Positions 1-64,000 of a DNA stretch of 64,000 nt are shown piece by piece. Under the pieces are notes generated by a model. It was given only the letters and a program-made list of their open reading frames with translations, was not told the DNA's origin and did not search any database. Numbering within the stretch: position 1 is the first letter of the stretch; the number at the start of each line of letters is the position of its first letter. The translations under genes were made by a program, and so were the position numbers. This DNA is from Octopus vulgaris (lineage: Eukaryota), in contig OX597821.1 in assembly GCA_951406725.2 (NCBI GenBank), positions 118,668,001 to 118,732,000 on the forward strand, in the 5' to 3' direction.

Positions 1-185
1 GTCTCGGTGGAGAGTGGAGCTTGTTGAGGCAGAGAAGGATGAGAGGAGATAAGGGAGTTGGGTGGTGAGTGGGAGGGTGAGATGGGTAGTAATTGAAGGG
101 TAGTCAGTTGTTAGGTTTGTGAATAGATGTCAAAATTTAGGGATATTGGTTATAGAACAATGGGAAGTTGAAACAATGGGAAAGA

Positions 186-2150
186 TGTGATCCTAAATGT
201 CAGATTGTTATAACACCCTCTTCGCTATAACAGTATAGTTGTTAGACCAGTAAGGGCACGACTATCTAAAACTGCCTACTTCGTACTCTCTCCCTCTCTA
301 TCTTTCTCTCTTTATATACTAACCGACGTCACCTTATTTATAGTGACTCACATATTACACGTGACATGGGAGGGGTCTACCATTATTATTTCTATCCCCA
401 CAACATTTCCCCTTTTAAGATTTTCTTTTTTTCTTAGTGAGTGTCATTTTATTTCTTTTAATTGCAATACTCTTTATATCACCCTACTTCTCATTTTTGA
501 GGGGTATTTTTTCTTAGTCACATATTTAATATTTTTTTCCGTTTGGTATCCACTTCCAGGAACCATGTACATCTTTTTCTTACGCTTGTGCGCCTGGGTT
601 CAGTCACCTGTAGTGGCGTTGGTACTTGAAAAGTATCATATAACCATTCTATTGGTTCTTCCATTCTCTTGGTTTCGTTCTCAACGAATCTTTATTTTCT
701 TCAGTTGGTTCATGTATCTCTTGTATACGTCTTTTCTACTTTTTACCAACTATGACATTTTTCTATGCATTTGGTAATCGCACCATCTTCCCAACTCTGT
801 TTTTCATTTTCATATGCCCTCAAAAATACCTTTTCACTAAGTTTGAAAACTCTTACTGTATTTTCCCTTGTAATTTTTCTTTTCTTGCTCGGTAGCAATT
901 TGTCGAAGACTGGTTTTATTTTCCTCGCAAACTTCAACTCCGCTGGTGACATACCTGCTGCTGTATTTGGATTTGGTGTCACACGGTCTGCTCTTAAGAA
1001 TTATTGTAGAGCCACCACGCCCGTGACCTCCTTATTCATCTTTCTCTTGAACGTATCGACAAAGCGTTCTGCTTGTCCGTTAGATCTCAGATGGTACAAC
1101 GCAATAGTTACATCTACTGCGACTATTTCACAAATCTTTTTAAATTCAAGAGACACAAATTGTGTTCCGTTGTTAGACACCATCGCCTCTGTCATGCCAA
1201 ACCTTGTAAACACTTAATGAGAAAAAAATTGTCGCATTTGAGGTAGTCGGGTTTTTACACTTTCAAATTTCAGATCATCTAGAGAAACTATCAACTACCA
1301 CTGAGTAGTATGAACCGTTTATAGGACCGTCGATAACTGAGTAGTATGGACCGTTTATAGGACCGTCGATAATTTTGCTGCTAGATTACATCTTCTACAG
1401 CCTGTCACTCAATTTTCGATTTCCCTATCCATTTTTGGCCAGGACACGTAGCTACGCATTAAAGCTTTCATCCTCGACATACCAAGATATCCAGCATGAA
1501 ACTCCCTCAACATTTTCTTCTGTATTGTTTCACGTATCACTGCTCTCTGTGCATTCATCAGTAGGCCATCACAAATTGAGTACAGATTCACGACTTGGTT
1601 TCGTTTCGCACCAAACCTTCGTCTGGTTCATACTTTAAACTCTGTTATCAAATTCGCAACATAATCTGGCGAGAACATTTTTTCCAGCGTTTCCTGATGA
1701 GTTACTATTCATTAATTACAGCATTTGTTGCTGTAATATTAATTATTGTTGTTTTTGTAGCATCTGATGTTGTTCTTGCAATTGCATCTGCTGTTGTTCT
1801 TTCAGTTGCTGCTGTTGCTGTTTTTGCAACTCGAGCAAATTGGCCAACAAATTTTCCGTAATTCTGCGATTTTTTTCCCCGTAAAATTCGCACAAAAGAA
1901 AAACTTTTGTTTGATAATTCCTCGTGGCTTTGTTAATTTCTCGTCGCATCTGTTATAATCCTTAATGTCGGATTCTTATAACGCCCTCTTCGGTATTGCA
2001 GTATAGTTTTTAGACCAGTAAAAACACGATTAAAACCGTCTACTTCGTACTTTCTCTCTATACTAACCGATATCACCTTATTTATAGCGACTTCCCACAC
2101 CACTCGTCACGTGGGAGGGATGTGGAATTATTATTATTATCCCCACAACT
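186..2150 (-). mobile_element. Internally deleted Ty3/Gypsy LTR retrotransposon (gag N-terminus and integrase remnants, no RT/RNase H)
   Basis: Direct repeats at 186-405 and ~1951-2150 with a 5-bp TSD AAAGA (181-185, 2151-2155). On the minus strand a polypurine tract (TTAAAAGGGGAAA) abuts the 3' LTR and a PBS-like GATGCGACGAG follows the 5' LTR. Integrase zinc-binding remnant 'LREFHAGYLGMSRMKALMRSYVSWPKMDREIE' (1409-1591) and core remnant 'FGMTEAMVSNNGTQFVSLEF...SNGQAERFVDTFKR' (1001-1213). Confidence 0.9.
1301..1372. repeat. 36-bp tandem duplication inside the Gypsy integrase region
   Basis: CTGAGTAGTATG(A/G)ACCGTTTATAGGACCGTCGATAA occurs twice in tandem. Confidence 0.9.
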
Positions 2151-2155
2151 AAAGA

Positions 2156-3300
2156 GAAGGGCAGCTATTAAAGAGAGGGGACAGGTCAAATTTATAGATT
2201 CTTATGGGGTGGCTAAGGTCAATTCGACAAAAAGAAGTTAGGTTAGCGGAGGAGGGAAATTACTAAGGTAAGTAGAAAGGTATGAGAGAAGATAGAGGGT
2301 AGTGGACAGAGTTGGTGAGGGGTAATTTGGTAGTTAAGACAGCAGCAGTTATTGCTAGAGGCTTTAGGTTGAAGAGGGGGATCAAGTAATGTAGGTGGGT
2401 TGTCGGTGAAGGAGAGTACTGAGGTATATAGAAGCGTATGAGGATATACAAGGTGTGAGGATGGGGTGACTGTAAGGGGGTACGATGTACAGGGTGAAAG
2501 GAATGTGCAAAGGTAATCATAAAAAGGAATAATTCCGTAGAAAAAGTTGTATTAATGCAAGAGATACGTTGCTAGTGAAACCTAGTTGCATCTTACGGTC
2601 AATAGTAATCGGATTACATAGATTTAGCAAAATGGGCAAATGATGAGTAGAACCTGTGTTTGCAAGAGAGTATTACATCTGAGAATCTATTAAATAATGA
2701 GGGGTTGTAGTTGCGAAGGATGTTTAGCGATTCCCTTAAACACAACTTACAAAAGCCGAGGTTAGTGTCATATGGGGAACCTCTCTTACGATGGACCAGA
2801 GTAAGGTATGGGGAATATTTCGATATTTGAGTTTGTGCATATAAGTTACTAAGGAGGTAGATCATTTAGAATTAGATTAGAGAAAGAAAGTTCGTGCATG
2901 CTCGATGGTGCTGCCTATGTAGACCGTTGTTTGGTGGGAGCGCGGTGTTACTACTCGGCATTTGTAGATTATATTTTTGCGTAGACAGGAACCTTTAAGA
3001 GGGTAAAGTTGAGACACCCAGAAATTGCAGGTTTTCCTGCCTCACCTACGGTTGCAATCTATCGACGGGAAGCTCAGGTTCGTATGATATGTTATCAACA
3101 AAGCGGAACTGGGGGTATAATCAGTACCAGTATTGGATTGGGAAGGGATATCATCACTGGTATATGTGGTCATATGGGTAGTATTGTGGGGCGAAGCATT
3201 AAGGTGGGGAGGGGTATTGTGACGGGTAAGGTTACTAAGTGTTGTATTATTGCATCTAATTGGATGCAACTGATGATGCAACTGAATATGATTATAAGAA
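2156..3300 (-). mobile_element. Penelope-like element remnant (GIY-YIG endonuclease), probably continuing at 1-180 beyond the Gypsy insertion
   Basis: Minus-strand translation near 3030-2880 gives 'PLKGSCLRKNIIYKCRVV...TVYIGST' (IIY...YIG). ORF 2614-2865 gives 'FCKLCLRESLNIL...LFNRFSDVILSCKHR', a typical Penelope endonuclease C-terminus. Bases 1-180 have similar composition. Confidence 0.7.
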
Positions 3301-3492
3301 AAAGAAAAACAACAAGAATATGAAGATAATCATAGAGGAAAATGATGTTAATAGTTAATTGTTAATGATGAAGATGACAAGGATTATGAAACTGATGAGG
3401 ATGGAGATTGTGTAGATGAAAAGATGAGGAGAAGGAGCAGAGGGAGAAGACGATGGTGATGATGATGACAAAGACAGGAGCAACGACGACAG

Positions 3493-3536
<44 letters not shown>

Positions 3537-3663
3537 GTGATGATGGTGATGGTGATGATGAGTACGACATCGTGATATTGAAGGCGATGATGATGACGAT
3601 GATAGATAGATGGAGATTATAGAAATTATAGCCCCTATGGCTAATAAAGAAAGGATTCTTCTT

Positions 3664-3731
<68 letters not shown>

Positions 3732-3762
3732 GATTATTATTATTATTATTTTGTTGTTGTTG
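3290..3762. repeat. Compound microsatellite (GAT)n, (CTT)n, (TTA)n, (TTG)n
   Basis: Directly visible trinucleotide runs. Confidence 0.95.
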
Positions 3763-4385
3763 TCTTTGCACAGCTTCTAACGCTGGAGATGTACTATAGT
3801 GTCAGATGTTCACTACCAGTGAACTAAGGTAACACCTCTTATTTTTCGTGCACCTTCCGAAATATTCGAGCGGTTCCAAGCAGTACTATTTTCTGGTGCA
3901 ACTTGTCCAATGGTCAAGCCCGGCTATATTGTCATGACGTCTCTATATTGTCGTGACGTCTCTTATATTCCTTCTGGGCTTGTGGCGTACATTGGCTGGT
4001 AATATGACATACGGTTTCACCGTTTTGTCCACAAATTCTGCACCTATCGCTTTCTGATGTGTTGTCTATTTTGTATTTTATATAGTCTGTTCTTAGTGCT
4101 TGCTCTGAGGCAGCACAGATTCTGGCCTCCTTTTCCGGTTTTAAATCACTTTTAGTCATCCACAGCCATCTTTTTTCTTTGTATGTCGTATCATGCATTG
4201 ACCATGCATTCTTTTCTTTTCCCACCTATTTTCAGTTTCATTAGTTTTCAATTTCTTTTATAGTGCTTTATCATTGTAATCTTCCATTCTACACAAGCCA
4301 GACCTTCCTACTTCTAATAATAGCGGCTCTGTGACATTTTTTACATACCACTTTATGTTGTTTTCTTCTGCTCTAATGCTGTGTA
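3763..4385 (-). mobile_element. R4/Dong-clade non-LTR retrotransposon 3' fragment
   Basis: 'WMTKSDLKPEKEARICAASEQALRT...CRICGQNGETVCHITSQC...EYKRRHDNI' (CCHC and RH motif), the C-terminal 'VLLGTARI', and (TTA)n on both flanks. Confidence 0.85.
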
Positions 4386-4431
4386 AATAATAATTCTAAA
4401 CACAGCATTAGAGTAGAATTATTATTATCAA

Positions 4432-4491
<60 letters not shown>

Positions 4492-4538
4492 TACTATTAT
4501 TATTATTATGATTATTATTATTATTATTATTAATATTA

Positions 4539-4611
<73 letters not shown>

Positions 4612-4612
4612 T

Positions 4613-5052
4613 GAGTAAGTGAGTAGTGCATGCCATCAAAGTGACACTGGGTTAAAATATATGAAGCTCAGTATATCCACTATGACTACCCGTAAGACAA
4701 CGATACAACAGGCACATGCATCACAACCATATTTGCGCGACATCTTAATTTCATATCAAGATTAACAGCGCATTACCTTACAGGTGGATCCCACTTAGAA
4801 TTTTCTTCTGGTGCAGTAGCCCATCCCGCTCAAAAGGTCCCTGAATAAGGGTTGTTTAAGGATGTTGAACGAAACACCAAACTTTCCAGCGGTGAATTAT
4901 CCAAACCTCAAAGAATCCCTCTCAACATATAGTATATGATGCTCCCCCACTACTTCTGCTCGTGATCAGAGATGCACATATCGTCAGCCACTAAGGGACA
5001 TGGTCAACTGGTTAAGATCAAACAACTGACAAGCAAATCTGTGGTATTGAGC
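4613..5052. mobile_element. ~550-bp non-coding (TAA)n-associated repeat, copy 1 (truncated, fused to an R4 fragment)
   Basis: Aligns by eye to 5452-5971 and 6075-6631 (GTGCATGCCATCAAAGTGACACTGG...CAAGCAAATCTGTGGTATTGAGC). Confidence 0.8.
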
Positions 5053-5342
5053 CGGAGTATTCGAGCGGTTCCAAGCAGTGCTGTTTTCTGCATGTGCTAC
5101 ACCCTTATTGCAGCCCCTATACATGTACTTCTCAAGAGTTTTACTAAATGTTCCCAGGGCTCCGACAATTATTGGTACTACTACCATCTTTTTCATCGCC
5201 TGCAACTGCTTAACTTTCCAAGCTAACCTGTCATATCTATCGACTTTTCTTTCTTATTGTCATGCCATACGGTTTCTCTATTTTGTCCACAAATTCTGCA
5301 CTTATCACTTTCTGATGTGCTTTCTATTCTGTTTTTTCTGTG
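5053..5342 (-). mobile_element. R4/Dong-clade C-terminal fragment
   Basis: 'SDKCRICGQNRETVWH' and 'VVVPIIVGALGT'; similar to 3763-4385. Confidence 0.75.
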
Positions 5343-5364
5343 TATCATCATCATCACCATCATC

Positions 5365-5451
<87 letters not shown>

Positions 5452-5971
5452 GAGTGAGAGAACAGTGCATGTCATCAAGTGTAACACAGGGGTAAAATAT
5501 ACGAAGCTCAGTATAACCATCATGACTACACGTCCGATAAGGGTACACTATACACATGCATCACAACCATAAGTGCGCGACATGGTGATCTCATATCAAG
5601 ATAAACAGCACATGACCTTGCAAGAGGGGCCCAGTTAGAATTTTCTTCTGGTCGAGTAGCCCAGCCTGCTCAAAAAGTCCCTGAATAAGGATGCTGAACA
5701 GACCAACCATGTTTCCAAAGGTGTATTATTCAAACCTCCAAGAATTCCTTTCAATACACGGCTATGGTGCTCCTCTACTACTTCTGCTCGTGATCAGAGA
5801 TGCACATATCGTCAGCCACTAAAGGACATGCTCAACTGGTTATGGTCAAACAACTGACAAGCAAATCTGTGGTATTGAGCAGAATATTTGCTGTAGCCCA
5901 TCTTTTATACCAAGACAAAACAATGTACATGATAACACTTCTAATAAGTTAAGATCAGAAGCCATGGGAGC
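5452..5971. mobile_element. ~550-bp non-coding (TAA)n-associated repeat, copy 2
   Basis: Homologous to copies 1 and 3; bounded by (TTA)n on both sides. Confidence 0.8.
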
Positions 5972-5991
5972 TACTGTTATTATTATTATTA

Positions 5992-6070
<79 letters not shown>

Positions 6071-6074
6071 CATT

Positions 6075-6631
6075 GAGTGAGAGAGCAGTTCATGCCATCA
6101 AAGTGACACTGGGGTAAAATATACGAAGCCCAATATACCCATCATGACTACCCGTCTGATAAAGGTACACCAGGCACATGCATCACAACCATATGTGCGC
6201 GACATGGTGATCTCATATCAAGATAAACAGCACATGACCTTGCAGGTGGGGCCCAGTTAGAATTTTCTTCAGGTTGAGTAGCCCATCCCGCTCAAACGGT
6301 CCCTGAATAAGGGTTGTTTAAGGATGCTGAAAGAACCACCCATGTTTCCAGAGATGAACTATTCAAACCCCAAAGAATCCCTCTCAACACATGGCTATGA
6401 TGCTCCCCCACTACTTCTGCTCGTGATCAGAGATGCACATATCGTCAGCCACTAAGGGACATGCTCAACTGGTTAAGGTCAAACAACTGACAAGCAAATC
6501 TGTGGTATTGAGCAGAATATTTGCTGTAGCCCATCTTTTATACCAAGACAAAACAATGTACATGATAACACTTCCAATCAGTTAAGATCAGAAGCCATGA
6601 GAGCCACTGCCTGGTACTGCATCAGGGCATC
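6075..6631. mobile_element. ~550-bp non-coding (TAA)n-associated repeat, copy 3 (longest)
   Basis: Homologous to copies 1 and 2; bounded by (TTA)n on both sides. Confidence 0.8.
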
Positions 6632-6942
<311 letters not shown>

Positions 6943-8818
6943 CAGTAGTTTTATTTTTATTTTTATAGCGTGCTTTCACTTCACTACCGAGCGCAGCTCT
7001 GTGTGCCTTGGGTATGTGCTGTGATTTGTTGTGATGCTCTGATGGTTATTGTATGGAAAGTGTTCTGCGTAGGATGTGTGCAGTGCCTAGTAGTTCAATT
7101 TTCTGTATGTTATATGTGTTTGTAAGTCCTGGTGTTTTTGTTATGTATTTGTCTGAATATTTTTTTATCATGCCTAATGCACCTACTATGATAGGAATTG
7201 TTTCTGTTTTCAGATTCCACATTCTAGTTACCTCTATTTCCAGGTCTTTGTATTTTGGGAGTTTCTCCATTTCTTTTAGAGACACGTTGTCATCTGCCGG
7301 TACTGATACATCAATTAGAAAGCATTTTTTTTCTTCATGGTCTCTGACAACTATATCTGGTCTGTTGGCCTTAATTTCTTTATCTGTGTGTATCGGCATA
7401 TCCCAGAGTATGGTCGCCCTCTCGCTCTCTGAGACCCATTCTGGTGTGTGCCTATACCATCTTTTTTCTGTTGTTGTTCCATAATGTTGGCATAGCTTCC
7501 AATGTATGTAAATTCCAACTCTGTCATGTCTGTGAATATATTCCTTCTTAGCCAGGACTGGGCAGCTAGAGATAATATGATTTATTGTTTCTTGTCCATC
7601 TCCACATATTCTGCAGTTACTTGTAATATTTCTTTTCATTACATGTTTTTGGTAATTTCTGGTGGGGAGGCTTTGGTCTTGTGCTGCAATTAAAAATCCC
7701 TCTGTTTCTGCTTTGAGTCCTGAGCTTCTCAACCATTGCTGGGATTTTTCTTTGTCTATTTCTTTTGCGTTTAGTTTAGTCCAGTATTTACCATGAAGGG
7801 GCTTTTCTTGCCATCGTTTTATCATGGTTCGTTGCTGTTCTATTTTTAGTTTGGATTTCATTTTTTTTATAGCTTTTGTTGTTTCTTCATCTTCTTCTTC
7901 TTCTTCATGTTTATTAGGTGGTATGATTTCTTGTTTGTATTTGTCAGCTTCCTTAAATACTGAGAACAGTTTCTTGTTTTGCTCGTGTTTTGCCGCTATC
8001 TGGATCAGTTTTCCTTCCTTCTGAAGTAGATATTTTTGCAGTCCTATGGTGGTTATTTTATAGTAGTTTTCCAGCTGTATAAGGCCTCTACCACCTTCTA
8101 TACGTTGTATATATAGTCTTTCTATGTCAGATTTTGGGTGATGCATCCTAGATCCTGTCATTATTTTTCTTGTTTTCCGATCTATTTTGGTCAGTTCATT
8201 TCGTGTCCAGTTAAGGATATTGTAGCTGTAACTTATAACTGGGACAGCTAAAGTGTTGATACCTATTATCTTGTTTTTAGCATTGAGCTCTGTGTTTAGT
8301 ATTGATCTAACTCGTCTATAATATTCTTTTTTTATTTTCTCTTTCATTTGTGTGTGTTGTGTCTTATCTAGTTCATGGATTCCTAAGTATTTGTAAGTTT
8401 GGCTTTGGTCTAATTCTTTTATTTCATTTGCTTCATCTAGTGTGATGTTGTTACTCTTAACTAGTTTTCCTCCTTTCAGGGTTACTTTGGCGCATTTTTC
8501 TAATCCAAATTTCATATCTATTTCTTTGGTAAATCCATGAACTGTCTTTAATAGTGTTTCTAGCTGTTTGTCATTTGCAGCGTATAGTTTTAGGTCATCC
8601 ATATATAAAAGGTGGCTGATCGTTTTGCCGTAACATTTATATCCGCATCCAGTTCCATTTAGCATATCAGATAGAGGTGACAGTGCCAAGCAGAAAAGGA
8701 GTGGAGAGAGCGTATCTCCCTGGAATATTCCTCTTCTAATGGGGATGTCTTTGGTTTTCATGAGTCCCTCTTTTGTTTGGAGGTGTAGGACTGTTTGCCA
8801 TTTATTCATAGAGTGCTC

Positions 8819-8820
<2 letters not shown>
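6943..8820 (-). mobile_element. 5'-truncated R4/Dong-clade non-LTR retrotransposon with an uninterrupted ~590-aa ORF (7046-8820: RT C-half, CCHC, restriction-like endonuclease)
   Basis: 'RGIFQGDTLSPLLF', 'HLLYMDDLKL', 'CRICGDGQETINHIISSC', 'RHDRV', 'RPDIVV...LIDVSVP...EKLPKY', 'PIIVGALG'. Short 3' UTR and (TAA)n on both sides, matching the known TAA-repeat targeting of Dong elements. Confidence 0.93.
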
Positions 8821-8850
<30 letters not shown>

Positions 8851-8851
8851 T

Positions 8852-11530
8852 TATTGCCGAGTACATTGGGCGTCTTTTTAAACGCTTGAAGTCCTTTTGA
8901 AAACACTTGTTTATACTCGGTTGGATATAAATTTTATTCTAAGTTCTTAATAGAAACACCAAAAACGTGTCACTGGGTTTCTGTGTTTGTTTTGCCCCTT
9001 GCGGGACTATATTTACCCTTCGAAATACGTTCGGTAGGCGTTTAATCATATAAAATGGAACAAGATGATGGTACCCAACTTGAAAGATTTCAGAAAGAAA
9101 ACTGCCCCCTCCTGCAGGTGTATTTACTACTGAAGATAACCCTTCCACACCTTCCCTCTTTTACTGGCAAAATACAAGACAAGGGTAGGAGAAAACGCAG
9201 GGGGAAAGCACAATGTCGACCTCGCAGCAGCAACAGTGAAAGCGGCAGGATTTGTCGCAAGAGTAGCAGCAGGAGCAACGGCGGAGGCAGCAGCAGTAGT
9301 ATCAGAAACAGCAATTTCGTTAACAATGCTACGGATTTTAGCGGGGAGTAGAATGTTACATTATAAACGAAGTCGAAGGAAAGAGCAGTAAGAGTAATGG
9401 TGAGAGTAGCACCACCACCACCACCACCAGCAACAACAACGACGACAACAACAAAGCCAAACAATTTCACGACATGGCGAACACAAAGAGGAAGATGTTT
9501 TCCGTTGCACTCGATGAGAAAACACTTGAACTCTCAAAAGCGAAAGACATTATTAAATTTGAGATGGATAAGGCAGCAGTGCTCGCACTTCCCGAAATAA
9601 TCGAGACAAAAGAAGACGGTCTATTTTAGGTTAATATCATGCAAAAGTAGAAGAGCAGAAATCGCCTCCTTCAGTCACGTTGAGAAGGCCCCAAAAGAAA
9701 TTTTAATAGATGTGGCCCATATATAGGTAGGGATGCAGTTTGCCACCATCAAAGTCCTCTTTAAAAGTGAGGACCACGTGCGAAGACATGCGTGAAGTCC
9801 TCCGATGGACTGAGAAATGTATTTTGCATCCCACCTACCTCGTAAAGAGGACGTCTAGGGTTAGGGTAACGGGCGTACCACCGGGTGTAAACGTCTAGTT
9901 GATTGTCGCATGTGTGATGCAGAACCAAGACATAGGCAAACCGCATCGGGTCTTCCAGATCGTATCTAAACAGAGTGTTTTGTAGGTCTGTAGATAGAAG
10001 TACTTTGCCGAATTGTACAGGGCGCACAGAATTGAAATGGGGACGGAGGTGGATTTCCACTCCTATCTCAGTGGTATACCACACCTCTCGGCTAGGGGTG
10101 CGGAGTTCTGCGAAATGCCGATAACACCCGAAGATATACGGGACGCGATGATTAGCTGCGCAAGAGAGAGGTCTCCGGGTCTGGAGACCCGTCGAGCTTT
10201 ATCATTATATGCCAGGCTTGTTCGATGACCTTTTGGCAGATGTATACGACAACAGACTGCAGAACCAGAGAATTCCCATTGCTGTGAATCGTGGAATAAT
10301 GGTGCTACTGAGAAAGGACTCGAACAAGGGGGACCAATTTCAGGCCCATAACGCTGCTAAACGCAGATTAGAAGATTTTGGGCGAGGTTTTAGGCAAGAG
10401 GTTGGCGCTTGTCGTCGATAGGCTGGTCGATATTCCGAACATATCTATTCACGACAACCTCCACCTCCGGTGCTACATCATTGAGCAGGTAGGGAAGGAA
10501 CCTGGCATGAGTAGGGCTCTGATCAATTTGGATCAATCTAAAGATTTTGATAGGTTCGACCACCAATACCTGGAGGCTGTTCTCAGCAGTGAGCTTTGGT
10601 CCCTTTTTCAGATGCTAGATCGCTTTTCAGCGGCATTTATTCGGTGATCAAAGTAAATGGCCACCTATCGGAATGGTTTAGCATCACTCGTTCAGTCCGT
10701 TAAGAAGGCCCTCTCTCGCATATTCTGTACACACTGGCTCTCGAGCAATTGCTACGGAAGCTGGATGTTTCGAGGGGCATCTCGCGTGATCTAGAATGCG
10801 GTAGTTTCGTGTCGGCTTATGCGGTCGACCTCACCATAGTAGTATCGGTCACCTCGGAAATTGAGGTGGTCGGCACTGCTGTAAGGGAGTACGGAGCAGT
10901 CGCAGGAGCAAAGATCAACCAGGAAAAGACGGTGGGCCTGCAACATGGCACCTGGAGAGACATGTCAACGCCAACCAACAGCGTTTTAGGGCATTGGACT
11001 AAAGGACCGGTTAATTTACTCGTGGTTTGGTTTGGTCCAGACCTCTATGTGGAGAGGAACTGATTGGATGTGACGAGAGGGGTAACCACTGTCACCGAGA
11101 AATAGGCAGAGAGGAGGTTGTCCTTCATGGCACGGCCGGAGGTGGCAAATGCGTACATCACTTCTGTCATCTACTACCGTCTGGCTGTCGTCCCTTGGCC
11201 CACTTCATGCCTGATAAAGCTGGAGCGCTTGCTTTTCCGTTCGTCAGACGTTCCATCTACTGTCAATAACCGCTGAGTTGAAGACTGGGCATGCCACGGC
11301 TAATGATGCGCAGACATGCGCTGAGCCTGCGATATCTCATAAATGTTTTCTTAACGGTGAGCAGCTGTGGTCGCCGTTTCTCAAACGGATTTTCCTCATC
11401 TCGTCTCATTGATGGACTTAGAGTCCTGGGTCAGACATAGACCAAGAAAGGGCGCTTGGAACTTGGAGTATAGGCAAGTGGTCACATCTTTCGGCTAGTC
11501 GAACAACATGGTCAGTGGAAGTTCCACAAA
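8852..11530 (+). mobile_element. Degenerate Tx1-like LINE (ORF1 and RT remnants)
   Basis: 'RERSPGL', 'IHDNLHL..LINLDQSKDFDRFDHQYL', 'SAYAVDLTI', 'GAKINQEK', with many stops and frameshifts; homologous to 34545-38330 and 58790-63050. Confidence 0.8.
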
Positions 11531-11848
11531 GATAAATTATAATAAATACATTTATTAATCCAATTTACATCGAATATTTTTTTTGTCGATTACAAAAAGA
11601 AAAGATAATTTTTTCTTTCAGAAATTGCATAAAACATTAGGTTAATCATTTTGGCAGCTTGGCTGATTTTGGCAAGTTTGGAGGTGGTCAATAAATAAGG
11701 AAACAAAACTTATAAAAAAGACGACGACGACGAAGAAGAAGAAGAACAATAACAACAACAACAACAACAACAACAACAATAGCAACAAGAAGAAGAACAA
11801 CAACAAAAACAATATTGAGAATTATATCGTGAGTGAAAGCGTCTGAAG

Positions 11849-11885
11849 AATACTGAGGCAACCAATTTGAGTATGGACAAGCTAT
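11849..11885 (-). pseudogene. Truncated LRR pseudo-exon (second cassette type)
   Basis: Shares acceptor context TTCTCCCTTTTATAAT and downstream CTTCAGAC..TTTCACTCACGATATAAT with the 12414-12485 unit. Has a CAG acceptor, an in-frame TAG, and lacks the 3' half and donor. Confidence 0.45.
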
Positions 11886-12413
11886 CTGAATTATAAAAGG
11901 GAGAATAAGATAGAATAGTTTCGTGATAAAATATTGAATATTGAGCGATAAGATAGGGAGGAAAACGAAAAATAATTAGGAGGATGAGGAAGAAATAAAT
12001 ATGAAGAAAAGGAAGAAGGAAAAGAAGGATAAAGGGGAATAAGAAGAAAATATTAAGGAAAAGAAGAAGAAAGAGGAAAAGAAGAAGAAGAAGAAGTAGG
12101 AGGAGGAGGAGGCGGAGAAAAAGGAGAAGAAGATCAAAAAAATGAAGAAGAAAAAAAAGTAAAAAAAAGAAGAGAAAACAGATGATGAACAAGAAAAAGG
12201 AGAAGGAGAAGGAGAAGGAGGAGGAGGAGAAGAAGAAGCAGAAGAAGAAGAAGAAGAAGAAAAACAAGGAGAAAAAGAAAAGGAAGAATAAATAGAAAAA
12301 GAACAAGAAGAAGAACGACAAGGAGAAGACGAAAAACAACAACAGCACCAATAACAAGAATAACAATATTATATCGTGAGTGAAAGAGTCTGAAGTAAAG
12401 AGAGACAAATTAC

Positions 12414-12485
12414 AAAAAAGGGAAACTGTAGAGATTTGGAAACAATCCAACGTTCATGTCCATAATATGTTTGCGGTTAAGGTGC
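12414..12485 (-). pseudogene. Degenerate 72-bp LRR exon (second cassette type)
   Basis: Phase-2 translation (L)HLNRKHIMDMNVGLFPNLYSFPF(L) keeps LRR spacing. Donor is GTAATT, but the acceptor reads CCG instead of CAG. Confidence 0.55.
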
Positions 12486-13771
12486 CGGCATTATAAAAGG
12501 GAGAATAATTAGAAGGATAGGGAAGAAGGAGTATGAAGAAGAAGAAAAGTAAGAAGGAAAAGAAGAGGAAGAAGAAGAGGTGGAAGAAAAAGGAGGAGGA
12601 GGGGGAGGAAGAAAAAAAGAATAAAAACAAAAACAACAAAAAGGAGAAGACGAAGGAGAAGACAAAGAAAAACAAGAAAGAAGAAAGGGGGAGAAGAGGA
12701 GCAGGAGGAGAAAAGAACAACGATAACAAAAAGAAGTAGAAGAAGAAAAAGAAATAAAAACAAAAGAAGAACAACAACAAGTACAAGAAGAAGAAAACGA
12801 AAAAGAAGAAGAAGAATTAGAAGAGGAAGACGGAGAAGAAAAAGAATTAAAAGAAGAAGAAGAAAAAAAGAAGAAGAAAGAAGAATTAGAAGAGGAAAGG
12901 GAATAATAATAATAAAAAGAAGAAGAAGAAGAAGAGGAAGAAGTAGAGGCAGACGCAAAAGAAGAAGAAGGAGAAAAAGAAGAAGAAGGAGAAAAAGAAG
13001 AAGAAGGAAAACAAGAAGAGAAAGTAGCAGTAGGAGGAGGAGGTGGAGAAGTAGAAGAAGAAGAAGAAGAAGAAGAAGAAGAAGGGGAAGAAAAAGAAGT
13101 AGAAGAGGAAGACGAAGAAGAAACAGAAAAAGAAGACGATGAGGATGATGATGATGATGAAGGAGAAGGAGGAGGTGGAAGAGGAGGATGAGAAGGAGAT
13201 GGAGGATATTGAGGATGAGGAGGAGGAGTAGGAGGAGAAGGAAAAGAAGAAGAAGGAGAAGAAGAAGAAAAGAAGAAGACGAATAAGGAAAAGAAGGAGA
13301 AGAACAAGAAAAAGAAAAAGAAGATGAAGAAGATGGGGAGGAGGAGGAGAAGGAGGAGGAGAAAAAGAACAAGAAGAAGGAAAAGAAGAAGAAGAAGAAG
13401 AAGAAGAAGAAGAAGAAGAAGAAGAAGAAGAAGAAGAAGAAGAAGAAATAATTACCATATACCAAGTTCATATAAAGTTACCAAGTTCTTATAAAAGTCA
13501 TTGAAAATTTGGGAACAAAAAAGAGTTTTTGAGATGCGAATTGAAACAAAGCAACTGCAATAAAGGAACATTTCTCTCTCAAATCCTCACTCTTTCTTTC
13601 ACATTGTCTCGCTCTCTCATATTCTCTCAGTATCTTCCTAAATCCTGTTCATTCTACAAATTTGAATAGATTTTGTTCGGTGCAGTCTGAAAGTTTTTAC
13701 ATTTGTGAGCTTATATATCAGCATCAATTATTACTTTCGGAAGATAGTATCAAGAAACTGAACGAACTTAC

Positions 13772-13843
13772 AAGTAGATTAAATTCGAAAGACCCGTGAA
13801 TGCACCTTCTTCGATGGTTGAAATGTTGTTGTTCTTCAGATGT
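13772..13843 (-). CDS. LRR gene, LRR exon 6: (L)HLKNNNISTIEEGAFTGLSNLIY(L)
   Basis: 72 bp, acceptor CTTTACTGCTATAG, donor GTAAGT, phase 2/2, open frame, canonical 24-aa extracellular LRR. Confidence 0.9.
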
Positions 13844-14339
13844 CTATAGCAGTAAAGAAAGTGTAAAATAGATTAGATGGAAAATATTTGTGATGCAGCA
13901 TGATACACCGTGGCTTTAGAATGAAAGGAAGAGAAAGAAGAAGAAGAAGAAGAAGAATATGATGACGATGATGATGGTGATGATGATGAAGAAGAAGGAG
14001 GTGGAGGTGGATGAGGAGGAGAAGGAGGAGGAGAATAAGATGAATACAAAGAGGAAGAAAAGAAGCCGAACAATAAGAACCACAAGTAGGAGAAATAGAA
14101 GAAGTATAAGACAAAGAAGAAGAAGAAGAAGAAGAAGAAGAAGGAGGAGCAGGAGCAGGAGGAGGAGGAGAAGAAGAAAAACAAGAAGAAGAAGAGAAGA
14201 AAAAGCAGAAGAAGGAGAAGGACGAGGAAATGGAGGAGGAGCAGGATCAGGATGAACAGGAGTAGGAGTAGGATTAGAAGAAGAAGAAGAAGAAGAAGAA
14301 GCAGAAGAAGAAGAAGAAGCAGAAGAAGAAGAAGAAGAA

Positions 14340-14371
<32 letters not shown>

Positions 14372-14736
14372 AGAAGTAGAAGAAGAAGAAGTAGAAGAAG
14401 AAGAAGAACAAGTTACCATATACCAAGTTCATACAAAAGTCTTTGAAATTTTGGGAACAAAAATGAGTTATTGAGATGCGAATTGAAACAAAGCAACTAC
14501 AATAAAGGAACCCGAAATATTTCCTATTATTTCACTTTCTCTCTCAAATTCTCTCTCTTTCTTTTACATTGTCTCGCTCTCTCATATTCTCTTTGTATCT
14601 TCGTAAATCGTGTTCATTCTACAAATTTGAATTGATTTTGTTCGGTGCAGTCTGAAATGTTATACATTTGTGAGCTTATATATCAGCATCAAATATTACT
14701 TTCGGAAAATAGTATCAAGAAACAGAATGAACTTAC

Positions 14737-14808
14737 AAGTGGATTAAATTGGAAAGCCCCGTGAATGCACCTTCTTCGATGGTTGCAATGTTGTTGTCCT
14801 CCAGATGT
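14737..14808 (-). CDS. LRR gene, LRR exon 5: (L)HLEDNNIATIEEGAFTGLSNLIH(L)
   Basis: 72 bp, TAG acceptor, GTAAGT donor, phase 2/2, open frame. Confidence 0.9.
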
Positions 14809-15405
14809 CTATAGCAGTAAAGAAAATGTAAAAAAGATTAGATAGAAAATATTTGTGATGCAAATGAATGAAAGGAAGAAAAAGAAGTAGAAGAAGAAGA
14901 AGAGGAAGAAGGAGAAGAGGAAGAAGAAGAAGAAGAAGAAGAAAATGAAGAAAGAAGATGATGATGTAGAAGTAGAAGATGAAGAAGAAGAAAGAAGGAG
15001 GAGTTGGAGGAGGAGGATTTGGAGGAGGAGAAAGAGGAGAGTAAAAAGAATAAAAAGAGGAAGAAAAAGAAGAAGTCGAGCAACATAAACCAAAACAATT
15101 TGGAGAAATAGAAGAAGGATAAGACAAAGAAGAAGAAGAAGAAGAAGAAGGAGGAGGAGACGAAGAAGAAGAAGAAGAAGAAGAATGAGGAGAAGGAGGA
15201 AGATGAAGGAGCAGGAGGAGGAGGAGCAGGGTTAGGCGGAACATGAGTAGGAGTAGAAAGAGAAGGAGAAGAAGAAGTAGAAGAAGAAGAAGAAGAAGAA
15301 GATGTGGAAGAAAAAGAAGATGAGGATGAAGAAGAAGAAAAGAGGATAAGAAGAAGATAAGAAAAAGAAGAATAAGAAGTAGAAGATTAAGAAGAAGTCG
15401 AAGAA

Positions 15406-15437
<32 letters not shown>

Positions 15438-15827
15438 AGAAGAAAAGAAGAAGGAGACGAAGAAGAAGAAGAAGAAGAAAAAGAAGAAGGAGGAGAAGAA
15501 GAAGAGGAAGAAGAAGAGGTAGAGGAGGAAGAAAAAGAAGAAGAAGAATAAAAAGATGAAGGAGACGAAGAAGAAGAAGGAGAAGAAAAAGAAGGAGAAG
15601 AGGAGAACAAGAAGAAGAAAAGAAAAAGAGGAAGAGGAAGGAGGGGGAGGAGGAGGAAGAGGAGGAGCAGCGGGATTAGGCGGAACAGGAGTAGGAGTAG
15701 AAAGAGAAGGAGAAGAAGTAGAGAAGAAGAAGAAGAAGGAGACGAAGAAGAAGAAGAAGAAGAAGAAGGAGGAGAAGAAGAAAAGAAGAAGAAGAAGAAA
15801 AAGAAAAAGAAGAAGAAGAAGAAGAAG

Positions 15828-15859
<32 letters not shown>

Positions 15860-16248
15860 GAAGAAGAAGAAGAAGAAGAGGAAGAAGAAGAGGAAGAAGA
15901 AGAATTTACCATATACCAAGTTCATATAAAGTTACCAAGTTCATATAAAAGTCTTTGAAATTTGGGGAACAAGAATGAGTTTTTGAGATGCGAATTGAAG
16001 CAAAGCAACTACAATAAAGGAACATTAAATTTTTCCTATTATTTCACTTTCTCTCTCAAATTCTCTCTCTTTCTTTCATATTTTCTCGCTCTCTCATATT
16101 CTCTTTGTATCTTCTAAAATCGTGTTCATTCTACAAATTTGAATAGATTTTGTTCGGTGCAGCCTGAAATATTTTACATTTGTGAAATTAAATAAGTACA
16201 TCAAATATTACTTTCGGAAAATAGTATCAAGAAACAGAATGAACTTAC

Positions 16249-16320
16249 AAGTAGGTTAAATTGGAAAGCCCCGTGAATACACCTTCTTCGATGGTTGAAA
16301 TGTTGTTGTTCACCAGACCT
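16249..16320 (-). CDS. LRR gene, LRR exon 4: (L)GLVNNNISTIEEGVFTGLSNLTY(L)
   Basis: 72 bp, TAG acceptor, GTAAGT donor, phase 2/2, open frame. Confidence 0.9.
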
Positions 16321-17487
16321 CTATAGCAGTAAAGAAAGAGTAAAAAGGATTAGATGGAAAATATTTGTGATGCAACATGAAACACCGTGGCTTTAGAATG
16401 AAAGGAAGAAAAAGAAGAAGGAGAAGAAAAAGAAGAAGAAGAAGAAGAAGAAGAAGAGGAAGAGGAAGAAAAAGAAGAAAGAAGATGATGATGTGGAAGC
16501 AGAAGATGAAGGAGAAGAAGAAGAAGGAGGAGGAGTTGGAGGAGAATTTGGAGGAGGAGAATGAGGAGAGTAAAAAGAATAAAAAGAGGAAGAAAAAGAA
16601 GAAGTCGAGCAACATAAACCAAAACAATTTGGAGAAATAGAAGAAGGATAAGACAAAGAAGAAGAAGAAGAAGAAGAAGAAGAAGGAGAAGAAGAAGAAG
16701 AAAAAGAAGAAAAGAAGAAGAAGAAGAAGAAGGAGACGAAGAAGAAGAAAAAGAAGAAGAAGGAGAAGAAGAGGAAGAAGGAGACGAAGAAGAAGAAGGA
16801 GAAGAAGAAGAAGAAAAAGAAGAAAAGAAGAAGAAGAAGGAGACGAAGAAGAAGAAGAAGAAGGAGACGAAGAAGAAGAAGAAGAAGAGGAAGAAAAAGA
16901 AGAAGGAGAAGCAGAAGAAGAATAAGAATAAGAAGAAGAAGGAGACGACGAAGAAGAAGTAGAAAAGAAGATGAAGGAGAAGAAGAAGAAGAAGAAGAAG
17001 ACGAAGAAAAGAAAAAGAGGAAGATGAAGGAGGGGGAGGAGGAGCAGGATTATGCGGAACAGCAGTAGGAGTAGAAAGAGAAGGAGAAGAAGTAGAAGAA
17101 GAAGAAGACGAAAAGAAGAAGACGAAGAAGAAGTAAAAGAAGATAAGAAGAAAATAAGAAGAAAGTACCATATACTAATACAAATTCATATAAAAGTCAT
17201 TTTGGGATCAAAAATGAGTGTTTGAGATGCGAATAGAAACAAGGCAACTACAATAAAGGAACATTAAATTTTTCCTATTATTTCACTTTCTCTCTCAAAT
17301 TCTCTCTCTTTCTTTCACATTGTCTTGCTCTCTCATATCCTCTTTGTATCTTCCTAAATCGTGTTCATTCTACAAATTTGAATTGATTTTGTTTGGTGCA
17401 GTCTGAAATTTTATACATTTGTGAGCTTATATATTAGCATCAAATATTACTTTCGGAAAATAGTATCAAGAAACTGAACAAACTTAC

Positions 17488-17559
17488 AAGCCCTCTAAAT
17501 TGGAAAGCCCCGTGAATGCACCTTCTTCGATGGTTGAGATGTTGTTGTTATCCAGACCT
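17488..17559 (-). CDS. LRR gene, LRR exon 3: (L)GLDNNNISTIEEGAFTGLSNLEG(L)
   Basis: 72 bp, TAG acceptor, GTAAGT donor, phase 2/2, open frame. Confidence 0.9.
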
Positions 17560-19163
17560 CTATAGCAGTAAAGAAAGAGTAAAAAAGATCATATGGAAAA
17601 TATTTGTGATGCAACATGAAACACTGTGGCTTTAGAATGAAAGGAAGAGAAAGAAGGAGAAGAAGAAGAACTAGAAGAAGAATATAATGACGATGATGAT
17701 GGTGATGATGATGATGAGAAAGAAGATGAAGAAGAAGGAAGTGGAGGTGTAGGAGGAGGAGGAGGAGGAGAATAAGAAGAATACAAAAAGGAAAATAAAG
17801 AACTAGAACTAGAAGAATCACAAGTAGGAGAAAGAGTGGAAGGATGAGACAAAGAAGAAAAAGAAGAAGAAGAAGAAGAAGAAGGAGAAGAAGGAGAAGA
17901 AGGAGGAGGAGGAGAACAAGAAGAAATAGAAGATAAGAAAAAGAAGAAGGAGAAGAAGGAAGAGGAGGAAGAAGGAGAAGAAGAAGAAGAAGAAGAAGGC
18001 GGAGGAGGAGCAGGAAGTGGGGGAGGAGCAGGAAGTGGAGGAGGAGCAGCATCAGGAAGAACAGGAGTAGGCGAAGAAGGAGAAGGAGAAGAAGAAGAGG
18101 AAGAGGAAGAAGGAGAAGAGGAGGAAGAAGAAGAGGAAGTGGAAGAAGAAGAAGAAAAAGAAGATGAAGAAGAAGAGGCAGAGGAAGAAGAAGATGATGA
18201 TGATGATGATGATGAAGAAGATGAAGAAGAAGAAGGAGGAGGTGGAAGAGGAGGAGGATGGGAAGGAGATGGAGGAGATTGAGCAGGAGAAGGAGTAGGA
18301 AAAAGAAGAATAAGAAGAACCACAAGTAGGAGAAATAGAAGAGGATAAGACAAAGAAGAAAAAGAAGAAGAAGAAGAAGAAGAAAAAGAAGAAGAAGAGA
18401 AAAAGGAGAAGAGAAAAAGTAGATGAAGAAGGAGGAGGAGGAGGAGCAGGATTAGGCGGAACAGGAATAGGAGTAGAAGGAGAAGGAGAAGAAGAAGAAG
18501 AAGAGGAAGAAAAAGAAGAAGAAGAGAAAAAGGAGATGCAGAAGGAGGAGGAGGAGGAGCAGGATTAGGCGGAACAGGAGTAGGAGTAGAAGGAGAAGGA
18601 GAAGAAGAAGAAGAAGAAGAAGAGAAGAGATGAAGGAGAAGAAGAAGAAAAAAAGAAGACGAATAAGAAGACGAATAGGAGAAAAAGGAGAAGAAAAAGA
18701 AGAAGACGATGAAGAAGAAGAAGAAGAAGAAGAAGAAGAAGAAGAAGAAGAAGAAGAAGAAGAAGAAGAAGAAGAAGAAGAAGAAGACGAAGAAGAAGAC
18801 GAAGAAGAAGAAAAAGGAAGAAGATAAGAAGAAATTACCATATACTAATACAAATTCATATAAAAGTCATTGAAATTTGGGGAACAAAAATGAGTTTTTG
18901 AGATGCGAATAGAAACAAAGCAACTGCAATAAAGGAACATTAAATTTTTCCTATTATTTCACTTTCTCTCTCAAATTCTCTCTCTTTCTTTCACATTGTC
19001 TCGCTCTCTCATATTCTCTTTGTATCTTCCTAAATCGTGTTCATTCTACAAATTTGAATTGATTTTGTTCGGTGCAGTCTGAAATATTTTACATTTGGGA
19101 AATTATATATATACATCAAATATTACTTTCGGAAAAGAGTATCAAGAGACTGAACGAACTTAC

Positions 19164-19235
19164 AAGCCCTTTAAATTGGAAAGCCCCGCGAATGCACCTT
19201 CTTCGATGGTTGAAATGCCGTTGTTCTGCAGACGT
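19164..19235 (-). CDS. LRR gene, LRR exon 2: (L)RLQNNGISTIEEGAFAGLSNLKG(L)
   Basis: 72 bp, TAG acceptor, GTAAGT donor, phase 2/2, open frame. Confidence 0.9.
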
Positions 19236-19828
19236 CTATAGCAATAAAGAAAGAGTAAAGTAGATCATAAGGAAAATATTTGTGATGCAGCATGAAACAC
19301 CGTGGCTTTAGAATGAAAGGAAGAAAAAGAATACAGATAACGAAGAAGAAGTAGAAGAAGAAGAAGAAGAAGAAGAAGAAGAAGAAGAAGAAGAAGAAGA
19401 AGAAGAAGAAGAAGAAGAAGAAGAAGAAGAAGAAGAAGAAGAAGAAGAAGAAGAAGAAGCAGAAGAAGAAGAAGAAGAAGATAAGAAGGACATAAGAAAT
19501 TACCATATACTAATACAAATTCATATAAAAGTCATTGAAATTTGGGGATCAAAAATGAGTTTTTGAGATGCGAATTGAAACAAAGCAACTACAATAAAGG
19601 AACATTAAATTTTTCCTATTATTTCACTTTCTCTCTCAAATTCTCTCTCTTTCTTTCACATTGTTTCGCTCTCTTATATTCTCTTTGTATCTTCCTAAAT
19701 CGTGTTAATTCTACAAATTTGAATTGATTTTGTTCGGTGCAGTCTGAAATATTTTACATTTGTGAGCTTATATATCAGCATCAATTATCATTTTCGGAAA
19801 ATAGTATCAAGAAACTGAATGAACTTAC

Positions 19829-19900
19829 AAGTACTTTAAATACGAAAGCCCCGTGAATGCACCTTCTTCCATGGTTGAAATGCTGTTGTTCACCAGATCT
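19829..19900 (-). CDS. LRR gene, LRR exon 1: (L)DLVNNSISTMEEGAFTGLSYLKY(L)
   Basis: 72 bp, TAG acceptor, GTAAGT donor, phase 2/2. Joins in frame to the LRRNT exon (...IPPNTTS-L-DLVNNSI). Confidence 0.9.
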
Positions 19901-21091
19901 CTATAGCAGTAAAGAAAGAGTAAAAAAATATTTTAAGGAAAGCATTTGTGATGCAACATGAAACACCGTGGCTTTAGAATGAAAGGAAGAAAAAGAAGAA
20001 GGAGAAGAAAAAGAAGAAGAAGAGGAAGAAAAAGAAGAATATGATGATGATGATAATGATGATGATGATGAAGAAGATGAAGAAGAAGGGTGTGGAGTTG
20101 GAGGAGGAGGAGGAGGAGGAGGAGGGGGAGATGGAGGAGGAGTATAAGAAGAATACAAAGTGGAAGAAAAGAAGCCGAACAAGAAGACCACAAGTAGGAG
20201 AAATAGGAGAAGAAGAAGGATAAGACAAAGAAGAAAAAGTGGAAGAAGAAGAAGAATAAGAAGAAGGAGAAGAAGAAGAAGAAGAAGAAGGAGAAGGAAA
20301 ATAAGATAAGAACAAGAAGAAGGAGGAGGAGGAGGAAGTGGAAGAGGAGCAGGATCAGGAGGAACAGGAGTAGGAGAAGAAGGAGAAGAAGAAGAAGAAG
20401 AAGAAGAAGCATAAGAGGAAGGATAAGAAGAAGAAGATGAAGAAAAAGAAGTTAATGATCATGATGATGATGATACTAAGGAGGAGGATGAGGGGTGGAA
20501 GATGAGGAGATTGAGAAGGAGAAGGAGAAGGAGAATAAGAAGAATAAGAAGAGGAAGGAAAAGTAGGCGAACAAGATGTGCCACAAGTAGGAGAAATAGA
20601 AGAAGGATAAGACAATGAAGAAGAAGAAGAAGAAGAAGAAGAAGAAGAGAAAAAGAAGAAGTAGGAGGGGCGGAGGAGAGGGGTGAAGAGGAGGGGGAGG
20701 AGGATGAGATAGTGGAAGATGAGCAGGTTCAGGTGGAACAGGAGTAGGAGGAGGAGGAGAAGAAGAAGAAAAAGACAAAAAGAAGGATGAGTAGGTGGAG
20801 GGGAGGGGAGAGGAGGAGGAGGAGGAGCAGGTTCAGGAGGAACAGGAGTAGGAGAAGGAGAGGGAGAAGAAGGAGAAGAAGAAGAGAAAAAGAAGGATGA
20901 GTAGGTGGAGGGGAGGGGAGGTTAGGAGGAGGGGGAGGAGGAGGAGCAGGTTCAGGAGGAACAGGAGTAGGAGAAGGAGAGGGAGAAGAAGGAGAAGAAG
21001 AAGAGAAAAACAAGGAGGAGTAGGGGGGGAGGGGAGGGGAGGGGAGGGGGGAGCAGGTTCAGGAGGAACAGGAGTAGGAGAAGGAGAGGTA

Positions 21092-21122
<31 letters not shown>

Positions 21123-21199
21123 AAGAAGAAGGTGATGATGATGATGAACATGAAAAAGATGAGCAACAAGAACAAGTAGAAGAATGATGATCAAATTTG

Positions 21200-21905
21200 A
21201 CATTCTGAATAAGGCTCTGAATAATAATGGATCACGTTTTCACTCTATCTACATCCCATTTCCTGATCCGAGCAGTGGAATGAACAAATCGAAAAATGGA
21301 TGAACGATGGCAACTTTGTAAATTCAAGGAATTACATTGAAGCAACAGGATGGAATTCCACTTTAATAATTGCAAATGCCTTTTTAGGCAACACGAAAAC
21401 ATCGAACAGTGCTGAAATAATCGACAACATGCTGGAGAGCTTTTAGCATTTGGGCACAAATATCAGTATATAGCCGCACTATTTCCACAACTACAACAAA
21501 CAAGGAGAACATTTCCTTCGGGACATAAAAGGAATGAGACAAAGGTAACAAGGCGGATATGATGGCGGAGGTTCAGCACTCAAGAAAATCATCCAAACGC
21601 AAATTCTTGAGATATTACACATAAACAATGATGACCTTTGTCTATAGAAAGTTTAAGAATTTTACTAGATTTTCAATAGAATTTAAAAAAAAAACTTTTT
21701 GGTTTTGAAGAAAAACCAGTTTCTATGTATGTTTTTATGTTATGCCTTGATCCACATAAGCTTTTTTATTGGAAAAATAATGAAATTCTGGGAACCAATT
21801 ATCTTAAAATCGTGATGTGATGGCAATAAATAGGTGTCATTTTCGGATACTGTGTGTCAAAACAATTCTGGTTCAGCTTCAGATGTTTTTGTTTACCTAA
21901 CAGGA
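21200..21905 (+). mobile_element. Decayed DNA transposon 3' remnant, Chapaev3-like
   Basis: Frameshifted peptide pieces such as 'FLGNTKTSNSAEIIDNMLESF*HLG', 'HYFH' and 'QGEHFLRDIKGMRQR*QG' resemble the Chapaev3 transposase C-terminus (..HxLHSH..QGERFHQDI..RYQG). Family recalled from memory. Confidence 0.55.
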
Positions 21906-22269
21906 TTTCCAAAGTATTTTCTTGAATAAAATTCAACTTTGCCTTACACCTAGAACAGAGGTTTCCATTTACAGATCTATGAATTCTGATAGCCATAAAA
22001 ATGTCATATTTTCTTTTGATTAGGAAAAAAGCACTTTTCAATACTCTTCACAGGACGGTCGATTCCAATGGGAAGAAGAGAGGATCAGAATGCTTAAAAC
22101 GAAAGGGATTTCACTAAAGGAACTCAAACTGCCAAATGGTGGTGTCGAACCGAAATGTGGTTTAAGCCTACCAATCAAATAGATCATTAGAGTAGAGACA
22201 GAGAACGGGTACAGCATACCTGTGGAGCACAGCCAAGGGTACCCTCAAGGTTACTTGAATGGTAGCCCT

Positions 22270-22915
22270 GGTTTACTTGTCGTTGAAAATGCTGGGCTTC
22301 ATTAGCAACGAGCATCTCTCTTGGCGAAAGCAGATCCCTAGCACAGCTAGGACAGAATCCAAAAGAATAACCCTTCCCATTGGAGCCAGAAGTTATCTCG
22401 GTCCCCTACAGCTGTTGACACTTTACAATGTTCAAATAAAGCCCACTATGAGGAATTCTCCTCCTTTGGAACCGTGTTGCACATAGACATCCTGGATCGC
22501 ATTTAGAAAAGGACGACTTGGTTACATGGCAATCCATCCTTAACAGACACACTTTATTCTCTGTTTCACAGACAGGTTGTCTTCTCTCAGTGTTTTTTTT
22601 TCTTTCGCTGTTATATTACAGACTCTTCTTCCAGGAGCTGACTGACCGCGTATCCACACCAATCAGGTACTGCCAATTCACTTGTCTATCCCCTTCGTAT
22701 CATCCTTGATTCATTAAACCTCAGCCCGTTCCCAGTGTTAACCATTATGCTTAATCCTTAATCCCCCAAAACATCGTCCATCTTCCTGTAAGTGTTGAAC
22801 TGTGACAATTTAATCGGAATCTTAATGGTATCTCTTTCATCCGTATTGGAGAACCTGCAAGAGTTATGGAACTTGTCTGCTCCTTTCTCTAACATCGGAA
22901 AAATAAAAAAAATAG
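22270..22915 (+). mobile_element. Old LINE (CR1/Jockey-group) 3' remnant
   Basis: 'LSWRKQIPSTARTESKR...YLGPLQLLTLYNVQIKPTM' resembles the post-RT region of these LINEs; A-rich end at ~22900. Confidence 0.55.
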
Positions 22916-23830
22916 CATCACAAGCCATCGGACACTGCGTCTGATTCGACGTCCTTACAGTTACCCTATAAAGATTTATGGTTGTTTTTTTGATCTCAAA
23001 AATGTATCACATAAGGTCGACCTCGGAGGAATTTGAAGTTAGATTGTCAAGTGTTACAACAAATGCTCGATTTCTGCTAATTCGCTCTTAAATTATGAAT
23101 GATGAAAATATTTAACTTATTAAATAGAATATCGACTTTACTATTCAACATCTTGAGGTATAAGAGATTTAGATAATACCGTTATTCAAATTTTGCTGTT
23201 TGTTTTACGTTAGGATTTTCTCATTTGGTCAAAACGTTCCCAATTTGTTGAGAAATAGATCTGATTGAATGAATCGATCCGCTTACATATAATTATATTT
23301 GATTAAAACTGTGAGTTTATAGTGATTTATGCAATGATGCAAGTCATTTAAGTAGAAATAATCGCCTGGAACATAGATTACTTGCTGTGATTGTCACGAG
23401 TGTGTATTAAATCATATATCTTATTTTATGCCATCTTTTAAGACGTTAATGTTTGAAGAACATATAATTCTAAGATTGCTGTTTATCACAAATTTGGGAA
23501 ATGATAAGAGTTGAACCCACTGCCGTAAGTTAATAAAGCACGTAAATGTTTCATCAGTTTTCAGTCGAACTGGGACAGATCAATCAGTTGAAATTTCAAT
23601 TAATCTTAAATCATTTTATCTCTAATAAAATGATCGAAGACGTGCGGTACTGTGTCCAGTTTTTTTTCTTCCATGTTATTAAAAAAGTCATATTACTATA
23701 AAGTTTATTTTTATATTAAACATAAATCATAATGCTTAATATTACAAGATTCGCTTCCGTTTTAAATATCAGCTTCCGTTTGAATTCCATATGTAAACAA
23801 ATAGTTTTTCTTCGCGTTCGTAAAAAATGT

Positions 23831-24101
23831 AAACAATTGCAGTGTGGAAGATATTTGTAAGCCATTCAAGAATACACAAATACCCTTTGTTCGCTTCAAC
23901 AATTCAATTTCATTTGTGTCAAAATATGTTCCTCTCTTTGAAACCGCGACCTGTTCGCTAACAAAACTTCGTCAGTGAACAGGTTGCGGTTTTAAAGCGA
24001 CGAAAATATTTTGGCACAAATGAAATTTAAATGTTGAAGCGAAACTAACGGTTTTTGTGTTCTTCAATGGCTTACAAATATCTTCCATGCTGCAATTGTT
24101 T
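23831..24101. mobile_element. ~270-bp foldback/MITE-like palindrome
   Basis: AAACAATTGCAGTGTGGAAGATATTTGTAAGCCATT... pairs with ...AATGGCTTACAAATATCTTCCATGCTGCAATTGTTT, and pairing continues to a short central loop near 23960-23975. Confidence 0.85.
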
Positions 24102-24454
24102 TAGTTTTAGTACATTATCCCACATCAAGTCACTTGCTACGCATGTACATCACCGTATAAATGTAATATAGATAAAAACAACAATCTATCTGTCTGTCTG
24201 TCTATCTGTCTGTCTGTCAATCTGTCTGTTTATAATATAATGATTGAAAATATGCTGGGCTGTGTCCGGTTTATTTCTTTTTCTCCATCTTATTAAAAAG
24301 TCAAATTACTTTGAAGAAATTATAAATGAAGATTAATCAAGGATTATTTGCTGATTACAAAATAACCTATAACAGTTTTATTTTTTCAATTCAAGTGCAT
24401 ATTTTCAATTTACTTTGTAATTTATGTATCATATACTCTTACTCTTTTCTCTTT

Positions 24455-24829
24455 TACATATTTCAGTCATTTGACTGCGGCCATGCTGGAGCACAGCCTT
24501 TAGTCGAGCAAATCGAGCCCGGGACTTATTCTTTGTAAGCCCAGTACTTATTCTATCGGTCTCTTTTGCCGAACCGCTAGGTGACGGGGATATAGACACA
24601 CCAGCATCGGTTGTCAAGCAATGCTAGGGGGACAAAAACAGACACACAAACACACATACACATACATATATATGTATATGTATACATACGACAGGCTTCT
24701 TTCAGTTTCCGTCTACCAAATCCACTCACAAGGCATTTGTCGACCCGGGGCTATAGCAGAAGACACTTGCCCAAGGTGCCACACAGTGGGACTGAACCCG
24801 GAACCATGTGGTTGGTTAGCAAGCTACTT
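24455..24829 (-). mobile_element. Octopus-type SINE/repeat composite; tRNA-derived SINE body whose head is split by the 24830-27101 insertion
   Basis: Minus strand carries a B-box-like GGTTCAGTCCC followed by CORE-like ACCTTGGGCAAGT. The A-box part (TGGCTGTGTGG) lies at 27102-27145. Confidence 0.75.
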
Positions 24830-27101
24830 TATTTCATAACATTTGCCATAAAGGCAGTACATAGAGTAAGTTAGCTTTGCGGGCTGGACGAGGACATTAA
24901 TGAAGTGAATGATAATGAAAGAAAGATGAAGCGCCCGCCCACTTCTGCTTCTCTAAAACATTGTTCTTTTAAAAACAAACACAAAACGAGGTATTAAACC
25001 TCTTACAATTTTTTCAATTTTTGTACTTAGCAGTCCATTACTAATAACAACATAGTTCAATAATTACATATATAAATACAATACACAAAGCCCCTCCTCC
25101 CAGACCTGGTTTACACTTCCCTTAGGAATGCGCCAGCTCTAGGTCGGGGCCCCTCAAGTCGTATCACAATTTGACTCGTCCTCGAAATAACTTGTGCCTG
25201 CGCCCTCCACCATCCACCACGCCTCCCTCAGAACGTAATCGAGTTCCGAGTTAGCGTCGCCCGGGACCAAGCTATAATCCTCATTGAGCTCCTTCAGCCC
25301 AAGCGTCACGTCGAACGCCACGGCCTCCACAGCTACCTGCGGAGGCCATTCGGGGTCCTGTGTGAAGGCTAAAGGTACTCCCTTGTGGTGCTTTTCCATC
25401 ACCTTTTCAATCTCTCCGCCTCTATGGAAGAGGATCAATACATTCAATTCTTTCGTTGGCGGCACAGTTCCCGCCAACGGTATTTCTTCTCCTGTCGGTG
25501 GCACAACCCCAACCGACGTAGTTCCGGGACATTCCGGTGCTATGTCACCGACAGCCGGTAATGTCCCCTTTCTCTTCCTCTTTTTCTTTTTTTTTCTTTT
25601 CAACTGAGGGAGGGTGCGTCTCCTCCGTGGCCGGAAGATTCGCCTTTCCCTCCTCATCCCTAGTATCCTTCGGTGAGCACCCATTGTTGCTCACCTTCCT
25701 CTTTCGGCCTCTGTTTGAGGAGTCCTCTGCTTCCTCGGCCGTTATCATTCCCTCTTCTACAGGGGTTTCACTTAACTGTTCCGGGATCCTATTTTGTTCC
25801 CGGGGACAGTTCTTCTTTATGTGGCCGGACTCCAAGCACCGATGACACTTAGGGGGGCGACCCTCAAGCATCACCGGGTACCTGCACCCGGCCATTTTCA
25901 AAAAATCTGGAAGAACCAGATTGGCTGATTGGGTCCAAAGGGTCAAAATTGCTTTTGACCCAACCCAAGCAGTCGCAGGAAGAACTTTTACATTAAGGAG
26001 CTTAGTTTCGCTGCTACCCAGAACCCGGCGGATAGTCTCCTCTATCCACTCGGGTTCTATCCCGGGTGGCAGCCCGCAAATCAAGCTTTCGTCAGTCTCT
26101 TTTTTGGTACGTGGGCAGGAATAAAATTTCCTTACCCTCCAGGGGTTTGCTAGCAAATTCGCAAGCCTCTTCAAGGGTGTCAAATAGCAACCATACCGTT
26201 GCATATTTGACACCCCTGGAAATGAATTTAATTGTTGGCAAATACTCTGCCAACTCCTTTTAAATTGCCGTCTTTTCGAATAGGGCGATGGTGTCGAGTG
26301 ATTTGGAGTAGGTTCTCAACACCACCGTCCTATCTTCACGGTCTTTTAACCACTTTTTAGGCGGTATGATCTCCCATTCCAAAATTTTGTCATTTTTCGT
26401 TGCCATGTTTTTTTGTTTTTTTTTAAATATATTCAAATTAAACTTAAAAGCGAGAAGAAAAAGTTCAAAAGTCCAAATAAAATTTTATAGATTTTTGAAA
26501 AAACAAAAAGGAGAAAGCACAACAGAAGGGAAGGAATCAACGGAAAGTCGCAATAAACAAATAAAAAGGGAGGGGGTGTTAAATGAAGTTCAAAAGAAAG
26601 TTAATAAACAGAAAAAACACAGCAAAAATCTTCTGGCCCTACGGTACTCCCGGCCTGAGTTGAACCTGGAACGCCGCAACTGTGACACAACCTCCACAAA
26701 AATGGGTCCGAAAGGTAATCCAATAGTGGCTTATTTTTATAATTTTCTTGCGAAGTACTCTGACAAAGGGATAAATTCAACAAACCCAAACACAGCACTG
26801 GCTACCGCCGACGGTAATTTTAACAGTAACTGTATTGGGTTCCGAGGATACGCACCTCCACTGTTTTTTTTCAATAAACACAAAAACGGCAGCCGCCGAG
26901 AGCAGGCGGAATTGTCTCAGAGTTGGACACAACTTACTGAAATAATAATTGGCACGTAATAAATTATGCCCAACTCACAATAAACAAAATCACTCACCTC
27001 GACAACTTTCCGTTTTTAGTCTTTTTTCTGTAATTGGACGGAGCTGGTTACTCACGTCCACTCTGGCTCAACAGGAAGTAACTGACTAACTGCGCATGTG
27101 T
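24830..27101 (-). mobile_element. ORF1-only Tx1-type non-autonomous retroelement with 15-bp TSD
   Basis: TSD GTTAGCAAGCTACTT at 24815-24829 and 27102-27116. ORF1 runs from ATG 26406 (MATKNDKILEWEIIPPKKWLKDREDRTVVLRTYS) to ~25154 with one stop and about two frameshifts, and contains the zinc knuckle 'EGRPPKCHRCLESGHIKKNCP'. No EN or RT sequence. Confidence 0.82.
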
Positions 27102-27113
27102 GTTAGCAAGCTA

Positions 27114-27200
27114 CTTACCACACAGCCACTCCTGCGCCTATACTTACCACACAGCCACTCCTGCGCTTATACTTACCACACAGCCACTCCTGCGCCTATA
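27114..27200. repeat. Three tandem 29-bp copies of the SINE 5' head
   Basis: CTTACCACACAGCCACTCCTGCGC(C/T)TATA x3. Confidence 0.9.
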
Positions 27201-27502
27201 CATATTTATATGTATAAATAATATTAGTGCGTGTAATACATATACTAGCAAACCACCGGAGGGGCAGTTTTCCTGCGAGTAGGACTAATAATTAATATGT
27301 GTTCATGTCTGAAAAGTTATTATGTTTGTGGTAGCGTAAATTTTACTGATGACATTCTATTAAAAATAAATGTTTCATCATCTGTTCACATAAAACTATT
27401 TTGCATTCATTAATTACGTATTTTAAGAATTTGACAATTTAAACGGGTCTCGTTATTTTTTTACAGTTTAATCTGCCTGGGTCATTTTTAATTGTAAAAA
27501 TA

Positions 27503-27710
27503 ACCATTCCTACTCTAGAAACAAAGCCTGCAATTTGGGGGTAAGGGACCTATTCCTTTACATTGATCGCACGGCTAAATTAGTATTTATTTTATCGACC
27601 CCGAAAGAAGGAAAGGCAAAGGCAGTCTCGGCGGAATTTGAACTCGAAATGTAAATACGGACGAAATGCCGCTAAGCATTTTGTTCCGATGTATTCAACG
27701 ATTCTGACTT
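27503..27710 (-). mobile_element. tRNA-derived SINE with Nin/Deu-like central domain
   Basis: Minus strand GAGTTCAAATTCCGCCGAG...TTTGCCTTTC..CTTTCGGGGTCGATAAAATAA. Related copies at ~30007-30200, 32555-32745, 33015-33190, 52972-53165 and 53415-53590 (+), with a fragment near 23010. Confidence 0.75.
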
Positions 27711-28172
27711 TTAATTGTAAAACTAATACAATCAAACAATAATTAACAATAATTAACATCTATTATGCGATGGGATCGACTGATATTATATCATATTAAT
27801 GTGACAATAAGCAACAATCCAAATAATTAAAGCAATAATATAATTCTATGAGAGACACAACACGTTTTATAAGCACCAAAGTTTCCCTACTGTCCGTTGG
27901 TTGAATGTGCCATAAGGAGATTTGGTGGCATCAGACAAATAACATCAAAGTTCAGATAGTAGTCAGATCCAAATCATCGTGTATGCAATGTTATAAATAA
28001 TAAATTCAGTATAAGTAAACATTGAATGAGAAACAACTTCTTTGACCTCACAGCAAGTAACATATCGGTCTGTTTTACTCTAACATTGTGTTTAAAGCTG
28101 TGAGATCAATAACATAAGCAATTAGCGAAGAACATAATCGATGAAAATATGTAGAAAGAATCAAGTACTTAC

Positions 28173-28372
28173 AAAGATGTAGTATTTGGGGGTATATTTT
28201 TGGGGACTGAAGTTAACTGTTTGCCTATACAATCTACATTTCCAGACGAATCGCAATTACATATGGTGCATGTATCTGGCACAGCATGAGCCCCGAAAAC
28301 CAATCTTGTATACAGTATCAACATAAATGTCCATTGGACTAACATAGTTTGACGGAACATATTTTCAGGCAT
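28173..28372 (-). CDS. LRR gene first coding exon: signal peptide + LRRNT cap
   Basis: MPENMFRQTMLVQWTFMLILYTRLVFGAHAVPDTCTICNCDSSGNVDCIGKQLTSVPKNIPPNTTS(L): hydrophobic leader and CxxCxC...VDC..LTSVPxNIP LRRNT motif. Phase-2 donor TT|GTAAGT at 28172. Acceptor TTTTCTTCTTTTACAG just upstream (exon starts 28376). Confidence 0.9.
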
Positions 28373-28839
28373 AAATCTGTAAAAGAAGAAAATAGAAAAT
28401 ATCAGACTTCGATGTTATGACTTTCATGCCGCAGATTCTTCGAAGGAAGCAAAGTTCCCCCCCTGTTCCATGTGACGAATATGGCTTTGTTTTCATAATT
28501 TGTTATTTAAAATTAAAAATTTATGTTTCGAGAAATCAGTGTGAAGAAATTTATTAGAGATAATAGCTTTAATGGGTGATAATGGCAAAGAAAACTGGAC
28601 ATCAAACACACACACACACACAAACAAACAAACGGTCCCCTACACATTCCCATACAGTAACCATATTTGGTGGATCTACTGTCAAATTAATGAATCATAA
28701 GTTTCAGGACCCTAAACTTGTGGTGCTTCTAAACCCAATTAGGCTGCTAAATCCGATGGGTCCCCTTAAGCACCTGTATTGTAACGAATGATTTTTTCTG
28801 CACCCAAGGTTTTAAGGCGTTCACACGAATTATATTTGT

Positions 28840-28908
<69 letters not shown>

Positions 28909-31269
28909 GATTGATACATATTTCTTTATTAAATACCTATTTGATACAGAAGACGGGTTATAATTAAGAGCTTTATTTAGTACATCAGTCATTTCGGTTA
29001 CCTTCTGTACTGCTCCCTTGTGAATAGGGAACGATGTAATGACATCAGATGCGTCGCACAGAGCAAAAGATCCTAATCAGGTGACGTAATAGCCTTAAGC
29101 AATTGTAAGGCTTACATTATGCTCCAAGCTAGCTGTTGGTGGTATTATGGTGTGTTGCTAGTAGTTCACAAACATGTGTGTGTATGTGTCCGTGAATGTG
29201 TAAATATAGATGGCTGCGTCTATGTACATACGCCGTATGTCACAAGAGCGTATATAAGTGATTGTATATCCGTGTGTATGTGTCTATAAATGTATTGTGT
29301 GTGTCTATAACTGTGGCTGCCCGGGTAGATTTAACATAATATGTTAAAGGCATCCCTGCGGCTACATTTCGTCGGACTGAATCAACAAACATTATATATA
29401 CTCATATATATACACGCACACATATATACATACTAATATATGAATATGTAAGTATATGAGAATATATTTGCATATATGCGCATGTTCATGTGTGTGCGAG
29501 TGTGTGTGTGTGTGCGTGTGTGTGTGTGACTACATCATTATATATGAATGTATATGTATCAAAAGGTTTAGGAAACGCCAGTATAATGAACTCCGAACTA
29601 GTGCTCATAAAAGTCCAAAACTTTTAAAACCCTTCTTCTTAATCAGGCAAAAGCATTTCCGGAGGGAAAGAGTTAGATATAAGAACCGTTTAGCTCAAGC
29701 GTATGGCCTTAAATATTATTTACTTTATTAACATGGTGTTGTATAGTAATTGACATATTTCTAATTAGCGAAGCAAAATTATAGATTGTTTTTGTACATC
29801 TGTTTGAAAACGTCAGTGGCTATTTGATGCAGCAATGTGTATTTTGCAAATGGGAGATGATCGATGCAGAAATTATAATAAATTTATAATCATATAACTC
29901 AAAACATTCAAACTTAGTGTCTTTGAAGAGACGATTGTTGTCTGTAGAAGCAGACTTTAGAAGAACGCGATTGATTTAGTTACATACCAATATTTAAAAG
30001 CGTGAAATGGCGGTAAGCTGGGGGAATCCTTAGCGAATCAGGTAAATTGACAATTTTCTTTGTCTTTATTTTCAAATTCCACCTAGATCGACTTTGCTTT
30101 TTATTATTTCAGGGTCAATAAAATAAGTACCATTTGAGCAACTGGGTCGATGAAATCGAATTACCCCTTCCCCAGTCTTGCTGGCTGTGTGCTAAAATGT
30201 TCAAGTAATATTTTAACGAAAGGGTGGGGTATTTAACCACTTATGTGCCTATCCTATTGTCTTATGTAACTTTATTGTCTAAAACTGCAGAGGCTTTCTC
30301 ATATGCATATCGAATAAATGGCACAATTGTTATTAATCTTTGGGTGCTTTATTTTTACAACGACAGTCACAGTATTTCCTGTTGTTGTACGTTATTGGCG
30401 AATCTTCTTTAAAACCGGCAAAATATATACGTTTTATAATCTCCTGAACATTACTCCACCACTCATATTTATTTAGTCATCTTCATTATGTATATTGACA
30501 AAGCATTGTCTGCTCCTTCCTGCAAAAGGAAGTTGGTATGAATAGATTTCCAGTGGATGCAAATGTTGCGAATGTCGCGAATATGAGACTTGTTACCACA
30601 AATCAGTAATCCACAGAAAATGGCTGAACGATCCTCTTCCATTTTCTACATTGGTGACTCGTCAATACAAAGTTTGTCTGACGTGATAGCGTTGAGGAGT
30701 GCCCCCTTCCCAGTGGTCTTTCTTCAGACCGGACGCCAGGTCTTGTTTTCAGTTCTGCTGACTTTCTAGGAACACAACATTCCCAGGCATCACCGAGTTG
30801 ACGGCAACTAAACCGGTTCACACACACACACACGCATACACACACACACACGCATACACACACACACATACATACATAATACATACATACATACACACAT
30901 ACATACATACACAAGCATACATACATACATACATAGACACATACATACATACATACATACATACATACATACATACAAACATACATACATACATACATAC
31001 ATATATACATACACACACATATATATATATACACACATATATACATACACAAACACACATGAATATATATACAGACAGACAGACAGACAAACATACACAC
31101 ACAAACATACACACATACACACATACATATATACATACACTCATACATACATATATACATACATATATATACACATATATATATATATATATATAAATAT
31201 ATATATGCACACATATATATATATACATACACACACACATGGATATATATACATACACACATACATAAA

Positions 31270-31830
31270 TGTCTGCCAGAGGCTTAACATCAATCCAGAT
31301 TGCTTTTGAATGTCGTATCCTAACCCTTCAGCAACACCTCTTAACCTTGACCAAGTTTGCATAGATGAGGCTGATGATATCATAAGATTTGGAAGGTAAC
31401 TCCTTGAGCAGCATTCCTTGTCAGATAACCTGAAATGCATACCCATAGAAGTTGTGCGACTCTATCGCTACGTATCATTGGGGAAACGATGAGCATATAT
31501 CAGCAGAATATTATTCATGGATATATTTGTAGAAGGCTCTATTATGATAGTAACACTGATCATCAAAGCGATCAATGATGGACCAATAGCCGGATTACTA
31601 CCTCCCACTTTGAAGGTATCCGGTTGCAATTCGGAAACAGAAAATATCAACCAAATACCTACAGCACAAAAGCGATAGAGATGCAGGAAGAGTAGTAAAA
31701 TGCTCATCTGGTGCAGATTTTGTGGGGTTAACACCGAACACATCAACCATTCATAAGCAGTTGTCTGAAAATGTTATCACAGTAAAATCTACCGATGAGG
31801 CATGATGTGGTAGCAAGGACACACTGTGAT
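31270..31830 (+). mobile_element. R4/Dong-like (RLE) non-LTR fragment; duplicated and longer at 51100-52260
   Basis: Frameshifted 'TTSHFEG...STKYLQHK...CRFCGVNTEHINH..SSC...MRHDVVART'. Confidence 0.65.
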
Positions 31831-32848
31831 GAAATTCATTGGAAGGGTAACACCGGCGCTTTCTCTACAGGCAAAACTTCTTGAAATAAAATCAGATAAT
31901 GTCATACATATATACATTGCCATACTCAGTGCCCCGATCCATCATTCAGTGAGACATCCAATTGCTAGAATTCTTCTACTGAATATTTTTAGAGCAGAAC
32001 AAAAAAGATATTTGATATTTGACAAAACTGCAAACATCATTTTTACAAAACCAATAGCGTTCCTTAACTTTTTTAAATTCTATTTATAGCATTTATGTTT
32101 CACTTTGTTTAGGGATAAACTTGTATTTAATTTAATTCAAAATTAAAAGTATTTTTTTGTTTTTCGGATTTTAAGATTTTTCTTCCAAGTACTTAGTTTT
32201 AATATAAGATATAGAAGAGTTTAAAACGAAACAAGTCTTGATAAACATTACGATGGTGTACTTCATTTCAAATTCTACTTTCAAATTATTGGGAATTATA
32301 AAGATAACCTAAACACATTTGATGGCGACGCCCTTGTACGACAAACACGGCTGTGGGACCGCTCATAGAATATATAGGGAACATTAAACATTATAATAAT
32401 TTTAGGATGATGGAATGTTTATATAAGCATTCCAATGAAATACGACTAACACAAAGTTTTCTCAGTTACCATTTACAAATAGTGATCGAGTGAACACAAT
32501 CAATGGAGTTAGAGTTGCTGTTCCTTTATAACTTTGAATATTTCTAATAAAATGGGCGGTGAAATGGCAAAGGTGCTATCATTTCAAACAAAATGCTTTG
32601 CAGGATTTCTCTGGGGTCTTTACGTTCTGAGTTGAAATCCTGCCAGGGTCACCTTTGCCCTTCATACCTCTTCGGTACTGAGGATGAATTAACTGACTGT
32701 CCACCTCAAACAGAAGCAATTCCCGGCATTGTGCCGAAACCAGAAATAACTTTATAACGGTCTCTCTTCGATTTCATTACAATGAATTACTACGCTATGT
32801 CACATGTGTTTATGTATGCTGCCTCTGTGTCTGTGTACATATATATAT

Positions 32849-32892
<44 letters not shown>

Positions 32893-33471
32893 GAATGCAT
32901 AAGTATAAAACTCAATACATCCAAATTTAGTTGATTTGAAGAGGGCATTGTTTTTCTGCAGAAGGGCTTCGAAAATGCAATTGATTTGGTTACAGACCAA
33001 TAACTAAGAATATGATAAGGCAGCTTTGCGACATCTCGTCTGTCTTAATTTTTTCTGAGTTCAAATACCGCCGAGGTCGATTTTGCTTTTCATTATTTCA
33101 GGATCGATAACATAGGTTCCATCAGTTGAGCACTGGGGTCGATGCAATCGACTTACCCTTCCGCCGACATTACTTGCCTTATGACAAAATATGTAAGCAA
33201 TATACTAATGCATGGTATCATCAACAAAAAGACGGATGAAAGAGATGGGCGTTAGTGAAGCTAAAGGGGAGAAGGCGATGGTAGATGAGGTTTGGAGGCC
33301 CAGAGCGATCAAAAGTAAGAGAGGGAGGGTGAGATTGAAGAAGAGAGAAACCTCTAGAAAAAATGAGAAAAGTCTAGAAGGAATAGTGGAAAACAACAAA
33401 GTAAAAATGAAAACCGAGAACTTATAACCCTGACTTTATATATACATATATAAATACACACACACACACAG

Positions 33472-33537
<66 letters not shown>

Positions 33538-33654
33538 ATACTAATATATACATCCAGACGTATATATGCATGAATGTGTTAATGAATGTACGTGACCGTA
33601 TATATATATTTGACAAGATTGCTAAATATAAATATATATATATATATATATATT

Positions 33655-34290
33655 TATATTTACTAATCTTGTCAAATTCTTTCGCAAGGAATACTCATGT
33701 CAATTAATAAACACACCTTTTTTGTCTGATCTTTTATAATGATATACGGTTTATTATCTTTTATAGTTTAGTCGGTGTATACGGGGAAGTCCCACAGAAT
33801 CGACTCCTTTTCTCCCTAAGTTACAGCATCGGGATGATGTTTATACCATTTGTCAGCGATTTTGATTTTATAATGCCGCCATATTGTCCAGTATAAATAC
33901 TGGCCGACTCTGTCATGTCTTGCTTTATATTCTACAGGTGCTAAGACTCTACACCCTGAGATTAGGTGGTCTATTGTTTCGATCTCATCGTTACAGAATC
34001 GGCATTTTGGGTCAGCTCCATTTTTTATCACATTGGCTTGGTAATTCCAAGTTAATAAGCTTTGTTCATGAGCAGCTAATATGAAAACTTCACTCTCTGC
34101 TTTTAGCCCTGAGCTTCGTAACCATTGATGCGTGTGTTTCTGGTCGACATCAGCTTGTTTGCTACGGGCCACTTACTTGCCATGCAGAGGTTTCTCTTCC
34201 CATCTGCAAGCTAATTTTTAATGTGCTTTTATTTTCGCAATTAATTTTCTTTTCTTTGCAGCAGCTGTTGGCGCATTTCCTTCAACCTGA
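33655..34290 (-). mobile_element. R4/Dong-clade fragment
   Basis: 'HQWLRSSGLKAESEVFILAAHEQSL...CRFCNDEIETIDHLISGC...ARHDRVGQY', homologous to the 7046-8820 ORF. Confidence 0.85.
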
Positions 34291-34445
34291 TAAATATAGG
34301 ACGAAAGCTGCCGTTGATTAGCTCCAAGAGGCCATCGCCTCTAGCTAGCTATTTGATACGCGAACCTGTGTCCATTATAACCTTCGAACAGGAGAGGTTA
34401 GCCGCTTCCCCTTGCTTTATTATAATATTATACACTTTGAACCCA

Positions 34446-34503
<58 letters not shown>

Positions 34504-34544
34504 GTTATTATCATTATTGTTATTGTCGTTGTTATTGCTGTTGT

Positions 34545-37071
34545 TTTGAGCGCTCCGTAAGTTGGGATTTTGTTGTGGCTTTTTGAAGGTTTTTGACTGT
34601 TTTGTTTGTTTTTGTTTTGTGAACCCTTTTTGCTGTGCAGAAGCGGTTCTTTTGTTAAAAGTTCTCCCTTTTAGGAGCGAATTTTGGACTTTTTGTCTAT
34701 TAGAAATGTTTTTATTTATTTTTTTTATTTTTTTGCTGTTCGTCAAACGAAGAACAAGATGGCTTCCTCTGTCGAGGGGAGTGACAGCGGCTGTTCTGAT
34801 GGCCAGCACTGCGAAGATTTCACCCCCACTGAATAGCACAAGTACCAACACCACTAACAGCACCAACACTACCATTAACAGGGGAAAAGAAGAAAAAAGT
34901 CAGGAAAGCACCACCAACACCGTCATGAACACTGACAAAAATGAAAAATCAAACAGGAACAACAACGACAAACCAAGCGGCAACGATTTCGCCTCGGCGG
35001 CGAAACAAACCAGGCAAAGTATTCAGTTAACTATCGATCACTTAAGAAATGTAAAGGGGCTGTTTAGGAAGGAGGGGCATAATCCCTTCCTTAACACACC
35101 ACGAAAATTGATAAAAGAAACGCAGAAAAAAAAACGGTGATGTACAGAATATTAAATATTTTTTGAAAAAAGAGTGAAACGAGCGACTCAACAGCCATTG
35201 GAAATAGCATTAAAACCAGAATAGAAGCGGAAAACATATGTGAGGCGTGGAAGACTCTTCGGCACTGTAGAAGTGAGTTTTGCAACAGAAGAAGAAGCAA
35301 AGCAGCATGTCACTGTGACATTTATAAACTGAAGAATTCCTGCTCGTGCCGACATTGTTAAGTCGGCAGGTTACAAAGATAAAAATTAGGGCGGTGGCCC
35401 CGAAATGAATATATGCTGACTTGTACCGGCTGTCCTCTTTGATATAGAGGATACCGCCACAATACTGGAGGTTCATAAATTGCACCAACAAAATTGGACG
35501 GGCCATTGATTGGAACTCCTCGTTCAAATTGAACAAGAAGCCCTAAATTCTATCCTTGGTTCTATAAATTTAGCAGACGGCACGAGGCTAATCGTGGCCG
35601 TGGAGGGCAGGAGGCCGAGGTGCTACTTTTGTGAAAATGATCAGCACCTCAAGGTCGACTGCCCCAAATACAAAGAGATGCGACGGAAGCTACAAGCGAC
35701 AGTAGAAACGGTGGCACCTCCAGTGCATCAGCAGCAGAAACCAACCCCATCAATAGCAACAGCGACGCCACCTCCAACCGTCGCCAGGGCACCACCATCA
35801 CCAACACCAACAACGAAAATAAATACCAGTCGGAGTACCACTACCGCCAGTAGCAATAGCACCACCACCAACTACTGTTGAAGTAGCGGCAGCAACAAAT
35901 GAACCGCAGCAAAAGCAAGAGCCAGAGGGGTGAGTGGCAAACAGTTCCCCCTAGAAAAGAAAAAGATAGTAGAAGAAAAGAGGGGGAGGTGCAAACAGGA
36001 GAATCTCCCCAACAGCAGCAACACGCACACACAGCCACCGACAACAGCACTATCACCAGCACTACAACCTCAAACTACAAAACACACTGCACAACACAAA
36101 CAGACTGCACAAACACCACCAACCTCACAGCCATCAACACCGACAATACACACCTTGTCGAATACATTAGAGAAAACACAGACACCACAATGGAAGACTT
36201 TGTCTTCCCAACACACAATGCACAATCACCACACATACAAATTTCTGAAAGTAACACAGGACACCTACAACACATTAAAAATTAATTTTTCAAATGCTGT
36301 TGGGTCATTCCAAAAAGCATTCTCTAAGAGACTATATGGAAATCTCGTGGAAACGCTCACAAGAAAGACCAAGAGGTCACCCCTGCTAGACAACAGTGGT
36401 AAGTAGAGCTCTTCTCCATTCTAAATTTATTCTACCAAGGTGATGCTCAGAATAGGTCATATAAATGTCAGGGGCCTCGGGTGGCATGGAAACAGAGTCA
36501 CCTTTCAAATGACCTGAGGTTCCTTAGTGTATATGTTATAGCCATTAGTGAATCCAGTCTATCCGACCCACGGGACCTCATCACCTTTTTCGGTGGATAC
36601 GAGATTTTTCTATCTCCGCGTCGGTCGAAAAGGGACGGTGGAAGGACTGTCGTGCTCTTCAAGAAGGGTGTATATTTGAAAATAAAGGCAGTTTTCCTGG
36701 ATCCAGAAGGTAAGTTGGTTGTCCTGGATGTGAACAGCTGTGACGATGGTGCTTTCAGACGAGTCGCTGCCTACCTTCCGGTTGGAAAGCTGCTTTGTAC
36801 AGCTGCATCTGCTCGGTTGTTCGTGTGAATGGTCACCTGTCTGAGCCAATCAGCATCTTGCGTTCCGTCCCTCAAGGGTGCTCTCTCTCTCTTTCTTTCT
36901 CTCTCTCTCTCTCTTTCTCTCTCTCCTCCATTCTGTGTGTACTGACTCTTGAACCATTTACTGCGGAAGCTGGGGGCGTAGAGGGGTGTCCCGTGTGATC
37001 TGCTCGGTTGTTCGTGTGAATGGTCACCTGTCTGAGCCAATCAGCATCTTGCGTTCCGTCCCTCAAGGGTG

Positions 37072-37116
<45 letters not shown>

Positions 37117-38330
37117 CTCCATTCTGTATGTACTGACTCTTGAACCATTTACTGCGGAAGCTGGGGGCGTAGAGGGGTGTCCCGTGTGATCTAGTATGTG
37201 AGAGAAATGTATCTGCTTACGCTGATGATATCACCGTCATAGTGTCGAGACACAGGGATATAGACAAGACAGTCGAAATACTACAGGAATATGAAGCGAT
37301 AACAGGAGCAAAGATTAACCCGGAAAAGTCAGTGGGCTTGCAGCTCGGCACATGGAGAGGCAAGGACATGCGGTCCAACAGCGTCGTGCTGCGCTGGACA
37401 GACAGTCTCAACAAGTTGCTCGGAGTCTGGTTTGGTCCGGACGTCCAAGTAGAGAAGAACTGGGAAGAAGTGACGAGAAGGGTAGCCAATCTCACCCAGA
37501 AATAGACCAAGTGGAAGCTGTCCCTGAAAAATGTAGCGGACGTGACGAACGCATACATGGCACCTGTCATCTCCTACCGCTTGACTGTCGTCCCTTGTCA
37601 TGTTTCCTGGTTGACCAAGCTTGTGCGCTTACTCGTCCGTTTTCTGTGGAAGATGCGCATTCCACTGGTCAGGTGTTCTATCTGCTGTCAATAGCTGCTG
37701 AGTGCAGGACTGGGCATGCCCTGGTTAGTGATGCGAAGACGTGCGCTGAGGTTGCGTCATCTCCAGCCTTTCCTTGACGGTGAGCAGGTGTGATCACCGT
37801 TTGTAAGAGGCACTTTTGGACTGAGCTGCAATCCTGGACTGGGCGCAGACCGAAGACGAGCGCTTGGCACCTTGAGTCCCGTCAAGCACTCACAGTCCTC
37901 CACCAGGCGGGCAATGCGGTCGGTGATACTTCCACTCTAAAGTTCTAAAGAGTGCTACTGAAGGGAAAGTGCGACGATGTTCTGAGGGAAACTCTGGGTG
38001 TCGATGAAGATCAACTAACCGATCTGTTTCGCAGCACTTTCGGGCCTGAGCCTATGGATAACTTCAAGAAATCCCTTGCCTGACAGTGCTACCGAGGGGC
38101 GCTCTCTGTTTGGGATAACATTTATAGGCACGGAAATGCCGTCAGCCGGGCCCATGCGAGGTGCGCCCAGAAAGATGAAACTGTTCTGTACGCCCTACTC
38201 CAGTGCTCAAGTATTGCTGACCGGTGGGTTTATGTCGAACACCTACTGCACACACATCTCCCCTGTCCGAGCATATCTGGTCAACAAAAAGCAATAAAAT
38301 CACACGGTCAGTATTTGGGCATCCAGAAAT
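34545..38330 (+). mobile_element. Degenerate Tx1-like LINE, copy A (ORF1 zinc knuckle, EN, RT; internal deletion and a ~190-bp tandem duplication at 36807-37190)
   Basis: 'VEGRRPRCYFCENDQHLKVDCP', EN 'IGHINVRGL...VIAISES', RT 'SAYADDITV', 'GAKINPEKS'. Confidence 0.85.
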
Positions 38331-39259
38331 GCTTCAAACAGCTTTGCACACATACATATATACATATATACAGACATACATTCATGCATGTGTGCATGTA
38401 TGTGTGGATGTGTTGTTGCCTGTATGTGTGTATGAGTGTGTATGTATGTATGTGTGTATGTATGTAAGTGTGTATGTATGTGTGTACGCATGTGTGGAGG
38501 TATGTATGTATGTGTGTATGCATACAAGTATACACATATGCATACCTACATACACACATACATACAAAAATACATACATACATGCATACACTCAAACATA
38601 CATACAAAAATACACACATACACAAACACAAACACATACACATACACGTGTACACATACAAACACACTAACAGATACATACATGCATACAAACGTACATA
38701 CATTTATTCAAATACACATACCCACATACATTCATGCATACAAGAATACATACATATACAGATACATGCATGCATATATATATATATATACACTCACATA
38801 CATAGATACAGTCATAGATTCATACAGACATAGATGAAAGCATAAATACATACAAGCATACCTTCATGCATACACGTATAGATACATATATACACACATT
38901 CATACACATGTAAATACACAGAAACACTTCATTCATATATACATACATATATACACACAGATGCATACATACGTACATACATACACACATACATGCACAG
39001 GGACATACATGCCAACAAATATATACACACGCACGTATAAAAGTACATACATATATAGATATACATACACACATACATACATATATACATGTGTGTATGT
39101 ATGTATTTTTTTATGTATATATGTATGTATGAGTACGTATGTGTATATGTATGTATGAGTACGTATGTATAAATGTATGTGTGTATCTATGCATGTGTGT
39201 ATGTATGTACAAACACTCATACATACCCACAAGCATACGCACATACATACATGGTGGTG

Positions 39260-39515
39260 GCTGCCCCCTCGTTATCGAGTATGGCCATTGCGCAAAAGCT
39301 TAATCAATGTTGTTATCGTGCAATGCCTGTGCAAGAAGATTTTTTTAAAGTGATGAAAGGCTGTGCACTGAGTCAATCCCACGCACTAAGAAACAGCAGC
39401 CATAATCCGAAAAGAAAAAGTCAACATCATCGGTAACCACTGATCCGCAGGTTTTATGTCGGAGTTATCCCAGTTACCTGAGTTACCTTCTCCTAGAAGG
39501 GTGCCCTAACAAAGG
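39260..39515 (-). mobile_element. Short RTE derivative: RTE 3' terminus fused to a piece of RTE 5' UTR
   Basis: 39260-39300 matches the RTE 3' end at 46645-46690; 39302-39515 matches the RTE 5' UTR at 50340-50555. Confidence 0.75.
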
Positions 39516-39954
39516 CACAACAAATACACACACAGACACATATATACACATACACATGTTTATATAAATACATGCAAACACACATACATACAGACATACA
39601 TACATATACACATGCACACATACATACACACATACAAACATACACATATTCATACATACATACACACAGACATACACATACCAATATATAGGCTTATACA
39701 TATACACATACATATAACATGCATACATACACTAATATACACATACACTCATACGCACAAACATGCATACAAAATAAGCACGTACATACATGCATACCTA
39801 TTGAAAAACATATATATGCAGCTGAAGAACAGTTTCCCTTTGTTCTCTCTTTACATCCTTCTTTCCTTTTTGACACTAAATCCACATTTTCCAAACAATT
39901 GCAGTGGTGCCATCGAACTTAAGAACCCTAATTTACTAATGTTGAAATGTCATT

Positions 39955-40014
<60 letters not shown>

Positions 40015-40189
40015 CTTGTAAATTGTGAATTAATTTGTATATCTAAATAAAGAAACTCTTACGAGATTTAATAGGGTATACAGCTTTACAGCGTAACATC
40101 AATATGTTAATTTTAGATTTAAAAAAAATCTTAATTATCATAATTTAGAGTACCATTTAACTTAAGGACAACATGTAACGCTTCATATT

Positions 40190-40830
40190 TTATTGTTTTT
40201 TTTGGGGGGCATTTAAAATTCATTCTGAGTCAGTATTTTGGGAACCCAAAATTACTTAATACAGCTTTGCAACTGCGAAACATTGTTCAGATCATTTATC
40301 ACTGTTGTGGAGATTTTTTCCCACCTTCGGCTAATAATGTTTTTAAAAAATTCTCCTTCTTTTTGTCTTAATACTTTTCACAGCTCTACCCAACCATTCT
40401 CAAGGATTTTCGATGGGTTCCAGCTCGGGCGACGGCGTTAGTCACTATATCAACCGACATGTCTTAGGTATATTGTTATTTCTGACTTGGTACGAGGTGA
40501 CATTCGGGTGGTTGTTATGCTGGAAAGTCCAAATGCTTTCGGGCGTATGGAAGCATAGTATTATTCAATATTTCTAAATAGGACTTACTATCCAATCGGA
40601 TTATAGAACTGACGTCTTTTGCAGACATTCACCATTACATCATCACACTTCCGGCAGAGTGCCTAATTGAAGGTTGGATGCATTTTGGATGGAATTCTTC
40701 GACTATACGCCTTCTTACATACTTCCTGACATCTCTGCCGAACAAGTTGAACTTTGATTCGTCCGACCACAACACATTCGTCCAATCTGCTGGACTCCAT
40801 TTCAAATGTTCTTTAACGGGCAAATCGATT
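40190..40830 (-). mobile_element. Tc1-family transposase remnant (copy 1)
   Basis: 'HLKWSPADWTNVLWSDESKFNLFGRD...YVRRR..EEFHPKCIQPSIRHSAGSVM'. Confidence 0.85.
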
Positions 40831-41778
40831 TTTCAAATACACACATACACACATACATGCATAGACACTCATACATACATATATAAAAACATATATACAT
40901 ACCTACATACACACTCACATACACACACACATACATAAATGTGTGTATGTATGTACGTGTGAATGTACTTATGTATGCATGTATGTGTATATATATATCT
41001 ATGGGTGTACGTATATAGATATATGTGTACATATATATATGTGTATAACTATCTATGTATTTATGTATGTTTTTATGTACATATATATGTACGTATGTAC
41101 CTATGTATGTGTGTATGTACAGAAATTCATACATGCATACATTCTTACATCCATAAATGCATTCATACATACATGCATAAATACATAAATATATACACAC
41201 AAACATATTTACATACATACACACATACATATATACATACATACATACATACATACATACATACATACATACATACATACATACATACATACATACATAC
41301 ATACATGGTGGTTGTCTACTCCTTATACAGATTTTAACCACCTCCTTACCGACACCTTAGCACCATTATGGTTCCTGATGTGGTTTTTCAAAGAAAGAAT
41401 ATTCTGAAAAGACACCCACATAGATTGCTCCTCCAATTTGGGCCACCAAGACCTGCAGATAAATTCTGCTGTTTCTAGGTCTTAAGATGTCGCTTTAGGC
41501 ATCCGTTGGATTTGCAAACTTCATACGTTCGTCAGGGGATCATTCGATACCTTGACCCCAATATTTGTTTTGTCTCTCCTTGCATCTTCACCCCATTTTC
41601 TTAACCTTATATGGTTAATACATGCGCCATTTCACGAGTCTTATTTTTCATCCAGCAGAGTGTCCAACAACACCATCGTCACCAACCTAGCCTGGTGGGG
41701 TTGCCGGTTTAGTCGCCGACGACCTGATCATGAAATAGGTTGTACTGGGTTACATGTTCCCAGTAGCACTCAAGAGCG

Positions 41779-41809
<31 letters not shown>

Positions 41810-41859
41810 AACATACATACATGCAGACAGACAGACAGACATGATGGTCGTCCATGAAC

Positions 41860-42253
41860 ATGTATCATACATCAAAATGAAGCTGATTTTCAGTGGATCA
41901 CATCCCTACTCCAAACATAGTTGCCGTTTCTCTCAAAAGCAATGTTCCACCTTCGAATGACTGCATGTATCCCCGCCCCGTGAAATTCGGTTGACTGTTC
42001 TTACAGCCATTTCTTTATTACCTCCACACTCACCAGATTTTGCACTTCAGACTATCATCTCTTCGGCGCAACAAAAGAGAGTTTGAGAGGCAAACATTAT
42101 ACCAGCGACGAGGAAGTAAGAAATGTGGTGAACAAGTGGCTCAAATGTGAACCACTGGGGCCAAGATTCATTTTGATGTATGATACATGTTCCTGTGTTG
42201 GTAATTATACCTTTCCTAAACAAAATGGCATTACTTTTCGACGCACCCTCGTA
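41860..42253 (+). mobile_element. Mariner remnant with inverted 3' pieces (copy 1)
   Basis: 'LRGKHYTSDEEVRNVVNKWLK'; TIR-like GGCATTACTTTTCGACGCACCCTCGTA. Confidence 0.75.
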
Positions 42254-43300
42254 CGTACATACATACGTAAGTATGTACACACATACCCACATACATACAT
42301 ATATACTACAAACATATATACACACAAACATATACACACGCATATATACGTACATACACACACGCATATACATACATACACTCTTACATATATAAATACA
42401 TGTACATAAACGCATATAAATATATATACATACATATATTCACACATACATATATGTACATATATATACACATATACATACACATAGACATACATATATA
42501 TACAATCATGCATACTTACATACACACATAAGTACACACATACATATATACAAACATATATACGTACATACATATACGCTTGCATACACACACACATACA
42601 TACACACTAACATACACATATTCATGCTGCACACATGCATACATTCATACACACGCATATACATATATACACACATAAGTACATACATGCATGCATACAT
42701 ACATAAATATATACGCACAGACATACTTACGCAGATACATAGACACATACAGAAAACCATACATATAAACATGCATGCATAAACACAATCATATATATAT
42801 ACATACATACCTACGCACATATACATGTACATACATACATACACACATACATATGCACGTAGATGCATACATACGTGCATACATACATAGGCACATACAT
42901 GCAAGTATGCATCTATACCTATATACACACACATGGAAGATGTACATATACACACATACATACTTACATATCTACATACATAAGTACACGCACATACATG
43001 CATGCATACATACGTACATACACGCGTAGAAACACACATACATATATACGAAGATACATGCATTCATGCGAGCATGTATACATACATACACACATACATA
43101 CATATATACATGCATGCATACATTACAAACCTACACACATACTTGTTGCATAGAAACGTATACATGCACGGATGTGTACATACATACAGTACATATTTAC
43201 ACACATACCTACACACGTAAATCCATACGTACATAGGTTCATACACACAAACATACAAGTATACTTAGACACCAACACACATACATATATACATGCATGC

Positions 43301-43361
<61 letters not shown>

Positions 43362-43729
43362 GCATACATAAACTCATACATGTTTATACAGTCACATATC
43401 TATGTTCTTTTCAATTGTTTGAGTCATTTAATTGCGTTTTCCAAAACGTTATCTCATAATTCATTCCTAATATCCTCAAACACACTTTAGAACCGACTGC
43501 GTGTGAATCTATACGATTCCTCTAATTTAACCACTCCACAACTCAAGTGTTTTTCGTTGCTCAATACTCGTTTTGTAATCTCTCATCTATATATAGCTGC
43601 AGAACAGTTTCCCTTTGTTTTCTTTCTACATCCTTCTTTCCTTTTTGACACTAAATCCACATTTTCCAAGCATTTGCAGTGACCTCATTGAACTTAAGAA
43701 CACTAATTTACTAATATTCAAATGTCATT

Positions 43730-43786
<57 letters not shown>

Positions 43787-43959
43787 CTTGTAAATTGTGA
43801 ATTAATTTGTATATCTAAGTAAAGAAACTCTTACGAGCTTTAATAGGGTATACAGCTTTACAGGGTAAAATCAATATGTTAATTTTAGATTTTTAAAAAA
43901 TCTTAATTATTATAATTTAGAGTACCATTTAACTTAAGGACAACATGTAATCTTTCATA

Positions 43960-44625
43960 TTTTTTTTGGCATTTAAAATTCATTCTGAAATCCCTAAAAA
44001 GCAATAAAATCACAGAGTCAGTATTTTGGGAACCCAAATTTATTTAATACAGCTTTGCATCTGCGAAACATACAAATGTTCTGATCATTTATCACTGTTG
44101 CGGAGATGTTTTCCCACTTTCGGCTAATAATGTTTTAAAAAAATTCTCCTTATTCTTTGTCTTAATACTTTTCACAGCTCTACCCAACCATTCTCAAAGA
44201 TTTTGGATGGGTTCCAGTTCGGGCGACGACGCTGGTCACTATATCAACCGAAATCTCTTAGGTATAATGTAATTTCTGACTTGGTACGAGGTGACATTCG
44301 GGTGGTTGTCATGCTTGAAAGTCCAAATGCTTTCGGGCGTATGGAGGCATAGTATTATTCAATATTTCTAGATAGGACTTACTATCCATTAATATTATAG
44401 AACAGACGTCTTTTCCAGACATTCACCCTTACATCATCACACTTCCGGCAGAGTGCCTAATTGAAGGTTGGATGCATTTTGGATGGAATTCTTCGCCTAT
44501 ACGCTTTCTTAAATACTTCCTGCCATCTCTGCCGAACAAGTTGAAATTTGATGCGTCCGACCACAACACATTCGTCCAATCTGCTGGACTCCATTTCAAA
44601 TGTTCTTTAACGGGCAAATCGATTT
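43960..44625 (-). mobile_element. Tc1-family transposase remnant (copy 2)
   Basis: 'VLWSDASNFNLFGRDGRKYLRKRIGEEFHPKC'. Confidence 0.85.
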
Positions 44626-44665
44626 TTCAAATACACACATACACACATACATGCATAGACACTCA

Positions 44666-44699
<34 letters not shown>

Positions 44700-45107
44700 A
44701 AAACATATATACATACATACATACACACTCACATACATACAGACATACATACACACATACATACATGTGTGTATGTATGTACATGTGAATGTACATGTGA
44801 ATGTATGCATGTATGTGTATATAAATGTGTATATATATCTATGTGTGTAAGTATGTTTTTATGTATATGTATATGTACGTATGTACCTATGTATGTGTGC
44901 ATGTACAGAAATTCATACATGCATACATTCTTACATCCATAAATGCATTCAAAAATACATACATTCATATATACATTCAATAATGCATACATGCATAAAT
45001 ACATTAATACATACGTACAAATATATTTACATACATACATACCTACCTACATACATACATACATACATACATACATACACACATACATACATACATACAT
45101 ACATACA

Positions 45108-45141
<34 letters not shown>

Positions 45142-45184
45142 CATACATACATGCAGACAGACAGACAGACATGGTGGCCGTCCA

Positions 45185-45676
45185 TGAACTTGTATCATAC
45201 ATAAAAATGAAACTGGTTTTCAGTGGATCACATCCCTACTCCACAACATAGTTGCCGTTTCTCTCAAAAGCAATGTTCCACCTTCGAATGACTGCATGTA
45301 TCCCAGCCCTGTAAAATTATGCTGACTGTTCTTTGAGCCATTTCTTCACTACCTCCACTCTCACCAGATTTTGCACTTCAGACTATAATCTCTTCGGTGC
45401 AACAAAAGAGGATTTGAGAGGCAAACATTATACCAGTGACGAGGAAGTAAGAAATGTGGTGAAGAAGTGGCTCAAAGAACATTCAACAGAATTTTACAGG
45501 GCAGGAATACATGCTCTCATTCGAAGGAGGAACATTGCTTTTGAGAGAAACGGTAACTATATCAAAGAGTCGGGATGTGATTAACTGGGGCCAAGATTTA
45601 TCTTGATGTATTATACATGTTCCTGTGTTGATACCTTTCCTTAAAATATGGCATTACTTTTTGACGCACCCTCGTA
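45185..45676 (+). mobile_element. Mariner remnant with inverted 3' pieces (copy 2)
   Basis: 'TSDYNLFGATKEDLRGKHYTSDEEVRNVVKKWLKEHSTEFYRAGIHALIRRRNIAFERNGNYI'; TIR-like GGCATTACTTTTTGACGCACCCTCGTA; 45195-45350 is an inverted copy of 45460-45610. Confidence 0.8.
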
Positions 45677-46644
45677 CATACATACATCCATAAGTACATA
45701 CACACATACCCACATAAATACCCACATATATACACACATACATATACACACATACATGCACACATGCATACATACACACACACACGCATATAGAAACATA
45801 CACTCATACATACACAAATACATATATATATACGCATATATATACATATATATACATATAAGGACACATACATATATGCACGTATACATACATATATACA
45901 TACACACAGACATACATATATATATACAAAATTGCATGCTTACATATACACATATATAGACAGATATGTACACACATACATATATATGACCATTTATACG
46001 TACATATATATACGCTTGCATACAAAGATACATACATACATACGCACGTACATATATACATACATACATACATACGCACATACATTCATAAAGACACACA
46101 CATATAAACACATATGTACATACTCACTTGCATACATACATAAATACATACAACAGACATGCGTACGCAGATATATAGTTACATACATTTAAACATGCAT
46201 GCATAAATACAATCATTCATATATACATCCATACTTACACACATATAAATGTACATACATGTGTGTGTACATACACACATACATACGCTGATAGATGCAT
46301 ACATACCAGCATACATACATACATAGGCACCTACATGCAAGTATGCATACATACGTATATACATACACACATGCATTTCTACATATACGCACATACAAAT
46401 TTACATGACTACATACATAAGTGAACGCACATACATGCATGCAAACGTACGTACATACACACGTAGAGGCACAGATACATATATATGAACATACATGCAT
46501 GCATGCGAGCATATATATATACATACACACATACATATATAAATGTATGCATACATTACAAACCTACACACATACTTAGCTGCATACAAGCATATACATG
46601 CATGCATGTGTACATACATACATACATACAGTACTTACTTTTAT

Positions 46645-49600
46645 GGCTGCCCCCTTGTTATCGAGTATGGCTATTGCATGAAGCTTAACTGTTACTGGTG
46701 CTGTGATCGAATGTGACTTTTTAGCCCAGCCAAAGATCTAAAATGTCTTGTAAAAAATTGGCAGCTAAAACCTTCTCTGGAAATAGTCGGCTGTAGTTGT
46801 AACTGGGCTTCATGTACCTCTGCATGTCGTTTAAGTCCTCCTGCCGAATTACACTCTCTTCCACATGCCCGACAGATATGATTAGTATGGTGTATTACCC
46901 CACCACCAGTGGCCAGGTTGTCACTCATCTGTCTCGTTTTATGACTACGAAGATGACTCATGAGCCCATCTTTACTGAGGCAGAGTCTTGCATAAATATT
47001 GCATGTCAGAATCGAAGGAAGACCCTTCCCTTCTGGAAGTGTAACAGCGATGCCCTTCCTGACATCTCTCCTTACTTTCTCATGTGCAACTCGAGATTTC
47101 TCAAAAGTGGCTGTCCCCTCATGCACAATCCTTCTCCATCTGCTTCGATCAATAGCTATGCCTTCCCATGTGTCAGGAGAGATGCAAGTATCTCTTAAGG
47201 ACGCCTTCAGCAAGTCCGTATACCTCTTTTTTTTGGTTTATGTGGAGGTCGTTCTCCTTTAGCTAACTCTCCATAAAAGAATTGTTTTGGCATCCTTGAA
47301 TCCTTCATTCTGACCAGATGACCACTCCATCTGAGCCTTTGCTTTAACACAAGATCTTCTATTTCTTCACACCGAGAGCCTTCGAGTATTTCAAGATAAC
47401 TGATGCGGTCCTTCCACGTAATGCCATACATCCGTCTGAGGCACATCTGATGGAAACGTTCCAGTTGTTTAAGGTGGTATCGATATGCGACCCACGTCTC
47501 ACAGGCATAGAGAATAAAAGGGAGCACACATGCCTTGTACACCTTTATCTTTGTCTTTCTGCATATATCTCGCCGACTCCAGAGGCGCTTTTCTAGCCTT
47601 CCGAAAGCAACACTTGCTTTCCTAATTCTATATGGAATTTTCATCATCCACATTGCCATATCTATTAATAGTGCTTCCCAGGTAGACAAACTGATCGACT
47701 ACATCAAGTCGTTTACCATTCACATAGATATTTGGTACACTATACTGCTTACCAGGGGCAGGTTGATGCATGACAACAGTTTTCTTGAAATCGACTATCA
47801 ATCCTAAGGCAGTACAAGCATCAGAGAATGAATTCAAAAATGTGTTGCATATCAATCTCTGTGTGTGCTACTAGCTCATATCATCAGTATACAAAATGTC
47901 TCTTACGATAGAGGTAAATATCTTTGTTTTTGCAGCAAGGCGCCTAATATTAAATATGCTGCCAGAGGTTCGAAAATGGACGTAAACACCGTATCTGCAG
48001 TTTCTGAATGCAGTACAGAACACCATCGCGAAATATATGGAAAATAGGGTCGGTGCTAGAATATCCCCCTGTTTCACTCCATTTTGTATTGAAATGGGCT
48101 CAGACATTTTCCCTCTAACATTCACCCTAACATTCATGTCTACAGGAAAAGACCTAACCAAATCAAAGCAAGGAACTTTTCAGGACACCCAAGTTTCTGT
48201 AGGACTTTCCACAATGCTTTTCCATTGACGGTATCAAAGGCTTTTGTCAGATCGACAAAAATCTGATACTAATCCAGACCCTGTTCCACACACTTTTCCT
48301 GAAGCTGTCTAGCTGAAAATATCATATCAGCAGTGCCACGTCCCACACGGAAGCCGGATTGACTTTCTGGAAGAACACAATCTGCAATGTATTTCAGCAG
48401 ACAATCCAGAAGTATCCTGCATAAAAACTTTCCTACAGCAGACAGCAATGATACTCCCCTATAATTACCACAATCATTCATGTTGCCCTTTCCCTTATAC
48501 AGGACCACTATTACTGCATATCTCCAGTCCTCAGGTACAGATTCACTAGTCCATATCTTACCAAACAAACAGTGAACTTTCTGCAGAAGTTTCTCACCAC
48601 CATGCTGTAACAACTCCGCATGTGTGCCATCCATACCCGGAGACTTCCCATTATTCAACCTTGAGACAGCTATTGCAACTTCTTCCAACTTTGGTGGTTC
48701 CGCGAGTGCTGCCTTCACAGGCAATCTAGGGATGCGATTGAGAACATCCTCACTAACTACAGACTGCTGATTCAAAAGTTCATCAAAGTGTTCTTGCCAC
48801 CTTCTCAGAATTCCTTGTGAATAACGAAGAAGTTCTTTACCATCCCTGCTTCGAAGTGGTGTCATCAGGGAAGACGTCGGTCCATAAACTTCTCGCAAGA
48901 GACCATACAACAGCTTTGTGTTATTGGAATCTGATGCCGCCTGTATCTCATCAGCCTTCTTACTCCACCATGTATCCCTCATCTGAGAGAGCCTTTGCCT
49001 CACACGTGATTTTACATCCTTGAGTTCCCCATGCAACACTTCCCTTTCCTGTGGCTTTGCTGACAAATAGCGTGACAAAGTACGTCTTTTATCAGCCAAT
49101 TAATCATCTATATGTTCATCATTTTCTTTGAACCAATCTTGATGCTTTCTTTGTATCAATCCCAGAACTTCCTTGCCTATATCAAAAACTGACTTTTTAA
49201 GGGTCGGCCAATCCTCCCCAATATCTACAGCATTCATTTCCTCTCGTAAAGTTCTCTTCACACTATTATACCTAAGACGATCAACATTCAGTTGTCATCC
49301 CTGCAGCTCGGATTTTATGTTTTGTGACTAATTTCACTTTTGCGTGTACTAGGCGGTGGTCACTCCAACACTCAGCTCCACGAAGAACACAAACACACTG
49401 CACATCCTGTCTGTCACGCACCCTAACTAGGCTGTAATCCAGAATATGCTATTCTTTAGATGCAGGGTGCATCCATGTAGTCTTAAGCTTATTCTTTTGT
49501 TGAAACATGGTATTGGTAACACACACTCAGCTCCTCACACATCTGCAGCAAAAGCATGCCATTGCTATTACACTTCCCCACCCCATGCTTTCCAATTACA

Positions 49601-50838
49601 GTCCATGTGTTAAAATCCCTACCCACTCTAGCATTAAAGTCACCCAGTAGGATGACTTTGTCTGCCCGAGAGATATTTCTTATAATGCCCTTCAATGCAT
49701 GGTAGAAAGAAAGTTTTTCGTCATCAGTATAGCACATAGTTGGAGCATACACACTCACCAAGGTCATATAATTTCCTTTAGCCAAAATAATTCTCATGGA
49801 CATAAGACGCTCGTTAATTCCGATTGGGAATTCTTCCAACTTGTCCACAATAGTAGTCTTAAAAGCAAATGCTACTCCAGCTTCTCCTGTAAACTCTTCA
49901 TTCCCCCCTTGCCAAAAGAATGTATATTTTCCACAAGATTCTGTAAGATGACCATCTCCAGGTAATCTCGTCTCAGATAAAGCAACGATGTCAAGATCAT
50001 AGCGTTGAATCTCCTTCGCAACAAGCACAGTCCTTGTTTCAGGACATTCAGAGGACTTGCGGTCAAACAGTGTCCGTACATTCCAACAGCCGATATTCAC
50101 TAGTTTTTGGTTCTATGACAGTAGCATGATGACGGCCGGGTTCAGACTGTGATGCTCTGGAGCCCCTGCCGGGCAATACTCTTTCAGCTGATGTCGTTCC
50201 AGAGTCCTTACTGCCATTTATTTTTATACTGTTTTGGTACATCATTTACTTTTTGCTTTTTAAGGTTACAGCCAGCCATGCGGTTGAGACTCACAGCACT
50301 ATCAACAATCATGAATTAGTTAATCAGTTTAATCAATCCAATGTTGTTATCGTGCAATGCCTGTGCAAGAAGATTTTTTTTTTAAGTGAGGAAAGGATGT
50401 GCATTGAGTCAATCCCACTCACTAAGCAACAGCAGCCATAATCCGAAAAGAAGAACAAGTCAACATCATCGGTAACCACTGAGGCGCAGGTTTTATGTCG
50501 GAGTTATCCCAGTTAACTGAGTTACCTTCTCTTAGAAGGATACCCTAACAAAGGCCAGGAGTCCTTCACTCCCAATGGTTTAACCGCGCGATCGGGTATT
50601 CAGTCCGATTATTTCTATGTCCCCGCGCATGATACAGCCTTAAGACATTTATTGGATGGCCGTTGACTCTCAAGAGTTCCTCCGCCCTTTGATGGGTTTT
50701 GTTTTACATCCCGAAGGGTGTCCAATAAACACCCTCCTCACCAAGCAAGCTTGGTGGGGTTGCCGGTTTAGACGCCGACGGCGCGACCATGCAATACGTT
50801 GTACTGGGTTACATGTTACCAGTAGCACTCGAAAGTGA
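46645..50838 (-). mobile_element. Near full-length RTE (BovB-like) LINE, frameshifted; EN-RT with C-terminal C2H2-like fingers
   Basis: EN 'NIGCWNVRTL...DIVALSETRL...VSVYAPT...LLGDFNARVG'; RT 'GKSPGMDG', 'NYRGVSLLS', 'LPESQSGFR', 'GVKQGDILAPTLF', 'ILYTDD'; 'RLRWSGHLVRMKDSRMPKQFFYGEL'; 5' UTR 50100-50838. Confidence 0.93.
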
Positions 50839-51099
50839 CCTGACATAACACAAACATGCATACATACATATATACATACACACACATATATATTCACACA
50901 CATATATATATACATACACAGACACATAATTATATATACATACAGACAGACAGATAAACATACACAAACATACATACATACACTCATACATACATACATA
51001 TATACATACACATATATACACACACATATATATATACACACATATATATGTATACATACACAAACACGTGGATATATATATACATACACACATACATAA

Positions 51100-52260
51100 A
51101 TGTCTGCCAGAGGCTTAACCTCAATCCAGATTGCCTTTGAATGTCGTATCCTAACCCTTCAACAACACCTCTTAACCTTGACCAAGTTTGCCTAGATGAG
51201 GCTGACGATATCAGAAGACTTGGAAGGTAACTCCTTGAGCAGTATTCCTTGTCAGATAACCTGAAATGCATACCCATAGAAGTTGTAAGACTCTATCGCT
51301 ACGTATCATTGGGGGAAACGATGAGCATATATCAGCAGAAGATTATTCATGGATATATTTGTAGAAGGCTCCATTATGATAGTAACACTGATCATCAAAG
51401 CGATCAATGATGGACCAATAGCCGGATTACTACCTCCCACTTTGAAGGTATCCGGTTGCAATTCGGAAACAGAAAATATCAACCAAATACCTACAGCACA
51501 AAAGCGATAGAGATGCAGGAAGAGTAGTAAAATGTTCATCTGGTGCAGATTTTGTGGGGTTAACACCGAACACATCAACCATTCATAAGCAGTTGTCTGA
51601 AAATGTTATCACAGTATAATCTACCGATGAGGCATGATGTGGTAGCTAGGACACACTGTGATAAAATTGATTGGAAGGGTAACACCGAGGACAAAGAAAT
51701 AAGAACCCACAGTATGGTAGAAGCCATAGCTACTAATAATAAAAAGGAGTAAAAAGGAGTACTAGTGGAATATAAGCACAGTAGACCTGATATAACGATT
51801 TGGGATAGAGAAGAGAAACTGTGTACAGTTGTGGAAATTGCTGTCCAGCGGGTGTTAACTTAAAGATGGAGATCAATGAAAAAGAGAACACCTACGCTGA
51901 ACTATTGAGAAATCTGAAGTTACACTAACCAAATTACAAGTTCAGATTTATACCTGTAATTATTGGATATGTAACAACCCTGCCTAAATACCGATCTTGA
52001 GAAATTCGGCTTCTCAAAACCAGAAAGGAGAAAGCTAATTCGAAAAATACAGATCCAAACCATCACTGGAACTGTAGAAATCCGTAAAACTTTCCAGAAG
52101 TTTAGCATTTAAATATATATCAGCATGCCTAGATATGCAACTATATGCACGAGTATACATACAGAGTACAAATCATACAAATCTGCACATATAAATACAT
52201 ACAAACAAACAAAAATACCCTGTTGTTAATGTTGTAATTCCAATGAAGGAGCCTTGGACC
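51100..52260 (+). mobile_element. R4/Dong-like (RLE) non-LTR 3' fragment
   Basis: CCHC region as at 31270-31830, plus 'KHSRPDITIWDREEKLCTVVEI...EKENTYAELL...FIPVIIG' (RLE). Confidence 0.75.
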
Positions 52261-53257
52261 TGGGTTAGAAACCGGCGCTTTTTCTACGGGAAAAACTTCT
52301 TGAAATAAAACCAAATAACGTCATACATATATACATTGCCATACTCAGTGCCCCGATCCATCATTCAGTGAGATATCCATTTGCTAGATTTCTTCTACTG
52401 AATATTTTTAGAGCAGAACAAAAAAGATATTTCATATTTGACAAAACTCCAAACATCTTTTTTACAAAATCAATAGCATTCCTTAACTTTTTAAAATTCT
52501 ATTTATAGCATTTATGTTTCACTTTGTTTAGGGATAAACATTTATTTTATTTAATTCAAAATTAAAAGTATTTTTTTGTTTTTCGGATTTTAAGATTTTT
52601 CTTCCAAGTTCTTAGTTTTAATATAAGATATAGAAGAGTTTAAAAGGAAACAAGTCTTGATAAATATTACGATGGTGTACTTCATTTCAAATTCTACTTT
52701 CAAATTATTGGGAATTATGAAGTTAACCTAAACACTTTTGATGGCGACGCCCTTGTACGACAAACACGGTAGTGGCACCGCTCATAGAATATATAGGGAA
52801 CATTAAACATTATAATGATTTTAGAATGATGGAATGTTTATATAAGCATTCCAATGAAATACGACTAACACAAAGTTTTCTCAGTTACCATTTATAAATA
52901 GTGATCGAGTGAACGCAATAAATGGATTTAGAGTTGGTATTCCTTTATAACTTTGAATATTTCTAATAAAATAGGCGGTGAAATGGCCAAGGTGCTATCA
53001 TTTCAAACAAAATGCTTTGCAGGATTTCTCTGGGGTCTTTACGTTCTGAGTTGAAATCCTGCCAGGGTCACCTTTGCCAATCATACCTCTTCGGTACTGA
53101 GGATGAATTAACCAACTGTCCACCTCACACAGAAGCAATTCCCGGCATTGTGCCGAAACCAGAAACAACTTTATAACGGTCTCTCTTCGGTTTCCTTACA
53201 ATGAATTACTACGCTATGTCACATGTGTTTATGTATGCTGCCTCTGTGTCTGTGTAC

Positions 53258-53289
<32 letters not shown>

Positions 53290-53964
53290 GAATGCATAAG
53301 TATAAAACTCAATACATCCAAATTTAGTTGATTTGAAGAGGGGATTGTTTTTCTGCAGAAGGGCTTCGAAAATGCAATTGATTTAGTTACAGACCAATAA
53401 CTAAGAATATGATAAGACAGCTTTGCGACATCTCGTCTGTTTAAATTTTTTCTGAGTTCAAATTCCGCCGAGGTCGATTTTGCTTTTCATTATTTCAGGA
53501 TCGATAACATAAATTCCACCAGTTGAGCACTGGGGTCGATGCAATCGACTTACCCTTCCGTCGACATTACTTGCCTTATGACAAAATGTGTAAGCAATAT
53601 ACTAATGCATTGTATCATCAATAAAAAGACGGATGAAAGAGATGGGCGTTAGTGAAGCTAAAGGGGAGAAGACGATGGTAGATGAGGTTTGGAGGCCCAG
53701 AGCGATCAAAAGAAAGAGACGGAGGGTGAGATTTAAGAAGAGAGAAACCTCTAGAAGAAAAGAGAAAAGTCTAGAAGGAATAATGGAAAACAACAAAGTA
53801 AAAATAAAAACCAAGAACTTATAACACGACAGGATCTGACTTTATATATACATATATAAATACATATACACACACAAACTCACACACGCATATACATATA
53901 TATATACAAACATATACATCCAGACGTATAAATGCGTGTATGCTTTAATGAATGTGTGTGACCG

Positions 53965-54008
<44 letters not shown>

Positions 54009-54117
54009 TATATATAAATATATATATATGGGTGTGTCAGTGTGATTGTGTATGCGTGTGTTCTTCTATACACGTACAAGTTTGCATAGAAATGGACATA
54101 AACATATACATATATTA

Positions 54118-54155
<38 letters not shown>

Positions 54156-54348
54156 ACAGTTCACGGAAATAACAAAAGACGAAGACAGGTGGTGTACAAA
54201 ACAAACAGATGTATTATTATAACGCTCAGGAAATTGAAACAGTATTTTACGTTTCAGGTCTCTTCTCTTCTACAGAAAGGGACACAGAAATAAAAACGAG
54301 GAGAGAAAGAAGAAGAGAGAAAAATGCGATACCGATCTATCATGGCGA

Positions 54349-54380
<32 letters not shown>

Positions 54381-54556
54381 GTATGTACATACATACACGT
54401 ATGTACAGTTCTATATGCATATATGTATGTATTTATGTGTAGGTAGACAGATATAGAGACAGAGACAGAGAGGCGGTGAGAGAGATTAATTAATCAAATA
54501 TTTGTGTGTGCGTATCTATAAATGTTAAATCTTAAACGTAATAAAATTTGTTTTAC

Positions 54557-54640
54557 CTCTGAAATATCGGCTCCAGCAATCAATTCGCTTCCCGATCTTT
54601 TAACAACTGATTACGTCTATTCAGTTGCCTTATATAAGTG
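54557..54640 (-). promoter_or_regulatory. Candidate core promoter (TATA + Inr) and short non-coding first exon
   Basis: Minus strand TATATAA begins at 54636, TCAGTT lies at 54610-54605 (A 28 nt after the TATA start), and a donor-like AG|GTAAAA is at 54556. Confidence 0.3.
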
Positions 54641-54830
54641 TGTCTAAAACTGCAGACGGTACCTCATATGCATATCGAATAAATTGGACAATTGTTATTA
54701 ATCGTTAAGTGTTTTATTTTTAAAACGCCAGTCACAGTATTTCCTGTTGTTGTATGTTATGAGCGATCCTTCTTTAACATTGAGTCATCTTCATTATGTA
54801 TATTAACAAAGCATTGTCTGTTCCTTCCTG

Positions 54831-56017
54831 GAACAGTACCGATCTATGAAATGGAGGGAGTTCACGACCATCATCTTGTTTGAAAATAGTTGAAAAAGCC
54901 TCGGCAAATAATTGACTCTGTTGATAAGGGTCCTCAATCGATACGCCTGTTGAGTCTACCAACGTTGCAATTTGGTTGTTCAAGCGGGAATTCCGTTGGA
55001 CATGGGCAAAGAAGGTTTTTGGATTGCTACTGGCATTTGCCGCGATTTTGTATTCATATCTGAAGCTTTCTTCCTTTTCAATTTTCACGGCTCGGTCACG
55101 TTGAGTTTTGTACACCTCTAAAGCTGCAGTCGAATCTAGATTTTTGAATTCAGCCCAAGCAATATCTCTGAGTCGAAGTTCTCGTTTAACCTTCTTCGTC
55201 ACCCAGGGCTTGTGTTTCTTCTTCTTGGGAAGCCCAATAGAAACTGCCTGGTCAGTCAACCAGATTACATATGCTTTGAGGGATGACCATAGTCCGTCAT
55301 CTGAGGACAACGCCACCAGGGATCGCCAGTCCAGAAGCGCGGAAGCCTCGGTTAGAATTTCAAGATAAATTGCAGAGAAGACTCTACGTGGCAGCGAAGT
55401 AGTCGTGGGCGTAGAACAAGTTATGTGCATGACGAACTTCCGGACCGCATGATCACTCTTGGCGAGAGGGGCGCAGATACGTCTGACACTGATCTTGGAT
55501 AGCGGGAGAATACCAGATCCAGCATATATGGCTACTGCCCAGACCGATGCCTTGTCGGATATTCAACATGTTGCGATAGAAAACAATCTTCAGCCACGTC
55601 AAGAAGGGCCTGGCCGAACCGGGAAGATGATGTACAAATTGATGCGGGCCAATCGATCGTGGGAGCGATGAAGTCTCCTAATATCAAACAGTCATGAGAA
55701 GCTGAAACAAATCTTATCGCTTCGAGTAAATTAGCGTCGTCTTGGGGGTTGGCAAGAGGCGGCCTGTAGACAGCTAACACGGGCAGGCAAAACCCGGATA
55801 GGCTCAGCTTGCAATAGACGGCATCGAATTTTGTTGTGGGTTGAGCATTAGTGGGTAGAATACTGCTGGACGGTTTGAGATCAGATTTAACATACACAGC
55901 AACACCTCCACCTCGCCTTTTTTCTCTGTCACATCTGAAGAGGGCGTAGCCCTGTAGGTGGATTTCTGAGTCCTTTACTGCTGGAGTCAGCCAAGTCTCG
56001 GTGATAGCTATCACATC
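54831..56017 (-). mobile_element. Internal fragment of a CR1-group LINE (endonuclease + linker)
   Basis: 'IAITETWLTPAVKDSEIHLQGYALFRCDREKRRGGGVAVYV...VYRPP...ILGDF...PTRHR'; linker 'KPWVT...NPKTFFAHV'. Confidence 0.85.
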
Positions 56018-57454
56018 TATGAATAGATTTCCAATGGATTAAAATATTGGGTTCCTCGCCAATATGAGACTTGTTGTGTTGCACATTATCTCACCCTCAT
56101 CATCGAATCCACCTTACCTACACAGATTTATCGGGTACCATAAGTCAGGTGCCGAAGTGATCGCAGAGCAACATGGATGTGATGAAAGGTTTTTCTCAAC
56201 AACACAGCGCACCCACGATTCCTTTATCGTGAGTGCAAAACCCTTCACCACGGGGCAATCTCCCCTCCACATCAATTATATTAGCAAGATCCTATAATAC
56301 GCCTGTTAACATACAAGTAGCAATTTTTATCTTCATAGCGCTCCCCTAAAACAAAACCCAGTGATTCCATTGTATATTGGGTTGGCAATAATTTCCCCAG
56401 GACATCACCTCGTCTCTCTAGTTTCTAAAATGCAGGCCCGAAGAATTGTCCCTGTGTGCCATTGAAAGGTTTCAGACTCGCTTCTAATTGATGTTTGTTG
56501 TTCACTGATGACATGGCGTTATACAAAATACTAAAACCAGGCCAATATTAGACACATGTTTGTTTTTCTTTTAGAATTAGTGTTGTTGTTGTTGTCGTTT
56601 TTGCTCATTTCTATGAAGAAAGGCGTTCTAACTTTAGCCATCTAATGTTTTATTCCAGCATTATTCACTATGTTAGTTGCCATTTAAAATAGGGGTTTGT
56701 GATTTGAGGGAGATTTGGCAGCTAGTTGAAGGTGCTCGATCGAGTGCGCACAAAGCATATTCTCGTCGCTTGTCAATGTTTGCTGATTGAGTAAAGCAAT
56801 GGTCAGAGATGTTCCAGTCGTGGTCAACTCGTCGATTTACTTGTACTACTATTCTTGTTGTGTTCTGTCATTAATTAAGAGGATAGTTTGTGATATGGTG
56901 GAAGCTGGTTATTATTACTTAACATGCTGAGCGACAACGTATATCTTTGTCCCGAATGCTTATGGTGGAGATGACAGCGCAAATGCTCAACTGATCAGCA
57001 TTCATTAGATCCGAAATCCACATCAACAAACATTATCGTAATATACCACAACATTATGTGGGTGTTAATGTTCATAGATCTCCCCGGTATCATTCAGTTT
57101 AATACAATGCCGACCTTACTATCAAGACGAACCACCAACCTGTTAAATGACATCTTGCACTAAATTATTCTGCCATCAGCAGATGAATGAGAGTGATTTT
57201 CAACAAGATTTTCCCCCTAAAAGTGTTTAAAATGGTACACGAGATATCCCAAGTACAACACGAGCTCTATCTTCGTTGGTGGCCAACTGACAGGCAAATC
57301 AGTTGTATTGAGCAGAATTTCTGTCGCTGCTCCCTTTTACAATCAGATAAAACATGTACATGGTAACACTTTCAGTCAGTTAAAATCAAAAGCTATGAGT
57401 CATACGTCGCATTGCAACAGGATATATTACTATTATTATTATTATTATTATTAC

Positions 57455-57509
<55 letters not shown>

Positions 57510-57513
<4 letters not shown>

Positions 57514-58500
57514 CTTCAAATTTTCTTCCATTTCTTGCCGAGTGTTTTTCGTACACATAGGGGAGAGAAGCTCATTCTATACATTCCCAGATTGCACACG
57601 CAAATTCACAGGTAAAATATGTATTTAAAAATATTAATAAATAAGTAAATTCATGAATGGATGTTGTTTTCCCAGCGACAATGCTCTTCTCAGTACATGA
57701 GTCGTTCCAGTTAACACGATTTTTGCACTTCCTGTCGGGATGGTAAGCCTGGTGTCATTTTCAAATAGGTTTCAGTACCTTTTCTTTATCATTCCTAGAG
57801 ATCCTACAATCGCTGGTACTGTAGTCACCTTGAGATGCCACATTTTACAATTTCTATTAGCAGGTCTTTATATTTACTAATCTTGTCAAATTCTTTCGCA
57901 AGGAATACTCATGTCAATTAATAAACACACCTTTTTGTCTGATCTTTTATAATGATATCCGGTTTATTATCTTTTATAGTTTTGTCGGTGTGTACGGGGA
58001 AGTCCCACAGAATCGACTCCTTCTTCTCCCTAAGTTACAGCATCGGGAGGGTGTTTATACCATTTGTCAGCGGTTTTGATTTTATATTGCCGACATATTG
58101 TCCAGTGTAAATACTGGCCGACTCTGTCATGTCTTGCTTTATATTCTACAGGTGCTAAGACTCTACACCCTGAGATTAGGTGGTCTATTGTTTCGATCTC
58201 ATCGTTACAGAATCGGCATTTTGGGTCAGCTCCATTTTCATCACATTGGCTTGGTAATTCCAGGTTAATAATCTTTGTTCATGAGCAGCTAATATGAAAA
58301 CTTCACTCTCTGCTTTTGGCCCTGAGCTTCGTAACCATTGATGCGTGTGTTTCTGGTCGACATCAACTTGTTTGCTACGGGCCACTTACTTGCCATGCAG
58401 AGGTTTCTCTTCCCATCTGCAAGCTAATTTTTAATGTGCTTTTATTTTCGTAATTAATTTTCTTTTCTTTGCAGCAGCTGTTGGCGCATTTCCTTCAACC
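57510..58500 (-). mobile_element. R4/Dong-clade 3' fragment ending at (TTA)n
   Basis: Paralog of 33655-34290 that extends to the C-terminus ('VPAIVGSLG..VLTGTTHVLR') and 3' UTR next to (TTA)n at 57425-57511. Confidence 0.8.
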
Positions 58501-58672
58501 TGATAAATATAGGACGAAAGTTGCCGTTGATTAGCTCCAAGAGGCCATCGCCTCTAGCTAGCTATTTGATACAAGAACCTGTGTCCATTATAACCTTCGA
58601 ACAGGGAGGTCACCCACTTCCCCTTGCTTTATTATACACTTTGAACCCATATTATTATTATTATTAACATCA

Positions 58673-58764
<92 letters not shown>

Positions 58765-58789
58765 TTTATTGTCGTTGTTATTGCTATTG

Positions 58790-61700
58790 TTTAGAGCGCT
58801 CCGTAAGTTGGGATTTTGTTGTGGCTTTTTGAAGGTTTTTGACCGTTTTGTTTGTTTTTGTTTTGTGAACCCTTTTTGATGTGCAGAAGGGGTTCTTTTG
58901 TTAAAAGTCCTTCATTTTAGGATCGAATTTTGGACTGTTTCTCAATCACAAATATTTTTTTTTTTTTTTGCTTTTCGTCAAACGAAGAACAAGATGGTTT
59001 CCTCTGTCGAGGGGAGTGACAGCGGCTGTTCTGATGGCCAAAACTGCGAAGATTTCACCCCCTCTGAACAGCACAGGTACCAACACCACTAACAGTACCA
59101 ACACTACCATTAACAGGATATAAGAAGAAAAAAGTCAGGAAAGCACCACCAACACCGTCATGAACACTGACAAAAATGAAAAATCAAACAGGAACAACAA
59201 CGACAAACCAAGCGGCAACGATTTCGCCTCGGCGGCGAAACAAACCAGGCAAGGAATTCAGTTAACTATCGATCACTTAAGAAATGTAAAGGGGCTGTTT
59301 AGGAAGGATGGGCATAATCCCTTACTTAACACACCACGAAAATTGATAAAAGAAACGCAGAAAAAAAACGGTGATGTACAGAATATTAAATATTTTTTGA
59401 AAAAAGAGTGAAACGAGCGACTCAACAGCCATTGGAAATAGCATTAAAACCAGAATGGAAGCGGAAAACATATGTGAGGCGTGGAAGACGCTTCGGCCCT
59501 GTAGAAGTGCGTTTTGCAACAGAAGAAGAAGCAAAGCAGCATGTCACTGTGACATTTGTAAACTGAAGAATTCCTGCTCGTACCGACATTGTTAAGTCGG
59601 CAGGTTACAAAGGTAAAAATTAGGGAGGTGGCCCCGAAATGAATATATGCTGACTTGTACCGGCTGTCCTCTTTGATATAGAGGATACCGCCACAATACT
59701 GGAGGTGCATAAATTGCATCAACAAAATTGGACGGGCCATTGATTGGAACTCCTCGTTCAAACTGAATAATAATCCCTAAATTCTGTCCTTGGTTCTATA
59801 AATTTAGCAGACGGCACGAGGCTAATCGTGGCCGTGGAGGGCAGGAGGCCGAGGTGCTACTTTTGTGAAAATGATCAGCACCTCAAGGTCGACTGCCCCA
59901 AATACAAAGAGATGCGACGGAAGCTACAAGCGACAGTAGAAACGGTGGCACCTCCAGTGCAGCAGCAGCAGGAAACAACCCTATCACCACCAGCAACAGC
60001 AACAGCAACGCCACCTCCAACCGTCGCCAGGGCACCACCATCACCAACACCAACAACGAAAATAAATACCAGTCGGAGTACCACTACCGCCAGTAGCAAT
60101 AACACCACCACCAACTACTGTAGCAGTAGCGGCAGCAACAAATGAACCGCAGCAAAAGCAAGAGCCAGAGGGGTGAGTGGCAAACAGTTCCCCCTAGAAA
60201 AGAAAAAGATAGTAGAAGAAAAGAGGGGGAGGTGCAAACAGGAGAAACTCCCCAACAGCAGCAACACGCACACACAGCCACCGACAACAGCACTATCATC
60301 AGCACTACAACCTCAAACTACAAAACACACTGCACAACACAAACAGACTGCACAAACACCACCAACCTCACAGCCATCAACACCGACAATACACACCTTG
60401 TCGAATACATTAGAGAAAACACAGACACCACAATGAAATACTTTGTCTTCCCAACACACAATGCACCATCACCACACATACAAATTTCTGAAAGTAACAC
60501 AGGACACCTACAACACATTAAAAATTAATTTTCCAAATGCTGTTGGGTCATTCCAAAAAACATTCTCTAAGAGACTATATGAAAATCTCGTGGAAACGCC
60601 CGCAAGAAAGACCAAGGGGTCACCCCTGCTAGGCAACAGCGTTAAGTAGAGCTCTTCTCCATTCTAAATTTATTCTACCAAGGTGATGCTCAGAATAGGT
60701 CATATAAATGTCAGGGGCCTCGGGTGGCATGGAAACAGAGTCACCTTTCAAATGACCTGAGGTTCCTTAGTGTAGATGTTGTAGCCATTAGTGAATCCAG
60801 TCTATCCGACCCACGGGACCTCATCACCTTTTTCGGTGGATACGAGATTTTTCTATCTCCGTGTCGGTCGAAAAGGGACGGTGGTGGTTCTGTGGTGCTT
60901 TTCAAGAAGGGTGTATATTTGAAAATAAAGGCACTTTTCCTGGATCCAGGAGGTAAGTTGGTGGTCCTGGATGTGAACAGCTGTAACGATGGTGCTTTCA
61001 GACAAGTCGCTGGCTATGCTTCAACAGGGGAAGGGCGGTCTCATTACTTCAAGCGTTTCGAGATCTTCCTGGGAACGTCTCGGACTTTAGTATTAGTAGG
61101 GGACTGGAACTCTGTCTTAAATGGACTTTTCGATTGCGTGGAAGTATCTGATAGGAGAGGGGGTGCAAAAACCTCAAAAACCTCTCACTCGTTTTCAATG
61201 GTCTGACAGGTACCGACTAGATTACCCAAATGTGCCAATGTGGACTTGGACAAACCGGATCGGATCATCTAGATCGTGTCAAGATTACAGAGACCTGATA
61301 AACGAATTAGTTAAGCGGGCATTGACGGGTGCAATCGTCAATAACAACTATTGGTTTGCTCTTAAAACGGCAATTAGTGTAGAATCCATTAGGTTTAGCA
61401 AGGCATTAGCAGTTGAGAGAAACAGAATAGAAGGAGATTTAGTTAGAAAGTTAGATGAGGCGCTTAGGACAGGCATCGCAACTGACGTGTCCCAATAGTC
61501 CCGTGACCATTCACGATAACCTCCATCTTATGCGCTACATCAAAGAGAAGGTGGGTAACGATGTTGGCAGGGTAAGACAAATTCATATTATTTATGTCGC
61601 AACCGAAGCAAGGCTCGATAACCTCACTAGCTCCCCCCCCCCCCCAAAAAAAAAATTAGATCAATCTAAAGCCTTTGATAGGGTCGACGATCAATAATTG

Positions 61701-63050
61701 GCTGCTGTCCTCAAGGCAGCTGGTTTCGGTCCATTTTTTTTCCGGTTGGAAAGCTGCTTTGTACAGCTGCATCTGCTCGGTTGTTCGTGTGAATGGTCAC
61801 CGGTCTGCGTTCGGTCCGTCAAGGCTGCTCTCTCTCTCTCTCTCCTCCCTTCTGTATGTAGTGACTCTTGAACCATTTACTGCGGAAGCTGGGGGTGTTG
61901 AGGGGTGTCCCGTGTGATCTAGTATGCGAGAGAAATGCATCTGCTTACGCTGATGATGTCACCGTCATAGTGTCGAGCCACAGGCATATAGACCTGACAG
62001 TCGAAACACTACAGGAATATGAAGCGATAACAGGAGCAAAGATTAACCCGGAAAAGTCAGCGGACTTGCAGCTCGGCACATGGAGATGCAAGGCCATGCG
62101 GTCCAACAGCGTCGTGCTGCGCTGGACAGACAGTCTCAACAAGTTGCTCGGAGTCTGGTTTAGTCCGGACGTCCAAGTGGAGAAGAACTGGGAAGAAGTG
62201 ACGAGAAGGGTAGCGAATCTCACCCAGAAATAGACCAAGTGGAAGCGGTCCATGAAAGATTGAGCGGAGTGACGAACGCGTACATGGCACCCGTCATCTC
62301 CTACCGCTTGACTGTCGTCCCTTGTCCCGTTTCCTGGTTGACCAAGCTTGTGCGCTTACTCGTCCGTTTCATGAGGCAGATGCACGTTCCACTGGTCAGG
62401 TGCTCTATCTGCTGTCAATAGCTGCTGAGTGGAGGACTGGGCATGCCCTGGTTACTGATGCGCAGACGTGCGCTGAGGTTGCTGCATCTCCAGCCTTTCC
62501 TTGACGGTGAGCAGGTGGGATCACCGTTTGTAAGAGGCACTTTTCCACAGCTCGTCTTTTTGACTGAGCGGCAATCCTGGACTATTCGTAGACCGAAGAA
62601 GGGCGCTTGGCAGTCCTCCACCAGGAGGGGCAATGCAGTCGGTGATACTTCCACTCTAATGTTCTAAAGTGGGCTAGTGAAGGGAAAGTGCGACGACGTT
62701 CTCAGGGAAACTCTGGGTGTCGATGAAGATCAACTAACCGATCTGTTTCGCAGCACTTTCAGGCCTGAGCCTATGGATAACTTCAAGAAATCCCTTGCCT
62801 GACAGTGCTACCGAGGGGAGCTGTCTGTTTGGGATAAAATTTATAGGCACGGAAATGCCATCAGCCGGGCCCATGCGAGGTGCGCCCAGAAAGATGAAAC
62901 TGTTCTGTACGCCCTACTCCAGTGCTCAAGTATTGCTGACCGGCGGGTTTATGTCGAACACCTACTGCACACACATCTCCCCTGTCCGAGCATATCTGGT
63001 CAACAAAAAGCAATAAAATCACACGGTCAGTATTTTGGGCATCCAGAAAT
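58790..63050 (+). mobile_element. Degenerate Tx1-like LINE, copy B
   Basis: ORF1 knuckle 'CYFCENDQHLKVDC', EN 'VVAISES...LVGDWNSVL', RT 'LDQSKAFDRVD', 'SAYADDVTV'. Confidence 0.87.
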
Positions 63051-64000
63051 GCTTCAAACAGCTTTGCACACATACATACAAATATAAACGTACATACATT
63101 CATGCATGTGTGCATGTATGTGTGGATGTGTGGATGCCTGTATGTGTGTATGTGTGTGTATGTATGTGTGTATGTATGTAAGTGTGTACGTATGTAAGTG
63201 TGTACGTATGTGTGGAGGTATGTATGCATCTGTGCATACATACATGCAAGCATACCTCCATACATACAGGCATAGATACATACACACATTCATACACATA
63301 TATATACACAGAAACACACATTCACACCTTCATTCATATATACATACATATATACACACACATGCATACATACATACGTACATACATACACACATACATG
63401 CACAGGGACATACATGCCAACAAATATATACACACGCACGGATATAAATACATACATATAATGATATACATACACACATACGTACATACATATATACATG
63501 TATGTATGTATTTGTTTATTTACATATGTATGTATGTGTACGTAGGTATAAATGTATGCGTGTATCTATGCATGTGTGTATGTATGTACAAACAGTCATA
63601 CATACCCACAAGCATACGCACATACATACATGATGGCTGCCCCCTCGTCATCGAGTATGGCCATCGAGTATGGCCATATAAACACACACACATGCTTATA
63701 TAAATACATGCATACACACATACATAATATATAGATGAACACATACATACACACATACAAACATACACATATTCATACATACATACACACGTTCATACAC
63801 ATACCCATATATAGGTATATACATATACACATACATATAAAATGCATACATACATTAATATACACATACACTCATACGCACAAACATGCATACAATATAA
63901 GCACATACATACATTCATACAGACTTATAGATGCATATACGTAAATACATACACACACACATACATTCTTCCATACTTAATCAGATACATAAAAACACAC

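Follow-up and report, generated by a model that had tools for sequence, protein, structure and literature searches.

Adhesion GPCRs are mostly known for conserved roles in adhesion and in the sensing of force, and the head of vertebrate ADGRG6/GPR126 consists of CUB and pentraxin domains. In octopuses such receptors have expanded; the results and discussion of Ritschard et al. 2019 describe their group 3 as carrying GPS and class-B2 7TM, lying in tandem clusters, bearing LRRs in 5/22 members and having no positively selected sites, with 21-22 sequences counted across the species of that study (PMC6408891). ROCO LRR genes of brown algae encode each 24-aa LRR in one 72-nt exon of variable number, and they show inactivated exons, clustering, pseudogenes and positive selection on the concave face (Zambounis 2012, PMC3341825; Teng 2024, PMC11378527). 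In the germline, VLR genes are incomplete; they have a single intron in the 5' UTR and draw on flanking donors (PMC3308329).

We find that the minus strand of the window (the whole stretch of Octopus vulgaris DNA that was analysed, 64,000 nucleotides) carries six 72-nt exons, all open, phase 2/2, each with a TAG acceptor and a GTAAGT donor; together with its junction codon each encodes one 24-aa LRR, so that the claim of the earlier note of a precise one-LRR exon in every copy holds for 6/6. The features within the window are as follows.

28173..28376, minus strand: first coding exon, signal peptide and LRRNT; ATG at 28360, phase-2 donor
19901..28172, minus strand: intron 1, 8,272 nt, with the start of the GAA tract inside it
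25545-26315, within intron 1: CCHC zinc-knuckle retroelement remnant
19829..19900, minus strand: LRR cassette exon 1 (cassette unit 19500-19990; PF13855 E 0.0015, below cut-off)
19164..19235, minus strand: LRR cassette exon 2 (cassette unit 18835-19324)
17488..17559, minus strand: LRR cassette exon 3 (cassette unit 17166-17648)
16249..16320, minus strand: LRR cassette exon 4 (cassette unit 15936-16409)
14737..14808, minus strand: LRR cassette exon 5 (cassette unit 14413-14868)
13772..13843, minus strand: LRR cassette exon 6 (cassette unit 13482-13932)
11948..21184, no strand: low-complexity tracts rich in GAA/GAG, differing in length, that separate and surround the cassettes (Tandem Repeats Finder)
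1..13771, minus strand: 5' portion of the intron of 18,286 nt that precedes the terminal LRR exon

Against these six exons, 30 order-1 Markov simulations gave a mean of 0.23 per window (range 0-1). The array had been described as a ~480-bp satellite repeated six times; six cassettes are indeed present, with a unique part of 451-491 bp and 86.3-92.1% identity to the first copy, but the period is not fixed, because GAA tract lengths vary and the introns between the cassettes measure 593, 1604, 1167, 1440 and 893 nt. The GAA tracts are part of the duplicated unit, and alignments of paralogues pass through them at 72-85%. The proposed splicing to a signal-peptide and LRRNT exon 8.3 kb away stands as a predicted join, with the phase-2 donor and an intron of 8,272 nt. 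This first exon holds a second in-frame ATG at 28372, matches the LRRNT profile weakly (PF01462, E 0.0024, below cut-off) and shares 68% identity with residues 1-63 of O. sinensis XP_036370808.1, which is a complete LRR adhesion GPCR. A genome search with it gave 41 candidates, of which 40 were scored and 40/40 match; at the protein level, comparison of the exon with longer proteins produced no candidate.

The gene spans about 120 kb and extends past the window, with 19 further coding exons outside it on the same contig and the minus strand, at the following contig positions.

118,663,485, minus strand: terminal LRR exon
118,654,731, minus strand: LRRCT exon
118,650,599 and 118,646,382, minus strand: Ly6-like exons
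118,643,729 and 118,641,474, minus strand: two SEA exons, the third missing
118,633,647, minus strand: HormR exon, followed by the GAIN exons
118,610,547, minus strand: GPS exon
up to 118,582,325, minus strand: TM exons; last exon near 118,576,900

The predicted order is thus SP - LRRNT - (LRR)n - terminal LRR - LRRCT - Ly6-like - SEA - HormR - GAIN/GPS - 7TM. The exon chain is collinear with XP_036370808.1, and annotated homologues run continuously from LRR head to 7TM. The GPS exon matches PF01825 at E 7e-15 and the TM5-7 exon PF00002 (7tm_2) at E 3e-13, and every TM exon is open. To judge by its sequence, then, the window gene is an adhesion GPCR (class B2) and not a VLR-type gene, and the SP-LRRNT-(LRR)x6 that had been taken for the product is the N-terminus of that receptor, whose GPS and 7tm_2 exons lie on the same strand. 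The Ly6-like assignment is tentative: the exons show a cysteine pattern ending in CCxxxxCN, as the Ly6 consensus does, with PF16975 at E 0.017 (below cut-off) and pLDDT <50 there; the ESM Atlas gave no usable match for the Ly6-like or SEA segments. For the predicted structure of XP_036370808.1 the best match is 6v55, the ectodomain of zebrafish Gpr126 (Foldseek E 5e-18; model residues 251-718, Z 21.1, rmsd 9.8, 345 aligned), and the model also gives fold matches to GAIN structures. With vertebrate ADGRG6/GPR126 the gene shares the SEA-HormR-GAIN-7TM stalk, the CxCxHL|T cleavage motif and the TxFxxLM agonist core, both intact here and defined as in PMC13197933, whereas the octopus head is an LRR array plus Ly6-like domain and the octopus family is large, fast-changing and multigene. 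The same domain order, LRR - Ly6-like - GAIN - 7TM, is met in adhesion GPCRs of Nucella, Ylistrum, Saccostrea, Acanthaster, Lytechinus and Tubulanus, by a motif scan of eight proteins with Pfam LRR/GPS/7tm_2 confirmed on two; the scan gives 2-6 LRR starts per protein. Being common to these bilaterians, the architecture is old.

We propose, at a probability of roughly 0.78, that the six exons encode the head of an octopus adhesion GPCR, a variable binding region whose cassettes are shuffled and whose concave face is under selection. On that face alone the residues change fast, as is seen in receptors whose targets keep changing. Near-identical units of exon, intron and GAA tract would cross over unequally, so that whole repeats are gained, lost or swapped; given that every exon is 72 nt long with phase 2/2, such changes should leave the frame intact. 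Short gene conversions would make the introns alike and reshuffle the exon's two variable ends, while selection would maintain differing residues on the concave face. The beta-strand is interrupted by the intron, so that every binding strand is made up of the 3' end of one exon and the 5' end of the exon that follows, and new strands arise whenever an exon is duplicated or skipped. Binding of ligand, or pull on the LRR head, may then be passed on along the usual GAIN/tethered-agonist route. The LRR head would thereby act like an immune-receptor array, changing in repeat number, recombining and diversifying on its binding face only; if true, it is a specific candidate, open to testing, for variable recognition among cephalopods, and such a head would be a likely reason for the 2019 expansion, for which site-level selection was not reported.

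Is the window copy itself active? The paralogue at C30:18.2 Mb has a 158-nt SEA exon that is missing here and replaced by ~650 bp of a young repeat, which has at least 181 matches, the best of them 98% identical (40/1103 candidates scored), and orthologous splicing of the window gene leads to a stop at codon 424. Further copies of the family are broken: at C31:5.05 Mb the LRRCT exon contains a stop, and at C30:18.28 Mb the TM1 exon is frameshifted. These points argue for a recent pseudogene, or a short secreted LRR-Ly6 product, at an inactive locus with the family-level account unchanged, a reading that deserves attention yet appears unlikely. Against it, the remaining exons are all open with canonical sites, 6/6 cassettes and the cleavage and agonist motifs included, and dropping both remaining SEA exons (83+53 nt) keeps the frame; only without SEA exons is a full in-frame model possible, and in the nearest O. 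sinensis models, XP_036370685.1 and XP_036370684.1, which share 86-87% identity with the window gene, Ly6 is joined straight to HormR. Most likely the window copy works as a SEA-less receptor, as its exon chain predicts. A continuous frame across the missing SEA exon was considered and rejected, as it needed non-orthologous splice sites.

The wider family places the gene, by homology, in the octopus-specific expansion of adhesion GPCRs described as group 3. Three homologues of the window gene are on the group 3 list of Ritschard et al. 2019 (PMC6408891), and a quick tree of 132 rows puts the gene in a 32-row clade (SH-aLRT 99) that also holds 6 rows of the group-3 clusters (A0A0L8FLR8, A0A0L8GYR2); A0A0L8GB41, also group 3, is absent from this tree. 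Ectodomain matches are Octopus-labelled or unlabelled in 37/37 cases (36 Octopus, 1 without organism name), TM matches are Octopus in 14/15 and Argonauta in 1/15, and one 7TM exon finds 51 matches in the O. vulgaris assembly at E below 1e-21. In Octopus, group 3 is annotated 'ADGRG6/GPR126-like'. The results and discussion of Ritschard et al. 2019 do not describe one-LRR exon cassettes, LRR copy-number variation, the Ly6-like and SEA domains or paralogues lacking the transmembrane part. A literature search, with most subscription journals outside it, turned up no publication that deals with exon cassettes for LRRs in the adhesion GPCRs of octopus, and the variable behaviour of the LRR head appears unreported before.

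Two classes of ligand are considered for such a head. Fast-changing non-self, that is microbes or parasites encountered on skin, suckers or gills, is the likeliest, and we hold it at about even odds. An endogenous ligand, with the same gene and the same diversification serving as a protocadherin/Dscam-like code for neural wiring or self-identity in the nerve cord of the arm, the suckers and the skin, is a tentative second choice. [quoted passage not shown] Diversification of the concave face, broken copies and scattered clusters, however, seem closer to host-defence families, one family member has a C-terminal death domain, and an 'adhesion GPCR G6', a candidate family member, occurs abundantly in the skin mucus of O. 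vulgaris (PMC11431876). Doubtful, and more so than either the endogenous ligand or the inactive locus, is a full combinatorial recognition repertoire derived from an old adhesion GPCR, in which dozens of polymorphic genes with hypervariable LRR strings, exon skipping cell by cell and soluble paralogues in mucus or blood would form an immune receptor system or a self-mark of sucker and skin. Self-recognition by sucker and skin is reportedly the subject of an earlier study.

The expandable, modular extracellular LRR head that had been claimed, and its cephalopod setting, are borne out by the genome search for paralogues and cassettes that the earlier note had proposed: the cassette is present in 16/18 paralogue regions examined, with 2-23 intact copies each, and C30:20.165-20.215 Mb has no family exon. 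A genome search with a single exon as protein (10 matches of 132 candidates) was too short for cassette counts. Altogether 104/124 cassette matches are intact, encoding 94 distinct peptides, and the other 20/124 show truncation, a frameshift or some other defect. The paralogue at C31:5.36 Mb lacks a transmembrane part and has the same C-terminus as O. sinensis XP_029637051.2; paralogues of this kind may be soluble binders or decoys. O. bimaculoides models without TM were not counted as soluble forms, since they end at the GAIN exon boundary and are probably split gene models. The likeness to exon shuffling in Ectocarpus ROCO genes, also put forward earlier, is supported and extended: the octopus cassettes share with ROCO the single 72-nt exon per LRR, the variable number and, in addition, a selection signal on the concave face. 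The ROCO head, in contrast, sits on a ROC-COR GTPase and the octopus head on the extracellular side of a GPCR, and ROCO loci carry LRR exons on the non-coding strand whereas the 18 octopus regions gave no reverse-strand match. The two are of independent origin.

The cassettes differ from one another mainly at codons 1, 3, 4, 22 and 23, with 13, 14, 11, 6 and 14 residues respectively, which are the exposed concave-face positions of LxxLxLxxNxL; six framework residues of the 24-aa LRR are invariant. At these five codons, chosen from the LRR consensus after the alignments had been viewed so that the test was not blind, pN is 0.46-0.56, compared with 0.06-0.07 for the remaining 18 codons and an intron divergence of 0.06-0.15; the concave-face pattern recurs in 11/11 arrays that have 5 or more intact exons. 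Along the cassette, diversity is highest at the two ends of the exon (0.43 and 0.19), with introns mostly at 0.01-0.11 and one bin at 0.17. The 5' variable codons are linked to one another (p 0.0005) and unlinked to codon 23 (p 0.13-0.27), and 277/378 site pairs fail the four-gamete test, failures that may also arise from recurrent change at hot codons. A combination of duplication in the germline, gene conversion and diversifying selection fits these data, similar to what is seen in brown-algal ROCO genes. Neutral repeat turnover, by GAA-driven slippage and unequal exchange with exposed residues merely unconstrained, would agree with the GAA tracts that flank every cassette, with the 20/124 matches that are not intact and with the GY codon model, which lends no support to omega >1. 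The codon models are over-parameterised and inconsistent (207 parameters on 5 codons), MG giving omega 2.6 (2dlnL 15.6) and MGK a 2dlnL of 9.4. Neutral turnover predicts a neutral rate, however, and in 344 cassette pairs (not independent) with flank divergence <=2% (mean 0.011) the first and second positions of concave codons differ at 0.46, against 0.12 at other third positions; codon 1 varies at positions 1-2 (0.67, 0.53) and hardly at position 3 (0.04), and the exposed convex side is conserved. We consider neutral turnover improbable.

VLRs, with whose layout the note had compared the gene, do resemble it in SP-LRRNT-variable 24-aa LRRs-terminal LRR-LRRCT, in the variable concave face and in the patchwork of modules, but are not supported as the closest kind: they are assembled somatically, in a deaminase-linked process, from flanking donors in either orientation, have no coding introns, a Thr/Pro stalk and no 7TM, whereas the octopus gene is complete in the germline, with one intron per LRR and then Ly6-like, SEA, GAIN with its GPS, and 7TM. 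That the cassettes are donors copied somatically into a receptor expressed in immune cells is accordingly very improbable, for all the concave variation, LRRNT/LRRCT caps, patchwork exons, soluble paralogues and VLR structures among the fold matches of the LRR part, since the germline gene is complete, unlike the incomplete VLR locus (PMC3308329), and all cassettes found in the 18 regions lie within genes, in sense and with intact splice sites.

In public RNA runs, a search with 13400-20000 was dominated by GAA words (19/20 rows share 0.13-0.23), and many matches came from food or seawater metagenomes. When cassette 1 was compared with four runs, three touched simple repeat only; the fourth covered exon and introns equally, in many variant contigs and with no splice joint, and thus behaves like multi-copy DNA, uninformative on splicing. 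Several public gene models omit or misread cassette exons, and the position of these exons inside GAA tracts explains why the feature is easily overlooked.

The six minus-strand LRR exons of 72 nt that the earlier note had described are borne out by the sequence and by an exon scan, which finds 6 such exons in the window vs a mean of 0.23 in 30 simulated sequences. The phase-2 exon placed upstream of them, with signal peptide and LRRNT, is likewise confirmed. Cassette units are 451-491 bp long and 86-92% identical to the first of the six; the introns between them measure 593-1604 nt, the spacing following GAA-tract length.

Exons of the LRR head (window positions)
28376-28173, minus strand: exon 1, signal peptide and LRRNT, phase-2 end, 8,272 nt upstream of the first cassette exon
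19900-19829, minus strand: cassette exon, 72 nt, TAG acceptor, GTAAGT donor, open frame
19235-19164, minus strand: cassette exon, the same
17559-17488, minus strand: cassette exon, the same
16320-16249, minus strand: cassette exon, the same
14808-14737, minus strand: cassette exon, the same
13843-13772, minus strand: cassette exon, the same

DNA comparison past the window, which covers C8:118,668,001-118,732,000, reveals collinear conserved blocks between the flanking DNA and paralogues. These encode a terminal LRR, LRRCT, a two-exon cysteine-rich Ly6-like domain (so labelled from its cysteine pattern and a sub-threshold profile match), SEA, HormR, GAIN, GPS and seven TM helices, so that SP-LRRNT-(LRR)x6, the layout first proposed, would describe only the head. 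Pfam recognises GPS (E 7e-15) and 7tm_2 (E 3e-13) in the window gene's own exons, and its cleavage motif and agonist core agree with the definitions in the available part of PMC13197933. In all, the gene covers about 120 kb, in which 26 coding exons were located. A matching exon chain, from a homologous first exon on to the 7TM, is present in O. sinensis XP_036370808.1 (1022 aa); for its AlphaFold model, whose quality is modest (mean pLDDT 57.5), the best match is the zebrafish Gpr126 ectodomain, across model residues 251-718. A non-LTR retroelement lies in a long intron of the window gene (7046-8938, minus strand): an open frame of 630 aa matches RVT_1 and zf-RVT, and a long run of TAA comes after it. 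Local segmental duplications relate ~31,000-41,300 to 43,600-63,500 in blocks of 0.8-3.2 kb that are 87-95% identical and consist of retroelement remnants and simple repeats, with endonuclease and RT fragments at 48,269-50,112. A TM exon of a second family member lies on the opposite strand about 55 kb past the window end (C8:118,786,590-118,786,946, plus strand), and none of that member's exons was found in the window.

By its sequence the window gene belongs to a known family, group 3 of the octopus-specific adhesion GPCR expansion. A quick tree built from 132 GPS-7TM rows places it in a clade of 32 rows (SH-aLRT 99) that includes six rows of listed group-3 clusters, and three group-3 members named in the accessible part of Ritschard et al. 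2019 (PMC6408891) fall in clusters of its homologues. The same part of that paper reports LRRs in 5 of 22 group-3 sequences, positive selection at branch level and none at site level, and expression in nerve cord, suckers, skin and gills. One TM exon searched against the O. vulgaris assembly gives 88 matches among 120 candidates, 51 with E < 1e-21, and 34 of these 51 lie on C29-C31. The domain order is old, as it recurs in related, LRR-poor proteins of a snail, bivalves, a starfish, an urchin and a nemertean. At C9:28.33-28.88 Mb more than 20 weak matches to class-B GPCRs lie clustered; they are probably intronless genes, since most frames are open for 400-714 aa, and may represent Ritschard's Methuselah-like group 4. 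The O. bimaculoides member XP_014788728.1 (P0031) carries an LRR head, 7TM and a C-terminal death domain, which would link it to immune or death signalling.

Among 18 paralogue regions, picked from match lists rather than sampled at random, 16 carry the window-type cassette, with 124 matches, 104 of them intact (2-23 per region; counts may be low in four regions perhaps cut at the edge of the examined DNA). The remaining two hold arrays of different 72-nt LRR exons, also duplicated; a second cassette type is interleaved in four regions, and a nineteenth had no family exon. Among the 20 non-intact matches are truncated copies and copies with 1-nt indels; assembly error may account for some. The array of 23 exons at C30:18.2 Mb contains repeated blocks, each two to four cassettes long, a pattern expected from unequal crossing-over. 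One gene model from O. sinensis opens with a first exon that is 97% identical to that of a 2-cassette locus, yet it carries 9 cassettes, two of which are exact copies of cassettes at two other loci. Duplicated LRR exon blocks of a different make occur in other subfamilies, one showing a five-exon period and the other an alternation of two exon types (L093-L095, C30:18.47-18.50 Mb; L090-L092, C29:15.94-15.95 Mb); cassette amplification is therefore recurrent in the family. On C31 a tandem array of ~6.1-kb period (L016-L020, 5.07-5.12 Mb) directly follows a truncated paralogue, and the genes at 4.98-5.07 Mb are head-to-tail ectodomain-only duplicates. First exons of C31-type paralogues (e.g. L010, L011, L059) are 76-97% identical to one reference, varying in the LRRNT part and otherwise near-identical.

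The 104 intact exons encode 94 distinct peptides, in which six framework residues are invariant and codons 1, 3, 4, 22 and 23 carry 6-14 residues each. With the junction leucine, we take these codons to be LxxLxLxxNxL positions 5, 7, 8, 2 and 3, whose side chains the concave strand exposes. Non-synonymous difference is 0.46-0.56 at the five codons, which were not chosen blind, vs 0.06-0.07 elsewhere. The LRR concave face is named as the binding face in the available parts of PMC3341825 and PMC3308329. The contrast is present in all 11 arrays with at least five intact exons (0.50 vs 0.09 in the window array). In 344 low-flank-divergence pairs, which are not independent, first and second positions of the five codons differ at 46%, against 12% for third positions elsewhere. 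Given that the flanks of these pairs differ by only 1.1% on average, introns appear to have been homogenised while exon ends were kept different. In one clade (63 cassettes) the four-gamete test fails for 277 of 378 site pairs; linkage joins the 5' variable codons to one another, and codon 23 is independent of them. On the other side, codon models lend only mixed support to selection, with an omega of 2.6 under MG and no support under GY.

Gene structure and pattern of variation can be read from the DNA itself. As to exchange mechanism, ligand and signalling, we infer the following. Symmetric exons would let repeats be added, lost or swapped with the frame kept, and long near-identical introns and GAA tracts would supply homology for unequal exchange and conversion. 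New binding faces would be kept by selection, with extra mixing from the fact that every strand spans an exon junction; through the GAIN/7TM part, binding would lead to a G-protein signal. Nerve-cord expression of a family member would fit a neural or self-identity code, which we consider the less likely of two readings: diversification accompanied by broken copies, expression in gill and skin, the death-domain member and an octopus mucus protein of unverified identity (PMC11431876, accessible part) speak instead for non-self recognition at body surfaces, to which we give a probability of about 0.5. The suggested likeness to brown-algal ROCO LRR exon shuffling holds as a mode of working, according to the available parts of PMC3341825 and PMC11378527; the arrays work alike and are not related. 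VLRs, whose layout the note had set beside it, do not come out as the nearest kind: the octopus gene fails to show their defining features. The adhesion GPCR family was known already; our literature search turned up no account of cassette arrays or of selection on the concave face in its octopus members, and the accessible part of PMC13428168, a 2026 review of immune diversification, mentions neither.

The window gene is without a 158-nt SEA exon present in the C30 paralogue, and ~650 bp of a young high-copy repeat take its place:

L037:6034-6686 (C8:118,634,034-118,634,686): young repeat at the lost SEA exon, inverted arrangement

Units of this repeat, ~362 bp and 98% identical, form tandem and inverted arrays on many contigs (1103 candidates). 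Orthologous splicing of the window gene meets a stop at codon 424; omission of the two remaining SEA exons keeps the frame, and the two closest O. sinensis RefSeq entries (86-87% identical), which are predicted models, join Ly6 straight to HormR. Soluble family forms probably exist, because the C31:5.36 Mb paralogue runs from LRR-Ly6-SEA-HormR-SEA to the family's last exon without a GAIN or TM exon, and O. sinensis XP_029637051.2 has a like C-terminal end. The RNA runs searched gave no spliced reads for the window gene. For another member, O. bimaculoides has three isoform models, each of which omits a different single LRR, a hint of splice-level variation.
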